A DNA stretch of 64,000 bases. It comes from a virus. The translations under genes and the position numbers were made by a program. Position 1 is the first letter of the stretch; every line of letters starts with the position of its first letter. Shown piece after piece: positions 1-64,000 of the stretch. A model generated the notes under the pieces. The model was not told the origin of the DNA. It ran no database searches and saw only the letters and a program-made list of their open reading frames with translations. The stretch lies in IMG/VR virus record IMGVR_UViG_3300020438_004435; one strand, written 5' to 3'.

Positions 1-352
1 CTACCATACCAAAATCATTTAATTTACCAGTAGATACCTTCTCACTTAAATCCTTAAAAAAATCCTGATTCATTGGCACAGTATCATGAGTACACCATAC
101 TATAAATTCTACATCATCATCAATATTATCTATCATTGTTTTTGCAGCCCACTGCAATCCTCTATCCTGATTAGGAATAAATTTTATATTATGTCTTGCA
201 CATATTTCTTTACCCTTAGCTATCTCCTCTGGTTCTGATGCATCATCTATATTATATAATTGAAATCCTCCTAAATCTACATGTTTAAGAAATACCGATT
301 CCAGCATATCATAATTGTTTCTTGATGATAAATAAATTGCTATATTACTCAT
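1..352 (-). CDS. GT2-family glycosyltransferase, 3'-truncated by window edge (not in ORF track)
   Basis: Hand translation from ATG at 352: MSNIAIYLSSRNNYDMLESVF...YNIDDASEPEE...FIVWCTHD. It has a GT2-type DDxS and a DxD-like position, is open to base 1, and its start overlaps the stop of the upstream gene. Confidence 0.65.
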   Translation of the reverse strand, partial: MSNIAIYLSSRNNYDMLESVFLKHVDLGGFQLYNIDDASEPEEIAKGKEICARHNIKFIPNQDRGLQWAAKTMIDNIDDDVEFIVWCTHDTVPMNQDFFKDLSEKVSTGKLNDFGMV

Positions 353-1151
353 TGTTATTCTCCATTGTTATATCTTGCATATCTACACCATATAAACATG
401 CAAATATTTTGGTTGTATGATCTACCCAAACCTTATCCTTCATTTGATATTGTGCAATTCTACATTGCACTGTATCATTAATTTTTTCATCAGGTCCTAT
501 TGATGCGGCCAATTCTAACAATTCTTTTAATGTTTCGGTTTCTCCTATCAATCCACCTGAATTCAAATACTTAAATGTTGTGCCATGATCTTTACCTTTT
601 TCTTCATCAAATGCTTGTGTCTCATGCCAAGGATTTAATATTACATCAGATACTCCTTCCATACGTTGTGGCGTTGGATAATTATTTCGTTCTGCATTGA
701 ATAGTAATTTACAATCAGTATCACCATATAGTTCTTTATACCTATCCAATAATTCTTTTGGATGTCTTAATGTTAATACATCACTTGCATCTGCCCAATA
801 AACATATTTTGTATTTATTGTCCCATCATTGATTGCCTGCAAAGTATTTGTTACCTTTGCCTTCGAACCTTCCCAAAAATTCATTCCTTCTGGCCAATCT
901 AATACTACAATAGGATAATCATAATATCTCATAAATAATTCTAATACTGTTTCTTCATTACGATATTTTCCACCTTTCCATGTTACCACGGTAATATCAT
1001 GATCATCTCCAATAGACATTGGTGTTTGTGTTTTTATAAATTCCTTATAGACTGTATCATACGATCCACCTATTGTTCTTGATGCTTTGCCATTACCATG
1101 TAACATTAATGGCTTGTTTCCTGTTTCTTTTATTGTTACGTTAATTGCCAT
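345..1151 (-). CDS. PLOD/procollagen-type GT-A glycosyltransferase domain protein
   Basis: YVYWADASDV (DxxD), LLFNAERNNYP and FKYLNSGGLIG motifs are typical of PLOD/LH3-like GT domains. Confidence 0.6.
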   Translation of the reverse strand: MAINVTIKETGNKPLMLHGNGKASRTIGGSYDTVYKEFIKTQTPMSIGDDHDITVVTWKGGKYRNEETVLELFMRYYDYPIVVLDWPEGMNFWEGSKAKVTNTLQAINDGTINTKYVYWADASDVLTLRHPKELLDRYKELYGDTDCKLLFNAERNNYPTPQRMEGVSDVILNPWHETQAFDEEKGKDHGTTFKYLNSGGLIGETETLKELLELAASIGPDEKINDTVQCRIAQYQMKDKVWVDHTTKIFACLYGVDMQDITMENNNE

Positions 1152-2025
1152 AATTACTTTCTCCTTTTATAAAATTGTGTATATATTCTTCTAAATTTTC
1201 TTTTGCTTTCCACCCTAATCTACTGAATGTTTTATTATAATCTGCAAGAGTTACTTCGCCCTCTCCTCTTCTTAATGATATATATTTTTTAGGGTGATCT
1301 GTAAACATATCCGCTAATTCATTGATTGAATAATTTATTCCGCTACCTAGGTGATGTAATTCTGCAGGTTTGGAAAATTGTAATTCACTGACCTTAATTA
1401 AGCCATCAACTATATCATTAACATTAGTAAAATCTCTTCGTTGATTACCATCTCCAACTATTGTTAATGGTTCCCCATTTATATATTGTCTTTGAAATTT
1501 TCTAATTACTGTTGCATAATTGCCTGTCATAGGTTCTCTATTACCATATACATTATAAAATCTGCATATTGCACTTTTTAATCCATAACATTGTGAAAAG
1601 GTTTTAGCTACCTCTTCACCAGCCCATTTGGAAAATGTATACGGTGTTTTATATTCTCCATTATTAATTGAACTGGAACTTGAGTATATTAATTTTGCAT
1701 CTAATACTCTAGCTAATTCCATAACTTTTGCCGTACCTCCGCAATTGACATCTACATACTCTACTGGATCCTCGAAGCTTGGCTGTATTCTTGCTAATCC
1801 AGCTAAATGAAATATAACATTATAACCTCTTACAGCCCATTTATTATTTATATCCCTTATATCTTCTATAAAATATTTGACTCCATCATGCATATAATCC
1901 TTGCTACTAGATTCGCTGCTTAAATTATCTATAACATGTATCATTTCTGGATCATATATAGAAGCTAATTTATCAACCAAATTTGATCCAACGAATCCTA
2001 ATCCTCCAGTAACTAAAATTTTCAT
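1141..2025 (-). CDS. NAD-dependent epimerase/dehydratase (extended SDR)
   Basis: ILVTGGLGFVG Rossmann motif, YTFSK (YxxxK), RFYNVYG and GDGNQRRDF. Confidence 0.92.
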   Translation of the reverse strand: MKILVTGGLGFVGSNLVDKLASIYDPEMIHVIDNLSSESSSKDYMHDGVKYFIEDIRDINNKWAVRGYNVIFHLAGLARIQPSFEDPVEYVDVNCGGTAKVMELARVLDAKLIYSSSSSINNGEYKTPYTFSKWAGEEVAKTFSQCYGLKSAICRFYNVYGNREPMTGNYATVIRKFQRQYINGEPLTIVGDGNQRRDFTNVNDIVDGLIKVSELQFSKPAELHHLGSGINYSINELADMFTDHPKKYISLRRGEGEVTLADYNKTFSRLGWKAKENLEEYIHNFIKGESNYGN

Positions 2026-3053
2026 ATAATTCCCTTTATATTATTTATATATTGTTCCGTTGATTTATAATTTATACCACCTTCTATAGTGTTTAATATA
2101 AATTCCTCATCTCTCCCTTCATTATATTGTCTTTCAAATTCATCATAAATTGATTGAGTATCCAATTCCACCATACCTTTGTAATTATAAAAGCAACCAT
2201 CAAGGCCTGAATTCTTTATGCATATTGTTGGTATTCCTTTTTGAATTGATTTTAGAGCTAGGGTTGAAGGTGCAGATATAACCACAAATGAATTGCATAT
2301 CAATTCATTATCATCCTCACAATCAATTACTATATCATATTTTAATCCAGATGCAATTTTATTAATATAATTTATATCCAAATCAATATCTGGTTGATCT
2401 TTTCTACTTTTTAATTTGAATATAATATTTTTATCATATGCTTCCTGTAATCTTTTTATTCCACTTAAATTGATAAAATTTTCATCTACCTGGATATTAA
2501 ATGGGCAATGTCTATTACCAAGAAAATTTACTATGACCAATATATTATCCTCACTTAAATCATAATCCTTTAATTTATCATTTGCAGGTATACCTCCAGT
2601 AAGAAATTTTTTAGAATTTCCGTGTGGATGGTTAGAATGTAAATAAAAATCCTTAGATCCGAATAGTGATAGATAGTCCCAGTGTTTAATATCTCTTTCT
2701 ACATTATCAAGATCAAAATATCCATTACCTTCATAATTCGCTATGGTTGGTATGCCAGCTTCGCGAGCTATAGCAGATATTTCTTTCAGACCATTACGAG
2801 GTCTACAATCATCAAATATAATTAAATCATATAATTTAATATCGGGTAATTCGGTATATATCTTATCCGCATATGATTCATATAATTTATCGAATAATAG
2901 TCGATAATCATTATCTCCATACCAGGTAATATTATCCGACATTTGAGCTGTTCGATACAAATCAATCTGAGCATATTTTGATAACTCTGGAATGATTGGA
3001 TATATACGTTCACCTATTCTATATACGGTTGCAACTAATAAGATCTTTTTCAT
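2022..3053 (-). CDS. GT-B fold protein (glycerophosphotransferase / capsule-biosynthesis-like)
   Basis: C-terminal VISAPSTLALKSIQKGIPTICI resembles the GT-B ST..EA..G.P segment; lies in the glyco island. Confidence 0.45.
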   Translation of the reverse strand: MKKILLVATVYRIGERIYPIIPELSKYAQIDLYRTAQMSDNITWYGDNDYRLLFDKLYESYADKIYTELPDIKLYDLIIFDDCRPRNGLKEISAIAREAGIPTIANYEGNGYFDLDNVERDIKHWDYLSLFGSKDFYLHSNHPHGNSKKFLTGGIPANDKLKDYDLSEDNILVIVNFLGNRHCPFNIQVDENFINLSGIKRLQEAYDKNIIFKLKSRKDQPDIDLDINYINKIASGLKYDIVIDCEDDNELICNSFVVISAPSTLALKSIQKGIPTICIKNSGLDGCFYNYKGMVELDTQSIYDEFERQYNEGRDEEFILNTIEGGINYKSTEQYINNIKGII

Positions 3054-4221
3054 ATGTATTCATCTGTATTATATCAATTACTAAATTACCAATTTCGCCA
3101 TGAAATGTTTCTTCACCACTATCCTGTATTATTTCCGGCATCTGTTGTATAAATCCAAAATCCTCTTGTGTAAATCTACTACCATCAATTTGGATTAAAA
3201 TTTCATTTTGCTTTTCATTATCTAATGGATTAAACTTCTCAGATAAATTAAATGAAGTATTTTCATTTTCAATGTAATTTGCTGTTGCAAAATCACAATA
3301 TATTGAACTGCACCATGGTTCTAATAAATGTATAAGTTGTTTACTAGCATTAGTAATTACAAACCCTATATCATATTTTGGTGGAACTATTGGTTTAAGG
3401 AATGCATCATGTTTAACAAAATGTCCCCATTTTCTTATAAACTCTCTAGATGCCTTTTCATTTTGTTTTAACCATTCATCGGTTTCTCTATTCTTCATAA
3501 AGACTTTACCATCAGGATTCCTTTTTGCTCCATCAGCAAATCTTGAACCTCTGCATGTCATATGATATACACAGCCTTCCCATGTTTGAATAAATTTAAT
3601 TCCATTTAATTGGAATCTATTAAAGATGTCTGAATCTTCTTTTGATTGTGGAGCATATAGTGGATCGTGTCCTCCTATTTCCTGAAAGTCTTTTTTATAA
3701 AATGCCCAAGGTGCAAATATACCTTCCGTTGTTTTATGCATTCTTTCACTATCGGTTGCTTGTAGATATGAAAATAATTCATCTTCATTAAACTCCTCAG
3801 GTTCAATTCCACAATCCATCAATATCTTTTCAGGTCCTGGTGGATGTAATGGTGGTTCAATTCTTGTGAGGGAAACTATAGTTTTTGGTTTAAGATTCCA
3901 TTCGATTGAATCTAATGCTTTTGGACATAGATACATATCCGCATGGTATATCATACAAATATCATGACTAGCTACTTCATTAACTAATCTGTCATATAAT
4001 ATTGTATGACCCTTTCTTGTTGGACCATCATTTCTAATAGCCTTGAAATTAGGATCGGATTCCATCATTTGCTGACACCAATCCCATGTTCCATCATTTG
4101 AAAAATCATCGGCTACACAAATTTCTACAGTATGATTACCTTGATTTTTTCTTATTGAATTATAAGACCATTTAAGATACTTAAGATTATTTCTACCTGG
4201 TTGTATTAAACTTATTTTCAT
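3019..4221 (-). CDS. GT2-family glycosyltransferase with C-terminal extension
   Basis: ICVADDFSNDGT, YHADMY (DxD-like), IGGHDPLY and EDSDIFNRF. Confidence 0.85.
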   Translation of the reverse strand: MKISLIQPGRNNLKYLKWSYNSIRKNQGNHTVEICVADDFSNDGTWDWCQQMMESDPNFKAIRNDGPTRKGHTILYDRLVNEVASHDICMIYHADMYLCPKALDSIEWNLKPKTIVSLTRIEPPLHPPGPEKILMDCGIEPEEFNEDELFSYLQATDSERMHKTTEGIFAPWAFYKKDFQEIGGHDPLYAPQSKEDSDIFNRFQLNGIKFIQTWEGCVYHMTCRGSRFADGAKRNPDGKVFMKNRETDEWLKQNEKASREFIRKWGHFVKHDAFLKPIVPPKYDIGFVITNASKQLIHLLEPWCSSIYCDFATANYIENENTSFNLSEKFNPLDNEKQNEILIQIDGSRFTQEDFGFIQQMPEIIQDSGEETFHGEIGNLVIDIIQMNTYEKDLISCNRI

Positions 4222-5978
4222 TTTAATCCCTTAATTATTTTATTTGCTGCATTAACACAATTCCCTATTTTACCACTAAATAAAATAAAATTATTATCCT
4301 CCTTAGATACGATAGTAGGTCTTTCATCGGTTTTATCCTTATTAGGTAATACTGTTCTAATAGTATACATGGATCCAATATGTTCCGCTGAATCTATATC
4401 AGGAAAGAATGTTCTAGCTGATTCTATAAATCTATCCACATTTGTATATTTAGGATTTTTAATTACACCATTATTAAGGTATTCTTTATACACAGAAGGT
4501 ATTTCAGGTTTTAATCCTATATTTCTTACATGGATTGCATGTACAACATTTCCTGCTACATGATAATCAGTATTCGCATATGGATCAAAACACATAAATG
4601 GTCCATCCATTATTACTATACTTTTATTTTTATATTGTGTAGGTAATTTGAATATAGGTTTTTCACATAATTCAAATTGATAATTTGTATTTGTTTTTGT
4701 AACATTATTTAGATTAGCATACGTTGCATATATTATATGTTTATATTTTGTAGCATCTAATTTTTTAACTTCAGTATTAAGATTAGGCTGTATGCCACAA
4801 CCTTTTAATCTTTCGTAGCATATGCTTTTAAGAACGCCTGGATCATATAATTTTTCATTACACCTAATTGTTAAATCGCATCCTGGTAAAGGTTCAGTGA
4901 TCTCCCATTCTAATCCTGAATCATCTAATACCTTAAGATATTTCTCTGGCGTTACCATGCTTTCATTTGAAGCTATTCCATAATAATGTTCTGTGTCTTC
5001 AAGTGCACATTGTCCAAAATATCTAATAAATGAATCATGGCCTCGTTTGCAAGAGTCAATTGTATCTTTACTTCTAGGATAATGATAACCTCGATGCAAT
5101 CTATATTGATTTATACCAGATGCTGATTTCATTATATCATCTTCTTTATCATACAAATCAACAACATATCCAGCGTCACTTAATTTTATAGCTGATGTGA
5201 TTCCATAAATTCCGGCTCCAACTACAGCACATTTACCATACAGATTTTCTTTTACAAATTCGCTTAATTCCGTTGCAAATATACTTCTCTCATGATTATA
5301 ATCAAAATCTATTGTCTCATTTAATACATTCCTTAGCATTTGAAATAGTGCATCATTATCTTCATACTTTACTGAATCTACTCTTTCTCCATACCATTGC
5401 AAATTATATTCAAAATCGTATGTGATTATTTCATCCTCACTAAAGTCATAATCAGCATTCTTAACCCTTAAATCATATATAAGCTGAAATTGCTTATGTA
5501 GTGGTGTATTATAATCACCAATTTTTATTTTACAAGATTGATGACCAATTTGATCGTATATTAAATAAAAATGGTGATAAGCTATTCTATCAATTAGGTT
5601 TGAACCACCACTTCCCCATTTTTTATAGGTAAAATTTCTTAAATTAGGATCAGTATTTTGATGAGATAAAACATCATCTACATAAAATTTTGCTTTATGT
5701 ATTTTTGCAGTGGCAATTAAATCGTGTAAGGATATTCCTGATAATGTTCCAGGTTTTTCACAGAAGACATTTATGCCCCTTTTTAGAAAATGTTTTGCTT
5801 GCTCATAATGTAATTCGTTTGGAGTCGCAATTATTACCCAATCAAGATCTATAGTCTTAGTCCACCATTTATCTGTAGAATTGCATATCCATATAACCTC
5901 TACATCATCCATCATATTTAATTTGGATAATATTTTTTCACCGAATTTGCCGTTTCCTATTTGTCCTACTTTAATCAT
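4218..5978 (-). CDS. Fusion: Gfo/Idh/MocA oxidoreductase N-domain + FAD-dependent (DAO-like) oxidoreductase
   Basis: N-terminal GNGKFG...IATPNELH...VFCEKP. A second Rossmann motif VVGAGIYG is followed by ASGINQYRLHRGYHYPRS, and the C-terminus has SGKIGN. Confidence 0.75.
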   Translation of the reverse strand: MIKVGQIGNGKFGEKILSKLNMMDDVEVIWICNSTDKWWTKTIDLDWVIIATPNELHYEQAKHFLKRGINVFCEKPGTLSGISLHDLIATAKIHKAKFYVDDVLSHQNTDPNLRNFTYKKWGSGGSNLIDRIAYHHFYLIYDQIGHQSCKIKIGDYNTPLHKQFQLIYDLRVKNADYDFSEDEIITYDFEYNLQWYGERVDSVKYEDNDALFQMLRNVLNETIDFDYNHERSIFATELSEFVKENLYGKCAVVGAGIYGITSAIKLSDAGYVVDLYDKEDDIMKSASGINQYRLHRGYHYPRSKDTIDSCKRGHDSFIRYFGQCALEDTEHYYGIASNESMVTPEKYLKVLDDSGLEWEITEPLPGCDLTIRCNEKLYDPGVLKSICYERLKGCGIQPNLNTEVKKLDATKYKHIIYATYANLNNVTKTNTNYQFELCEKPIFKLPTQYKNKSIVIMDGPFMCFDPYANTDYHVAGNVVHAIHVRNIGLKPEIPSVYKEYLNNGVIKNPKYTNVDRFIESARTFFPDIDSAEHIGSMYTIRTVLPNKDKTDERPTIVSKEDNNFILFSGKIGNCVNAANKIIKGLK

Positions 5979-7272
5979 ATAATTCTTTATATGTTCTTTC
6001 CATCCAATAACCTACATCCCTATCATTCGGCGGTATTGCATTAAAGTGATATATCCATCCTGCTTGTAAGAAATGGAGATCATCACTATACCAAGAATGA
6101 CCTGGTATATGTATTAAACTTTTCTTAAATAAATCTTGTAAATTATATGCTTCGGATAATATTGTTGTTTTTATATCATGCTTTTGTAACATAAAATTAA
6201 CAATTGTTTGACCTGTACTGGCTTTTATCTTATCTCTTAATACCTTTATCTCTTCACCGCTTTCAATATATAATTTTTTTAGTGTATCAAAAAATGGCTT
6301 GTGTTTTTCATTTGCGATAATAAATCCTGTATTGATATAGTTATAGGTTTTTATCAATGGCTCATTAGGAAATAATGATGAACCCCAATCTCTTACACTC
6401 CTCGTAACCCATTCATAACATCCATTATTTAATATGGCTGAATATTCATGGTTTGTTTCTTCAAAGAAATTAGGACAATCAGGATGTATTATTGTATCAG
6501 CATCCACAATTAATACCTGGTCATAATTAATTTGATTATGTTCCAATATATCAAATACCCATTCACGTTGCATAATTATAGGAAATACATCTGGATCCAT
6601 TATAGGTTCGGTCCATTCCAATAATAATACACCATTTTTATCACACCAATGTTTCCAACTCTTTACTGAATAGTGATATGGAGTTGCTCTTTTATTTCCT
6701 AAATCAATATTAGGAATAAATACTACATTTTTTTTCATATTGTTATTTAATTCTTTTACAAAATTATCCAATTCATCAGGTTTTACTTTTGCATTATGTT
6801 TTGATATAGAATTATAATCCTTAATATCATAAACACTTTCTAAATCTATAAGACTAGGCTTGCCGTCGATCATTACTATATTATGTGGCACAAGATCATA
6901 AAAGAACATACCACTTTCCTTAATCCTATTCTTTAATATACTAAAAAAATCCTTAGGAATCAAGTGATAATCGAATTCATTTGCGGATAATAATGGTCCT
7001 TCTTTAGTAACATATCCAACTAATAAATCCTTATCATAAATTAAACCGGTTAACGCTGGTACTAATCCTTCAAAGAAATTAGCTTCAATAGCCATTCTAA
7101 AATTATCTATACGACAGTATTCAGGGTGAAAAATCTTGTAGTATAATTTATTATCTGAATCGTGATATACAGCCCTACCTTGATTTACACCATTTGCTAT
7201 TCTATTATACTTATCCTTTACACAATCAAATGTATCTAGGATTATATCTGTGAGTTGAATCTTTGTAACCAT
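5971..7272 (-). CDS. Fusion: kinase-like (APH/Kdo-kinase fold) domain + GT-A glycosyltransferase
   Basis: YYKIF, YDLVPHNI and LIDLES match kinase catalytic and metal-binding loops. Later come VDADTIIHP (DxD), NTGF and WIYHF. Confidence 0.6.
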   Translation of the reverse strand: MVTKIQLTDIILDTFDCVKDKYNRIANGVNQGRAVYHDSDNKLYYKIFHPEYCRIDNFRMAIEANFFEGLVPALTGLIYDKDLLVGYVTKEGPLLSANEFDYHLIPKDFFSILKNRIKESGMFFYDLVPHNIVMIDGKPSLIDLESVYDIKDYNSISKHNAKVKPDELDNFVKELNNNMKKNVVFIPNIDLGNKRATPYHYSVKSWKHWCDKNGVLLLEWTEPIMDPDVFPIIMQREWVFDILEHNQINYDQVLIVDADTIIHPDCPNFFEETNHEYSAILNNGCYEWVTRSVRDWGSSLFPNEPLIKTYNYINTGFIIANEKHKPFFDTLKKLYIESGEEIKVLRDKIKASTGQTIVNFMLQKHDIKTTILSEAYNLQDLFKKSLIHIPGHSWYSDDLHFLQAGWIYHFNAIPPNDRDVGYWMERTYKELYD

Positions 7273-8162
7273 GCTTCTTCTTTATAGTGTTGTTCATAAT
7301 TAAATTTAGTTATTTTAGAACATTGTCTATAATATTCCTTATCTTTTAAGTCATGTGCTATCTGTTTCGCGCGCTCTAAATCTCCTACATCAACTGTAGT
7401 TGAAGGATGGCATAACTCCTGAGTATCCAGCCCTTTATACCCTATACAAGGTATACCTAGATATGCACAATTAAGAGCAAATGTGCCTGCTGCATGAGTT
7501 CTCATTAAATGTACACCATACTTTCTTTTACTCAATTCTGCTATCCAATACATCCAATTCATGTAAGGTAAGTGATTAAGATTTTCCATTTGCTCTTCAC
7601 CATCTATCTTTCTACCCATACTTGGAACACAAATCTCCTCATCAAATTCCTGTGCTACAATATAAGAATCGAATCCACCATACCAATAACAAAAATTGCC
7701 TCCCATCATAACACCATTACCTGTATTAATAGGTAAATCTTTAACAGTATCTTCTATCATTAAGCTACGCATTACTTTACAATCCTTGCCAGTAAGTCCT
7801 CTAAAATATATTGCATCGAGTTCATTATGTACAAAGAGGAAATCCATTTCTTGTAATGTATTATAAAACCATATTTGTTGGTCTAAGGGATAATCCTGAA
7901 AATACCAGTGAGGTCCTTCCTGCATTGATGCAACCTGTTTACAGTGATTCCTAATTCTTTCTACATTAAATTGAGGATTCTTCTTAGGTATAATACAAAC
8001 TGCTAGATCATACTCACCATCAATTTTACCTCCATGTATATTATAATGATCAGCTTGTAGTGCACACATCCAAGCCATTTCCGTTCTCATGTTAGGGTTA
8101 TCTCTAGATACCTTTCCTGACCAATTTCCTTCTGTAAAAAATGCTATTTTCATAATCCCCAT
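7242..8162 (-). CDS. GT-B-like glycosyltransferase
   Basis: C-terminal AAGTFALNCAYLGIPCIG resembles the GT-B nucleotide-sugar-binding helix. Confidence 0.55.
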   Translation of the reverse strand: MGIMKIAFFTEGNWSGKVSRDNPNMRTEMAWMCALQADHYNIHGGKIDGEYDLAVCIIPKKNPQFNVERIRNHCKQVASMQEGPHWYFQDYPLDQQIWFYNTLQEMDFLFVHNELDAIYFRGLTGKDCKVMRSLMIEDTVKDLPINTGNGVMMGGNFCYWYGGFDSYIVAQEFDEEICVPSMGRKIDGEEQMENLNHLPYMNWMYWIAELSKRKYGVHLMRTHAAGTFALNCAYLGIPCIGYKGLDTQELCHPSTTVDVGDLERAKQIAHDLKDKEYYRQCSKITKFNYEQHYKEEAWLQRFNSQI

Positions 8163-9787
8163 TGCTCCTTAGATAATTGATTCCATGGATAACCTAATTC
8201 ACTATTCATGTCCATAAATTCGGTAATTCCTTTCCAATCCTTCTTATCCGAATCTCTATCCTTTCTTTTTTTCCTAAAATAAAATCTAGGTTCCAAGAAA
8301 TTAATTCCATCTATATTAATTGAAAAATCATTTATTAATTCCTCTTCATTTGTTGCACCGAAATGCATAAATTTACCTTTACCTTTTTCAAAAATTTCTA
8401 TATTATTATCCAATCTCATAAATGATTCATTGCCATTAAATAATTCATTTCTAATCTTTGAACTTATAATAATATCAATATCATCATTTTTTCTAATGCC
8501 CATTAATGCTAATATACCACTTTGAGTGATAGTAAATTCTGAAGCTGGTATGCCAAGGTTTAATACCTCTCTAATACCATATACATTATGAGATAATGGT
8601 TTTATGCGATGCTTACCATCCTTAATTCGAGGCTTATCATATATTTTATCCTTTTCCATATAGAAAGGAATATATTTTTTACCTTGTATTAATCTACCAA
8701 TCATAGCATAAGCTCTATGCATACTATGTCTAATATAACCATTATCAAATTCAGATGGTGTGTTAATTAAAAATTCTTCTAATTCCTTATCGGTCATATC
8801 CGTTAAACCATTATAATAATCAGCTGTTAATTTATCCCATCCTAATTTATGATGATCTGCTACATCCTTCTTAAATCCAGCCATCATGCAATTAAAATAT
8901 TGCCAATTATTAGGATTCAATTTTGATTGAATATCTTCTACATTCTTATCATCCTTCCAATATTCTATAACATCCTTTGTTGTTTTTAGTTCACCATTTT
9001 TATGACAAATTTCTTTACCACCTCCACCTGGTTGAACCTCCATCTGTAAAAAATAATCCAAATTTATTGGCTCGTATATTTTTATATCCTTTTTCTTTTT
9101 ACCTGTATGAGCTCCCATATTAAGAAAATATTTATTATCTCTAGAATCTCCTGGTAGATAATTGTATTTGAATTCTTCCTTCCACATCGCATAATTAAAT
9201 CCTAATTGATCCCTCTTACTACCATATGATAATTCCTTCCACCATCTTTCCATTGCTGATATACAATCAGATTCATTATGTCTTCTTAATACTTGCATGC
9301 TTACCGCTAATCCTGTTGGTCCTTCAAAATCATCCTGAATATATCTATTCATTTGATCTATCATGGTTTGAGGATCATCCTTAAAATTACCATTCCTTTT
9401 ACCTAATTCTAGAATAACCTGGGCTTCCTTATAAACACAATCCCTAGGATCCAAAATGTTTTGTGCATGGTCTGGTATAGCTAAATTTGCATCATCGAGC
9501 CATTCGGCTATCAATTCATTGATATCATCTCTTACAGTAATATTGCCATCAATCCATATACTATATTCATAATCAGGAAACCATCTATGAGGTAATATTT
9601 TATACTTTCTCGCATTCCGCGTTGAATCTTCATATATTGCTGGAACCTTTTTTATATCCCATATATCGGATTTAATATCCGAATCGGTAAAGCATACAAA
9701 GTCTGCATTGTCAGGAACAAATGTAGGATCTGTTACACTATCATAGCCACCGAATATTGCAGTGTATATTATTACATTCTTTTTCAT
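8150..9787 (-). CDS. Multidomain protein: DUF616-like GT + unknown domain + nucleotidyltransferase-like C-terminus
   Basis: IYTAIFGGYD, CFTD, SIWIDGN, RDCVYKEA and RDQLGFNY fit DUF616/TOD1-like GTs. The C-terminus has SGILALMGIRKNDDIDIII. Confidence 0.65.
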   Translation of the reverse strand: MKKNVIIYTAIFGGYDSVTDPTFVPDNADFVCFTDSDIKSDIWDIKKVPAIYEDSTRNARKYKILPHRWFPDYEYSIWIDGNITVRDDINELIAEWLDDANLAIPDHAQNILDPRDCVYKEAQVILELGKRNGNFKDDPQTMIDQMNRYIQDDFEGPTGLAVSMQVLRRHNESDCISAMERWWKELSYGSKRDQLGFNYAMWKEEFKYNYLPGDSRDNKYFLNMGAHTGKKKKDIKIYEPINLDYFLQMEVQPGGGGKEICHKNGELKTTKDVIEYWKDDKNVEDIQSKLNPNNWQYFNCMMAGFKKDVADHHKLGWDKLTADYYNGLTDMTDKELEEFLINTPSEFDNGYIRHSMHRAYAMIGRLIQGKKYIPFYMEKDKIYDKPRIKDGKHRIKPLSHNVYGIREVLNLGIPASEFTITQSGILALMGIRKNDDIDIIISSKIRNELFNGNESFMRLDNNIEIFEKGKGKFMHFGATNEEELINDFSINIDGINFLEPRFYFRKKRKDRDSDKKDWKGITEFMDMNSELGYPWNQLSKEQWGL

Positions 9788-10653
9788 ATTAATTTCTCAC
9801 CCTTAATAAAATTATGTCCTATTGGAAATTGGCGCTGTATATCTATAACATCAGAATATCTAACAACCATATGATTTGTACCGCACTGATTACCTATATT
9901 AACCTTTGCCTTGGATTTAATATAAAGTTGTATACGAAAATTAATATGGCGTAAATTAAGAAGTTTTTGAATATTATCAAATGGAGAATTGTCTAGCGGT
10001 TTAATTGAATAATAAAAATAAGGTAAATTATATGATGCAATAGATTCCACCATTTTATCTGTATCATTTCTAAATGCTGCCTCATCATATTTACCATACT
10101 TTGTGCCAAATCTATCTGATATTAGTAATGTGGCAAAGGGTTTATTATGAGCATATTTTTTAATAATATAATCACCCATTTCCTTTTCCTCATCAGTCCA
10201 ATACATTTCAGGTTGGGAATCAATCATTTCAACATCATCGAATTGCCAGAATTTTAACATCTGTTCAACTAATGGTATATTAGGATTATCTATATCATAT
10301 ATCCTATATTGATCATGGAATATATCTCCATCCACTGAATGAATAAATTTATCTACATATGGATTATTTTTGAATATATGATATGGAGTTTTAATTTTCC
10401 TACCATAAATTATTTCCATCATATGTTCCGATGGAATATAAACCCTGCAATTTGGATATTTTTGTTTTAATAATCTTGGCATTGCGGAAAGAATCCCCCA
10501 ATCACCAAATCCATGTGCGGTTCTAAAAACAACAAATTCCTGATCGTGTAAATATTGATCAGGTATATATGCTGCATCATTGCTTGGAAATCCTAACTTA
10601 TCTGTTTCATTGACATCATATAATTTGTTGCCAACCAATCTTTGAAATATCAT
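9784..10653 (-). CDS. GT9 (heptosyltransferase)-like protein
   Basis: HGFGDWGILSAMPRLLKQKYPNCRVYI...NNPYVD is the GT9 N-terminal signature (GD...P....LK..YP). Confidence 0.6.
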   Translation of the reverse strand: MIFQRLVGNKLYDVNETDKLGFPSNDAAYIPDQYLHDQEFVVFRTAHGFGDWGILSAMPRLLKQKYPNCRVYIPSEHMMEIIYGRKIKTPYHIFKNNPYVDKFIHSVDGDIFHDQYRIYDIDNPNIPLVEQMLKFWQFDDVEMIDSQPEMYWTDEEKEMGDYIIKKYAHNKPFATLLISDRFGTKYGKYDEAAFRNDTDKMVESIASYNLPYFYYSIKPLDNSPFDNIQKLLNLRHINFRIQLYIKSKAKVNIGNQCGTNHMVVRYSDVIDIQRQFPIGHNFIKGEKLI

Positions 10654-10667
10654 AACCTTTGCCCGTT

Positions 10668-11297
10668 TTATATTGTTTCATAAAAGGCATTCTGCGCTTC
10701 TTGTCTTCCTATATCTTTTGGATGATACAAGCAGAATTTTTCTTCTGCAGGTAGATTTGCGAATTTAGTATAACCTTTTAATTGCTCATGTACTGGTTTA
10801 ATCCAATATATGTTTTCATTATTTCTATAGAGCCTCATTTGCCAATCAGGAAAATTAACCCATCCATCTTCATTTAATTTCCAACCCCATTTTTGAACAT
10901 GACCATCTGTCATTCCTGCTACCGTATTTACTCTTGGTAACCAATATGCTTCCACATCTGGATTTGATTCTAATATAAATGGTAATGCATTAATAAGATA
11001 TTCGTTAGGTATCTCATCTGCGTCGATTTGGAATATCCAATTTCCATCACAATTTTTATTCAAATTATTTTTATATTGTGCGAAGTTTTTATCCAACGAT
11101 GATTGAATAAGATTATATTCACTAGATGATTTTGATTCCCATCTCTCACATGCTTTAACCACCTCAGTGGTAGAATTATCAAAATCCATTTGAACTACAA
11201 CCTGATCTTCTTTTCTTTTATGTTCAAATAGAAATGTTAATAATTTCTCTATTTCCTTATGTTCATTACATACTGTAATTGCGTAACTAATTTTCAT
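10668..11297 (-). CDS. GT2-family glycosyltransferase
   Basis: ISYAITVCNE, FAQYKN, WIFQIDADE, FPDWQMRLYR and VHE. Confidence 0.85.
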   Translation of the reverse strand: MKISYAITVCNEHKEIEKLLTFLFEHKRKEDQVVVQMDFDNSTTEVVKACERWESKSSSEYNLIQSSLDKNFAQYKNNLNKNCDGNWIFQIDADEIPNEYLINALPFILESNPDVEAYWLPRVNTVAGMTDGHVQKWGWKLNEDGWVNFPDWQMRLYRNNENIYWIKPVHEQLKGYTKFANLPAEEKFCLYHPKDIGRQEAQNAFYETI

Positions 11298-11298
11298 T

Positions 11299-11853
11299 TT
11301 ACTTATCTCCTAATTTAGGTATATCTGGTTCACTCTCTTGCTTAATTGCTGATGTATTACTATCCTCTAAGAGCATTTCTTTTGGCCATTTATATTCACA
11401 AATTTTAATAGCATTTAATCTATCTTCCCTAAAAGTTCTATAGGATCCTTTAAGCCCTCCTGTTAATTGTCCTTTAATAATAGAATTATAATATGCTCTT
11501 GGATCTGGTGTAATTACCTTTTCAACCTTTAACTTTCTAGCTTTCAATCTTGAATTGGCCCATTCTAATCCTGTCCTAGCAGCTAATTGTTCTATTGCAA
11601 TTTTTGCTACACCATCTAGACTAATTGCATGTAACATTTTAACCTCATCCTGAGCTCTTTTTATCGTAGGAGATAATGCTAATGCCATATAGCGTTTGGT
11701 AGTTTGCTTACCTTTCCTATCAATCTTTGTATATACAAATTCCAATACCATACCCGCATCTATAGTTCCTTTATTGATTGGATATGTTTTTTCTATTAAT
11801 GCCTGGTGTGTACTAAGATTTCCCATCCATATGCTCCTTAAAGCCTTTACCAT
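11299..11853 (-). CDS. Hypothetical phage protein
   Basis: 184-aa ORF tightly packed in the operon; no motif recognised. Confidence 0.6.
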   Translation of the reverse strand: MVKALRSIWMGNLSTHQALIEKTYPINKGTIDAGMVLEFVYTKIDRKGKQTTKRYMALALSPTIKRAQDEVKMLHAISLDGVAKIAIEQLAARTGLEWANSRLKARKLKVEKVITPDPRAYYNSIIKGQLTGGLKGSYRTFREDRLNAIKICEYKWPKEMLLEDSNTSAIKQESEPDIPKLGDK

Positions 11854-12319
11854 CTAAATCCACTACGCCACCTATAGATGCCAATGCTTCCATAAATCTA
11901 TCTTTTTGATATGTTGATTTTTGCTTGATATCCAAAATTGTTTTGAAAAATTTACCTTCCTGATCTGGAATTGGATATTCCTTTTGCTCTTCTTCTTCAA
12001 GATCCCTAACAGGAATACTTTCCCAAGTCCAATCATCTCTATTACCGATAGGGTATACCATACCTTTACCTGGAACATTTATTACTGAAGGATACCAATT
12101 GATTCCTCTTAATTCATCCTCTACCTTTAATTCCGTAATAATTTCAGGTTGTGTTTTTTCTATATCCGTAACATATTCTGAATCGGTTATTAATAATGAA
12201 TTTGATGTAAATCCTGTTTTATAATCCAAATAAGATGAAACTCCATTCTTTTCATTATCTTCCTGAAAACAATATTCTAAATTTCCATCTATTGGACTTA
12301 GTATTCTTTTTTCTGACAT
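11813..12319 (-). CDS. Hypothetical phage protein
   Basis: 168-aa acidic ORF with an SD-like AGAGGG upstream; no function recognised. Confidence 0.6.
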   Translation of the reverse strand: MSEKRILSPIDGNLEYCFQEDNEKNGVSSYLDYKTGFTSNSLLITDSEYVTDIEKTQPEIITELKVEDELRGINWYPSVINVPGKGMVYPIGNRDDWTWESIPVRDLEEEEQKEYPIPDQEGKFFKTILDIKQKSTYQKDRFMEALASIGGVVDLDGKGFKEHMDGKS

Positions 12320-12321
12320 TC

Positions 12322-13692
12322 TTAAACCCTCTTTAATTGTGGCATAGTTACCTTTGCGCCGTTATTAATTTTTTCATTTTTCTTTGTTTTTAATTTAGGT
12401 AATTTAGGCATAGATTTTTCATCCGGTAATTGCAATCCTACCTGCTGCGGAACTTGCTTAACCACATCATCTATTATATTAACAAAAATTTCATTCATTT
12501 TATTAAGACTAAATTCCGTTTTAGATAAATGAGCTTGTTTACGAGCTCCTGGAATATATTCCTTATAACTTTTATATACATCCCTCATTATTCTTGATGC
12601 ATTATTATAATCCGCATAGAACCATTTCGATCCTTCATTAATTACACCTTTCCATCTTGCAGATTTATGAACCTCTTTTAATTCACCTGGTAATAAAATT
12701 GAATAATCTGGATGCAGGAAATCCTTTTGACCTGACCAATTAGATGCTATTACAGGTTTTGCTGATGTGCTAAATTCCAATAATGGTCTACCAAATCCTT
12801 CTCCTTTGGTAAAGGATACCATTGCTTTTACCTTATTATGATTATATAATCCATTTAATTCTCCTGGTTCAAGATCGCCGTGTAGGAAATAAACATTAGG
12901 TACTCTGCCGCCAATAGAATTACGTATACCCTCTACTCTTTGAATAAATTCATCCCTTTCACTTATACCAAATCCTGCTCCTGATGTTTTTAATATAAGA
13001 GCTGGTTGTTTATGCTTATGCTTGAAAGCATTGCAAAATGTTTGAATAAGCATTCCTGTATCCTTTCTATCATGACCCATCTTACCTTTAAGCCAATGTC
13101 CAACATATAGAAAACAAAATTCTTCTTCAATATTATCTAATTGTTCCTTTATTGTTTTAGGAACTTCAGCTTCCTTATTAAATACATCCGTATCAACTCC
13201 TTCAAATAATACTACAATTGATTTAGCTAATTTTAATTCACTAATTTTCTTTTTAGTCTTTTCATCTATCTTATCAAAAGTAGTATTATGGAATACCTGT
13301 GCAGAATGCTGAGAAGGAACTATAATAAGATCCATTCTATTGCAACCTTCAATCCATGATGCATCACAAATATCTGTTTCAATACCAGCTGTAATTCCTA
13401 TATTTGCTTTACCGATTGGTGAAAATTCATTTGGAACAGTAATTTGAATAAATACATCTGGTTGTTTAGGTAATTGAGGTGAATTCATAATACATCCTTT
13501 CATTGCCACTTCCGTTTCCGTAAGATTTTTATTATCAGATAATGCATCCATAGGACAATCACCCCATCTTGTAGATATAATATCTATATCATACTTATTG
13601 CTCTTAATTAGAGCTTTTATTAAGTCTCTTGCGTGGTCGCCGTATCCACTCCTATTTTCTATCGGCCCTTGAAATACTATATATGGTTTCAT
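12322..13692 (-). CDS. GT4-family (GT-B) glycosyltransferase
   Basis: SGYGDHARD, VGHW...RKD, TKGEGFGRPLLE and PVIASNWSG. Confidence 0.85.
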   Translation of the reverse strand: MKPYIVFQGPIENRSGYGDHARDLIKALIKSNKYDIDIISTRWGDCPMDALSDNKNLTETEVAMKGCIMNSPQLPKQPDVFIQITVPNEFSPIGKANIGITAGIETDICDASWIEGCNRMDLIIVPSQHSAQVFHNTTFDKIDEKTKKKISELKLAKSIVVLFEGVDTDVFNKEAEVPKTIKEQLDNIEEEFCFLYVGHWLKGKMGHDRKDTGMLIQTFCNAFKHKHKQPALILKTSGAGFGISERDEFIQRVEGIRNSIGGRVPNVYFLHGDLEPGELNGLYNHNKVKAMVSFTKGEGFGRPLLEFSTSAKPVIASNWSGQKDFLHPDYSILLPGELKEVHKSARWKGVINEGSKWFYADYNNASRIMRDVYKSYKEYIPGARKQAHLSKTEFSLNKMNEIFVNIIDDVVKQVPQQVGLQLPDEKSMPKLPKLKTKKNEKINNGAKVTMPQLKRV

Positions 13693-13694
13693 AA

Positions 13695-15161
13695 CTAATC
13701 CTGTCTATTTTTTATTTTATATAAATTAAATCGCTTTCTTGGTGTCCAATTTTCTAAAGCTGATCCCATCTGTTCTATAAGACTTAATCCCATTTGTCTT
13801 GATGAAAATCCTGCTTCGGACATAGCCCATTCATGGCCGATCATACCTCTACGCTTTCTTTCGTCTCTACCCATATCATAATTTTCCTTAATTGCTTTTG
13901 CAATTTCTTTATAATCTGCTCTATCATCAAATATATAAGGAGTTTGAGGAGAACCTTGAAGACTTCTATTAGATGGCCATATAGGTAATGCCCATTCACC
14001 CCATGTTATTTCAGGATTATCTTTCCATAAATCACGATCATGCATACTCTGAATTTCTAAATAATCATCTGCTGATAAATATTTTCCATTGCGTTTGAAG
14101 CCTACCTGATCCTGAAGTCCACCTGTAATATTATTAATAATCATCGTTCCACACATAATAGATTCTGCAGATGATAATCCAAATCCTTCATTTGATGCGC
14201 AATTAATAGTAGCATCGGCTCTATTATACATAAATCCTAATTCCTCAGTAGATTTATTACCCTCATCAAACATGATTAAATGATCCGGGCACACTGCATC
14301 TTTAACAGCTTGTAAATTTGTACCATTAGGATCAACCCTCGGAGTATGCATCATCAACAAACATTTACTAGCTTGTTCTTTCGTAAGTGTATTACAAAAT
14401 TCATTCCATGCTAATATAATATCACTGGTTTGTTTCCTTCTGATATTTCTATTATTATAAAATAATACGTATTCATAATCTTCATCATGTTTTAATAATC
14501 TTGATAAGAATTTCTCATATCTATCATATGATTTAGAACCTGCTTTGATAGGCTTAAACCATTTTTCAGGTACTCCATGTGGTAGATATGTTACCTGCCA
14601 ATCTTTCGTTTTCTCAACCTCAGATGGCCTATTCCAGTCTCTTACTTTACTTACTATATTATAGGTTTGTTTTGATATACAACCTAGCCAATCACATGAT
14701 TCATAGAAAGGAGCATTCCAATGAGGAATAGGCAAATCATCCCAAATTGTATAATAAAAAATTGGCATATCTTGCCTAATTTCATGTTCCATATTATATA
14801 ACCAATCCCAAAATCTTGGATCAGTAAAGTGTAATATAGCATCAGGCTTATCCGATTTTATAATATGTCTAATTAGGTCTGGATTACCATATCCACTAAA
14901 AGGGTATATAACAACCGATGCATCCGATACACCTGTTTCTTTTACTACATCTTGGCTAATATTTATTTTTTGCCCATTATCTGGATGTTTAATTGCTCCG
15001 CCAACTTGGACCCAATCATACTCATGGACCGAATTGAGAACTAATTCCCTTGACATTGTTCCTACACCAGAGTGCATCCTCATGTCATCCGATAATAATA
15101 AAATCTTTTTCTTTTTTTTCTTGTTTACGTCAACCTTTTTTAGTGTTGGTAATTTTGCCAT
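13695..15161 (-). CDS. GT4-family (GT-B) glycosyltransferase
   Basis: HSGVGTM, NRNIRRK and NEGFGLSSAESIMCG. Confidence 0.85.
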   Translation of the reverse strand: MAKLPTLKKVDVNKKKKKKILLLSDDMRMHSGVGTMSRELVLNSVHEYDWVQVGGAIKHPDNGQKINISQDVVKETGVSDASVVIYPFSGYGNPDLIRHIIKSDKPDAILHFTDPRFWDWLYNMEHEIRQDMPIFYYTIWDDLPIPHWNAPFYESCDWLGCISKQTYNIVSKVRDWNRPSEVEKTKDWQVTYLPHGVPEKWFKPIKAGSKSYDRYEKFLSRLLKHDEDYEYVLFYNNRNIRRKQTSDIILAWNEFCNTLTKEQASKCLLMMHTPRVDPNGTNLQAVKDAVCPDHLIMFDEGNKSTEELGFMYNRADATINCASNEGFGLSSAESIMCGTMIINNITGGLQDQVGFKRNGKYLSADDYLEIQSMHDRDLWKDNPEITWGEWALPIWPSNRSLQGSPQTPYIFDDRADYKEIAKAIKENYDMGRDERKRRGMIGHEWAMSEAGFSSRQMGLSLIEQMGSALENWTPRKRFNLYKIKNRQD

Positions 15162-15188
15162 AACTGTTTCTCCTTTATTGTAATATAA

Positions 15189-15196
15189 TATAAATA
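15189..15196 (-). promoter_or_regulatory. Candidate class-II (late-type) promoter motif, sense TATTTATA
   Basis: Intergenic, about 28 nt upstream of the first gene of the glyco island. The same motif precedes the tail tube and 88-aa tail genes. Confidence 0.45.
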
Positions 15197-15223
15197 TCTA
15201 AAACTTTTGTTAAAACCTTGTTT

Positions 15224-15625
15224 TTACGCGATAATAATCGCTTTTTTATCTAATTTCTTCATAGCCGACAATAGATTTTCTATGCCTCTATCCTCACTTC
15301 TTGCATCTTGGAACACCACCAAATAGTCACAATATTTAGTATACATTTTTGTTTGAACAAAATAATTACTAATACTAAATGGCTTATTAAAATATGAATC
15401 AGGTAATTGAGTGTGTAATGTTCTTACACTATGAGCTGCTGGAAATTCGGTATAGGTGTATCCAAATTCTAATGCATATTTTTTAACATAAATATCTGCA
15501 CCATTCTTATTAGCTCTGGATACTATCTCAATACTATCCTTTATATTATTTTTAAGATTAAAAATAAAATCTTTGATCTTACGTTTGTTATGATATTCAG
15601 GATTACCCGTTATTCCTATTCTCAT
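15224..15625 (-). CDS. SLOG-superfamily (YspA/DUF2493-like) protein
   Basis: MRIGITG...IVSRANKNGADIYVKKYA matches the SLOG pattern. Confidence 0.6.
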   Translation of the reverse strand: MRIGITGNPEYHNKRKIKDFIFNLKNNIKDSIEIVSRANKNGADIYVKKYALEFGYTYTEFPAAHSVRTLHTQLPDSYFNKPFSISNYFVQTKMYTKYCDYLVVFQDARSEDRGIENLLSAMKKLDKKAIIIA

Positions 15626-15628
15626 TTA

Positions 15629-15907
15629 TTAATTAAATGATATCTTTAATTGATCTGATGATAGTGCTTCTTCGGTTGAGGTTTGAACCCATCCTAGATA
15701 AGCAGCAACATCACCTTGAATAACCTCATTGTTATCCAATATTTTTCTATACTCGTCCATATTAATGGTAACCTGGATAAGATCCATTTTTTCCACAGGT
15801 TTATCATGAAAAAAGGTTATCATTTTAGTATGCTTATCCCAACTGGTTTTTAACCAGCTTCCTAATTCCCATACATCTTCTCGCTGTATCCATATATTAA
15901 TTTTCAT
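15629..15907 (-). CDS. Hypothetical protein
   Basis: 92-aa ORF with AGGAG SD. Confidence 0.6.
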   Translation of the reverse strand: MKINIWIQREDVWELGSWLKTSWDKHTKMITFFHDKPVEKMDLIQVTINMDEYRKILDNNEVIQGDVAAYLGWVQTSTEEALSSDQLKISFN

Positions 15908-15925
15908 AGCTATTCTCCTTTTAAT

Positions 15926-16285
15926 TTATTTCCATTCGGGTTGAACCCTTTCTATATTCGCAATACAATTAAACCTATTATAATCACAGGTAATTTCATC
16001 TTCCGTAGTTAAATCCTTCAATGCATAAAAACTAACCACCTTATTTTCAAATTTAGGTTCGGCTGTAGGTTCATATGAATGATTATGCATATTACCTAAT
16101 AGCGTTTCTTGGCCAATTATATATTCAGTATCTTCATTTAATTTACCTATCTCTCCAATGATTTGATATGCATATCCTATAAATTCATCCTTCTTTATAT
16201 TCTTTACAGGAAATATTCCCTGGCCCTGAATATTAGAATCATTTATTGTAAATTTTAATTTTTGATCCTCGTCTTCTTTGAACAT
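15926..16285 (-). CDS. SET-domain (lysine methyltransferase-like) protein
   Basis: IQGQGIF (GxG), HNHSYEP (NHS) and ALKDL...EITCDY (ELxxDY). Confidence 0.85.
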   Translation of the reverse strand: MFKEDEDQKLKFTINDSNIQGQGIFPVKNIKKDEFIGYAYQIIGEIGKLNEDTEYIIGQETLLGNMHNHSYEPTAEPKFENKVVSFYALKDLTTEDEITCDYNRFNCIANIERVQPEWK

Positions 16286-17214
16286 AAATCTTCCTGTGTC
16301 TTAAATTCGCAATATTTACAATGCTTATTATTTTTACCTGCGATAGCTAGATGTTTGGCCATGGTATTATAATTACCATCTACCGTAAATGCATTATTTA
16401 TAAATTCATTAACTGATCTATCTATCTTATTTCTTGTTGGTGTTCCAGATGCTGGCACAAATGTTTGAATACGTTTTATAGGCCATTGTGAATTTTCATC
16501 AATCTTTCTACGAACTATAAAATATTCTATATCTATCATTTCAGGATCTATATTAAATTGTTCCGCAAAGTATGTTTTATATAAAACCATTTGAGATGTT
16601 TTTATCTTATCAGCTTTTTGATATTTATTCCATCCTCTTGTGCTTGTTTTAATATCAAAGATTTTATATCTTCCTGTAACAGTATCTTGCATTACTATAT
16701 CGATAAACCCTGTAAACAATATATTTGTATTAACCTTTAATGGTATACTTAAATGTGTTTCTACGCCTACTAATTTAGTATTCTTTTTACTAAAATATCC
16801 ACCTCTTTTTTTAATAAAATATTCTAATATCTCTACGCCATCATAGAAAAATTCTCTCATCTCAGTCTTATTAGTAAATCCTGGCTCCTGTCCCATTGCC
16901 ATAGCTTTTCTATATTCTTTAGCCATAGCACCCCTTAATATATCTCCTAAAGGTAGTTCATCAGCTTCCTTAATAGAACCTTCATACATTATTGTTAAAT
17001 AACCCTGTAATGTTTCATGAAATGCCGAACCAAAAAGAGTATGTATTGATTGAGTAAATGTTCTTAAATTATCAACATAATTTAATTTCCATCTATGTGG
17101 ACATTGAGCATACATAGAGTATTGAGAATAAGAAATGGACTTTTGTCCTTTCTTCTTTTTTGTAACCGCAAGATCTAATATTGAATTTAGACCCTCTTTT
17201 TTATTATCTTTCAT
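16255..17214 (-). CDS. Cas4/RecB-like PD-(D/E)xK exonuclease
   Basis: SYSQ..QCP, GFIDIV, FDIKT, QMVLY and C-terminal CKYC...C (4-Cys cluster). Start moved to the ATG at 17214 because the longer start overlaps a promoter. Confidence 0.85.
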   Translation of the reverse strand: MKDNKKEGLNSILDLAVTKKKKGQKSISYSQYSMYAQCPHRWKLNYVDNLRTFTQSIHTLFGSAFHETLQGYLTIMYEGSIKEADELPLGDILRGAMAKEYRKAMAMGQEPGFTNKTEMREFFYDGVEILEYFIKKRGGYFSKKNTKLVGVETHLSIPLKVNTNILFTGFIDIVMQDTVTGRYKIFDIKTSTRGWNKYQKADKIKTSQMVLYKTYFAEQFNIDPEMIDIEYFIVRRKIDENSQWPIKRIQTFVPASGTPTRNKIDRSVNEFINNAFTVDGNYNTMAKHLAIAGKNNKHCKYCEFKTQEDLCSKKTRIKN

Positions 17215-17223
17215 ATTATTATT

Positions 17224-17252
17224 AATATACGAAAATAATTGCAAATAACCAA
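17224..17252 (-). promoter_or_regulatory. Class-I sigma70-like promoter
   Basis: Sense TTGGTT-N17-TATATT with TTTTCG before the -10. Confidence 0.7.
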
Positions 17253-17253
17253 A

Positions 17254-17631
17254 TTATTTCCACTTTTTATTTTTAACAATTTGTGCAATAATACCATATA
17301 TTGAAAGGTCTTGAAATGTATCTTTTACTGATTCAGTCTTAACCTTTGCTTCCTTACTTAATAATACTAATTGCTTTAATCGTTGAATCTTATCATTCAT
17401 TCTGAACCATAAACCTGTTAATGCTACCTTTTCTTCTTCCGGAGTATCAAGATTGGATCCTACCGATATATTTCCTTTACCATAATCTAACATCTTACGA
17501 GCAAATAAATGAAATTGTTCTCTCGATATTTGTTCATATGCTTTATGAATATCAGGATACCTGTCCTGTAATTCCTGTATATCATTACAATAAGTTTTTT
17601 CTGCTGTAAAATCGCGTTCGTCTATTTTCAT
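17254..17631 (-). CDS. Nucleotide-modification-associated domain 1 (DUF1599-like, MazG-fold) protein
   Basis: RKMLDYG...RMNDKIQRL...ESVKDTFQDLSIYGII. Confidence 0.75.
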   Translation of the reverse strand: MKIDERDFTAEKTYCNDIQELQDRYPDIHKAYEQISREQFHLFARKMLDYGKGNISVGSNLDTPEEEKVALTGLWFRMNDKIQRLKQLVLLSKEAKVKTESVKDTFQDLSIYGIIAQIVKNKKWK

Positions 17632-18092
17632 TTCAATAACTTTTTTATTTCCTTTTTTGTTTTACCATATGCTTGTAAAATTTCCTCAAGTCTTTTTAAT
17701 CCTTCTGAAAAATGCATATGCATCTCTATTCGCTGGATTGCTTCCTGACGTCCTATTTCATGATGTTTGGTTAGTATATCAATCAATTCCGGATTAAATT
17801 TATCCACCTTTTTCCCTTTGATGTATTTAGCAAAAAGTTTTTGTTTTGGTAAAATATCACTCATCAATACGTAGTGTGTTTTTTTATCTAACGTATAGTA
17901 TTTTTGAATAAGATTCATTATACCAATTAATTCCTCTTTCATACTAAGGAAACGATGAATCATATATGGGTTATATACCTTCCAATCATTTTCAGTATAT
18001 GTATTTATATCCGTTTTCTTAAAGGATATATCTGCTATACAATCAAATATGCCTTTACTCTTCATTACCCGCTGGTGGTAAAAATTGTTCAT
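17628..18092 (-). CDS. Clamp loader small subunit (T4 gp62-like)
   Basis: YNPYMIHRFLS...LPKQKLFAKYIK, near the gp44-like gene; true start may be the ATG at 18065. Confidence 0.75.
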   Translation of the reverse strand: MNNFYHQRVMKSKGIFDCIADISFKKTDINTYTENDWKVYNPYMIHRFLSMKEELIGIMNLIQKYYTLDKKTHYVLMSDILPKQKLFAKYIKGKKVDKFNPELIDILTKHHEIGRQEAIQRIEMHMHFSEGLKRLEEILQAYGKTKKEIKKLLK

Positions 18093-18330
18093 TTACATGG
18101 CCACATGCATTACATGCAAATACCTGAACTGGAATCATTGATTCCTGGCCATTTGGTGACATTACTGCTGATAATTTTTTGAACATCATCAATTGTGTAA
18201 AATAGTGGTGACCACATTTATCACATGATACATCCGTTGTATCCTTCAATGCTATTTTTACCTGCATATCATTTGTATTAAGTCCTTGATTATCTCTTGT
18301 AGGTCCTGAATTACCTTTAACTACTCTCAT
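18055..18330 (-). CDS. Zinc-ribbon protein
   Basis: CDKC and CNAC pairs. Confidence 0.65.
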   Translation of the reverse strand: MRVVKGNSGPTRDNQGLNTNDMQVKIALKDTTDVSCDKCGHHYFTQLMMFKKLSAVMSPNGQESMIPVQVFACNACGHVNEQFLPPAGNEE

Positions 18331-18339
18331 TATATTCTC

Positions 18340-18594
18340 CTATTTTGATTTATATTTAATACCTTCCGATATCATTTTGTTAGCCTCTGCTTCGGCTGCC
18401 ATAACACTTTTGAAACTTCCTGTCATAACATGCTTACCATGATAAACAAATACCTCGGTACTTCCAGCTATCTTTGTCATCTCACCACGCATATTCTTTT
18501 GCCACCTGCCTAGTACAACCTTTTGTCTTATATCAAGATAACCTACACCTTTAATATAATTTCCATATTTACTTCTATTTTTATTCTTTGACAT
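18340..18594 (-). CDS. Hypothetical basic protein
   Basis: 84-aa ORF packed in the operon. Confidence 0.55.
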   Translation of the reverse strand: MSKNKNRSKYGNYIKGVGYLDIRQKVVLGRWQKNMRGEMTKIAGSTEVFVYHGKHVMTGSFKSVMAAEAEANKMISEGIKYKSK

Positions 18595-18595
18595 T

Positions 18596-19519
18596 TTAAT
18601 TCTCCAATGCTGTAATTATTTTACTAAACATAGCCATTATGTTTATTTCTTTGTCTACCACAAAAGTATCTTGGTATTGTGCTTCAGCTATAATAACTAT
18701 ACAATTTGATACCTTCGCACCTGCATATTCATCAATATTATCAAATAAAAATTTATATAAATCCTCAAAGGTTTTTACTTGACTGTCTGCAATTATTTGT
18801 CTTATTGTATTAAATTTCCTGGATCCTTTCAATTCATCCAAAACCTTATTCATATAATCTACTTCTAATAAGGATGCTTTATCAATGACCAATCTACCAT
18901 CTACTATTTGTCTTTGCAGACCATTTATAGCTCTACGTATATCTGGATATGTAGATTGTACAATTTGAACTAATGCTGGTGCATATCCAGGCCCATTTCC
19001 AACTAACTCTTCATCACATATATACTTTAATCGCATTGCAACATCCTTTTGTGAAGGAGGTGTAACGCCAAATACTTGACATCTACTTTGTATAGGATCG
19101 ATGATCTTCTCTACATAATTACATGTTAATATAAATCTTGTTGTTTTCGAAAACGTCTCCATTAAATTTCGTAATGCTGCTTGAGCATTAGGAGTTAGAT
19201 AATCAGCTTCATCTAATATAATAACCTTATATTTTCTAAATCCTATAGAGCTTGCAAAATCCCTAATCTTGGTTCTAACGGTTTCCACATTATTCTCATC
19301 AGATGCGTTAATATACATATGATCACAATCTATGTTATTTATAACTATCTTAGCAAGGGTTGTCTTACCAGTCCCTGCTCTCCCATAAAGTAGAAGATGG
19401 GGAATATCCCCTCCTTCTATATATGTTTTCATCTTACCAACTATTACATCGTTACCGATATAACCTTCTAATGTATCAGGTCTATACTTCTCAACCCATA
19501 ATGTGTTTTCTTGCTTCAT
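18596..19519 (-). CDS. Clamp loader AAA+ subunit (T4 gp44 / RFC-like)
   Basis: WVEKYRP, GRAGTGKT, LDEAD and IQSRC. Confidence 0.95.
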   Translation of the reverse strand: MKQENTLWVEKYRPDTLEGYIGNDVIVGKMKTYIEGGDIPHLLLYGRAGTGKTTLAKIVINNIDCDHMYINASDENNVETVRTKIRDFASSIGFRKYKVIILDEADYLTPNAQAALRNLMETFSKTTRFILTCNYVEKIIDPIQSRCQVFGVTPPSQKDVAMRLKYICDEELVGNGPGYAPALVQIVQSTYPDIRRAINGLQRQIVDGRLVIDKASLLEVDYMNKVLDELKGSRKFNTIRQIIADSQVKTFEDLYKFLFDNIDEYAGAKVSNCIVIIAEAQYQDTFVVDKEINIMAMFSKIITALEN

Positions 19520-19524
19520 ATATT

Positions 19525-19553
19525 AATATACAAAAATTATTTTGTTTCTTCAA
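19525..19553 (-). promoter_or_regulatory. Class-I sigma70-like promoter
   Basis: TTGAAG-N17-TATATT, ending 5 nt before the clamp loader ATG. Confidence 0.55.
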
Positions 19554-19758
19554 CTTTTTTAGGTAAAAGTTCTGATAAGGTTTGAAGCTTTCCATCTGCA
19601 TCAGCAATTGCTGCTACTAATTTTTCTGCTTCAGCTACTATATCAGGGTGTTCTCCTACTCCAGCTGAATTATTCATATAATTTGTTAAATTTGCAAATG
19701 CTGTTAATTTGTCAGCATTGAATTTTGCATTTAATGCATTTATTATTTCTGTTGTCAT
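19537..19758 (-). CDS. Small conserved-type phage protein
   Basis: 73 aa, helical, with GVGEHPDIV. Confidence 0.6.
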   Translation of the reverse strand: MTTEIINALNAKFNADKLTAFANLTNYMNNSAGVGEHPDIVAEAEKLVAAIADADGKLQTLSELLPKKVEETK

Positions 19759-19769
19759 ATTATTCTCTT

Positions 19770-21687
<1,918 letters not shown>

Positions 21688-21696
21688 AATTTTCTC

Positions 21697-22410
21697 CTAA
21701 TTTACGTTTGTTTGCACCATGTAATATTTTGATGCATATTCCTTATTCTTAAATGTTAATACAGCTAATCCATCTGCACTAACCTCCATTAGTCCTTCTT
21801 CATTATCTTTATTTGCCGCAAGAATTTCTCTAAGATATTCTGCACTAAATGAAATTGGTTGCATATCACCATCAGCTTCTGCTGATACATTAATATTAAT
21901 TCTATTACTATTATTATCTGAATGACCGAGAATAATTTGAGTAATACTATTTGATATTACAGTAAAATGCTCTGCATCACTCAAAGCATTCTTTGCCTTG
22001 ATAAATTTCATAATAAAGTCATTAGTAATTTTAATTCTTACAGTAGCTTCAGGAGTTGCTTTTAATTTAGGTGCTTTTGGTATTACATCTAAATCTGCAA
22101 GCATATAATTAAGTGCAACATCACTATCCGTAATTGTTATACCTATTGCTCTTTCATCTACCATTTTTAATTTGAGATCGATTGAATTGCCTACTACACC
22201 TAACATTTTCTGTAATTGGGATGTATTATAAATTCCTAATTCACAATCCTGCATTTGTAAATCATTTAATTTAACAACCCCTAATAATGTTTTACAACCA
22301 GATATAAATTCTGTTTGTAGACTATTATCAGAGATAGCCCATTTTACTGCTTCAATATTGTTGCCAAGTGAGTACTTTTCAACGAAACCCGTGAGTTTTT
22401 GTTTGTCCAT
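21697..22410 (-). CDS. DNA polymerase sliding clamp (T4 gp45-like)
   Basis: 237-aa beta-rich protein directly downstream of polB, with the clamp loaders nearby. Confidence 0.7.
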   Translation of the reverse strand: MDKQKLTGFVEKYSLGNNIEAVKWAISDNSLQTEFISGCKTLLGVVKLNDLQMQDCELGIYNTSQLQKMLGVVGNSIDLKLKMVDERAIGITITDSDVALNYMLADLDVIPKAPKLKATPEATVRIKITNDFIMKFIKAKNALSDAEHFTVISNSITQIILGHSDNNSNRININVSAEADGDMQPISFSAEYLREILAANKDNEEGLMEVSADGLAVLTFKNKEYASKYYMVQTNVN

Positions 22411-22436
22411 TCGTAACCTTTTTAATTTTTGTTATA

Positions 22437-22468
22437 TATAAATATACAAAAAATATATTAAAATTCAA
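22437..22468 (-). promoter_or_regulatory. Hybrid promoter (class-I with 16-nt spacer, overlapping TATTTATA)
   Basis: TTGAAT-N16-TATATT whose -10 continues as TATTTATA; upstream of clamp-groS-groL. Confidence 0.55.
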
Positions 22469-25043
22469 AGAATTTCCGTATAATTTTTATATTTTTTTCA
22501 GGAAGATTTCCCCACTTCATTGCTATGTAAAAAGCTTCCAATTTGTTTTTCAATTCACCGTTAAAGATTTTATTATAATTTGTATACTTCCCAATAAAAT
22601 CTTTTATTTCTTCAGGATCATCATAACCCTTTAATGCACAACTTTCTATGCCTAATGGATTATCGGTGAGATATACCCATTTTATTTTATCACCATTATT
22701 AATTTTACCTGCATTCTCCTTATCATAATAGGTTAGCAAATCATTATAATTTATTGATGCCTTTACATGAGCAGGAACACCCTTAAACGATGTATTAAAT
22801 GGTTTATAGGTTCCTGATGCTGGTAAATATTTTCTAATATTTTTTACTCCTGTAGATTTGGCTATATCAACTATTGGATATGTAGGAATTGCTAATCTAA
22901 ATTCATAAATTTTATTATCTATCTCATCCTTAGGAACATTTTGTAAAATATCCATAAGAATTTCTCCAAGAAATTTCTTAAATGCTGCAGGATAATTTGA
23001 TCTTACTACGTCAATACCTTTAACATCTAATTTATTCACTACAACACCTTCGGAATTAATTATCCACTGTGCATATCTTTTTTTAGCTATCCATATACCT
23101 GACTTAGCTACAGTCTCCTGTTTAATATCAAATTTATGCGTATCAAGATTATGAAATTTTTTAGCATAAGGTGTATATGTATCATTAATATGATTTTGAA
23201 CCTCTTCAGCAATACCCAAAATCTTTTCCGTCATAATCTCATCATCAGATGTATCTATACCTGGAAATCTATGCTTAACAAGAGGTAAAGCTGAAAAGAA
23301 TACTGAGTCTGTATCTGTGTATATACAATGTTCTGTTGATGCATCCAATTCCCTATTATAATAATGATCAACTATCTTAGCCGTATTTTTAATTAATTGT
23401 TGACCTGACAATGTAATAGCTTCTGCATTATCTAAATCAAACCATCTAAATGTAGGAGATCCTAATACTCCATACATTGAATTTAGAAGAATTTTAGTAA
23501 CCCATTGTCTTTGGTGAAAGTATTCCCTTTTATCATCATCACCTGCTTGTGCATGCTTTTTCATTAAATTCTTAAAGGTCATTCTATCTTCAAACCACTT
23601 TTCCAAAATAGCTGGAATTAGGCCTTTCTTTCTTGTATTGTATATAGCCCCATTAGCTGCTATTGAATACCTATTTTCTTCCAACCAGGATCTAAGATGG
23701 CTTGTGGTTTCCCATTGAGTGTATTTGAATTTAGCATACTTATTTTTTACCTGACCCTCATATGGTCTATCTTCATTTTTAAGGAATGCCTGCAAATCAA
23801 AATCATGTATTGTAGATACCTTAGTATCTGGAGATATATTTAATGACATAATTAAAGATGGATAAAGTGATGTTAAATCTAAATCATATATCCATTCATA
23901 TCTACCAGGTTTTGGATCCATTACAAATGCACCACTATACTTAGCATCTTTTTTATTATCAAAATTCTTATTAGGCGCTACTACATTTATTGTTCTCAAA
24001 TATGTAAGGATAGCTCCTTCAAGAATCTGAGATTGTACATATATTTTTTCATATGGTACATGGCCTTTATGGCATATTGCTCTTGCTAAATCAATATATT
24101 TAAGCTTTTCATCCAACCTTTTTACTATCTCAACATCATTAAGGTTATATTCGATAAACTTATCTATATCGGTTCTAAATAAGTCATCTAATGTTCCGTC
24201 ATATTCTATCTTACCAAGATCAACCTCTATCTTACCAATAACATCCAATCTATATGATGATCTTTCATTGATTGTAAACTTTTTATATAGTGCTAAATAA
24301 TCTAATACATCAACACCCAAAAGATTATATTTTAATTCCTTATCTTGGCCACCCATCTTTGACCATTGATTTGCTTCTTTTACAATATTAATTCTACTTA
24401 ATGCATTTGCAACATCATGACCACATACTCTTGCCATCCTAGCATACAAATATGGTATATCAAAAAATTCAATATTCCAACCTGTTAAAATTGTAGGATC
24501 ATAATTCTTATAAGCTTCCATAAAGGTTTGTAATAATTCCTGTTCGGTTAAACAAGATATTATTTGAACATTATCTTTGATACTAGATTTAACCAATCTT
24601 TCAGGATCTAATATCAATACACCATATTCATTCTCACTTTTTAGCCAATAAGCTATTGATGTAATTTTATTCATAGGATTCCGAGAATTAGGAAATCCTT
24701 GTAAAATCTCTGTCTCAATATCAAAATAAAATTCCCTATGATTGGTTGATGGTTCATCTGAATGACCATATTCATCAATCAATACTCTGGTTTCTAATTG
24801 AACATCCGATTCATATATCTGACCCTTCTTTAACTCCTCGTCAGACCATCTACGAACCTGTTTAACGGCTTTACCATCTAAAGTGTATGATTTGCCTTTA
24901 GGATCTTTTTTATAGCCGTAGCGATAGTCTTTGAGCGGTCTTTTAATATAGCCATCTTCATCATCCCATATATGAGCCCAGCCCTTCGTCCAATATCCTT
25001 GCGGTGTTTGCTGAGGTCTTTCAATTGCTATATTTTGATACAT
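22458..25043 (-). CDS. Family B DNA polymerase (T4 gp43-like)
   Basis: FDIET and GWNIEFFD (exonuclease), DLTSLYPS, KILLNSMYG, YTDTDS and KKRY. Confidence 0.97.
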   Translation of the reverse strand: MYQNIAIERPQQTPQGYWTKGWAHIWDDEDGYIKRPLKDYRYGYKKDPKGKSYTLDGKAVKQVRRWSDEELKKGQIYESDVQLETRVLIDEYGHSDEPSTNHREFYFDIETEILQGFPNSRNPMNKITSIAYWLKSENEYGVLILDPERLVKSSIKDNVQIISCLTEQELLQTFMEAYKNYDPTILTGWNIEFFDIPYLYARMARVCGHDVANALSRINIVKEANQWSKMGGQDKELKYNLLGVDVLDYLALYKKFTINERSSYRLDVIGKIEVDLGKIEYDGTLDDLFRTDIDKFIEYNLNDVEIVKRLDEKLKYIDLARAICHKGHVPYEKIYVQSQILEGAILTYLRTINVVAPNKNFDNKKDAKYSGAFVMDPKPGRYEWIYDLDLTSLYPSLIMSLNISPDTKVSTIHDFDLQAFLKNEDRPYEGQVKNKYAKFKYTQWETTSHLRSWLEENRYSIAANGAIYNTRKKGLIPAILEKWFEDRMTFKNLMKKHAQAGDDDKREYFHQRQWVTKILLNSMYGVLGSPTFRWFDLDNAEAITLSGQQLIKNTAKIVDHYYNRELDASTEHCIYTDTDSVFFSALPLVKHRFPGIDTSDDEIMTEKILGIAEEVQNHINDTYTPYAKKFHNLDTHKFDIKQETVAKSGIWIAKKRYAQWIINSEGVVVNKLDVKGIDVVRSNYPAAFKKFLGEILMDILQNVPKDEIDNKIYEFRLAIPTYPIVDIAKSTGVKNIRKYLPASGTYKPFNTSFKGVPAHVKASINYNDLLTYYDKENAGKINNGDKIKWVYLTDNPLGIESCALKGYDDPEEIKDFIGKYTNYNKIFNGELKNKLEAFYIAMKWGNLPEKNIKIIRKFFEF

Positions 25044-25044
25044 A

Positions 25045-25236
25045 TTATACTAATTCTTCAACTATTCCTACTGCTTCAGATACTATTAATAATGTTACTG
25101 CAACTCCAATATTCCATGGAATAAACATATAACCTATTATTCTTATTCCTGATTTAACAAAACTAATTTGCTGATGTTTTTTTGCATCTGGTAATTCCTG
25201 CTTGGTATCATTTTGTAATCCACCTGTTCTTGTCAT
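25045..25236 (-). CDS. Small membrane protein
   Basis: 63 aa with a hydrophobic C-terminal half. Confidence 0.55.
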   Translation of the reverse strand: MTRTGGLQNDTKQELPDAKKHQQISFVKSGIRIIGYMFIPWNIGVAVTLLIVSEAVGIVEELV

Positions 25237-25237
25237 A

Positions 25238-25738
25238 TTATATACTTTTTAATTCTTCGTCTGTAAAAAATTGTTTTAGATTTGGTCTGAAATAATTAAT
25301 TGATTTCATCACCTTATTATCACTACTTCTATATACCACCCATCTGTCACCAACCTTTTCATAATGACAAGGATGGCCTTTTTCTTCTGATCTTAAAGCA
25401 ACAGTTGCCTTTGCTTCACTTTCTGTAGCACATGATTTAGACATATTTGAAGCTTGTACCTCTTTATATGCTGGTTCTATTCTATCTTTAAGACCATGCA
25501 ACATAGCTCCATTTCCTAATGATACATAAGTAATATCCGCTAATGCATCTAATACTTCTACTATATCACCCTTTTCACATGCTTCTTTATATTCCGCTAA
25601 TTCTTCCATAATAAAATCATATACAAACATCCATTCCTTTTTATCTGGAATATTAGGTGTATAATTATTTGGTTTGCCGAATGTAGCATTAAATTCCTCT
25701 ACCTCACTTATAAATGGTACTTTTTTATTATCTTTCAT
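25238..25738 (-). CDS. MazG/PRA-PH-like nucleotide pyrophosphohydrolase
   Basis: EELAEY...EVLDALADITYV...SNMSK. Confidence 0.85.
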   Translation of the reverse strand: MKDNKKVPFISEVEEFNATFGKPNNYTPNIPDKKEWMFVYDFIMEELAEYKEACEKGDIVEVLDALADITYVSLGNGAMLHGLKDRIEPAYKEVQASNMSKSCATESEAKATVALRSEEKGHPCHYEKVGDRWVVYRSSDNKVMKSINYFRPNLKQFFTDEELKSI

Positions 25739-25739
25739 T

Positions 25740-26390
25740 TTATAATCCTCCTATAAATTCATAAAACTCTGAACGAGCTAAATTATTATTATCCATAAAT
25801 ACACCAGACATCTTTGCTGTCTTCATTGTTGAATCGTGCTTTACACCTCTTACACATGCACACATATGTCCAGCTTCTACCATAACAGCTACACCTATAT
25901 TTCCACCTGTAACCTTATTTATATGATCATGGATTTGCATTGTTAAATTTTCCTGCACTTGCGGTCTTCTTGCATAAAATTCCGCAATTCTATTTAATTT
26001 ACTCAATCCAATAATTTGACCATCCTTTGAAGGAATATAAGCTACATGAGCCTTGCCTATAAATGGTTGATGATGATGAGAACATAATGAATGTATTTTA
26101 ATATTACCTTGAAATACCATACCATCATACTTATCCACATTATCAAATGCTGTAATTTTAGGTTCATTATTATAACATCCTTCAGCTATATCATTTACCC
26201 AAGCTTTAGCTACTCTCATAGGAGTATCATTTGAATTAGGATCATTTCTCCAATCAAATCCTAAAGCATCCATATATTTGGAATATGCTTTAGCTGCTTT
26301 CTTAATTAACCTTTCTTGTTGTTTCGGTGTTAATGGTAAATTACCATTTGCATATTTTAATTTCTCAGTCATTTGTTTTCCCTTTTGCAT
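25740..26390 (-). CDS. folE: GTP cyclohydrolase I
   Basis: TPMRVAK, SLCSHH, GLSKLNR, RRPQVQE and HMCACVRG. Confidence 0.96.
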
Positions 26391-26883
26391 AAATATTTTC
26401 TAAATTTCTACTTAACCCTAAATCATCTAATCCATATCCTACTACCCATTCATCATTTATCTCAAATCCATATAAATCAATTGGATGTGTATTATCTTTT
26501 CTTTTTAATAAAGATACTATACTAATTCTATTTGGTAATTGTTGATTAAAATGAATAACTAATTCCTTCATTGTATTTCCTGTATCTATTATATCATCTA
26601 TAATATACAAATTTTTTCCCAATAAATCAACTTCTACATCACTTTTTATTTGAACTCCTGAAGAATTATCTTTACCGATATATGATTTTGCTCTTATGAA
26701 ATCAATCTCACATAATCCATTATACTCTGATACTAAATCTGTAAAGAATTTATAAGCTCCATTTAATACACATATAAACACTGGTGGTAAACCATTATCA
26801 TATTTAGTAGTGTGTTGTTCTAATTGTTCAGCCATTATCTTGATACGATCGGCTAATTGAGGTTTATCTATTAATATGTCCAT
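26365..26883 (-). CDS. hpt: Hypoxanthine/guanine phosphoribosyltransferase-like
   Basis: [16 protein letters not shown] (PRPP loop) and VVGYGLD. Confidence 0.9.
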
Positions 26884-27323
26884 TTAATAATATCTTTGAA
26901 TCGTTCATCTTTTGCGTCTATCCTACATAATCCACCATTCAATGGACCAATACAACAATTTATGGATGCTATTACCTTTCTCATATCCGGCAAGCTATAC
27001 CAGCATGCTACATTATTTTTTATATCTACGTGGTATATTCTATCGGATTTTGATTTCCAAAACCACCCAGGACTGTAATCCTTTTCAAATTCAAGATAAA
27101 AATGTCCATCATTTAGATTACCCTTACTATCTAGATAATATGCATTATACCAGCTATCTTTTTTAATACCGAAATCTATTCCATCTGTCTGCGCTTTCCA
27201 ATCTTCTCTTAGATCAATAACTTCATCATAAACCGTATTTAATTTATTAAATAGCCATTCCTCTGCTTTACCACCTTTTAATCCTGATACACCAAATTTC
27301 TTGGTTAATTGTTCTGTACTCAT
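26871..27323 (-). CDS. PD-(D/E)xK nuclease-like protein
   Basis: GGKAEE (helix E), GIDF, LDSK, then YLEF and GWFWKSKSD. Confidence 0.65.
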   Translation of the reverse strand: MSTEQLTKKFGVSGLKGGKAEEWLFNKLNTVYDEVIDLREDWKAQTDGIDFGIKKDSWYNAYYLDSKGNLNDGHFYLEFEKDYSPGWFWKSKSDRIYHVDIKNNVACWYSLPDMRKVIASINCCIGPLNGGLCRIDAKDERFKDIIKWTY

Positions 27324-27329
27324 ATTTTA

Positions 27330-27482
27330 TTATTTTTGTTGTTTATCATATTCATGTATTGCTATTCTTAATTTTGTAATCAGATCCTTTATATCCAACG
27401 GATCCATGGTTACCGCACAACAGGTATCTTCCACCTGATCTTCGATTTCCTTTAATATAGCATATATTTCCTTTATTGTCAT
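27330..27482 (-). CDS. 50-aa protein translationally coupled to queE (not in ORF track)
   Basis: MTIKEIYAILKEIEDQVEDTCCAVTMDPLDIKDLITKLRIAIHEYDKQQK; TAATG overlap with the queE stop; fills the gap. Confidence 0.65.
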   Translation of the reverse strand: MTIKEIYAILKEIEDQVEDTCCAVTMDPLDIKDLITKLRIAIHEYDKQQK

Positions 27483-28255
27483 TATACACCACGATCTGTA
27501 TCATATGCTATAATATGATCCCTACCTGTCATATTATATCCATGTTCTGCAACCATTTCAAATACTAATGGATACATTTTAACTAATGTCTCTCTAGTAT
27601 CACCAGCTGGCATAACATAGGTCTTATCTTTTGGTATATCCAATTCAATTCTATAATCCTCAATTTCCTTAAGATTTTCCTCTGTGCCATCCCATACAGG
27701 CTTGAAATGATAATCCTTATGATATGACATCATTTGTTTTATTGCTTCCGTATTTTGTCTAAGTCTATTATGAGTCTTTATCATTTTTTCATCCACCACC
27801 TTACCTGCTGGAGTAATAGCTCCTATTACTGGAACACTATTACTAAATTTAGGACTGATAGATAATAGATCTAATGGATAATCTGTTTCTACAAATTTAC
27901 TTCCCTCTGTTTCTATAGTAACTATAATACCTCTTTCATTAGCAAAATGTGTTATTTCATTCACCAATGCTGGATGCATGGTAGGAGATCCTCCTGTTAA
28001 CATCATTTCCTTTACCTGAGGGTTCTCATCATAAATTTTAATAATATCATTAAAGCTGAATGTTCCCTTTTCTGGGTGTATTGATGTATACCATGAATCA
28101 CACCATCCTCCATCACCAAAATAACATCTATGAGTACAACCTGTTGTCCTTACGGCAATTGTTGGCCTTCCAAATCTACTTCCTTCTGATTGTACACATC
28201 TATATACTTCTAATATAGGTAATACTTTATTATAATCTTCTATTCTTTTACGCAT
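27482..28255 (-). CDS. queE: 7-carboxy-7-deazaguanine synthase (radical SAM)
   Basis: YRCVQSEG, CTHRC-x7-CDS, LTGGSP, IETEG and SISPK. Confidence 0.92.
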   Translation of the reverse strand: MRKRIEDYNKVLPILEVYRCVQSEGSRFGRPTIAVRTTGCTHRCYFGDGGWCDSWYTSIHPEKGTFSFNDIIKIYDENPQVKEMMLTGGSPTMHPALVNEITHFANERGIIVTIETEGSKFVETDYPLDLLSISPKFSNSVPVIGAITPAGKVVDEKMIKTHNRLRQNTEAIKQMMSYHKDYHFKPVWDGTEENLKEIEDYRIELDIPKDKTYVMPAGDTRETLVKMYPLVFEMVAEHGYNMTGRDHIIAYDTDRGV

Positions 28256-29024
28256 GAGACTCTAATAATTTTTCTACATGATCCTTTGCTGTTTCCCAAC
28301 CATCAATATATTCCACAGGATCCTTTCTGTTTAATTTTAAGAATGCTTCAATTCTTTCTACCGATGATGCTGATTTATAATCTGATCTTCCCTCTGCATC
28401 AGGTTTATATGATGTATTTGTTCTTTTATAAACCTCATCAAAATCTAATCCTAATACAGCGCAAGCTGCTTCACCATCAACTAATATACCATATTTATCA
28501 TCCTCCAAATATGGTGTAATATATTTTACTTTATCAGCATCCCAATTACCCTGCTTGAATGCTTCATAATCTGCGTCTCTAAATTCCTGTCTACAATCAG
28601 GATAAATAGCATGATCGCCTGCATGTATACCCATTGCTATTTTTACTTCACAATCATTTTGTTGAGCTATAGATAATGCTACTGCTTGAATGATAGATGA
28701 GAATATTTTATTTCTGTTAGGAACAACGGTATCTTTCATATTGTCCTCTTCATAATGACCTTCAGGTACCTCTTCACCGCCTTTTACAAGATTTGAATCT
28801 AATAATCCAACCAATCCTTGTAATGTTATTCTTTGATATTTTACAGAATGACCATTTCTATCTAAATACTCTATTAATTCCGCTGCTCTTTCTAATTCTA
28901 CATTATGCTTTTGACCGTAATCAAAACTTAATGCTGTTACTTCATAGCCATGTGCCAATAAATGTAACAATACTGTACTACTGTCCATTCCACCTGATAA
29001 AGATAATACTGCTTGTTTTTTCAT
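28248..29024 (-). CDS. queC: 7-cyano-7-deazaguanine synthase
   Basis: SLSGGMDS PP-loop, FDYGQKH, VPNRN and HAIYPDCR. Confidence 0.95.
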   Translation of the reverse strand: MKKQAVLSLSGGMDSSTVLLHLLAHGYEVTALSFDYGQKHNVELERAAELIEYLDRNGHSVKYQRITLQGLVGLLDSNLVKGGEEVPEGHYEEDNMKDTVVPNRNKIFSSIIQAVALSIAQQNDCEVKIAMGIHAGDHAIYPDCRQEFRDADYEAFKQGNWDADKVKYITPYLEDDKYGILVDGEAACAVLGLDFDEVYKRTNTSYKPDAEGRSDYKSASSVERIEAFLKLNRKDPVEYIDGWETAKDHVEKLLESHA

Positions 29025-29026
29025 AT

Positions 29027-29647
29027 TTATTCTCCTATTTTTTCTAGTGTAACGTCCTTTTCTTCCATTTCAATCTTACCTGTTTCTTCTAGATAATCCT
29101 TTATTTCCTGAACTCTTTCATCTATGCCTATTGTCTCTAATTCTACTACCTCTAAATCAGGATGTCCATTCTTTATTACATGAATAGTATTTTTCATATG
29201 TATAGCTATCTTTTCCTGATACTCTGCATCAGTATCCCTTACACCATCCTCTTTAAGAAATTCTTTATAAGGTGGAATATATATAATTAAATCGAATGGA
29301 AAAGTATGCATAATAGCATTCATAATCCTACTTGAATAATTAACCGATTGTGAACTAACAAATCCATCTTGCATACATTGCATTGCATAAGCATGAGAAT
29401 CAATTATACATCTATCAAATAATGAATATTTGTGTGCATATTGAGCTTCTTGTGCATTTCTTAAATGAGTAAGAGTAATTAAATCTTGCGAATAATCATC
29501 CCCTTCTTTATTTATTTTTACATTAGAATTCTTAGCTAATGATCTAACCACTTCATCATATACATGCATCCATGGCATAGCTACTTTTAATTTATTTACT
29601 AATGTTGTCTTACCTGTTCCCTGTGCTCCTACAAAAGCTATTTTCAT
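29027..29647 (-). CDS. Nucleoside monophosphate kinase-like P-loop protein
   Basis: GAQGTGKT, FDRCIIDS and EDGVR. Confidence 0.75.
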   Translation of the reverse strand: MKIAFVGAQGTGKTTLVNKLKVAMPWMHVYDEVVRSLAKNSNVKINKEGDDYSQDLITLTHLRNAQEAQYAHKYSLFDRCIIDSHAYAMQCMQDGFVSSQSVNYSSRIMNAIMHTFPFDLIIYIPPYKEFLKEDGVRDTDAEYQEKIAIHMKNTIHVIKNGHPDLEVVELETIGIDERVQEIKDYLEETGKIEMEEKDVTLEKIGE

Positions 29648-29670
29648 ATTTTTCTCCTTTATTATAATAT

Positions 29671-29699
29671 AATATACAAAATTATTTTAATATATCCAA
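29671..29699 (-). promoter_or_regulatory. Class-I sigma70-like promoter
   Basis: TTGGAT-N17-TATATT upstream of kinase-queC-queE-nuclease-hpt-folE-mazG-polB. Confidence 0.7.
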
Positions 29700-30434
29700 C
29701 ACATATCGCTGATTTTTTAGCATTAATTCCTCATTTACTGAATATGGTTCCTCTAAATCAATTGTCCAATCGGGCTTCATATAATCATATTTATCCTCAA
29801 ATTTTATTCCATCTATGGCACAATGATATACTATACTAGTATCCACTCCTCTTATTAAGGATTTTTCTTCTGATGTATATTCCTTGAATTCATCTACTGT
29901 ACTCCAACATCCTAATAAATGAATATCTTTATTTTGAGGATTATTTGCTAATGCATATCTTACCGCCTCTGGCCTTCCTCCAGCAAATTGTGTCTCAGTA
30001 ACCTTTGGTACTGCTAATACATCTACATCATCATATTTGCTTAATGTATCCCATGTACTTTTCCATTCTTCAGGATTCTTTCCATGACAAACTACCTGCA
30101 ACTTTGTTTCTTCCATCATTAACCATAATTCAACCTTTGATAATGCTATATCGGTTGATTTGATTGTAGCTTTACCATCTCTATATACATCTGGTAATAC
30201 TATTTCTGATGGTCTTAATTCCTCTGCTGCTTTCATTACAACATCTGATTGTAATGCTTTATTACCTAATTCAATTAAAGAATTATCTAAAATGACATAT
30301 TCTCCATTAGCTAATTTTTGTTTATAAAATTCCGTATATTTAGGATATTTTAATATTAAATGTGTTAATGCCATATGATAATCAGTATTATCATATTTTA
30401 GGTCGTGTGTTGGACAAATAAATGCTACTTTCAT
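29682..30434 (-). CDS. TGT/DpdA-like TIM-barrel protein (divergent)
   Basis: Ordered motifs ILDNS, LPDV, VCHG, HLLG and GVDTS parallel the DSG/D/HG/HxxG/DS pattern of TGT-fold transglycosylases; located beside queD. Confidence 0.6.
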   Translation of the reverse strand: MKVAFICPTHDLKYDNTDYHMALTHLILKYPKYTEFYKQKLANGEYVILDNSLIELGNKALQSDVVMKAAEELRPSEIVLPDVYRDGKATIKSTDIALSKVELWLMMEETKLQVVCHGKNPEEWKSTWDTLSKYDDVDVLAVPKVTETQFAGGRPEAVRYALANNPQNKDIHLLGCWSTVDEFKEYTSEEKSLIRGVDTSIVYHCAIDGIKFEDKYDYMKPDWTIDLEEPYSVNEELMLKNQRYVLDILK

Positions 30435-30443
30435 ATTATATTC

Positions 30444-30998
30444 TTAAATAAATGTTTTTGGATTATTATTTTGCTTTACATCATCATCTGTATCAGACAT
30501 AGTATTGCCATTAGGTATACCTGTTATTTCTCTAGGTTGATGAGTATCTACATTTGGATAGTATATTGCTGAATTATTTGTTCCGCCTTCAAATGATTCT
30601 ACCTTCAATACCCTTACTCTTCCGTTTGTTTCTTCTAACATCTTATCATTAATAAGATTATATACCCATTCTGCATATCTTTCACAACCAACATGATCCA
30701 TAACCCTTAATTGAACAAGTCCTACTTTATCCATCTTTCTAAATATTTCTAAATGTGGATCATCTGCAGCTACGACTGTTGTATGATCGAATTGATTTGC
30801 TAATTCCTCTTTGATGCCATTTCTTTTGAAACACCCAAAATCACAAACATAGTTCATGTGATCCAATTCACCCTCGAACCATACCTTAAATTTTAATGCA
30901 TACCCATGCACGAATTGGCAATGTGAATGTGTTGCTCTGTGTTGTCTAAATGCTGTACTAAATCCATCAAATATTTTTGTACTCTTAAATTGTGTCAT
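30444..30998 (-). CDS. queD: 6-carboxytetrahydropterin synthase
   Basis: HCQFVHGY, DFG, FDHTTV and GCERYA. Confidence 0.9.
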   Translation of the reverse strand: MTQFKSTKIFDGFSTAFRQHRATHSHCQFVHGYALKFKVWFEGELDHMNYVCDFGCFKRNGIKEELANQFDHTTVVAADDPHLEIFRKMDKVGLVQLRVMDHVGCERYAEWVYNLINDKMLEETNGRVRVLKVESFEGGTNNSAIYYPNVDTHQPREITGIPNGNTMSDTDDDVKQNNNPKTFI

Positions 30999-31476
30999 TT
31001 TTTTCTCCGTTTAGGTTATATAATTCTGATTGATGTAGATCATCGCAGAACTTTTCGTAATTATTTATTAATGAGCTTTTATATCTATGATATTCATGCC
31101 CGGGTTTTCCATTAAGTGGTTTTCTTAATCTTTCAACAATCCTATTTCTGAGTATCATTGAAGCACTCATATCAGGTTGCCAATCATTATGGTATTTTTT
31201 AGGAAATTCATTAAGGTCTAATTTGGTTCCAGGTTTGAAATTACGTCTTCGCATTTCATTATTGACTGCACCTAATCTCTTTTTAAGATATACTAATTTA
31301 TTCTTAAAAAAATTTATATGACCCGTTCCCATCTTAAATATTGCAGGAACTGGAGATTTAATCTCAAAACCATGTTTTCTTAAACCACCTGTGATCATAG
31401 TGATTTCTACACTTTCAGCTATCAAATGCTGATCTGATAAATGTTTAGGATCTACTCCTATATTAACTCTTGCCAT
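30985..31476 (-). CDS. denV: Pyrimidine-dimer DNA glycosylase (T4 endonuclease V-like)
   Basis: MARVN...LSDQHLIAE...GTGHINFF..K...EMRRR; start moved to the ATG at 31476. Confidence 0.88.
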   Translation of the reverse strand: MARVNIGVDPKHLSDQHLIAESVEITMITGGLRKHGFEIKSPVPAIFKMGTGHINFFKNKLVYLKKRLGAVNNEMRRRNFKPGTKLDLNEFPKKYHNDWQPDMSASMILRNRIVERLRKPLNGKPGHEYHRYKSSLINNYEKFCDDLHQSELYNLNGEKNDTI

Positions 31477-31488
31477 AACTATTTTATT

Positions 31489-31517
31489 AATATACAAAAA
31501 ATTATTTTAACTACCAA
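31489..31517 (-). promoter_or_regulatory. Class-I sigma70-like promoter
   Basis: TTGGTA-N17-TATATT upstream of denV-queD-TGT-like. Confidence 0.72.
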
Positions 31518-31554
31518 ATTTATTATAAATTATTATTTTTATACATTTCAATGT

Positions 31555-31743
31555 TTATTCCCATTTTCTATTGTATTTTTCCCTTTGATCAATTAATACA
31601 TATTCTACTGTATCGTGATGACCACAATGAGGACATCTTAATTTTTCCAATTTATCTGCCTCATTGATTTTCCATTCACCTTCGCATTTTTTATTGCTAC
31701 ATTTGTAAATGTATGTATGTCTTATAAATACTTTGTGTCCCAT
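31555..31743 (-). CDS. Small zinc-ribbon protein
   Basis: CSNKKC and CPHC. Confidence 0.6.
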   Translation of the reverse strand: MGHKVFIRHTYIYKCSNKKCEGEWKINEADKLEKLRCPHCGHHDTVEYVLIDQREKYNRKWE

Positions 31744-31780
31744 TTGAATACCCCAATTGTTTATTAGTACACATAACCAT

Positions 31781-31981
31781 TTATATATTATTTTTATATG
31801 GACAATGTCTGCAGTTAGAGTTGCAGCAAGAGCCTCTTCTTTTATGATACATTTCGGTCATAACCATTTTTCCCTCTTCCCAATAAAATTCATCTGGTTT
31901 TAATTTAGGTTTAAGGAATTCCTTATAATATAAATCCTGTATCCAATCCACTTTATTTGACCTCACAACTTCCTCCTGCAC
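31781..31981 (-). CDS. Cys-rich small protein (DUF5522-like)
   Basis: YWEEGKMVMTEMYHKRRGSCCNSNCRHCPY. Confidence 0.7.
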   Translation of the reverse strand: MQEEVVRSNKVDWIQDLYYKEFLKPKLKPDEFYWEEGKMVMTEMYHKRRGSCCNSNCRHCPYKNNI

Positions 31982-33812
31982 AAGCTAATTCGCCTGCAAG
32001 ATTTGTATTATCATCTATTTCTATTACATTAGTTAAATCAACATTCTGTAATGATTTTAATAAATCATCATATCTTTCCTTTGTTATGTCCTCAAAAGGT
32101 GCTTGTGTATATGATCCACCATCATGAGGTAAAACAGAAAGGCCATTATAATGATTTCTATTATTCCACATCCATTCTCCCGCTAATTCCCAATCATCTT
32201 CCTTTAATGAAATGGTTGCCGAAACATTATGCGTATTAGATCCATTCCTATGACCTGATTTAACCCATTCAGTAGCTATCTTTTTTACTCTTTCTAATAA
32301 TTGGAAAGGTGATTCTGTTCTCATTATAGCACCATTCGGGGCTTTTTGAGGAACCTGTATAACTGCTGTATCATGTGGTCTGAAATATTCATCTTCAACT
32401 AATTCAGGATGATTATTAATAAGATGGGTATATATTGATTCATTTTTACCTACCCTTATTCTTCTGATATAAAAATCATTGTGCCATGCATGGATACCTG
32501 ATGATGTTCCTAATGCTAATGATGTTGTTCCTGCTGGTTTAACCGTAGTTGTTCTAGCTGCCTTATTAACACCTATTATTTTTGCAATTCTTGAATTTTC
32601 CCTCTTAACTTTATCAGCCGCGATCTCCATATCATATCCTAATACTACACCCGATCCAATACCAGTCATTGAAACACCAATTAATGCATCCTTCTCAGTT
32701 GTTTCTCTCCATACATCTCTTAAATAATGGAAATCAGTATATCCAGCTTGTAGAGTACCAATAAATGCTGCAGCTTTTACTCTTTCATTAAGATCCTCTT
32801 GAGATTCTATATCACTTGCATTTACTTCACATAAATTACAAAATTGATAAGGTCTTAAAGCAATTTCACAGCATGGATTAGTTCCCCAATCTTTATCATT
32901 ATTAAAATATATGCCTGGTTCGCCTGCTCCACTCAATTTTACCCTATCCCAAATTTCCATAAAGAATTTTTTGGTAATTTTATGTCTCATTAGACATGCC
33001 GAATTATTTGCTCTACCCCTTTGTGGATTCAATTCCCACCATGGCCCAGCTTTACATGAAATCATTTCATCATCGTCTGCACTAAATAAACTAATTAAGG
33101 CTGCTCTTCTAATACCACCTGCTAATACTGCATCAGCAATATGGCATATAATATCATGAGCTTCTAAAGTGGTTAATCTGGATCCATTTTCCTTTTGTTC
33201 TAATATACCACCCACTTTTAATATACATTCCTTAAGAGGTTGTGGCCCTGGAGCTTTACCACCTGATGTTACTAATTGTGCGCCTTTAGGCCTAACATCT
33301 GAATAATCAAATTCTATTCTACTTCCTCCACCATTCATATAAGACTTCATAAGAACCTTTACTGCATCAGCCCATCCTTCTATAGAGTCTCCAATTAGGA
33401 ATCTTCTTTTTCTTTTAGGATATGGCTTTTGAATAATAGGCAATTTTGCTATATGATGCTTTTGTACTGAAAATCCGACACCGGTTCCGCCTAATAATAA
33501 AAACATAGTCTCATTAAATGAATCTAAACTATCTATTGGAAGGTATGCACAATTATATATTCTATTTGGTGATATTGTTATAGGTTTACCTGCGAATTGC
33601 ATTGATCTCATAGATGGTAATACCTTTTTGTCATACACAAATTTATATTTTTCATTAATCTCATCCTCTAATTGAGGATATTGTTTAATATGCATATTCT
33701 TATTACGCGTTACCAATTCTTCCCATGTTTCCCTGCGGTTCAATTCCGGTAGGTATTTTGCATATTTCATATAGACAGTGATGTCCGATAGAATTTGTGT
33801 AGAAATTTCCAT
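31953..33812 (-). CDS. nrdJ: Class II (adenosylcobalamin-dependent) ribonucleotide reductase
   Basis: PSMRSMQFAG, NCAY, GGIRRAA, TNPCCEI, VKPAGT and C-terminal CAGGSC. Confidence 0.93.
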   Translation of the reverse strand: MEISTQILSDITVYMKYAKYLPELNRRETWEELVTRNKNMHIKQYPQLEDEINEKYKFVYDKKVLPSMRSMQFAGKPITISPNRIYNCAYLPIDSLDSFNETMFLLLGGTGVGFSVQKHHIAKLPIIQKPYPKRKRRFLIGDSIEGWADAVKVLMKSYMNGGGSRIEFDYSDVRPKGAQLVTSGGKAPGPQPLKECILKVGGILEQKENGSRLTTLEAHDIICHIADAVLAGGIRRAALISLFSADDDEMISCKAGPWWELNPQRGRANNSACLMRHKITKKFFMEIWDRVKLSGAGEPGIYFNNDKDWGTNPCCEIALRPYQFCNLCEVNASDIESQEDLNERVKAAAFIGTLQAGYTDFHYLRDVWRETTEKDALIGVSMTGIGSGVVLGYDMEIAADKVKRENSRIAKIIGVNKAARTTTVKPAGTTSLALGTSSGIHAWHNDFYIRRIRVGKNESIYTHLINNHPELVEDEYFRPHDTAVIQVPQKAPNGAIMRTESPFQLLERVKKIATEWVKSGHRNGSNTHNVSATISLKEDDWELAGEWMWNNRNHYNGLSVLPHDGGSYTQAPFEDITKERYDDLLKSLQNVDLTNVIEIDDNTNLAGELACAGGSCEVK

Positions 33813-33840
33813 TTAGTGCTCCTTTATTATTTAGTAGAGT

Positions 33841-33867
33841 AAAAAGGCAAATCAAAATGATTCGCCT
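33841..33867 (-). terminator. Intrinsic terminator-like hairpin between helicase and nrdJ
   Basis: Sense AGGCGAATC-ATTTT-GATTTGCCT (9 bp, one G.U) followed by TTTT. Confidence 0.6.
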
Positions 33868-33893
33868 GAACGTTATTAATAATTAGACAAAAG

Positions 33894-35249
33894 TTATACA
33901 TTACCTTCTAATTCCTTAAACTTATTTTGTAAATATTTACGTCCTGCCTCTTCACCCCCATCCATTTGTTTTTGTGCGTTACGTCCTTGTAACGATCCTT
34001 CATCATATATTTCAATTTGGCCATTTGAAGTATTCATTTTACTAGGAAATGTAATACCATCAGGTCCAAATCTATTTTTAATAACATGCCATCTACCTGT
34101 ACCTGCTATTTTATCCTCTATTTTTCTTGATAAAGATAATACAAAATCAGCCGTCATTATCTTACTGTATGATTCTGCTATCTTTTCTGCTCCAATTATA
34201 TCGTCTTCTAATGAAGATCTATTTGCTTGGGAAGCTGTCCAAACTGGTATCTGATATTCACCAGCCATACCTCTAAGATCCTCATATATATTACCAAGCT
34301 CATGTCTAAGATCTTGTGTTCTACCTGCTCCTCTTAATAAATCCGCATAATCTACAACTATCATATCAGGTTTATATCCCATCATCTGAACCCTATCTAA
34401 ATGGGCTTTGATTGTATTGACAGTAGCGGATTTGGTAGGATAATATTTTACTACCAATCTCCCATCTAAATTCTCTACCACCTTTTTAACATCATCTATA
34501 TGGTATTTCAAATTTTGTGCTGCTATACCAGAAAATACCGAATCAAATCTTAATCCAACATATGCATCATTAAGCTCTAAGGTATAGTGAACCGCACTTA
34601 GTCCTGCTTTTACCGAATTAGCTGCTACATTTACCAGTCCCCAAGATTTACCTATTCCTGCAGGAGCTACAAATACGCCTAATTCACCAGGACCTAATCC
34701 ACCATCCATCAAATCATCAATTACTGACCATCCTGTAGGAACTGTCTTACGAGTACTTTCCTGAAATCTTGCATCTACATCGATATTATATTCATGACCT
34801 ATGTCTCTCTCGGCTCCAGCCTTCATTGCAGTATCAATTTTCTCCTTTATTGAATCATATTCACCTTGTTGGAGTAAATTAACGGATTCCATAATAGCCG
34901 TTTTTAGGGTTTGATTTTTACAAAAATCTAATGCTTCCTTTTCTATAAATTCTATATCAGGTGCATCAGATTGTTTTGTTATTTGTTTTAGATTATCAAC
35001 AATTGTGGTTTTTAATACATCGCCTTCTACATCATTCAATTTAACCTTCATAACCTCGAGTGTAGGTAAAGTACCAAATTCTACAAAATAATCCAATATT
35101 GATTGAACTATCCATTGATTTGCTTCCGATTCCATAAATGCTGGATTCAAAATATCACTTATTTGTTGTAGAAACAACCTATCCTTGAATAAAGCTGCGA
35201 TGAGCTTTATTTGAAAGGAATACCCGAATTTACTAAATGTATCTGTCAT
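33894..35249 (-). CDS. DnaB-like replicative helicase (T4 gp41-like)
   Basis: APAGIGKS, VVDYAD, TASQANR, ADFV and KNRFG. Confidence 0.95.
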   Translation of the reverse strand: MTDTFSKFGYSFQIKLIAALFKDRLFLQQISDILNPAFMESEANQWIVQSILDYFVEFGTLPTLEVMKVKLNDVEGDVLKTTIVDNLKQITKQSDAPDIEFIEKEALDFCKNQTLKTAIMESVNLLQQGEYDSIKEKIDTAMKAGAERDIGHEYNIDVDARFQESTRKTVPTGWSVIDDLMDGGLGPGELGVFVAPAGIGKSWGLVNVAANSVKAGLSAVHYTLELNDAYVGLRFDSVFSGIAAQNLKYHIDDVKKVVENLDGRLVVKYYPTKSATVNTIKAHLDRVQMMGYKPDMIVVDYADLLRGAGRTQDLRHELGNIYEDLRGMAGEYQIPVWTASQANRSSLEDDIIGAEKIAESYSKIMTADFVLSLSRKIEDKIAGTGRWHVIKNRFGPDGITFPSKMNTSNGQIEIYDEGSLQGRNAQKQMDGGEEAGRKYLQNKFKELEGNV

Positions 35250-35256
35250 TAATATT

Positions 35257-35285
35257 AATATATAAAAATTTTTTTAATAAACCAA
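35257..35285 (-). promoter_or_regulatory. Class-I sigma70-like promoter
   Basis: TTGGTT-N17-TATATT upstream of the helicase. Confidence 0.65.
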
Positions 35286-35286
35286 A

Positions 35287-36333
35287 TTATTTGGCACTTT
35301 GTTTTGCGAATGCATCTAATGATGTAAATGTTTCACGTAACCAGAAATCAAGATTTCTAATTATTGTAGTAAGTCTATCTTCCATTAACATAAGCTTAAA
35401 TTTATGTACATTTAATGGATTGATATGTTCTCCAACTATATTTCGTATTTTCTCTTTTGCTGTTCCAGAGATATCTACATCATATAATTGCATTAACCTG
35501 TGATTTAATTCAATCTGATCCTTATTACTGCATATCGACTGTAGTATTTTGATCTCTGAATCTTCCGAAGCTTTTAATACTTCATCAATTGAGACTTCCC
35601 TATCTTCAAATATAATAGGCAATCTTTTTTGCAATGTTTTTAATCCAGCTCCTTTAATACCAGGAATATTATCGGATTTATCACCCGTAAGGGTTCTATA
35701 TAATAAAAAATTATGAGCTGGAATACCGGTATCTGATTGAACATCACCCTTAAAATATAATTTCTTTTTTGTTGGACTCCAAACCGTTATTCTATCATCA
35801 ACTAATTGTAAAAAGTCTTTATCGGATGACATAATAAAACACTGAGAATCGGTTAATATTTGTTTACTGATATAAGCTATAGTATCATCAGCTTCAATAT
35901 TATCTAATGATAAGATGGATACTGGAAGATTATCCATATAATTTACTAGGCGAGCTAACTGCATACCCATATTCTTTCTTTGAGCGTCCTTGTCATCACT
36001 TCCTACAAATGCTCTATTCAAATTTGAGGTAGGTTTTCTATTACCCTTATATTCAGGATATATTTTTCTACGTCTTTGACTTCCACCTTTACCATCAAAA
36101 CATAAAATAACCCTTGTTGGTTTTATATTTTTAATGGCATATCCAATAGATAGTAATGATCCTGAAATTCCTCCAACATGAACTCCATCATCATTAGTAA
36201 CAGGTGAAATTGCCCAAGCTCTTATGAATGTATTCAATCCATCCACCAACAGGACTCTATCATTAAGTCCTGTTGGTTTGGAATTGTTTTCCTGTAATGT
36301 TTCCAATATAGAAAAATACTTGTTATTACTCAT
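35287..36333 (-). CDS. 5'-3' exonuclease / flap endonuclease (T4 RNase H-like)
   Basis: VDGLN, FDG, YKGNR, EADD, SSDKD and GDKSDNIPG. Confidence 0.93.
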   Translation of the reverse strand: MSNNKYFSILETLQENNSKPTGLNDRVLLVDGLNTFIRAWAISPVTNDDGVHVGGISGSLLSIGYAIKNIKPTRVILCFDGKGGSQRRRKIYPEYKGNRKPTSNLNRAFVGSDDKDAQRKNMGMQLARLVNYMDNLPVSILSLDNIEADDTIAYISKQILTDSQCFIMSSDKDFLQLVDDRITVWSPTKKKLYFKGDVQSDTGIPAHNFLLYRTLTGDKSDNIPGIKGAGLKTLQKRLPIIFEDREVSIDEVLKASEDSEIKILQSICSNKDQIELNHRLMQLYDVDISGTAKEKIRNIVGEHINPLNVHKFKLMLMEDRLTTIIRNLDFWLRETFTSLDAFAKQSAK

Positions 36334-36336
36334 ATG

Positions 36337-37470
36337 CTATCCTTCTGGTACTGGTTCCTCTGACAATTCGATATCATCGATACCTAATTCATCAGATTTG
36401 TATTCCATAATAGCTGCTGTACACATTTTATCATAGATTTCTTCCTTCAACCCATCGTTGTTATCAACCAGAGCTTCCCAATCTTTAGATAAAAATTTAT
36501 GTGCTTTTCCTGAATCATCAGTATAACCATACCATGCTCCAGATTGAGTGACCAATTTATGGTTCTTCATTAATGTTAACCATCCACCGTAATCATCTAT
36601 TCCCTTATCAAAGAAAATATCAAATTCAGCGACTCTTAAAGGTGGTCCCATACGATTTTTAATAATTTTAGCTTTGGTCTTAATTCCTATTACCTTGTCT
36701 AAAGCTACTATTGCACCTTTTTGCTTAATCTGCCCAGCAGCTTGTAATCGTAATCTACAAGATGCATGAAATCCGATTGCTTTACCGCCTGATGTGGTAT
36801 ATGGATCACCAAACATAACTCCAAGCTTTACTCTTAATTGATTAGTAAATATAAGTGTTACCTTATTTCTACCTAACAATTGAGTAATTTTTCTCATTGC
36901 TTTTGATAATACAATAGCTTTACTCGTAGCCCAACCATCCTTAGAATAGTCTGCCTCCTGTTCCACTTTTGTAGTAGCCGCTGCCACAGAATCAACAACA
37001 ATTGTTACTAATCGATCTTTATTAGACTCTCTAGTCTTAGCTATAATATTTTCGATTACCTCAAAAATATCCTCAATTGTTTCTAATTGAATATATAACA
37101 TTTCTGCTACATCTACGCCAATACATCTTAAAAATTCCTCATTACAAGCATTTTCAGTATCTATAAATACTGCTAATCCACCCTTCTTTTGAGTATTAGC
37201 TAAAATATGTCCTGCTAATAATGATTTACCTGAAGCTTCTAATCCTGTTAATTCAGTAATTCTACCAACTGGTATTCCACCATTCTTTCTATTGGAAATA
37301 GCCAAGTCGAGGGTAGCTGAACCTGTGGATATAAAATCTGTTAAATCGGTTGGAGTTTCTTCGGATCCATCTAAAAAATATGCGACCTTATAACCCTTAA
37401 ATTGTTTATTAAGACTTGTAGCTAAAACATTAGCTAGGTCGTCCCTTACTTCTACTTTTTTCTTCGCCAT
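36337..37470 (-). CDS. recA: RecA/UvsX recombinase
   Basis: STGS..LD, GLEASGKS, DSVAA, FTNQLR, GGKA and KNRMGPP. Confidence 0.95.
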   Translation of the reverse strand: MAKKKVEVRDDLANVLATSLNKQFKGYKVAYFLDGSEETPTDLTDFISTGSATLDLAISNRKNGGIPVGRITELTGLEASGKSLLAGHILANTQKKGGLAVFIDTENACNEEFLRCIGVDVAEMLYIQLETIEDIFEVIENIIAKTRESNKDRLVTIVVDSVAAATTKVEQEADYSKDGWATSKAIVLSKAMRKITQLLGRNKVTLIFTNQLRVKLGVMFGDPYTTSGGKAIGFHASCRLRLQAAGQIKQKGAIVALDKVIGIKTKAKIIKNRMGPPLRVAEFDIFFDKGIDDYGGWLTLMKNHKLVTQSGAWYGYTDDSGKAHKFLSKDWEALVDNNDGLKEEIYDKMCTAAIMEYKSDELGIDDIELSEEPVPEG

Positions 37471-37484
37471 AAAAATAACCTCTA

Positions 37485-38255
37485 TTAATTATTAAATAAT
37501 TCATCAAATGCCGCACCTACATCATCCACTTTTTTAGTCGACTGTGTAGAATCATTATTCGTCGTTACTGGTTTAGTAGCTGGTTGTGCTGAATTATCAG
37601 CTTCCGGATCTAACCATTCAGATAATGATTGTTTAAGATCTTCATAAGAACCTTTCTTAAATATTTCAAAAATATCCTTTTGCCCATTCATAATAGCCTC
37701 TGCTACTTCTTTGTTATCAGTAGCTGGCGTCTGATTAGGTTTGATTCTAATTGAAGTAGAAGGAAATTGTTTTCCTGTTTCCTCTGCTGTCTTAAACTCT
37801 ACAGTAATATCTCTACCTGCATTAACATCTGTGATATCTCCATAATCAGGATCGGCTATAAAGCTTAATAATTCTTGATATACGGTTTTACCAAAGCCCC
37901 ATAATTTAACACCCTCTGATTCTGCACCTCTAACTAAAACTGGAACATATGTTCTCATTTTAGGTTCAAGCTTTCTTGACATCTGCCAATCATCTCTATT
38001 ACCTGTAGCTTTTAACTTCTCTGCAAATTCTACAATAGGATCTGCTTCTCCATGAGTTACTGGTGATAAAAAGTTTTTACCATTGAATCCATAGTGAAAG
38101 TAAAGTTCTAGGAACGGATTGTCTTTGTTATACTGGTAAGGTACGATTCTTACTGTTTGTTTACCTGGTTCAGGTTTCCATAAATGATTTTGTCTACCTG
38201 TTTGGTTTTGTAGGCCGGATAGCCTTTTTCGGATTGCATCTAAATCTAATGCCAT
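37485..38255 (-). CDS. Single-stranded DNA-binding protein (T4 gp32-like)
   Basis: LWKP..GKQTVRIVP, WGFGKTVY, YGDITD..GRD and acidic tail FDELFNN. Confidence 0.85.
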   Translation of the reverse strand: MALDLDAIRKRLSGLQNQTGRQNHLWKPEPGKQTVRIVPYQYNKDNPFLELYFHYGFNGKNFLSPVTHGEADPIVEFAEKLKATGNRDDWQMSRKLEPKMRTYVPVLVRGAESEGVKLWGFGKTVYQELLSFIADPDYGDITDVNAGRDITVEFKTAEETGKQFPSTSIRIKPNQTPATDNKEVAEAIMNGQKDIFEIFKKGSYEDLKQSLSEWLDPEADNSAQPATKPVTTNNDSTQSTKKVDDVGAAFDELFNN

Positions 38256-38269
38256 AATTTTTTCCTCTT

Positions 38270-38310
38270 AATTGTTAATTGTTAATAAAATTGTTTAATT
38301 GTTATTTGTT
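38270..38310 (-). repeat. Heptamer repeats (sense AACAATT) in SSB gene leader
   Basis: Four perfect copies (plus-strand aattgtt at 38270, 38277, 38289, 38297) and one variant (38304), directly 5' of the SD. Confidence 0.8.
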
Positions 38311-38316
38311 ACTGTA

Positions 38317-38377
38317 TATAAATAGTACATGTAACTAATATTATATATAATATACAAAAAATTTCCTTAGTATCCAA
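38317..38377 (-). promoter_or_regulatory. Tandem promoters upstream of SSB gene
   Basis: Class-I TTGGAT-N17-TATATT (38349-38377) plus TATTTATA (38317-38324). Confidence 0.65.
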
Positions 38378-38385
38378 AGGATATC

Positions 38386-39009
38386 CTAAAAACTTTTCTT
38401 CCATTTTTGTATCTTTTCCGTTAATTTATTGTAGTATAATATACCATTTTTTCTAAAGGTATCAATCCACTCATTTCTTTTTTGGGTCAAATCAAATTCA
38501 ATCTTATGCATATTATTTACCTGCAATTGACCTTTTCCTAAATTACCAATAGATAGACTATCCCATTTTATATGTTCTATATATGCTACGGATATATCAA
38601 AAATTTCTATATTATCCTTATCAAATTTATATGATACAAATATATAAGCTAAGCTATTATTAGGATCCTTATAATAATCATTTAATCTTTTAATGGATAT
38701 CAAATTAGGTCTAGAAAATGAAGCATCCAGATTATGTGTTTTAATATCTAATTTTAATGTTATATCATCAGACTGTATTTCTACATCTTCTATACTTCTA
38801 GGGCTTGAAGGATATTTGGCATTAGGATAATTATCTATTATCAATTCCCTAACATGTGCTTCCACTATATCACCTACACCTCTCTGCATAATACCTCTAC
38901 CCACCGGAATATAATCAGGCATTTCAGTATTTAATAGATATTCAATTTTCTCTATTTCCAAAATACCTGTATTAATACCATACATGTTGCTAATCCTAAG
39001 GATACCCAA
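38386..39009 (-). CDS. Restriction-endonuclease-like PD-(D/E)xK protein
   Basis: GDIVE (helix E), SIEDV, LDIKT and PNLISIKRL; true start is probably downstream of the listed ATG. Confidence 0.65.
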   Translation of the reverse strand: MGILRISNMYGINTGILEIEKIEYLLNTEMPDYIPVGRGIMQRGVGDIVEAHVRELIIDNYPNAKYPSSPRSIEDVEIQSDDITLKLDIKTHNLDASFSRPNLISIKRLNDYYKDPNNSLAYIFVSYKFDKDNIEIFDISVAYIEHIKWDSLSIGNLGKGQLQVNNMHKIEFDLTQKRNEWIDTFRKNGILYYNKLTEKIQKWKKSF

Positions 39010-39299
39010 GTTTTTGTATTTAATGGTTCATTCATAAACCACCATGTTAAAAATGCAAATGATATCATACCTAATGCAAATACAACCAATCGCTGTGGCC
39101 ATAACAATCCATCAAATCCCTCATATGCCATTTTTGTAGCTATTATAAACAAATAACTAATAGGTATTCCTAATAATGATAATGTTATTGGATTCTTCTC
39201 AAACCATTTCCATACAAATTGTCCATTGATTTGAAGCCATACTAAAGTCTGTGTAATGAAAAATAACCCACTACTTATTATAATTAATTTTATATTCAT
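38952..39299 (-). CDS. Small multi-pass membrane protein
   Basis: Four hydrophobic segments in 115 aa (SMR/EamA-like size). Confidence 0.65.
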   Translation of the reverse strand: MNIKLIIISSGLFFITQTLVWLQINGQFVWKWFEKNPITLSLLGIPISYLFIIATKMAYEGFDGLLWPQRLVVFALGMISFAFLTWWFMNEPLNTKTWVSLGLATCMVLIQVFWK

Positions 39300-39752
39300 C
39301 TATTCTATTATTGTTGTTGTAAAATATTTATTGAATTTTTTATATTCAGGTAATTCCATTAACCTCTTTTTTTGTCGATAATTATGAGATCCATTTTTTG
39401 ATTTCATTTTCCAAAATGATTCCCTTTGTGGCCTTGGCTTATTAGCATCTGGATCAAACCTTGATCCAAATAATTTTGCAATATACTCAGGAGTATGCCA
39501 CTTGCCAATTATCTCCCAACCTGATCTATTTGCTGTTTTTCTTACATGATGATTCATTGTATATGATCCATCTGATAAAAATAATTTATATCTATTAATA
39601 CCAATTCTTTTAGATCCTATAACCATATATTCTTTTGGTTTATCTAATACCATTTCCATATCATCAATATAAACTATACCGCCCTTTGGAGCTTTTAATT
39701 TAATATTTTTTAATACCTGACCATCACCATTTTTCAAAGGAATCCATACCAT
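39300..39752 (-). CDS. Hypothetical protein
   Basis: 150-aa basic ORF. Confidence 0.55.
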   Translation of the reverse strand: MVWIPLKNGDGQVLKNIKLKAPKGGIVYIDDMEMVLDKPKEYMVIGSKRIGINRYKLFLSDGSYTMNHHVRKTANRSGWEIIGKWHTPEYIAKLFGSRFDPDANKPRPQRESFWKMKSKNGSHNYRQKKRLMELPEYKKFNKYFTTTIIE

Positions 39753-39753
39753 A

Positions 39754-40113
39754 TTAATCTTGATCTAATAATTTTGCATAAGCAATTCTAACCTCATCCC
39801 TAAGATCCGATATTTCAGGACTACTTATAATACCTATCCTGAACGCTGAACTTGTAAGATAATTAAGACTTCTACGAACCTTTAATGGATCAATCATATC
39901 TCCTAAATAATCCCTCATCTCAAGAATATTGGTTCTCATTATTTCTGGAGTCTTCCATGTCCCAACATATCTGGATCTCATATCCTGCCATACTGGCTCA
40001 GCTACTACCATTTTAATATTAGCTGATCTAACCTCAGCTGCTGATGGATTGGACTCTGCAAATTTTTTACATTCCTCACCATATAATCTTAATGTCTCTA
40101 TTTTACGTTTCAT
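39754..40113 (-). CDS. Hypothetical protein
   Basis: 119-aa ORF. Confidence 0.55.
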   Translation of the reverse strand: MKRKIETLRLYGEECKKFAESNPSAAEVRSANIKMVVAEPVWQDMRSRYVGTWKTPEIMRTNILEMRDYLGDMIDPLKVRRSLNYLTSSAFRIGIISSPEISDLRDEVRIAYAKLLDQD

Positions 40114-40114
40114 A

Positions 40115-40639
40115 TTAAAAGAAAAATTTATGTGTATTATCTATTTTTTTACTATCATTTCTAAACCCTATCAATTTATCATATCTCCAAATCTCCTCAT
40201 TATTCTTATTGAATACCTCTATCATACAATCCATAAATTGATTACACTCATTATGATAATAACCTTTTTTAAGCCATTTAGTATTTGTATTATACATATC
40301 CTTCCAAAGAATCAATCTTTCCGAATAAGAATAATTTACTAATAATTCCTTATTATTAATATCTCTATTCTCTTTATCATATAAATCTCTAGATCCATAT
40401 GTATCAATCTCTGATAATATAATATCAATTGCCTCAAAATTCTTAGCCGCCTTATATCCCATTATAAGACCTTCACACCAATTAACACATCTTTCCCATC
40501 TATCAACAGATTTATTATCATTAAAATAATTTTTTACCTTAGATAACTTTTCATCTAAACTAAATTTAGAACCTTTAATAGAAGATCTAACTATTTGCCA
40601 ATCAGCATTATATTTTGTAATATCTTTACTTTTTCTCAT
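40115..40639 (-). CDS. Hypothetical protein
   Basis: 174-aa ORF directly behind a class-I promoter. Confidence 0.55.
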   Translation of the reverse strand: MRKSKDITKYNADWQIVRSSIKGSKFSLDEKLSKVKNYFNDNKSVDRWERCVNWCEGLIMGYKAAKNFEAIDIILSEIDTYGSRDLYDKENRDINNKELLVNYSYSERLILWKDMYNTNTKWLKKGYYHNECNQFMDCMIEVFNKNNEEIWRYDKLIGFRNDSKKIDNTHKFFF

Positions 40640-40657
40640 CTCATTTATTTATATCTA

Positions 40658-40686
40658 AATATACGAAAAATATCTCATATAACCAA
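40658..40686 (-). promoter_or_regulatory. Class-I sigma70-like promoter
   Basis: TTGGTT-N17-TATATT. Confidence 0.72.
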
Positions 40687-40714
40687 ATAATTTCGCTATT
40701 ATTTTAGAAAGTTG

Positions 40715-40788
40715 TGAACCGAAAAGGATTCGAACCTTTGACCTATTGCTTAGAAGGCAATTGCTCTATCCAACTGAGCTACCGGTCC
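40715..40788 (-). tRNA. tRNA-Arg(UCU)
   Basis: Hand-folded: GGACCGG/TCGGTTC acceptor, ATTGC-CTTCTAA-GCAAT anticodon arm, TTCGAAT T-loop; no encoded CCA. Confidence 0.95.
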
Positions 40789-40792
40789 ATTG

Positions 40793-40864
40793 TACTCCGA
40801 CGGAGAATCGAACTCCGATTACATGGATGAAAACCATGCGTCCTAACCATTAGACGACCGGAGC
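40793..40864 (-). tRNA. tRNA-Glu(UUC)
   Basis: GCTCCGG/TCGGAGT acceptor, CATGG-TTTTCAT-CCATG anticodon arm, TTCGATT T-loop; no CCA. Confidence 0.95.
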
Positions 40865-40869
40865 AAATA

Positions 40870-41121
40870 TTAGTCTTTTATCACCAATTCGTATTCGCCT
40901 GAGATATACTCTTTTCTACCCTTAGCATACTCTATTGGATTTTTTTGATGTGTCTTAAATGACGAATAACTATCCGGTCCATCTTTAAGTATTTGCACTT
41001 CACCATATCCTGGCCAGTGAGGTCCTTTAGTCATTTCTACTATAATTTGTTTTCTAACTGGCGTGTTAGAGTGATCCATATTGAACCACGCTTGTTTTAA
41101 TAATGTTCTTTCTAAACTCAT
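40870..41121 (-). CDS. Hypothetical protein between tRNAs
   Basis: 83-aa ORF filling the tRNA-Ala to tRNA-Glu gap. Confidence 0.55.
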   Translation of the reverse strand: MSLERTLLKQAWFNMDHSNTPVRKQIIVEMTKGPHWPGYGEVQILKDGPDSYSSFKTHQKNPIEYAKGRKEYISGEYELVIKD

Positions 41122-41136
41122 AATTTTTAATTTTTG

Positions 41137-41210
<74 letters not shown>

Positions 41211-41212
41211 TG

Positions 41213-41392
41213 TTATATACATAACTTTTCTTTTAATCTTTTAACATGCTTACATTCCTGAAATGGTCTATACATAGCTGCTGGACATTCACATCCAAAA
41301 TCATCATTAGATGTTCTGGATATCTTATAATATTTTAACTTACCAGTCTTCTTATCTCTAGATCCCATCTCACTATAAAACCACTTTTCCAT
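41213..41392 (-). CDS. 59-aa SWIM-type zinc-finger protein (not in ORF track)
   Basis: MEKWFYSEMGSRDKKTGKLKYYKISRTSNDDFGCECPAAMYRPFQECKHVKRLKEKLCI; CxC-x10-CxH. Confidence 0.7.
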   Translation of the reverse strand: MEKWFYSEMGSRDKKTGKLKYYKISRTSNDDFGCECPAAMYRPFQECKHVKRLKEKLCI

Positions 41393-41393
41393 A

Positions 41394-41498
41394 TTATATT
41401 AGTTTTCTTTTTTTTGCATCTTCAATAGATAAATACTCTATTTCGTCTGGCCATAATACTTCTACGTGATCTTTGTATATTTTAATCTTTGGTCCCAT
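41394..41498 (-). CDS. 34-aa micro-ORF (not in ORF track)
   Basis: MGPKIKIYKDHVEVLWPDEIEYLSIEDAKKRKLI; abuts both neighbours with 1-nt gaps. Confidence 0.5.
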   Translation of the reverse strand: MGPKIKIYKDHVEVLWPDEIEYLSIEDAKKRKLI

Positions 41499-41499
41499 G

Positions 41500-41883
41500 T
41501 TACTGTATATTTTCTGATTCGTTAGCCATTGCCATATCTAATTCTAAAGAGCAAGGTATCTCCCCGTCTTCTTCAATAATCTGTATGTCAGTCATAAGTG
41601 ATAAAGCTTCTTGAGGAGTTATATGTAAGTTTTGAGGATTGTTTTGTCTTTGTACCTCTGTATAAACTACTATCTCTTGGTACATATCAATGTCGGAAGC
41701 TTTGATTAAGGTACCTTGGTCATCTAGATGAGATTTGAAGATTAATACTTCTCCAACTTGTACTAGGTCTGTTAACTCTTTTTTCGTCAACTTAAAGAAG
41801 TCTTCAGTAATTGTATATATGTGGTATTCAGTTACTGAATGTGATTGAGTTGATCTTGCTTGTAAATTTAATTTTGATTTCAT
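41500..41883 (-). CDS. Hypothetical protein ending IPCSLELDMAMANESENIQ
   Basis: 127 aa; shares its C-terminus with the neighbouring gene. Confidence 0.65.
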   Translation of the reverse strand: MKSKLNLQARSTQSHSVTEYHIYTITEDFFKLTKKELTDLVQVGEVLIFKSHLDDQGTLIKASDIDMYQEIVVYTEVQRQNNPQNLHITPQEALSLMTDIQIIEEDGEIPCSLELDMAMANESENIQ

Positions 41884-41884
41884 A

Positions 41885-42163
41885 TTATTGTATATTTTCT
41901 GATTCGTTAGCCCATTCCATATCTAATTCTTTTGAGCATGGTACAATATTATGCTTTTCAACTAATGCATTGTATGCCTTATCATATTCCTTGTCGAATA
42001 GATCCAAGTCTAATGGAGTCGCATTTTCAAGAACGTATTGTTCATGATTCTTTTTTAGTGTTTCTAATTCAAATTCAAACGCAACTCTTTCAGTTGTTTT
42101 ATTATCAATTTCTTGTAGTCTAGCAATTTCAGTCTGCAACTCTTGTAATCTTTCTTTTGTCAT
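41885..42163 (-). CDS. Coiled-coil hypothetical protein ending VPCSKELDMEWANESENIQ
   Basis: 92 aa; shares its C-terminus with the neighbouring gene. Confidence 0.65.
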   Translation of the reverse strand: MTKERLQELQTEIARLQEIDNKTTERVAFEFELETLKKNHEQYVLENATPLDLDLFDKEYDKAYNALVEKHNIVPCSKELDMEWANESENIQ

Positions 42164-42164
42164 T

Positions 42165-42329
42165 TTATTTATATTTTTTAATCAATTCTTTATAGTTTTC
42201 CATGATGTAAATAATTTCTTCTTTATTTAATCCTGTTAACATTTTTACATTTGTTAAGTCGAACATATTTGTTACTCCGCTTAATCTACACCCTTCATAT
42301 CTATTGAATTGTGTTTTAGTAATTTTCAT
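42165..42329 (-). CDS. 54-aa small phage protein (not in ORF track)
   Basis: MKITKTQFNRYEGCRLSGVTNMFDLTNVKMLTGLNKEEIIYIMENYKELIKKYK; fills the gap. Confidence 0.65.
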   Translation of the reverse strand: MKITKTQFNRYEGCRLSGVTNMFDLTNVKMLTGLNKEEIIYIMENYKELIKKYK

Positions 42330-42337
42330 ATCCGTTA

Positions 42338-42580
42338 TCATACTAATATCATATGTTTAGGAACATTATATATATTTCCATTTATATTCACTTTACATTT
42401 TTTATGATTTACCTTTACTACCTCACAAGATACGCCAGCGAACTTAGGCGAATCTATTTGAACTTTCTGGCCTATCTTAAATCCGGAATGTTTCAAAGCC
42501 ATCATTGTTTCTATTTGACCTTTTAATGTTTGTAATTCTTCATAAGACATTAAATGAAGATTTTCGAAATTTTTTTGCAT
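42338..42580 (-). CDS. Small KOW/SH3-like protein
   Basis: FKIGQKVQI...GVSCEVVKVN.KKCKV. Confidence 0.55.
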   Translation of the reverse strand: MQKNFENLHLMSYEELQTLKGQIETMMALKHSGFKIGQKVQIDSPKFAGVSCEVVKVNHKKCKVNINGNIYNVPKHMILV

Positions 42581-42590
42581 TTTTTAATAT

Positions 42591-42700
42591 TTTTATTAGC
42601 ACTCTAGAACTTTGTGTTCCTTATTATTTATATATAAATATACGAAGAATATCGCACTTTTCCTACAAAAATCGCAGGTATTTTAATAAAGTTATGAACA
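42591..42700 (-). promoter_or_regulatory. Duplicated promoter + leader, copy 1
   Basis: CGTATATTTATATATAAAT, hairpin GAAC-ACAAA-GTTC, then AGAGTGCTAATAAAA; near-identical architecture at 44097-44215. Confidence 0.7.
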
Positions 42701-42794
42701 ATATTAATGGCCATTCTATGAATACAAGCCATGATATATTGATAGTATGATATAGTAAATTTAATAATATTATTAGTGTTATTAGTTCAATCAT
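42663..42794 (-). CDS. Candidate 43-aa hydrophobic peptide coupled to ligase (not in ORF track)
   Basis: MIELITLIILLNLLYHTINISWLVFIEWPLILFITLLKYLRFL; TAATG overlap with the ligase stop. Confidence 0.4.
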   Translation of the reverse strand: MIELITLIILLNLLYHTINISWLVFIEWPLILFITLLKYLRFL

Positions 42795-44086
42795 TATACC
42801 GATCTTCCATTTTCATAAACATGCTTTACTGTTGGAAATCTTAATGATATTCCACCCTCCTGATTCTTTGTCTCTTCGAAGTATTGAACTGTAATAGTCT
42901 TACCTATAATCTTACTATGATCTTTACCGAACTCTTTTCTTTGTTCTAAAGAGAATCCTGATCCAACTCCAACCTTATGGCCTTTATGTTTAATCATAAT
43001 TTGGCTTAAAGCATTTATAGTCTTTTCTTTACCTTCTGACACTATTCTAATATCTCCATTAGTAGCTCCCATAACCTTATATTCCTCATCATGGAACTTC
43101 TTAACTTTTAATAGATTTTTTGTTCTCTTACCTTCATATTTTACATTCTTTCTTAACATGATACCTTCCCAATTATTATCGGCAGCTAACTTAACCCATG
43201 TCTCAAAATGATCATCGCCTGTAATTACAGCTTGTTCTTCATACATTAAGTGATGCGAATAATTAGATGTAATTTGATAAAGAAAAGTCCTTAATGTTTG
43301 TAATCTATGCTCTAACCAACTAGAGTCAGCTTCTCCATTAAATTCCTTTATATGTAACATATCAAATATCTTAAATACTGGATCCTCGATAGTATGATCT
43401 TTTTTCTTAATTTCTTTCATTACACTTTGAAAATCTTCATTCATATTTTCATCTAGCAAACAAATCTCTCCATCAAATACATAATTAACAATACCAGTAG
43501 ATTCGATAGCCTTCTTTATTTTATCCAATGTTGTAAATTCATTTCCTACTCTAGAATATAATTTACATTTACCTTCTTCATCAACAATAGCTAAACATCT
43601 TACTCCATCTAATTTTCTAGATGCATACCAGGTATCATTCCAATCTACTAATTTAGGCTCATATACATTAGCTAATGCTACTTTGAATTCTGGTATTAAA
43701 TTTGGAATAACCTTATTAATAACAGATTCAGAAGCTCTTATTTCAAGGTTTCTATCTAATATAGAGAATATAAGATCTTCGAATCCTTTATTAACCTCTA
43801 CAAATCTATTAACTAATTTAATTGCATCATGACCTGTAACTTTTCTTGTTGCTAAAAAATCTAAAACCTGAAATAATGTATGATGGCCTTGTGCTATCTT
43901 ATCACTATTCTTCTTACAGTTCTTACTAGTAACATGATATTTGAAATAAGGATTATAAGTATAATATAATACCTTTGTAATAAAGGAATCATCCTCTATA
44001 CTTTTAATAATTTTCTTTTTCTCTAATAGAGAAGATGTAGATTTCATTCTATCTACAAACTCTTGTAACCTTTCTAATTCTTTCAT
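42794..44086 (-). CDS. ATP-dependent DNA ligase
   Basis: RKLDGVR (KxDG), FDGE, FDML, EGIMLR, LLKVK and SLRFP. Confidence 0.95.
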   Translation of the reverse strand: MKELERLQEFVDRMKSTSSLLEKKKIIKSIEDDSFITKVLYYTYNPYFKYHVTSKNCKKNSDKIAQGHHTLFQVLDFLATRKVTGHDAIKLVNRFVEVNKGFEDLIFSILDRNLEIRASESVINKVIPNLIPEFKVALANVYEPKLVDWNDTWYASRKLDGVRCLAIVDEEGKCKLYSRVGNEFTTLDKIKKAIESTGIVNYVFDGEICLLDENMNEDFQSVMKEIKKKDHTIEDPVFKIFDMLHIKEFNGEADSSWLEHRLQTLRTFLYQITSNYSHHLMYEEQAVITGDDHFETWVKLAADNNWEGIMLRKNVKYEGKRTKNLLKVKKFHDEEYKVMGATNGDIRIVSEGKEKTINALSQIMIKHKGHKVGVGSGFSLEQRKEFGKDHSKIIGKTITVQYFEETKNQEGGISLRFPTVKHVYENGRSV

Positions 44087-44096
44087 TATATTTTTA

Positions 44097-44215
44097 ATTT
44101 TATTAGCACTCTTGAGCTTCGCGCTCTTATTTATTTATATATAAATATACGAAAAATATATGACATATACAACCTTTTTCGCAGTTATTTTGCAAAAAAG
44201 TGTAAAAAGTTATGA
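44097..44215 (-). promoter_or_regulatory. Duplicated promoter + leader, copy 2
   Basis: TTGTAT-N17-TATATT, hairpin GAGC-GCGAA-GCTC, then AGAGTGCTAATAAAA, upstream of the ligase. Confidence 0.7.
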
Positions 44216-44223
44216 AAAATTGA

Positions 44224-44622
44224 TTATTTTTTTACTTTTATGTGAATTACTTCCTGGACTTCAGTATTGATTCTTTTAAGTCCTTCATCGTTTGTAACTA
44301 GCATGCAATTTCTATAATTATCCCAATCAACCTGGTAAGTTGTGTCAAGAACGCCATTATTTAACATTTTTATAAGAACATTTAATGCATTAATAGTATA
44401 TAATGTATTTGTCATTTTTTTACGATGTAATGAAATTGTATTTGCTAAAATATTTACCTGAGTAGATGCGTCTATATTATATGTGCACATTAATTCCGGT
44501 GTTTCTTTACTTTTTAATACGAAAACCTTATTAAAAAGAATATCATATGATTCTATTATTGTATCAACCGTAGGGTGTAATACCTTAGGTGATGAAAAAG
44601 TACATAGTAATTGTGTTCTCAT
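44224..44622 (-). CDS. Hypothetical phage protein
   Basis: 132 aa; LLCTF...HRKK.TNTLYTINALN. Confidence 0.6.
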   Translation of the reverse strand: MRTQLLCTFSSPKVLHPTVDTIIESYDILFNKVFVLKSKETPELMCTYNIDASTQVNILANTISLHRKKMTNTLYTINALNVLIKMLNNGVLDTTYQVDWDNYRNCMLVTNDEGLKRINTEVQEVIHIKVKK

Positions 44623-44647
44623 TATTTATTCTTTTCTTCTTTTTGCA

Positions 44648-46717
44648 TTATATTTTTCCTAATACTTTTGAGCCATCCATTATACTACCCCCTGATACTG
44701 AGAATGAGAACGTATCCCTACTTCCAGATCTTAAATCTACTTGTGTATACTTTGTTCCTTTTTCTGTTATAGAATGTAGAATCCACATTTTTACAGCAGT
44801 ATAACCTTTACCCTTTTGAACACTTGATTCCACAACTACACCAGGTACGGATTTTCCATCCTTAACTGCATCGGTCATGTTCATAGCTTTAAGTTTATCT
44901 TCTCTAAATTCTTTTCCACTCTTTAGGTATTCCCAAGCTGTCCCACTAATATCTGCTCCGTATACTTTGAACATTGGTAAGTCCGTTTTTCCAAAATACA
45001 TTTCCTTTTCCAATTCTACGAATTCTTCTAATACAGTTGTGACATCCTTTATTTCACCTTTAGAACTTGCAAGCATTTTTGTTAAGTGTTCATAAGCAGT
45101 AAAGTTAATCATAAGCTTTATTATATAATTTGCACCATCTTTTATATCTTTTATTGTATAATCTTCAGGACCTGCTGATATTTTTGTAGGATATATTCCG
45201 TCATTTGCGACGTTTAATAGTCTTTCTAAAATACTCCATTGTTGTTGAGCTTTGTTTAGTAGGTTATTAGAATATGACTTATCCTTATTCATGGCAGCTC
45301 TTGCAACCATCTCAGCATAGGCACCATAACTATATCTAGGTGATTTAGCTTCCTTTAACGTCAGAGGTGCTTTATTAAATTCCTTTTTCATAAATGATTC
45401 GAGTGATGATGAAGGTTTATTCATACTAAACGTAAGGCTTTTTAGAACTGAGGATGAGAATTTAGCAACCTTGTTTTTTGCCTTATCTAATAAGGTTGTA
45501 AACTTATCCTTAATATATTTTAATCCCTGCTTAAAGTATTGTGCTAGGCCTTCATTTAATAAAAATCCTTTATCGCCATGTTCAGCAATTTCCTTTTGTA
45601 GATAAACCCTCCATGTATCCATAGGTTCCTTTAATCCATACATATCTGCAAATGCTACCTGAATTCTACCTAGCTGGGCTCCGCCCTTTTTAAGTTTATT
45701 ACTTATTTGAAAAAATTCAATACCGGATTCCGTTTTGCACTTGCCTGAACTATCGAATTCTATTTTCTCACTTTTCATTGCTGTGATAAGAGCTTGAGTA
45801 CTTCCTTTAACTATAACCGTATCTGCTGTATTGTCCTTAAAGCCTGAAGTATCAAGATTTTTATTTTCATATCCAGCCTTATAATAATTACCTATACTTG
45901 AGTGTATAAAATTCCAACCTTTACAGCCATGTGCCGATGCAAATGCATGTACGCCGTTTGCTAATTCTAAAGCACGTATTACATCAGGTATACCTTCTAT
46001 AGCGCTTAGTCCAGAAGCTCCTGCATATTCGCCTGATTTACCTAAGGCAGACTTGAAAGCATTGATTGCACCCTCAACATCTGATTGTTGAGCATTTGGA
46101 GTCATTATTTTTGTGTAGTAAGATGTAGGGTCAAAATATAATCCTGTACAAGCTGCTGATTCTAATTCTTTTTCTCCCCAAGATATCTTAAATGATGAAG
46201 ATTTTTTTGTAGCATTCTTAAAAAGTTTTGACATCTTTGTTTTTGCACCGCTTATCTTATATGTTTTACCTCCAGCACTAATATATGCAATTTTAGGATT
46301 TGTTTCTCCTGGTGATAAGTCGACATCGATAGCATCGGATGTTTTTGCAACAACCGTATATGGTCCTTTTGGTGCATCCTTCCATACATTGAATGTTTGT
46401 GCTCCAGCTAGCTGTTCTGTTCCTACAGGCTTATCCCATACAGAAGACTCTACTAGTATACTTTCATCACTAATAATTTTTCCAACCTTTACACAGAATT
46501 CCTGAAATGTTTTTTCATTGAGGTGTTCTGATGGTTGTTGATCCTTACCAGTTGCACTTAGATTAGCTACTAATTCCTTAATAAATTTATGTGAAAAATT
46601 TTGTTCAAACAAAACCTCCATCAATGTTGTCAGATGGTTATCATTAGATACGTCAGGCATTCCATTACCTACTCGCCAAGACCATTCTCTTAATATTTTA
46701 TCTGCGTTGAACTTCAT
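44648..46717 (-). CDS. Large hypothetical protein (possible head-packaged protein)
   Basis: 689 aa, class-II motif 6 nt upstream, several (L/I)xE-like motifs, and a possible E..D..SxK arrangement. Confidence 0.55.
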   Translation of the reverse strand: MKFNADKILREWSWRVGNGMPDVSNDNHLTTLMEVLFEQNFSHKFIKELVANLSATGKDQQPSEHLNEKTFQEFCVKVGKIISDESILVESSVWDKPVGTEQLAGAQTFNVWKDAPKGPYTVVAKTSDAIDVDLSPGETNPKIAYISAGGKTYKISGAKTKMSKLFKNATKKSSSFKISWGEKELESAACTGLYFDPTSYYTKIMTPNAQQSDVEGAINAFKSALGKSGEYAGASGLSAIEGIPDVIRALELANGVHAFASAHGCKGWNFIHSSIGNYYKAGYENKNLDTSGFKDNTADTVIVKGSTQALITAMKSEKIEFDSSGKCKTESGIEFFQISNKLKKGGAQLGRIQVAFADMYGLKEPMDTWRVYLQKEIAEHGDKGFLLNEGLAQYFKQGLKYIKDKFTTLLDKAKNKVAKFSSSVLKSLTFSMNKPSSSLESFMKKEFNKAPLTLKEAKSPRYSYGAYAEMVARAAMNKDKSYSNNLLNKAQQQWSILERLLNVANDGIYPTKISAGPEDYTIKDIKDGANYIIKLMINFTAYEHLTKMLASSKGEIKDVTTVLEEFVELEKEMYFGKTDLPMFKVYGADISGTAWEYLKSGKEFREDKLKAMNMTDAVKDGKSVPGVVVESSVQKGKGYTAVKMWILHSITEKGTKYTQVDLRSGSRDTFSFSVSGGSIMDGSKVLGKI

Positions 46718-46723
46718 ATCTTA

Positions 46724-46731
46724 TATAAATA
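46724..46731 (-). promoter_or_regulatory. Candidate class-II motif TATTTATA
   Basis: Lies in the 34-nt intergenic gap before the 689-aa gene. Confidence 0.4.
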
Positions 46732-46751
46732 GAAATTTTATAGGGGAAACC

Positions 46752-48062
46752 TTACTGCAATACATTATAATTGTCTCCTCTCTTAGTTTTGATAGGAAAA
46801 TATAGTGCTTCTTCTACATCATGTAAAAATGAATCCTCATCACTTGGGTGGTAATCAAATGTGAAGGAATCGTAAGTGTATAAAATAAGTTTTGATTTAT
46901 ATTTATCCATAACATTAATTAATTTATCCAAAATTTTACTGTTATATTCTGTCTCTAATGATTGTAGAAAATAGTTTAACAATTTCGGTGGATTCATATC
47001 CACTAGATTAGAAGCATATAACTTTCTTTTATATAAATATGTAGAAATATAACTTTTGGCCTTATATTCCTTCCACAATTTCTTTGTAAATATATCTATT
47101 TTATTAAAAAATTCAATACTTTTCATTTCACTTGGAATACCTCCATATAAAATTCTAAATGATATTGTTTTAGCTTCTTTATATTCCTCGTCCGTTAATA
47201 CATCCTTACCAAAATACTGCTTACCTAAATACATGTGAATAGATTCATCAGGAAATTTATAATCTATAACCTCAGCCATCATTCTTAAATGGTATGCATC
47301 AAAATCACATTCAACAATTTTACCATTCTTAAATCTACTTATATATTTTTCCCTCGTGCCGTCTTCCTTATTAAGAGCCGCATAATTAATACCACCATAT
47401 CTATTGGATGGTCTACCTGTACTAGTATATAAATTATATTGTGAATACTCAAACCCTTGCATAGTAAATAAACCCGATTCCTCTATTTTATATAAATTAT
47501 ATAAGGTATTGTTATTATACGTATTATATGCATCCCTATCCACCTTATCAAAATCATACTGTTTATACGCGATTTCCTTAAGTTTACGGCACTTTTCCAA
47601 GTGTTTGAATATAGGAATAAGGGTGCCAATCTTTGGAAAATTGTAATATTTACGTTCTATAAAATTATGAGCTACTGTATTGTTATTTGATAATTCTAAT
47701 GGTATATTAGTATGAAACCAATTAGCTAAATTGAGATCTAATATCTTTTCACTTTCAATCTTATTCCATTTTAATATATGTAATAATTCCTTTTTATCTG
47801 GTGTAAGTATTTGTGTAAAATTTGATAATATTTTAGCCGCCTGATCAAGATCAAATGATGTTAAAGCTTCTGGGTGATTCATAGGAATAATAAACTCATG
47901 ACCCTCATCCTTATCTATGCCTAAATATAAATAAAATAAACATAAATCATTTTTAGCTGGATGTTTGTATATATCAGAGAATATAGGTATCACAAAAGCC
48001 GTTGAAAACTTTTCCGACATATTAAATAAACTAACTACACTTTGTGGAGTTTCTACAATCAT
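46752..48062 (-). CDS. Short, divergent family A DNA polymerase
   Basis: TSTGRPS, motif A DFDAYHLR, motif B AKTISFRILYGG, LLNYFLQS and motif C TYDSF. Confidence 0.8.
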   Translation of the reverse strand: MIVETPQSVVSLFNMSEKFSTAFVIPIFSDIYKHPAKNDLCLFYLYLGIDKDEGHEFIIPMNHPEALTSFDLDQAAKILSNFTQILTPDKKELLHILKWNKIESEKILDLNLANWFHTNIPLELSNNNTVAHNFIERKYYNFPKIGTLIPIFKHLEKCRKLKEIAYKQYDFDKVDRDAYNTYNNNTLYNLYKIEESGLFTMQGFEYSQYNLYTSTGRPSNRYGGINYAALNKEDGTREKYISRFKNGKIVECDFDAYHLRMMAEVIDYKFPDESIHMYLGKQYFGKDVLTDEEYKEAKTISFRILYGGIPSEMKSIEFFNKIDIFTKKLWKEYKAKSYISTYLYKRKLYASNLVDMNPPKLLNYFLQSLETEYNSKILDKLINVMDKYKSKLILYTYDSFTFDYHPSDEDSFLHDVEEALYFPIKTKRGDNYNVLQ

Positions 48063-48088
48063 AACCTTTTTTACCTTTTACTTAATTA

Positions 48089-48117
48089 AATATACAAAAA
48101 TTAATTCAATTTACCAA
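48089..48117 (-). promoter_or_regulatory. Class-I sigma70-like promoter
   Basis: TTGGTA-N17-TATATT upstream of the PolA-like gene. Confidence 0.72.
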
Positions 48118-48741
48118 CTAATCACCGCGGTAAACCTCATCGTATTTTGAATACTCTACATAATTGTAAATGATGGTATGTAATTCAGCTATTTCTTTAC
48201 TATTAGAGGCCACTGTTCTCATATTAGTATCTTCAACACCTGATTCCAAAAGCTTTCCATCCTTACCATATATATCATTTTTTGGACCTGATACTTTCCA
48301 CTTCATTGTAATGGCTTTATATAGAAAGGGATTTATACCCTCATCCTTAGCATCGTATTTATCATACTGATCTTTATCTATTTCCAAAATCGGAGCTGAG
48401 ATATCATTTCTTTTTCTAATAAAATATCGCATCATATATCCACGAGTCATATCATCCTCATTTGGTAATATTATCTGATAGTATGGATCATTAAATTTAT
48501 AATCATGAGCTACATTATTTGATTCTGCTAATTTAATATATGTCCTTATAGTATCCGAATCATATGTAACCAGATTTCTCAATGGTTTACTAGAACCTTC
48601 ATCAAATACTCTACCAGTATAAGGTCCAGTAGATGTTACATTATAATAACCAGTATAAGCAACATAATCCATTAACATAAATTTGGAGCCATCTGTATAT
48701 TGATTTTCCTTTTTAATATGTGAGGGTGTATATCTTGCCAT
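48118..48741 (-). CDS. Hypothetical protein, last gene of baseplate cluster
   Basis: 207 aa; position only. Confidence 0.5.
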   Translation of the reverse strand: MARYTPSHIKKENQYTDGSKFMLMDYVAYTGYYNVTSTGPYTGRVFDEGSSKPLRNLVTYDSDTIRTYIKLAESNNVAHDYKFNDPYYQIILPNEDDMTRGYMMRYFIRKRNDISAPILEIDKDQYDKYDAKDEGINPFLYKAITMKWKVSGPKNDIYGKDGKLLESGVEDTNMRTVASNSKEIAELHTIIYNYVEYSKYDEVYRGD

Positions 48742-48742
48742 T

Positions 48743-51187
48743 TTATCCTCCCGTCTCGCCGCCTTCTCTAGGTGCTGAAAGAATTTGAGTAATTAAATCC
48801 TTACATGCATCTACATCATCGATGGTAGATCTTTTATAAATTTTTGTTAGAAGATTTGTTATTTTTTCTTGCATTTGATCTACCGTTAACCTTTCACTTT
48901 TTACCGTTTCTTCAGTCTTACCTTCAATTCCTTCTTCACCAACCGTAATTCCTTCACTATCCAAAGACATTACCATTGCATTAGGATAAATGTATGATGC
49001 ATCTCCCGGTTTGTTTCCAATACCAAATGTACCTAATCTTTCCTGTTTAGTAATGTCATCTATTTTATTACCCGCTACCTCAAGATCGGTTAATTTTTCA
49101 TCAGCGGTTGATAATTTACTATAATGCAATTTAGTATATGCATCATTCTGTGGTAGGAATCTCATTATACAATCTATATCAGTAGACCAATCAGTAACCG
49201 AAATAGAATGTTTTACATCCTTTACGAAAAAATATACCTGATTTTGATATCTGGTTGGTATATAATCTATCATAAATCCTTGACCGAATTGTAATCCTGA
49301 TATACCATCTATTTCAAAGCTACAATCCAATGGAATTAATTTACTAGCTTGCAATTCATTTTTTTGTTCCGCTTCACCAGTAAATCCTGTATTAGCTCCA
49401 AGAGCTAACATTTGTTTCATTCCATTAGGAATTTTTGATTTGAAATCTAATTTACGTAAAATACCATGTTGCCTGCCAGCTGGTAATTCGGTTACATAAA
49501 CATTATCATTTAATGTAAAATTATCATCTACTACTGAACATATATTAGGATACATTTCATCTACTACCATTCTAAAATTCCATGGATTACCACATGCCTC
49601 ATTTATACTAGATAATAATGCTTCCATATACCCTTCTAGAGTATCTTCTTCCTGAGTTATTCTTATACATTCATTTACATTAACAAATATATTTCCAAGA
49701 TATCCGGCTGATAAAGGATCATTTAGAGACATTGCCCCTGAACTGTCTTCTGGTTCGATTATACCTGCTAGATAAATTGCTTCATCAATTTTTTGAACAG
49801 CAAATAAATCCACTTCATCAGGACCACTTAAACCTGATGGTCTATTAGCTGTCTTTACAGCAGGAGTATAATGGGTATCTCCTACCTGGCCAGGAATTAA
49901 ACATACTGAAGGATCCGATGATAATAAAAATTTATCATTACCTATAACTGAAGTGTACATTGGCTCATCACCTGTATTATTCATATCACTACCAATCTTC
50001 ATTGTCATTAGTGGGCCAGATGCTGGTGTTGTCTTATCGCCTTCTCCTGCTTCCCTAGTTGCAGCACTAGTAACCTTATATAAAGGATTTATTATCTTAT
50101 CTATCAGATCTCCAAATTTAACAAAGTTAAATCTATCAGATGTAGTTTTTGCTAAATCGGATTCAATTGTTTCCCTAAATTTAGATGTAGATCCAAATTT
50201 ATAGGAATATACTTTTAATTTTACATCTGGTATGCCAATTTGATCTTTTAATTTAATATTCTTTTCCTCAATACTACTGACATTATCGTAAATTTGTTTA
50301 CCTATAGTAAGTAGGGCAGATGATAATCTACTTTCTTTTGCTTTATCTTTATCATCCTTATTTTCCCCTTGCTGTGATACTGGAGCAGCTAGTGGCATAT
50401 TTAATGTAGTATCGCCCATTGCTGTAACTTCCGTTTTACAATCAAAGGACATATCATCTCTTAGGTTCCAAGAAAAATTAACTGTATATCCAAACATAGC
50501 ATCATAACAACCTCCTGAAGCTTTTCTTCTTTTATTAATTTCTTGCTGAACCTTTGTTGGATTTTTTAATATCTCATCATCTAAAGGCATTAGATTTAAT
50601 GGTTCATTATGATTTACAGACCAACCCCACTCTACCAAAATTCTTATTCCAGGGGTCATATAAAAGGTTTCGAATCTTTCAAGATCATCTAAATGATAAC
50701 ATACCCAATCTATAGAAGCTTTTTTTAATGCCCCTCTTGACCCTTTATAATTTATTGTTACACCCTTTATACCAGGCATAGGTTTTAATCCTCTCTGGAT
50801 ACCTTGAGCTCTTATTTCATCTAAGGATGGATTTTCATTTTCATTAAATTTATAAATACCACTATACATTTGATCAAATCCTTCTCGCCTACCAAATGTA
50901 TCAGTATCCTTACCCTTTGCATGTCCTGCAAATAAGATGTGTTCAAATCTAGTAGAATTTGAAAATTCACCATTCCATAATTCTTCCTTCTTTTCACCCT
51001 CTTTAGTAGAACCTGCAGTATCTGGCAATGGCACAGCATTTGATACTATTCTTATATATGGTGTTTTTTGATGATGCCAATACCTATCTTCTGCAGGAAC
51101 TCCTGGTATGTGTTTTGCTAGACCTTTAATACGTCTTAACAATTCCTCTCGAACATATGGTAATGGTGCGCTATTAAATAATGGCAT
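48743..51187 (-). CDS. Putative baseplate hub / tail-associated protein
   Basis: PMPGI.GV, IDWVC, GYTVNFSW, IDGISGLQFG and VKHSIS; follows the LysM/gp53-like gene. Confidence 0.55.
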   Translation of the reverse strand: MPLFNSAPLPYVREELLRRIKGLAKHIPGVPAEDRYWHHQKTPYIRIVSNAVPLPDTAGSTKEGEKKEELWNGEFSNSTRFEHILFAGHAKGKDTDTFGRREGFDQMYSGIYKFNENENPSLDEIRAQGIQRGLKPMPGIKGVTINYKGSRGALKKASIDWVCYHLDDLERFETFYMTPGIRILVEWGWSVNHNEPLNLMPLDDEILKNPTKVQQEINKRRKASGGCYDAMFGYTVNFSWNLRDDMSFDCKTEVTAMGDTTLNMPLAAPVSQQGENKDDKDKAKESRLSSALLTIGKQIYDNVSSIEEKNIKLKDQIGIPDVKLKVYSYKFGSTSKFRETIESDLAKTTSDRFNFVKFGDLIDKIINPLYKVTSAATREAGEGDKTTPASGPLMTMKIGSDMNNTGDEPMYTSVIGNDKFLLSSDPSVCLIPGQVGDTHYTPAVKTANRPSGLSGPDEVDLFAVQKIDEAIYLAGIIEPEDSSGAMSLNDPLSAGYLGNIFVNVNECIRITQEEDTLEGYMEALLSSINEACGNPWNFRMVVDEMYPNICSVVDDNFTLNDNVYVTELPAGRQHGILRKLDFKSKIPNGMKQMLALGANTGFTGEAEQKNELQASKLIPLDCSFEIDGISGLQFGQGFMIDYIPTRYQNQVYFFVKDVKHSISVTDWSTDIDCIMRFLPQNDAYTKLHYSKLSTADEKLTDLEVAGNKIDDITKQERLGTFGIGNKPGDASYIYPNAMVMSLDSEGITVGEEGIEGKTEETVKSERLTVDQMQEKITNLLTKIYKRSTIDDVDACKDLITQILSAPREGGETGG

Positions 51188-51191
51188 ATAA

Positions 51192-51524
51192 CTACTCCTG
51201 TTTTATATTATTAATGGTATCTAATTTAGATAAGATAGCAGATATATCCTTAGGAATTATTAACTGAGTACCTGGTGTTACGAATAAGCTATCTCCTGGT
51301 AGATTGTTAGCGGCAGCTATAACCCACCAAAGGGTTCTATCGTTATAAAAACGATTAGCTAAATTATCTAATCTATCTACTATAGAAGCAATAATAATAT
51401 TGTCTGTAGTCTTTGTCGTAACCTCAGGTATAATAGTCGTAGTCTTAATAAGTTTATTAAAACGAGGATCTACCTGATCTATATTAGTGGCTTTTTTCTT
51501 TTTATTATATGAATATCTTCCCAT
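51192..51524 (-). CDS. LysM/gp53-like baseplate wedge protein
   Basis: DRLDNLANRFYNDRTLWWVIAAANNL...PGTQLIIP. Confidence 0.8.
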   Translation of the reverse strand: MGRYSYNKKKKATNIDQVDPRFNKLIKTTTIIPEVTTKTTDNIIIASIVDRLDNLANRFYNDRTLWWVIAAANNLPGDSLFVTPGTQLIIPKDISAILSKLDTINNIKQE

Positions 51525-54500
51525 TATTCTAACTCCAATTTAGCCATTTGTTCAAAAAAGTCTTTATGACCAGCATCCATTTCTTCCTCCGTACCAGGTC
51601 CTATATGACGACCTACTATTTCCCCAAATGCTGTAGTTTTTGGTGTTGAGCCAATAGGAGTAAATCCTATTTGTACATTAAGAAATTTAGGTAATTGAGC
51701 AACGTCTTCCATTTCTTCTAGGTTTATTTCCCATGGAGAATTTTCATCAACGGCAATAGTTACACTGCTAAGAAATCCAGAGGTTCTATATAGATAGTCT
51801 CCTAATGTTAATTTTATTAGAGGACCGATCATAGTATCAGGTGTAGCACTAGTTCCTTCATCTGCATAATGAGGATAACATAATCCTATTAAATAATTTA
51901 CCTTTTTATACATTAATAATAATTCCTGCCTGGACATACATACTACCATCAATCCAAATGATATTGCTCTTTCAGCTCCACCATAATGATAAACCTTATC
52001 AGCTCTACCTATATATTTTTGATCCGACCAATTTGGTGTAATATTATCTGAGAACCCAGAAATGTATGATCTAAATCTTAATTGCTTATCTGCATATATA
52101 TCTTCCATTACTAATTTTACTAAGTCCCTTTTATTACCATGAGTATCTATGGCTGTTGGCTTACCCTCATCTCCATTAAGCTTCCACATATAATCATCCA
52201 TATTAAGTGGAATCCTATAATCTGCTCTATCTCTATCATCTTTATAATCCTGAAATCCAAACTTAGCTGTTAAATTATTTTTTTCATAGTCAGCTGCTTT
52301 TCCAAGACCTGTACCTGTAAAATTGGATCCTTGTTTTTTAAGATCCTTACGAAAATCATTATGGCTTGTTCCACCATCAGCCATTTTTTTAGCATTGTCA
52401 GCAGTAATACCATATGAACTTACTAAATACTTAGCTATTTGAGGTCCAGCAAATTTACCTTCCGTATTTTCATATTCAAGGCCTTTTCCATCTATATGAT
52501 TGGTTTGATTTTCATATCGTCTTATCGTTGTACCGCCTATACCATATAATGATTTAGGTCCTCCAAATACATCATCTGATAACCTGTCTATCTTCTGACC
52601 TTTAATTCCTAATAAATTTGCTATGCCTAAAAATCCACCAGCTCCTAAAGGATCATCGCTTAATATTAAATCATCTTTAAGAGCTATTAAGGTATTACCT
52701 GCGCCTTTACCTTTTGATACCGCTGAACCAGCAGGAGTTGATGAATCATATCCATCATTTAATACATTATGAGCATCTACTGCTGCTTCATAATCCGAAT
52801 TTCCTTCGCCCATACCCAGTGGTATTAAACCATGTCTTTTGAATCTTATACCGAAATGTCCCGTAGCAACTGTAGCCAACATATTAATAGGTAAAAATAC
52901 TCTTGTTCTTCTTCCAAGGAATGTCATATCTGTTTCTACCCTTGGATTAGATGCTTGCAATCCTACCTGTTTCAAAAACCACAATACTCCTTTAATAGGA
53001 TTATCAATTAATGATTTACCTAATCGAACTACATCTTGTAAACCTCTATTTGTAAGAGTTACAAAGCCTCCTCTAAATGCTCCTTCATCAAATGTAGAAC
53101 CTCCTAGTCCCCAGGTCTGACCTATATCTCTTAATATATAAGGTTCCTTTGATTCCTTTATTCCCGTTGGATCATCACCGGTTCCTCCAAATCTTAAATC
53201 ATGACCATATATTAATGATTTATCATAATCATAGCTAGATACCTGATCTTGTAATTCTTTTCTTGCATATCCCTCTATTTGTGATGAAATTTCTCCATCA
53301 GCATATGATAATTTATGTACAAAATAATTTGGGTTACCTTCAACTGAATTAAATTTAGCTTTAGTATCGCCGAAAAATGGAATTCTAGGAACACCATCAG
53401 GTACTCCAGATGGTCCTGTGGTTGCTGGAATTATCATTTCCATTTGACCAAGTATATCATCTCTCAATGTAGCTTCTGCTAGGAAACTTTTTGGATGTGA
53501 ATCATTTATAGTAATATCAGTAGTAAAATTATTTATTAAATCTCCATACTTATTACCTTCAATTCCATTAAAATTAGGTCTTCCTGGATCAGTAGGCACA
53601 ATTCCTTGTATACTAGCTGGATCAGCATTATATAAATTAAATGAAGGACCAAATCCTTGATTTATTGTTATTGATGGATTGATAGGTACCTGAGCTTCTA
53701 TATGAGATGTGAATATTCCTGCAGCATCTCTAAATAAACCATTATACATTAACCTACCATCTTGAACAGTATCTGGATAAGTATATGTCATTGTTCCAGG
53801 GGATCCATTTATTCCTAAGTATTGTGTATCTGTTTGATTTAATGTAAACCCTGTAGATCCATATATATTATCATCAAAATAATTTACAGGTGTGCCTATG
53901 GTTCCTAATCCTAATCCGCTATTATCTGGATATGTGAATTCCTGGCCTGATATTCCTTCGAACTTACTTGCTTCACCTGTATTAAATGCATTGTCAAATT
54001 GACCTATTCGTGCATTTGTAATTGTCTGTATTCCAGAAGTCGTATCTATTGTACTCGATTCATGTCTACCATCTGGAGTTGTAGGAGTATCATCTATTGT
54101 ACTCGATTCATGTCTTCCAGTAGGTGTAGTAGGACCATCATCAATAGTACTTGATTCATGTCTACCATCAGGTGTTGTAGGGCTTGAATCAATATCGGAT
54201 GAATCATGTCTACCAGTTAGTGTAGAATTAATAGGAGCTGTGTCACTACTTTCATGTCTACCAGTAGGTGTAGTAGCACTAGAATCAATATCAGATGATT
54301 CGTGCCTACCAGTCAATGTAGAATTTACTGGAGCTGTATCACTAGAATCATGTCTTCCTGTTAATGTAGAATTAACGGGTGCTGTATCACTCGACTCATG
54401 TCTTCCTGTTAATGTAGAATTTTCAGGAGCGATATCACTTGATTCATGTCTTCCTGATAATAATGAATTTAATGGTGCTGTATCACTAGCCTGATTATTA

Positions 54501-55237
54501 GCTCCTAATGTAGAATTTAATGGAGCCGTATTACTTGTTTGATTATTCGCACCTAGGGTTGAATTTAGAGGAGCTGTATCGCTTGATAAATGTCTTCCTC
54601 TAACTGGTGTTAAATTTTGTGCAGGAGTATTACTAGCTTGATTATTTGCTCCTAATGTAGAGTTAATAGGTGCTGTGTCACTTGATAGATGCCTACCTGT
54701 CTGCGGAGTTAAATTAGTACCAGCTGGTGTTGGTGCCTCATGTCTACCTGTCTGTGGTGATAAATTGGTAGCTGGTATATCAGATTTCAAATTAGGATTA
54801 AATTGGCTAACATTCAATGGAGCTATATCCGATTTCAAATTAGGATTAAATTGACTAACATCGAGTGGAGCTATATCAGATTTCAAATTAGGATTAAATT
54901 GGCTTACATTTATTGGAGCTATATCCGATTTGAGATTTGGATTAAATTGACTAACATTTAATGGTGCTATATCTGATTTTAGATTAGGATTAAATTGGCT
55001 AACATCTAATGGGGCTATATCCGATTTTAGATTAGGATTGAAATTGCTAACATCTAAAGGAGCTATATTACTTGAATTATGTCTACCTGTTGGAAATGAT
55101 ATAGTAGTAGCAGGTATATTACTTGAATTATGTCTTCCAGTTGGGAATGATATAATTACAGGAGATATTCCACTTGAATTATGCCTTCCTGTTGGAAAGC
55201 TAATTTTCATTGGTTCTGCTGGTATTCTTTTCGCCAT
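51524..55237 (-). CDS. Baseplate / tube-initiator-like protein with N-terminal repeat array
   Basis: C-terminal FRSYISGFSDNITPNW..YIGRAD.VY.YGGAERAISF...GPLIKLTLGD resembles the tube-initiator fold; sits between the tape measure and LysM genes. Confidence 0.65.
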   Translation of the reverse strand: MAKRIPAEPMKISFPTGRHNSSGISPVIISFPTGRHNSSNIPATTISFPTGRHNSSNIAPLDVSNFNPNLKSDIAPLDVSQFNPNLKSDIAPLNVSQFNPNLKSDIAPINVSQFNPNLKSDIAPLDVSQFNPNLKSDIAPLNVSQFNPNLKSDIPATNLSPQTGRHEAPTPAGTNLTPQTGRHLSSDTAPINSTLGANNQASNTPAQNLTPVRGRHLSSDTAPLNSTLGANNQTSNTAPLNSTLGANNQASDTAPLNSLLSGRHESSDIAPENSTLTGRHESSDTAPVNSTLTGRHDSSDTAPVNSTLTGRHESSDIDSSATTPTGRHESSDTAPINSTLTGRHDSSDIDSSPTTPDGRHESSTIDDGPTTPTGRHESSTIDDTPTTPDGRHESSTIDTTSGIQTITNARIGQFDNAFNTGEASKFEGISGQEFTYPDNSGLGLGTIGTPVNYFDDNIYGSTGFTLNQTDTQYLGINGSPGTMTYTYPDTVQDGRLMYNGLFRDAAGIFTSHIEAQVPINPSITINQGFGPSFNLYNADPASIQGIVPTDPGRPNFNGIEGNKYGDLINNFTTDITINDSHPKSFLAEATLRDDILGQMEMIIPATTGPSGVPDGVPRIPFFGDTKAKFNSVEGNPNYFVHKLSYADGEISSQIEGYARKELQDQVSSYDYDKSLIYGHDLRFGGTGDDPTGIKESKEPYILRDIGQTWGLGGSTFDEGAFRGGFVTLTNRGLQDVVRLGKSLIDNPIKGVLWFLKQVGLQASNPRVETDMTFLGRRTRVFLPINMLATVATGHFGIRFKRHGLIPLGMGEGNSDYEAAVDAHNVLNDGYDSSTPAGSAVSKGKGAGNTLIALKDDLILSDDPLGAGGFLGIANLLGIKGQKIDRLSDDVFGGPKSLYGIGGTTIRRYENQTNHIDGKGLEYENTEGKFAGPQIAKYLVSSYGITADNAKKMADGGTSHNDFRKDLKKQGSNFTGTGLGKAADYEKNNLTAKFGFQDYKDDRDRADYRIPLNMDDYMWKLNGDEGKPTAIDTHGNKRDLVKLVMEDIYADKQLRFRSYISGFSDNITPNWSDQKYIGRADKVYHYGGAERAISFGLMVVCMSRQELLLMYKKVNYLIGLCYPHYADEGTSATPDTMIGPLIKLTLGDYLYRTSGFLSSVTIAVDENSPWEINLEEMEDVAQLPKFLNVQIGFTPIGSTPKTTAFGEIVGRHIGPGTEEEMDAGHKDFFEQMAKLELE
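54053..55204 (-). repeat. Coding tandem array of 24 units of 16-17 aa (48-51 bp)
   Basis: Units include ISFPTGRHNSS.. x3, DIAPL[D/N]VSQFNPNLKS x6, DTAPLNSTLGANNQAS x3 and ..GRH[E/D]SS x9; synonymous variation between copies. Confidence 0.95.
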
Positions 55238-55241
55238 ATTC

Positions 55242-58200
55242 TTATGCCCTTACTGATGCAAGTCCAACTGCTTTACCAACAGCTGCTCCATCCATTTCTA
55301 TTACTCTACCCTGAGCTACTAATTCTATTAACATTTGATTTTGCTTAACTAATACTTCTATTGCATTTGCCATTCTTGTAGAATCTCCATTACTACCACC
55401 ACCTTGACCTAGATCAGTTCCTGCTATTATACTATCCTTGTTATTTAATGCAAAGGTTCCTTCCTCTGTCATGATCGTTCTATCACCATATCCTGCAGGA
55501 GGTTTCTCTCCTGGCATGAACATATCATCCGGTTTATTTAGGCCTTTCCAACCCAAGTGATTAACTTCAGGTATATAATAATCACCCAACCTGATTTCGA
55601 AGTTAAATGGATATTGTATATATGCCTTGAGTGTTTGAGCAAGGCCCTCAATCTTTTTACCCATTTTAGCAAAAGATTCCTTAATGCTAGTCCACATCTT
55701 TCCAGGCCATGCTTTGATTTTATCTCCAAAATCGGAAAATTTTTGTTTTACCATTGTCCATCCTTTAGAGAACCATTCACCAATAGCCGTTCCAATGCCT
55801 GAGAACCACTCTCCAATGCCACCTAGCCAATCCATCATTTTTTCACCAAATGACATATTAGCATATTCCAATTCAGCTAGTTTTTCCTCTTCAAATTCCA
55901 TTACCTGATCATGAACATCTTTTGATTCAGCAAAAGCTTTTAATTTTTCTCGCATCTCCTTACCATCCTGAAGACCTGATGCTAGTAATCTTTGTTTTTC
56001 TTGTTCAATTAAATCCTTTTCGAAACTTGCTGAGGCAGCTGCTAAATCAGCTCTTACTTGTTGTTGACCTACCATATCGGTAGTCATATCTGTCATAAAG
56101 TCACCGAATCCATCTAGAGGATCACTAGCCCTAAATGTAGTATCTCCAAATTCTGCCATAGCACGAGCCATGATCTGTTCTTGTTCTTGTACATCAGTAA
56201 CACCTGTCTTATCAAATAATTGTGCAAAGTATTGATTTTTAGCAGCTTCATTTTGATTAAAGAATTCCGCCATTGTAGCTTTATCTTTACCTGTTGAATT
56301 AGCAAAATCTGTCATTTGCTTTTCCATTAAATCTGAACTCATGCCTAATCCGGATAACATAGCTACTTCATCATCACCCCACATACTTCTATTACCGGCT
56401 ATAGTCTCCTGAAGAAAAGCATCAGCCTTAGCTGCGTCTGCTTGTAGTTTTTCAGAATTTGTTCTTTCCTCAATCGCTGCATTTAATTCTGCAGAAGTTT
56501 CTGTCATGGCTTTTGATATATCTTCTAATTTGGCTAATTCCTCTGCATTACCTCTTGCTTCGAATTTCATAGAGGCTAACATTTGATCCGTGACGGATGA
56601 TGACATTGCTAATTTATCTGCCTGTTCTTGAGCAATTCTAGATGCAGCATCAACATCATTTTCAAATATGGTTAATTTACCAGCCATTTTACCAGCTGCA
56701 TATCCAACTAGTGCTCCAATACCCGCACCTAATAATGTTCCTACTACCGGTATCACAGATCCAATTGCTGCTCCTGCCATAGCTCCTGTCGCTGCTCCAC
56801 TTGCTCCTGTTACTGCTGCAGCTTTCTTTTGTCCTGATGTTGAGGTTCCTGCTTCATTTAGATCTTTTGCAGACATATAAGCAGCTGCTCCTAATCCTAA
56901 TGCTCCTCCTACTACACCAGCGCCACCTAATGCGGTTCCTCCTAATGAAGCTGTTTTTCCACCTGCTAACATAGATCCAAATTGTGCAACTCGGCCTCCT
57001 TTTATCATTCTACTTGCAGCTTTACCTCCTCCCTTTAATCCACCTTTCTGAAAAGCTTTTAATAATCTACCAAATCCTTTTGATCCTCCTTTACCGCCAG
57101 CCCCAAAACCTCCATCAGTAGTAACATTCATAGGATTCATTTTTGATCCTCTTGCAAAGAAGCCTCCGCCAAGTCCCTCAAATAAACTACCTATCTTTCC
57201 AGGAAATAATCCTTTAATTAAAGGACCGAACATTCCTACTACTTTTTTAGCAGCAAATCCAGCCATTAAAACATTTACAAATCCTTTCGTTGCATTACCT
57301 CCTCCAACTAATTTTAGAGCTCCTTTAATCATCCCACCAATAGGGGAATCATTAAGAAATTTAATAGCTGATTTGATACCTGATATTACAGTTTTGATTA
57401 TAGTCCTTATAGTTTCTAGGAAATGTGTTAATCCAACTTCAAATTGTTCGGAATTTATAAAATTCATAAATCCTTTTTCAAGATCCTTAATATCTCCACC
57501 AAATACTTTAAGGAATATATCCCCAATACGTATTGCTATCTTTTCCATTACAGATAGACCGGTTTCTAATTGACCCATTACCTTAACCTGCTGATCTAAT
57601 AATTTGGTTTCCTTTCCTTTTCTTTTAGCTGCTTCATCTTCTTGACCCTTTTTGGTTTTATTACCTTTAAGCATCTTTTCCATTTCACCAAGTTCTAATC
57701 CGGCAGCTTTAGCCATTGCCTCTTTTTGGAAGATATTCATTTTATTAAATTCTTCAATACCACCCATCTGTTTAAGAACCTCTTGAGAAGCTCCTAATGC
57801 ATCTCCAGACATTGCTAATTCTCTAGCTTTCTGAAGATTAATATTTTTACCTGTAAGTAATTGAGCTTCCATTTCAGCTTCAATAGAACTTTCAAAATCC
57901 AATAGTCCTTTAGCTACCTTGGCCATATCATCCATCGATATACCCATACGTCTAGCTTCAATTGCCGCATTTCTTACATTATCTGCTGTTCCACCAAACA
58001 TTGTTCTTGTTTCGGTTGATGCATTGGCTATATCCTGGAATACTAATTGAGCATTTAATCCATACATATCGGACATGGCATATGTTGATTCAACCATGGC
58101 TGCAGCTGTATCCTCAGAGAATCCGGTCATGAGCATCATATTATCCATTACCTTAGCTGAATCCTCTGCACTTAATCCTATACCTAATCTTAATTTGGTA

Positions 58201-59327
58201 GCTGAGTCTACTAATTTACCAGATACATTATATACACTACCTAATTGATCGGATAGTGCTGCTGTCATTTCAGCTGCTCCTTCTAATGATGAAGCAAATC
58301 CTTCACCAGAAGCCCTAAATCTATCTTGCATTTGTTTAGCTAATGCTAAATTTCTTTCTTGATATACTCCCTGGCCAGCTAATGCTTTATTGACTCTATC
58401 TTGCTCCTCTGCTAATTGTACACCTCTCTGACGCATTGTTTCATAACGTTTTAATCCAACAGCTAATAACCCCGTCATAAGAGTTAAAGGATTTGTTACA
58501 ATATTTTTTAATGTAGAGAATATTTGACCAGCAGCTCCAGTCTGCTGTTCCATCGTATTTAATATATCTTTGGATAATTTTTCACGCCTCTGTTCCATCA
58601 ACTCGGCCTTTGATGCTGCTTCTAATCCCTTCTGTGCTAGTAAAAGCTTTTTTTCATCCTCTGTATTACCTAATTGCTTGGCTATAGCTATTTCATTAGC
58701 AAGGTTTCTTAACTCCTCTTCAAATGGAACTATCTCTGTTTCAAACCCTAAAGCTTCTTTTAGAAATTTACTTCGGCTTTTCATACTACCAGCAACCTGT
58801 TGTTGAATCTTCTGAACACCATCAATAGTATCGGATACACCTTCTAATTCTTCACGTCTTTTTGCAGTAAGGTTACCCATTAATTCCTCTTGTATTTGCA
58901 TCTTAGAAGAAAATTGTACAGCTGTTTGTAATTTTTTAGCCATATCATTATATACAGCTGGTCTGCCTGCTTCCTGTTTGAAAAATTCTTTTTCGGAGTC
59001 TTGGATCTTCCTACGTATGGCTTGTTCATCACCTAAGGTCTTTATCTGATCACGTTTAAGGTCTGTATTTCTTTGTGCAAGTTCATTGGCTCTGGCTCTT
59101 GCTTCATTAGCCTTTTCCTCTAATTCTAATACAAGTCTTTGAATTTTTCCACGCTTTCGCTGATCTCCTTCTGTAGAAGCTTCTACTTGCGCGGCTTGCA
59201 ATTGGGTTTCAAGTTGCCGAGCTAGTTGTTCTGAATTTTTGTGTAGTTGTTTTCCACGCTCAACATATATCTGATTGAGCCTTTCTTCACTATTTATAAA
59301 ATCTTTTGGATCTATTCGCCTAGCCAT
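55242..59327 (-). CDS. Tail tape measure protein
   Basis: 1361 aa, coiled-coil and Gly/Ala-rich hydrophobic segments, downstream of tube and chaperone. Confidence 0.85.
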   Translation of the reverse strand: MARRIDPKDFINSEERLNQIYVERGKQLHKNSEQLARQLETQLQAAQVEASTEGDQRKRGKIQRLVLELEEKANEARARANELAQRNTDLKRDQIKTLGDEQAIRRKIQDSEKEFFKQEAGRPAVYNDMAKKLQTAVQFSSKMQIQEELMGNLTAKRREELEGVSDTIDGVQKIQQQVAGSMKSRSKFLKEALGFETEIVPFEEELRNLANEIAIAKQLGNTEDEKKLLLAQKGLEAASKAELMEQRREKLSKDILNTMEQQTGAAGQIFSTLKNIVTNPLTLMTGLLAVGLKRYETMRQRGVQLAEEQDRVNKALAGQGVYQERNLALAKQMQDRFRASGEGFASSLEGAAEMTAALSDQLGSVYNVSGKLVDSATKLRLGIGLSAEDSAKVMDNMMLMTGFSEDTAAAMVESTYAMSDMYGLNAQLVFQDIANASTETRTMFGGTADNVRNAAIEARRMGISMDDMAKVAKGLLDFESSIEAEMEAQLLTGKNINLQKARELAMSGDALGASQEVLKQMGGIEEFNKMNIFQKEAMAKAAGLELGEMEKMLKGNKTKKGQEDEAAKRKGKETKLLDQQVKVMGQLETGLSVMEKIAIRIGDIFLKVFGGDIKDLEKGFMNFINSEQFEVGLTHFLETIRTIIKTVISGIKSAIKFLNDSPIGGMIKGALKLVGGGNATKGFVNVLMAGFAAKKVVGMFGPLIKGLFPGKIGSLFEGLGGGFFARGSKMNPMNVTTDGGFGAGGKGGSKGFGRLLKAFQKGGLKGGGKAASRMIKGGRVAQFGSMLAGGKTASLGGTALGGAGVVGGALGLGAAAYMSAKDLNEAGTSTSGQKKAAAVTGASGAATGAMAGAAIGSVIPVVGTLLGAGIGALVGYAAGKMAGKLTIFENDVDAASRIAQEQADKLAMSSSVTDQMLASMKFEARGNAEELAKLEDISKAMTETSAELNAAIEERTNSEKLQADAAKADAFLQETIAGNRSMWGDDEVAMLSGLGMSSDLMEKQMTDFANSTGKDKATMAEFFNQNEAAKNQYFAQLFDKTGVTDVQEQEQIMARAMAEFGDTTFRASDPLDGFGDFMTDMTTDMVGQQQVRADLAAASASFEKDLIEQEKQRLLASGLQDGKEMREKLKAFAESKDVHDQVMEFEEEKLAELEYANMSFGEKMMDWLGGIGEWFSGIGTAIGEWFSKGWTMVKQKFSDFGDKIKAWPGKMWTSIKESFAKMGKKIEGLAQTLKAYIQYPFNFEIRLGDYYIPEVNHLGWKGLNKPDDMFMPGEKPPAGYGDRTIMTEEGTFALNNKDSIIAGTDLGQGGGSNGDSTRMANAIEVLVKQNQMLIELVAQGRVIEMDGAAVGKAVGLASVRA

Positions 59328-59341
59328 GAACTATCACTCCA

Positions 59342-59608
59342 CTATTTTTTGGATTTATTACCTATAACATACCAGTCATATATCTTTGACCATTTATCAT
59401 AATGGTGCGCGAATGCAGGACTTTCCTTTCTACGGGCTTGAACTGCTTTTTCTAAATCCTTTGTAGCTTTTTCGAATTCCTTGGTATATCTTTTTAATTT
59501 AGCATCGCCTTGCATTGCCATATAAAACTTACCTCGTTTATGAGTAGTTTTTAATAACCCCCATAACTTACTAAGTATACCTTCATTCATTTTTGGTGTT
59601 CTTGCCAT
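59342..59608 (-). CDS. Small basic protein upstream of tape measure
   Basis: 88 aa, AGGAG SD, own TATTTATA motif. Confidence 0.6.
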   Translation of the reverse strand: MARTPKMNEGILSKLWGLLKTTHKRGKFYMAMQGDAKLKRYTKEFEKATKDLEKAVQARRKESPAFAHHYDKWSKIYDWYVIGNKSKK

Positions 59609-59645
59609 AGTATAATTCTCCTATATTCTATTTGTATAGTATAGA

Positions 59646-59653
59646 TATAAATA
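59646..59653 (-). promoter_or_regulatory. Candidate class-II motif TATTTATA
   Basis: Intergenic, upstream of the 88-aa gene and tape measure. Confidence 0.5.
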
Positions 59654-59671
59654 TGTAAAAAGTATAAAATA

Positions 59672-59902
59672 CTATGATTTTACCGTCGGTGGTCTGTGAA
59701 CTTTAGGTCTTGGTGTTTCCGTTTCCTTACCTTGATTAGCATCATTCTGAGCTTTTACAGCGTCTGCTACTTCCTTCAAATAGAATTTACGCAAGTATAA
59801 AGGCATGTCATATACATCAGCATGGGTAAAGCCCTTACCATAATAAGTAAGTGTAAAAATATCCCTATGAATTAAGGGTTTATGACTTGGAGTTAGGCCA
59901 AA
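59672..59902 (-). CDS. +1-frame extension of tail chaperone (GT-like frameshift product; not in ORF track)
   Basis: 76-codon open frame FGLTPSHKPLIHRDIFTLTYYGKGFTHADVYDMPLYLRKFYL...PPTVKS* entered at TTT TTT GGC; fills the otherwise empty 270-nt gap. Confidence 0.75.
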   Translation of the reverse strand, partial: FGLTPSHKPLIHRDIFTLTYYGKGFTHADVYDMPLYLRKFYLKEVADAVKAQNDANQGKETETPRPKVHRPPTVKS

Positions 59903-60701
59903 AAAACCCGCTGTCGATCGGAAGATCGACTACCTCATCATGCCCACAGTGTTCACAATCAAATCTAAATTGCATTGCTACATCTGGTCCAATATTTTTA
60001 ATTTGCCTACGTAATTCCAATGAATCTCGTGCCATTAATTCATTATCAACGAAATCCCTAATAGCCTTAGTATCTCTATTACCATCAATAGCTATAATCT
60101 GGTGTTTAAGTCTAGTAGTTAATTCCTGACTAGGACCATTTTTAGCTGCAAATTTGGCTAAACCTTTTAATTCAGCTTCCAAGGATTTATCCTTACGACC
60201 TGTCATCAATTGGAATGTAATTTCTCTTTTAGATACTGGTAGAATAGACTTGAATTCATTTAGACCCTTTTCATATTGGGTAAAGTCTATTTCTTTATGA
60301 GGCATTTGTGATAAATCAATTATTAAATCATTCTTCTCTCCACATGCAGGACATTTCATTGCTACTTCATAGTCCTTACCATATCCTAAGATCCTAGCTG
60401 CTATCATAATAGCATTCTTATCACCTGTTATGATATCATCATAATTACATGGAGTAACTATTAATCCTTTTAATAATTTATCGAGTACCACACCCTTTTT
60501 AATTAGATTAGCAGAGGTAAGGATATCCTCATCTCTTGCTGACATGTATCTCATTTCTATCTGACCAGAAGCTAAAGGATGGTCTTTTGGGTAAAACCAT
60601 CCTTCGCTTGGTAAGTCAACGAGTTCCGTTGGGTATTTTGAATTGATCTGAGGAGCTACCTCAGGTTTTGTGCTGTTTGTAGACTTATTTCCGTCTTCCA
60701 T
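59880..60701 (-). CDS. Tail assembly chaperone / baseplate hub assembly protein (G-like)
   Basis: VDLPSEG.FY, MSARDEDIL, GDKNAIMIAARILGYG, CPAC, CEHC and C-terminal FFWP; between tube and tape measure. Confidence 0.8.
   Translation of the reverse strand: MEDGNKSTNSTKPEVAPQINSKYPTELVDLPSEGWFYPKDHPLASGQIEMRYMSARDEDILTSANLIKKGVVLDKLLKGLIVTPCNYDDIITGDKNAIMIAARILGYGKDYEVAMKCPACGEKNDLIIDLSQMPHKEIDFTQYEKGLNEFKSILPVSKREITFQLMTGRKDKSLEAELKGLAKFAAKNGPSQELTTRLKHQIIAIDGNRDTKAIRDFVDNELMARDSLELRRQIKNIGPDVAMQFRFDCEHCGHDEVVDLPIDSGFFWPNSKS
59900..59930 (-). other. Candidate frameshift signal: 7-bp hairpin then GGG TTT TTT TGG
   Basis: Sense GTCGATC-TTCC-GATCGAC, then AGC GGG and a 7-T run. Confidence 0.65.
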
Positions 60702-60741
60702 AACTTATTCTCCTATATGTTAATAACTTTTATTTATTTAA

Positions 60742-61233
60742 TTAGTACTGTAGTATTGCGTAATCGTACTTAAGGGTAAGACCCATAGTTACGAATGCTT
60801 CACCACTAGACCAATCTAAATCACCTGCTGTTGTAGATAGTATGAATGCACCTTTAAGTGTCCATTCTTCTACCTTATCACCTACAGGACCTAATACATT
60901 GAATGTAATATCTTTCTTATAGAAATCAGCGTATCCATCTCGACCAGTAACGGATTCGTGTGATAGTCTAACCCATTCCATTACAGCTTGTGCAGCTGAA
61001 GGGACTACAGGATCATATAATTCTATTGATACATCTTGCCAATCGCCTTTTCCTTTAAGCTTTCTTTTGACGTTAATGTGATCAAGAACTACCTCACCAA
61101 ATGTTATTGATGGTCTTGAAGTTTTCTTAATTAAATATGCAGGAATACCATCTATATACATGATAAACCTGTTTTGCATTTTTGGTTCAAATGCGGTAAA
61201 CATTGCTTCTGTTGGGTCGATTAATTGTGCCAT
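60742..61233 (-). CDS. Tail tube protein (T4 gp19-like)
   Basis: FEPKMQNRF, RPSITF, W.DV...YDP and W.LKGAF. Confidence 0.9.
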   Translation of the reverse strand: MAQLIDPTEAMFTAFEPKMQNRFIMYIDGIPAYLIKKTSRPSITFGEVVLDHINVKRKLKGKGDWQDVSIELYDPVVPSAAQAVMEWVRLSHESVTGRDGYADFYKKDITFNVLGPVGDKVEEWTLKGAFILSTTAGDLDWSSGEAFVTMGLTLKYDYAILQY

Positions 61234-61264
61234 TTGTTCTCCTCGTTTATTCTGTTTCTACATA

Positions 61265-61272
61265 TATAAATA
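61265..61272 (-). promoter_or_regulatory. Candidate class-II motif TATTTATA
   Basis: In the sheath-tube intergenic region, 31 nt upstream of the tube ATG. Confidence 0.55.
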
Positions 61273-61307
61273 TGTATCTTTATAAAAAGTATCCTCTTTT
61301 TTAATTA

Positions 61308-64000
61308 TTATTCAGGGAATACCGCTCCTGTTGGTAAAATATTAAAGTCTAATATAATAAATTCTGCTGATTTAGCTGGTTGCAAGAATATTTCACCGAT
61401 CATTTGATTTCTATCAATTACATCAGCTGTATTATTCGATTCATCCATTATTACTTTGAATGCATATATACCTTGTCTTTGTTGTACACTTTCAAAATAT
61501 GGATTAGCTATATTTAAGAATCTATTTCTTGTAGCTGTAGTATTGTTTTCGAATACTAAGTATTTAGTTGCAGATGCAATAAATTTCTTAGCTGCGATTA
61601 ATAATCTTCTTACATTAATTCTATCAAGTGCAGATGGTCTAGCTTGTAAAGTCTTTTGACCCCATACTGATATACCTTCCTTGAACGTTGCAATTGGATT
61701 AACTCTACCTTCATATAAATCATCTCTCTCAGCATGTGTTAATCTTGATTCCACTTCAAGGGCTGTAGTTAACATACCTCTATTGAAACCTGCTGGAGCG
61801 AACCATTCAAATGCTACATTATCATTATGAGATATAACTCCACCTGCTACTACTGATGGTGGAACCCATACTGGCTTGTTAATATCACTATCCATGATCT
61901 TAACCCAAGGCCAATAAGTTGCTGTATAATTTGAATCGAATGATTTTACTACGTTTGTTATAGTAGACATTCCTAATCCTTCCATAGATGATTGCTTACC
62001 TATTGAATCCATTATATAGAATGTATCCGCTCTATCCTCAGCTACATTTTTAGCGTATGTAGTTACAGGCGCGTGATCTTTCATATTAGGACCAGGAGTA
62101 AGAATCATGTTAATATCTATTTCATCCGGATTAGATATTGCATTTAATGCTCTTTTATAAGCAAGTGCTCCATCTTTTTCCATTGTTGATAAGTCATATC
62201 CTAGCATATTAGTTGCTGATATATCAGAACCTCTTGCTATGTATCTAGCTGGATTCAATCCATCAAATCCTCCTTGGAAAGGTACCATAAATTTCTTTGT
62301 TTGAAGGTTTATAGTTGTTCCTGTTGGAGTAATTGCTGCACCTGCTCCTGAATCTAATGAAGCAGAAGGATGTTGGAAACAATTAGCTAAATTAAATGCT
62401 TTATTATTTCCTACTGCAGGAGCATTACCACCAGCTGGTGAAGAATCAGGTAAAGGCATTAAATAATTTAGGTTATCTGAATCCGTATAATCAAATCCAT
62501 AAAACACTTTCTTATTATATACGTTATCTAATACTTGTGATCCTTTCTTAGCTAGGTTTTTACCTACCATATCATTATATGTTCCTAAATGCCCTTCACC
62601 ATTTCCAATGAATGATGCACTTGGTAAACTACCGTGTGTTCCATTTAATGGTTCTAATAAAGCTGCAAATCCAAATGGAACTAATTCTGCTGATGTACCT
62701 TTATCTTTTACATCTTCAGGTAATTCAACCCAAATGTATTGAGATAAATTAGGATAATCACCATACATTGTTACTTTACCATCTGCATCTATTTCTTGGT
62801 ATCTATCACCAATCACTCTACCAATAAAGTTTGGATTATCTGGATCTAATGTTAAATTATTCCATTGCTCTACAATTTCTGGTCTTCTATCAGAGTCACC
62901 TGATTTTTTCCATGGAGATTGAACTGCATGTACTGAACCTTCAAGATCTACTCTTCTTAATTGTACTGAGAATGTTCCGTATTCCGATCCCGCAACTGTA
63001 CCAGCTCCTTTTACATTAAGTATACCAGCTTTAATTTGGTAACTCATTGCTGGTCCGTGTGCTCTTGTATGGAATTTGAATAGGTTAGTTGTTTTTCCAC
63101 CAACTTTTTGTGAGGTAATCCATGGTGTTCTTGCTTCATATCCATCTTTTACACTATATCCGTAAGAAATATCATTTTGAATTGATTTTACTTGAACCTG
63201 TGCTGATGAATCAGCTGCGTAAGATGCAGAAGCATAATTCTTAAACCACATGTAAGTATATACTGGCTTATATCTATCTTTCGGAGACATTCCAAATACT
63301 TTAGTTAAATGATTTGAACTATTAGGATTAACAGATGCAGAATAAGCAGTTGCTGTAGTAAGAATATTACCAGTATCTGCATGACCTGTATCAAAGTTAG
63401 TATTGTTAGTATACGTAGCTCCTAAAGATCCACCTCCTGATCCTGAGAAGTATAATACGAATGAATCTGCATCAGATCCACCTTGTTGTGTTGTTTGTAT
63501 AGATGCTGTTAAAGATTGTGCATCTGCAGACCATTCAGGAGCTCCTACTGTTCCACGTCCTGATACGGATTGAGAATAAGCAGCATCTGCTGATCTACCT
63601 GTTAAGGTATTTTCAATAGTAAGCGATCCACTACCTGCTCCTAATGTAGCTGAAAATATTTGTTCACTATTTTGTGTTACCGAATTAATTGCATCTTTAG
63701 TTATACGTGCAAATGTTCCTGACATATAAGATCCAGAAGCAAAGTATGTTTTAACACCAGCTGTTCCTGCTACTATAGTATTACGTCCACTTGATTGTGA
63801 TACATAAGCACTATTACCTGCTCCACCATAAGATGCTGAAGTAAGGAATAAGTGTATATTAGATGCTGAAGCTTCGTGAGAACCTGTTGTAGCATGAATA
63901 TATTTACCTAAGTCCCAATCTGCTCCTACATGGAATCCATAATTAGAAGCTCCATCATCTGCATCTAAATTAGGTTGATCACAGTTAATCATTTTAACTA
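61308..64000 (-). CDS. Tail sheath protein (5'-truncated by window edge)
   Basis: C-terminal YWPWVK, WVPPS, WFAPAGFNRG, RDDLYEGRVNPI, WGQKT, RINVRRL and AEFIILDF; frame stays open beyond the listed ATG. Confidence 0.95.
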   Translation of the reverse strand, partial: VKMINCDQPNLDADDGASNYGFHVGADWDLGKYIHATTGSHEASASNIHLFLTSASYGGAGNSAYVSQSSGRNTIVAGTAGVKTYFASGSYMSGTFARITKDAINSVTQNSEQIFSATLGAGSGSLTIENTLTGRSADAAYSQSVSGRGTVGAPEWSADAQSLTASIQTTQQGGSDADSFVLYFSGSGGGSLGATYTNNTNFDTGHADTGNILTTATAYSASVNPNSSNHLTKVFGMSPKDRYKPVYTYMWFKNYASASYAADSSAQVQVKSIQNDISYGYSVKDGYEARTPWITSQKVGGKTTNLFKFHTRAHGPAMSYQIKAGILNVKGAGTVAGSEYGTFSVQLRRVDLEGSVHAVQSPWKKSGDSDRRPEIVEQWNNLTLDPDNPNFIGRVIGDRYQEIDADGKVTMYGDYPNLSQYIWVELPEDVKDKGTSAELVPFGFAALLEPLNGTHGSLPSASFIGNGEGHLGTYNDMVGKNLAKKGSQVLDNVYNKKVFYGFDYTDSDNLNYLMPLPDSSPAGGNAPAVGNNKAFNLANCFQHPSASLDSGAGAAITPTGTTINLQTKKFMVPFQGGFDGLNPARYIARGSDISATNMLGYDLSTMEKDGALAYKRALNAISNPDEIDINMILTPGPNMKDHAPVTTYAKNVAEDRADTFYIMDSIGKQSSMEGLGMSTITNVVKSFDSNYTATYWPWVKIMDSDINKPVWVPPSVVAGGVISHNDNVAFEWFAPAGFNRGMLTTALEVESRLTHAERDDLYEGRVNPIATFKEGISVWGQKTLQARPSALDRINVRRLLIAAKKFIASATKYLVFENNTTATRNRFLNIANPYFESVQQRQGIYAFKVIMDESNNTADVIDRNQMIGEIFLQPAKSAEFIILDFNILPTGAVFPE

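Follow-up and report, generated by a model that had tools for sequence, protein, structure and literature searches.

A DpdA3-centred 7-deazaguanine gene cluster in a phage genome and a possible nucleotide-level route to guanine replacement

Gene content and layout of the locus

The window analysed here is a 64,000-nt stretch of viral DNA (IMG/VR record IMGVR_UViG_3300020438_004435), whose source is probably a large marine phage of Bacteroidota. It harbors a series of nearly abutting genes, the named ones all on the minus strand, transcribed in the order class II ribonucleotide reductase (RNR), two small ORFs, DenV, QueD, a TGT-fold barrel, a kinase, QueC, QueE, a 150-aa ORF, HPRT, FolE, a MazG-like gene, a 63-aa ORF, the family B DNA polymerase PolB and a gp45-like clamp:

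31953..33812, minus strand: class II monomeric (triphosphate-type) RNR, a core gene of the lineage
30985..31497, minus strand: DenV pyrimidine-dimer glycosylase, a passenger gene
30444..30998, minus strand: QueD
29682..30434, minus strand: DpdA3, a guanine transglycosylase with a minimal TGT barrel of 250 aa (by homology, fold and residues)
29027..29647, minus strand: P-loop (deoxy)nucleoside/nucleotide kinase, with immuto gp203 and CP220 gp057 as homologues
28248..29024, minus strand: QueC of the type without zinc motif, 68% identical to immuto QueC
27482..28255, minus strand: QueE radical SAM enzyme
26871..27323, minus strand: 150-aa protein of no family, a passenger gene
26365..26883, minus strand: HPRT-type purine phosphoribosyltransferase (PRTase) with a canonical site
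25740..26390, minus strand: FolE, GTP cyclohydrolase I
25238..25738, minus strand: MazG-like all-alpha dNTP pyrophosphatase of the DR2231 fold (by fold and 71% identity to immuto gp208)
22458..25043, minus strand: PolB, with a C-terminal hydrophobic-x-x-FF tail
21697..22410, minus strand: gp45-like sliding clamp (by feature match and position after PolB)

The genes named by a first-pass annotation of this DNA are all real and co-oriented, and the cluster is flanked as described there by the RNR upstream and PolB downstream, the latter just beyond the interval then delimited. The solved structure nearest to the RNR is that of the monomeric triphosphate reductase (1l1l). The clamp, whose Atlas features match at 0.95 those of a cluster in which 33% of members carry PF09116, had been missed, as had DenV and the 150-aa ORF, the last of which gives a weak lead to PD-(D/E)XK/NOV_C. 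The gene layout is kept in other assemblies and in IMG/VR relatives.

The earlier view that the window has no queF, arcS or canonical tgt agrees with the searches: HMMs for QueF, DpdN, DpdL and the sister-clade TGT have no match in the window (the QueF profile matches FolE alone), and neither ArcS nor a canonical TGT was found in Pfam scans that took in 30 ORFs of the window, with few of the large ones beyond 48 kb among them. Nor is there a queuosine-type tRNA among the three in the window, Arg(tct), Glu(ttc) and Ala(tgc), none with a GUN anticodon, again as previously noted. Rfam, promoter and terminator scans returned these tRNAs alone and otherwise chance-level counts. QueC keeps its SGGxDS, YxQxHxxE, VPxRN and YPDC motifs and the essential Tyr; the C(x)8CxxCxxC zinc motif is missing in 22/22 QueC proteins of the lineage and in that of immuto, a phage that makes a preQ0-derived base. 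Because neither QueF nor DpdN is found, the pathway should stop at preQ0, which is most likely the base in the phage DNA, ADG being possible.

DpdA3 and the neighbouring enzymes

The barrel, formerly described as TGT/DpdA-like, proves to be a member of the DpdA3 subfamily, an identity that had not been proposed. By tblastn it matches phiST CGPG_00065, CP220 gp056 and the immuto DpdA3, gp206 (E 9e-10, 2e-6 and 6e-7, respectively), phmmer and alignment place it with the same proteins, and its homologues among cultured phages are DpdA3 proteins and their relatives only. The predicted model (pLDDT 93.5) finds TGTs and the DpdA structure 7ui4 as best folds (Z 16-18). The catalytic residues D50, D82, H117 and D198 are kept; D50, D82, H172, G175 and D198 are invariant across the alignment, and in a profile alignment the DTS motif falls on Asp256 of DpdA and the HG/QG motif on His181, assuming a 20-residue tag offset. 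Genes for 7-deazaguanine synthesis (FolE, QueD, QueE, QueC) are linked to DpdA3 here, and the family comprises about 5,600 clusters at 50% identity.

In bacterial DpdA, the Ins8 region forms the DNA-binding surface (PMC10164549). The large Ins8/C-terminal region of DNA-level DpdA is absent from the phage barrel, where Ins8 is short and about 52 residues follow the nucleophile Asp, against a DpdA3 median of 55 and against 101 for DpdA1 and 173 for the TGT of the sister clade. Within one phage lineage, the hydrophobic-x-x-FF C-terminal tail occurs in 54/55 PolB, in 20/21 copies of an alternative 420-aa TGT, which presumably acts on DNA, and in 0/19 DpdA3; a QELF-type tail is found on 50-63 of 72 DpdA1, and a clamp-binding-like tail on 0-5 of 242 DpdA3 homologues, varying with the motif used, such tails being a correlate of DNA-level DpdA seen here rather than a published criterion. 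Isoelectric point, net charge and the CxCxxC zinc motif were set aside, none of them separating DpdA3 from the DNA-acting DpdA1.

The kinase adjoins DpdA3 or lies at most two genes away in 5/5 cultured phages inspected, and a full-length copy occurs in 9/9 large relatives with DpdA3 (at least 78% complete) but in 0/3 that have the alternative TGT instead. The kinases found beside DpdA3 belong to two or three unrelated families, and none adjoins DpdA1. A kinase lies within 10 kb of DpdA3 at 17/85 loci and of DpdA1 at 0/85; for dNTPase-like genes the corresponding counts are 43/85 and 10/85. These figures take a single narrow clade as the DpdA1 control, rely on HMMs derived from DpdA3 loci and come from loci that lack phylogenetic independence. 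By lineage the kinase is within 10 kb in only 12/42 (many loci are truncated), and one sub-clade carries it 50-80 kb from DpdA3. That the kinase always accompanies DpdA3 was rejected, as complete genomes without it exist: no recognisable NMP kinase was found in four DpdA3 phages with complete genomes of 44-52 kb. Members of the kinase family also turn up in 86 Streptomyces phage records without a DpdA3 match. Apparent kinase matches of ~310 aa are clamp loaders and were taken out of the counts, and the apparent kinase loss at locus L109 is due to a 100-N scaffold gap.

The solved structure nearest to the MazG-like protein is the dUTP-cleaving DR2231. Its gene and Dut/DCD-fold genes are mutually exclusive, the replacement being a DCD-fold protein of 164 aa, and no other dUTPase was seen in complete genomes with MazG; one complete relative carries the enzyme of this slot plus a separate canonical dUTPase. 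MazG is absent in 7/9 near-complete DpdA3 relatives. Its LKQFF motif might be a clamp binder, but immuto has the motif without a detectable clamp of this family.

The HPRT scores 132.8 bits against TIGR01203, just below the cut-off of 150, matches PDB HGPRTs at E 2e-29, and carries the PRPP loop, SY loop and purine-site residues of canonical HPRTs. D100, which matches the aspartate acting on purine N7 in those enzymes, is fixed together with K/R128, W/F146, D153 and R159 across clusters with QueC, QueF plus DpdN, DpdL or an alternative TGT. Its clustering with que genes is not due to chance, since QueE lies within 10 kb of this HPRT type at 68/80 viral loci.

Possible routes to a guanine-substituted genome

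How do phages come to replace 100% of their guanine? DpdA3 owes its name as a DNA transglycosylase to homology. The three DpdA3 phages for which there are measurements (immuto_2-6A, phiST and CP220) all show 100% G replacement, other DpdA families reach at most 30% modification, and a test of DpdA3 in E. coli showed no activity (PMC10516641). Free ADG nucleoside in CP220-infected cells is also cited there.

Judging from gene content and enzyme anatomy, guanine would be replaced before replication by DpdA3 acting on free nucleotides, with preQ0 in most or all G positions, a reading given a probability of roughly 0.55. FolE, QueD, QueE and QueC, whose genes are present and whose chemistry is established, would lead from GTP to the free base, and DpdA3 would put preQ0 in the place of guanine on a free deoxyguanosine compound, probably dGMP and possibly dG or dGTP, by TGT double-displacement chemistry. 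The adjacent kinase and host kinases would raise the product to the triphosphate for insertion by PolB, and HPRT probably recycles the guanine released by the exchange, returning it to GMP/GTP and thus feeding FolE and the reductase. It is about an even choice whether the MazG-like enzyme supplies dGMP and depletes dGTP as MazZ does, or is simply the phage's dUTPase. Precedents exist for such steps: DmtZ exchanges a base on dAMP and Dut-like enzymes hydrolyse dGTP and dATP (PMC12884076), while MazZ yields dGMP and host enzymes complete phosphorylation (PMC8342488). The whole reading is put forward tentatively, at slightly less than even odds: DpdA3 as a TGT-fold enzyme working off nucleic acids, aided by a kinase, by a dGTP pyrophosphatase of interchangeable type (MazG, Dut/DCD-fold, DUF5664 or DUF1599) and by the recycling of guanine, in a genome here fully substituted with dPreQ0. 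No report of such a genome with this pathway was found in the literature searched, nor, in a search of incomplete coverage, any paper on nucleotide-level DpdA3 activity.

Those who described DpdA3 class the modification as post-replicative (PMC10516641), the enzyme replacing guanine by preQ0 in DNA that is finished or still nascent, with HPRT recycling guanine, MazG serving as dUTPase, and the kinase and RNR being ordinary supply genes near replication genes. This account, possible but the less probable, draws on the homology of DpdA3 to proven nucleic-acid transglycosylases, on its frequent position directly before a polymerase gene (a polymerase lies within 10 kb in 38/42 DpdA3 lineages), on the complete genomes without kinase, and on the DR2231 fold of MazG and its exclusion of Dut-fold genes. 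It would, however, have every G of 80-180 kb genomes flipped by an enzyme without most of the DNA-binding insertion and without the clamp tail, both of which partially modifying relatives keep, and it leaves unexplained the kinases beside DpdA3 and the inactivity in E. coli. Nucleotide-level exchange would explain the latter, partner enzymes being missing and the wrong substrate assayed. The adjacency of RNR and PolB speaks for neither model, since in DpdA1 phages, too, dpdA has clamp and polymerase as neighbours. That the cluster only raises the host's supply of queuosine precursors or folate, leaving phage DNA unmodified or lightly modified, follows an older interpretation of phage Que genes (PMC6884629) and is very improbable given an intact DpdA3, the full substitution of all measured DpdA3 phages, and a window without GUN tRNA and, among the ORFs scanned, without a canonical tgt match.

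Could HPRT instead be the entry enzyme, as the first-pass annotation had it? PreQ0 or CDG would then be joined to PRPP and passed through the kinase, the class II reductase and PolB, MazG destroying dGTP. PF00156 PRTases that accept CDG exist (TubE; PMC6112128), this type of HPRT shows tight linkage with folE and queE, a PRTase is present somewhere in the genomes of two of the three phages with full substitution, and the upstream RNR is of the triphosphate type. Yet no PRTase was found in CP220 or in the cultured, QueC-only DpdA3 phages BSP7 and Youna2, one is nearby in only 6/42 DpdA3 lineages, and the same HPRT stands at 26 sister-phage loci with the clamp-tailed TGT and without QueC or a nearby kinase or MazG. 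The purine site is unchanged whatever base the cluster makes, DpdA3 would be left without a job in spite of its retained catalytic residues, and 7-deaza-GTP would become available to RNA polymerase. Distribution and site thus contradict this role, and the route is improbable. A PRTase-only route had also been considered from HPRT and que loci without DpdA3 and was dropped, those loci carrying the different 420-aa TGT-like gene. The annotation's Z-genome-like substitution of G by dPreQ0 survives as a nucleotide-level idea, favoured at moderate odds, and not in its HPRT form.

Relation to known systems

The gene set itself is not new, and many other loci carry it. One of the closest parallels is immuto (2023, PMC10516641), which shares DpdA3, FolE, QueD, QueE (67%), zinc-less QueC (68%), the MazG-like enzyme (71%), kinase and PRTase, but its PRTase is of a short 131-aa type instead of a full HPRT, QueF and DpdN are missing here, and PolB with a clamp stands here in place of PolA. 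The dADG system of the Campylobacter phage CP220 and the dDG system of the Cellulophaga phage phiST likewise combine DpdA3 with a P-loop kinase beside it and with a hydrolase of nucleotides (HD-domain or MazG); CP220 differs in a divergent QueC without two canonical motifs and lacks QueF and PRTase, and phiST has DpdL and no QueC. The post-replicative DpdA1 systems (phage 9g, CAjan, iggy) also set FolE/QueD/QueE/QueC and a TGT-fold enzyme by replication genes, but their modification is partial, their enzyme has a longer C-terminal region and a clamp-type QELF tail, and neither a kinase nor a PRTase lies close by. The Z-genome pathway (PurZ, DatZ, MazZ; DmtZ, DutZ; PMC8342488, PMC12884076) is alike in logic alone, namely pool editing and complete substitution, and uses another base and unrelated folds, with chemistry demonstrated there and inferred here. 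The 7-deazapurine PRTases TubE and ToyH (PMC6112128) share the PF00156 fold and a place beside folE/queD/queE but belong to antibiotic clusters, and the phage HPRT matches canonical HGPRT models and keeps the canonical site.

The nucleotide-level model is testable with four small proteins. If it is true, modification of DNA with 7-deazaguanines is not post-replicative in every case, contrary to what has been stated; DpdA3 would be the first TGT to work on a free nucleotide, and 7-deaza-dGTPs and fully substituted DNA could be made enzymatically. What the present analysis adds is the contrast, within one lineage, between phages with DpdA3 and those with the alternative TGT.

Gene content, barrel identity and predicted base

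The window is a segment of a phage genome that is large and AT-rich, and the cluster genes named in the first-pass annotation are all present there, together with RNR and PolB:

25238-33812, minus strand: cluster with, in order, RNR, DenV, QueD, a 250-aa barrel, a kinase, QueC, QueE, a 150-aa ORF, HPRT, FolE and a MazG-like gene

PolB and then a gp45-like clamp follow the MazG-like gene. The route from GTP to preQ0 is established and its genes are seen in the window, where QueF, DpdN and DpdL were not found and none of the three tRNAs (Arg, Glu, Ala) has a GUN anticodon, which agrees with the same annotation as regards QueF and the anticodons. Cluster proteins are close to those of Flavobacterium and Cellulophaga phages, which points to a Bacteroidota host. 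The window also encodes GroEL and GroES (19770-21687, between clamp and clamp-loader genes), a run of about 14 genes (345-15161) with several glycosyltransferases (GT1, GT2, TOD1-like, PLOD-like), an NAD-dependent epimerase and an oxidoreductase, with the virion, the host surface or DNA as the possible target, and a 436-aa protein (46752-48062) with a weak, below-cut-off DNA_pol_A match (E 5e-6) in this PolB-bearing phage.

The 250-aa barrel is DpdA3. It is intact, its confidently predicted structure resembles TGTs and DpdA, and its catalytic aspartates, invariant across 101 homologues, align with those of Salmonella DpdA. Pfam and NCBIfam gave no informative match, and tblastn matched only the DpdA3 of Flavobacterium phage immuto_2-6A (immuto), CP220-type gp056 (Campylobacter), Cellulophaga phage phiST CGPG_00065, Bacillus/Weizmannia phage proteins and, weakly, one Rhizobium phage. 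The family counts 5,626 representatives; at one viral locus (L059) two members stand in tandem upstream of PolA. All G is replaced in the three DpdA3 phages measured, by dADG, dDG or fdPreQ1 (Cui et al. 2023, PMC10516641), and we consider it very improbable that the present phage leaves its DNA unmodified.

The phage is a QueC-terminal variant of the DpdA3 family, a type that is real, since QueF is missing genome-wide from three relatives (at least 92% complete) carrying DpdA3 and QueC. Its QueC lacks the zinc motif, keeps the remaining catalytic motifs and is 68% identical to the likewise zinc-less QueC of immuto, whose base derives from preQ0; dPreQ0, the base first proposed, is thus the best prediction and a probable one, provided that the DNA is modified. 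The alternative is dADG, as in CP220, which has DpdA3 and a divergent QueC without QueF. No measurement of this variant's DNA was found in the papers covered. In small DpdA3 phages (L016-L032, L262), MazG is accompanied by either QueC or a QueT-like gene with no folE, queD or queE nearby, and one complete genome among them (G034) lacks all three, which implies that they use a host or imported precursor.

Free nucleotides or DNA as the substrate of DpdA3

The first-pass annotation proposed that G could be substituted before replication, with preQ0 entering through HPRT. The pre-replicative part is favoured here, with entry through DpdA3 instead: preQ0 would be made from GTP by the cluster enzymes, DpdA3 would exchange the base on dGMP or another free compound of that kind, the product would be phosphorylated and inserted by PolB, and HPRT would recycle guanine. 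We give the exchange and the later steps, taken jointly, a probability of roughly 55%. Such a mechanism departs from the published one, as Cui et al. 2023 (PMC10516641), whose reconstitution of DpdA3 in E. coli was unsuccessful, propose post-replicative insertion; an earlier paper suggested modified dGTP for Campylobacter phages (PMC6884629).

Action on DNA, as Cui et al. propose, seems to us rather unlikely, given the anatomy of the enzyme and its gene neighbours. The DNA-binding surface of bacterial DpdA is built by an insertion following the nucleophile (PMC10164549), and about 55 residues follow it in DpdA3, against 101 in the DNA-acting DpdA1 and 173 in the TGT-like enzyme (420 aa) that replaces DpdA3 in sister phages with the same HPRT type. 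Within the lineage, a hydrophobic-x-x-FF C-terminal tail is found in 54/55 PolB and 20/21 sister TGTs, whose gene directly precedes the clamp gene, and DpdA1 (loci L090-L179) ends in a QELF-type beta-clamp motif with its own phage-encoded clamp gene directly after; DpdA3 has neither tail in the lineage (0/19). By analogy with T4/RB69 gp43, these tails would bind the clamp. Both the short region and the missing tail favour free nucleotides. A conserved LKQFF motif like the PolB tail is found at the MazG C-terminus (25238-25290), and may be structural, as it is present in immuto too.

Kinases beside DpdA3 also favour free nucleotides. They accompany DpdA3 in five of five cultured phages examined, stand at 17/85 DpdA3 loci vs 0/85 DpdA1 loci, and are present, over whole genomes, in 9/9 large DpdA3 relatives that are near-complete vs 0/3 with the sister TGT. 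The control groups are phylogenetically narrow, and the Fisher tests of this analysis ignore relatedness. The kinase family is found without DpdA3 as well, and its profile lies nearest YorR and a deoxyguanosine kinase, which makes either a nucleoside or a monophosphate a possible substrate. No NMP-kinase-like gene was found in four complete small DpdA3 phages; in three of these, dpdA3 has a MazG or DUF1599-like gene near it. Such absences are soft, because the profile misses the phiST-type kinase (genome G016 scores zero although locus L207 has one). Z-genome phages offer a precedent, with base exchange on a dNMP (PMC12884076) and host kinases that complete the path (PMC8342488). This analysis adds the contrast within the lineage, the exceptions that lack a kinase and, as described below, the mutual exclusion of MazG and Dut.

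Roles of HPRT and MazG

Entry through HPRT is improbable in our view, even though the gene is strongly tied to the cluster (QueE nearby at 68/80 HPRT-type viral loci, FolE at 67/80, PolB at 71/80) and a CDG-accepting PRTase is known from tubercidin synthesis (PMC6112128). The same HPRT occurs in the sister phages (26/80 loci), where QueC, window-type MazG and kinase are nearby in 0/26. The HPRT tree intersperses phages of the DpdA3 type with those of the sister type, and the residues that bind the purine are constant whatever base is predicted. Moreover, no PRTase was found in the fully substituted CP220, and only 6/42 DpdA3 lineages have one near DpdA3. As both phage types share a guanine-ejecting enzyme and a GTP-consuming FolE, guanine recycling would be the simplest job for HPRT.

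Of 60 MazG loci, 31 have DpdA3 no more than 10 kb away and none has the sister TGT, but MazG is present in only 2/9 near-complete DpdA3 relatives. Its closest fold is DR2231, with structures containing dUMP and dUMPNPP. MazG and Dut/DCD-fold genes are mutually exclusive (38 vs 14 among HPRT loci, none shared; a Dut/DCD-fold gene at 0/60 MazG loci). The MazG slot of DpdA3 phages is otherwise filled by a 164-aa DCD-like protein that lacks dUTPase motif V; sister phages, by contrast, encode a canonical dUTPase at another position. No second dUTPase was found in the MazG-bearing complete genomes, which favours dUTP as the MazG substrate; in one complete relative the slot protein coexists with a canonical dUTPase, which favours another. 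The 164-aa family (L207:10670-11164; L012:12958-13452; L018:9360-9911), apparently without the deaminase glutamate, directly adjoins dpdA3 in some distant phages and is a candidate dGTPase or archaeal-type dUTPase; dGTPases of the Dut fold are known in Z phages (PMC12884076). In the window, a 125-aa ORF (17254-17631), weakly matched (E 0.003) by a DUF1599-like profile built in this analysis, is possibly a second all-alpha nucleotide hydrolase.

The 26 sister loci (as L184:13038-15772 and L209:13048-16162) carry FolE, QueD, QueE and HPRT without QueC and, between PolB and clamp, a 146-aa unknown, DpdL in some, a GT-B glycosyltransferase and the 420-aa TGT-like gene, with nearest cultured homologues only 20-32% identical; they may modify DNA with a glycosylated CDG or DG.
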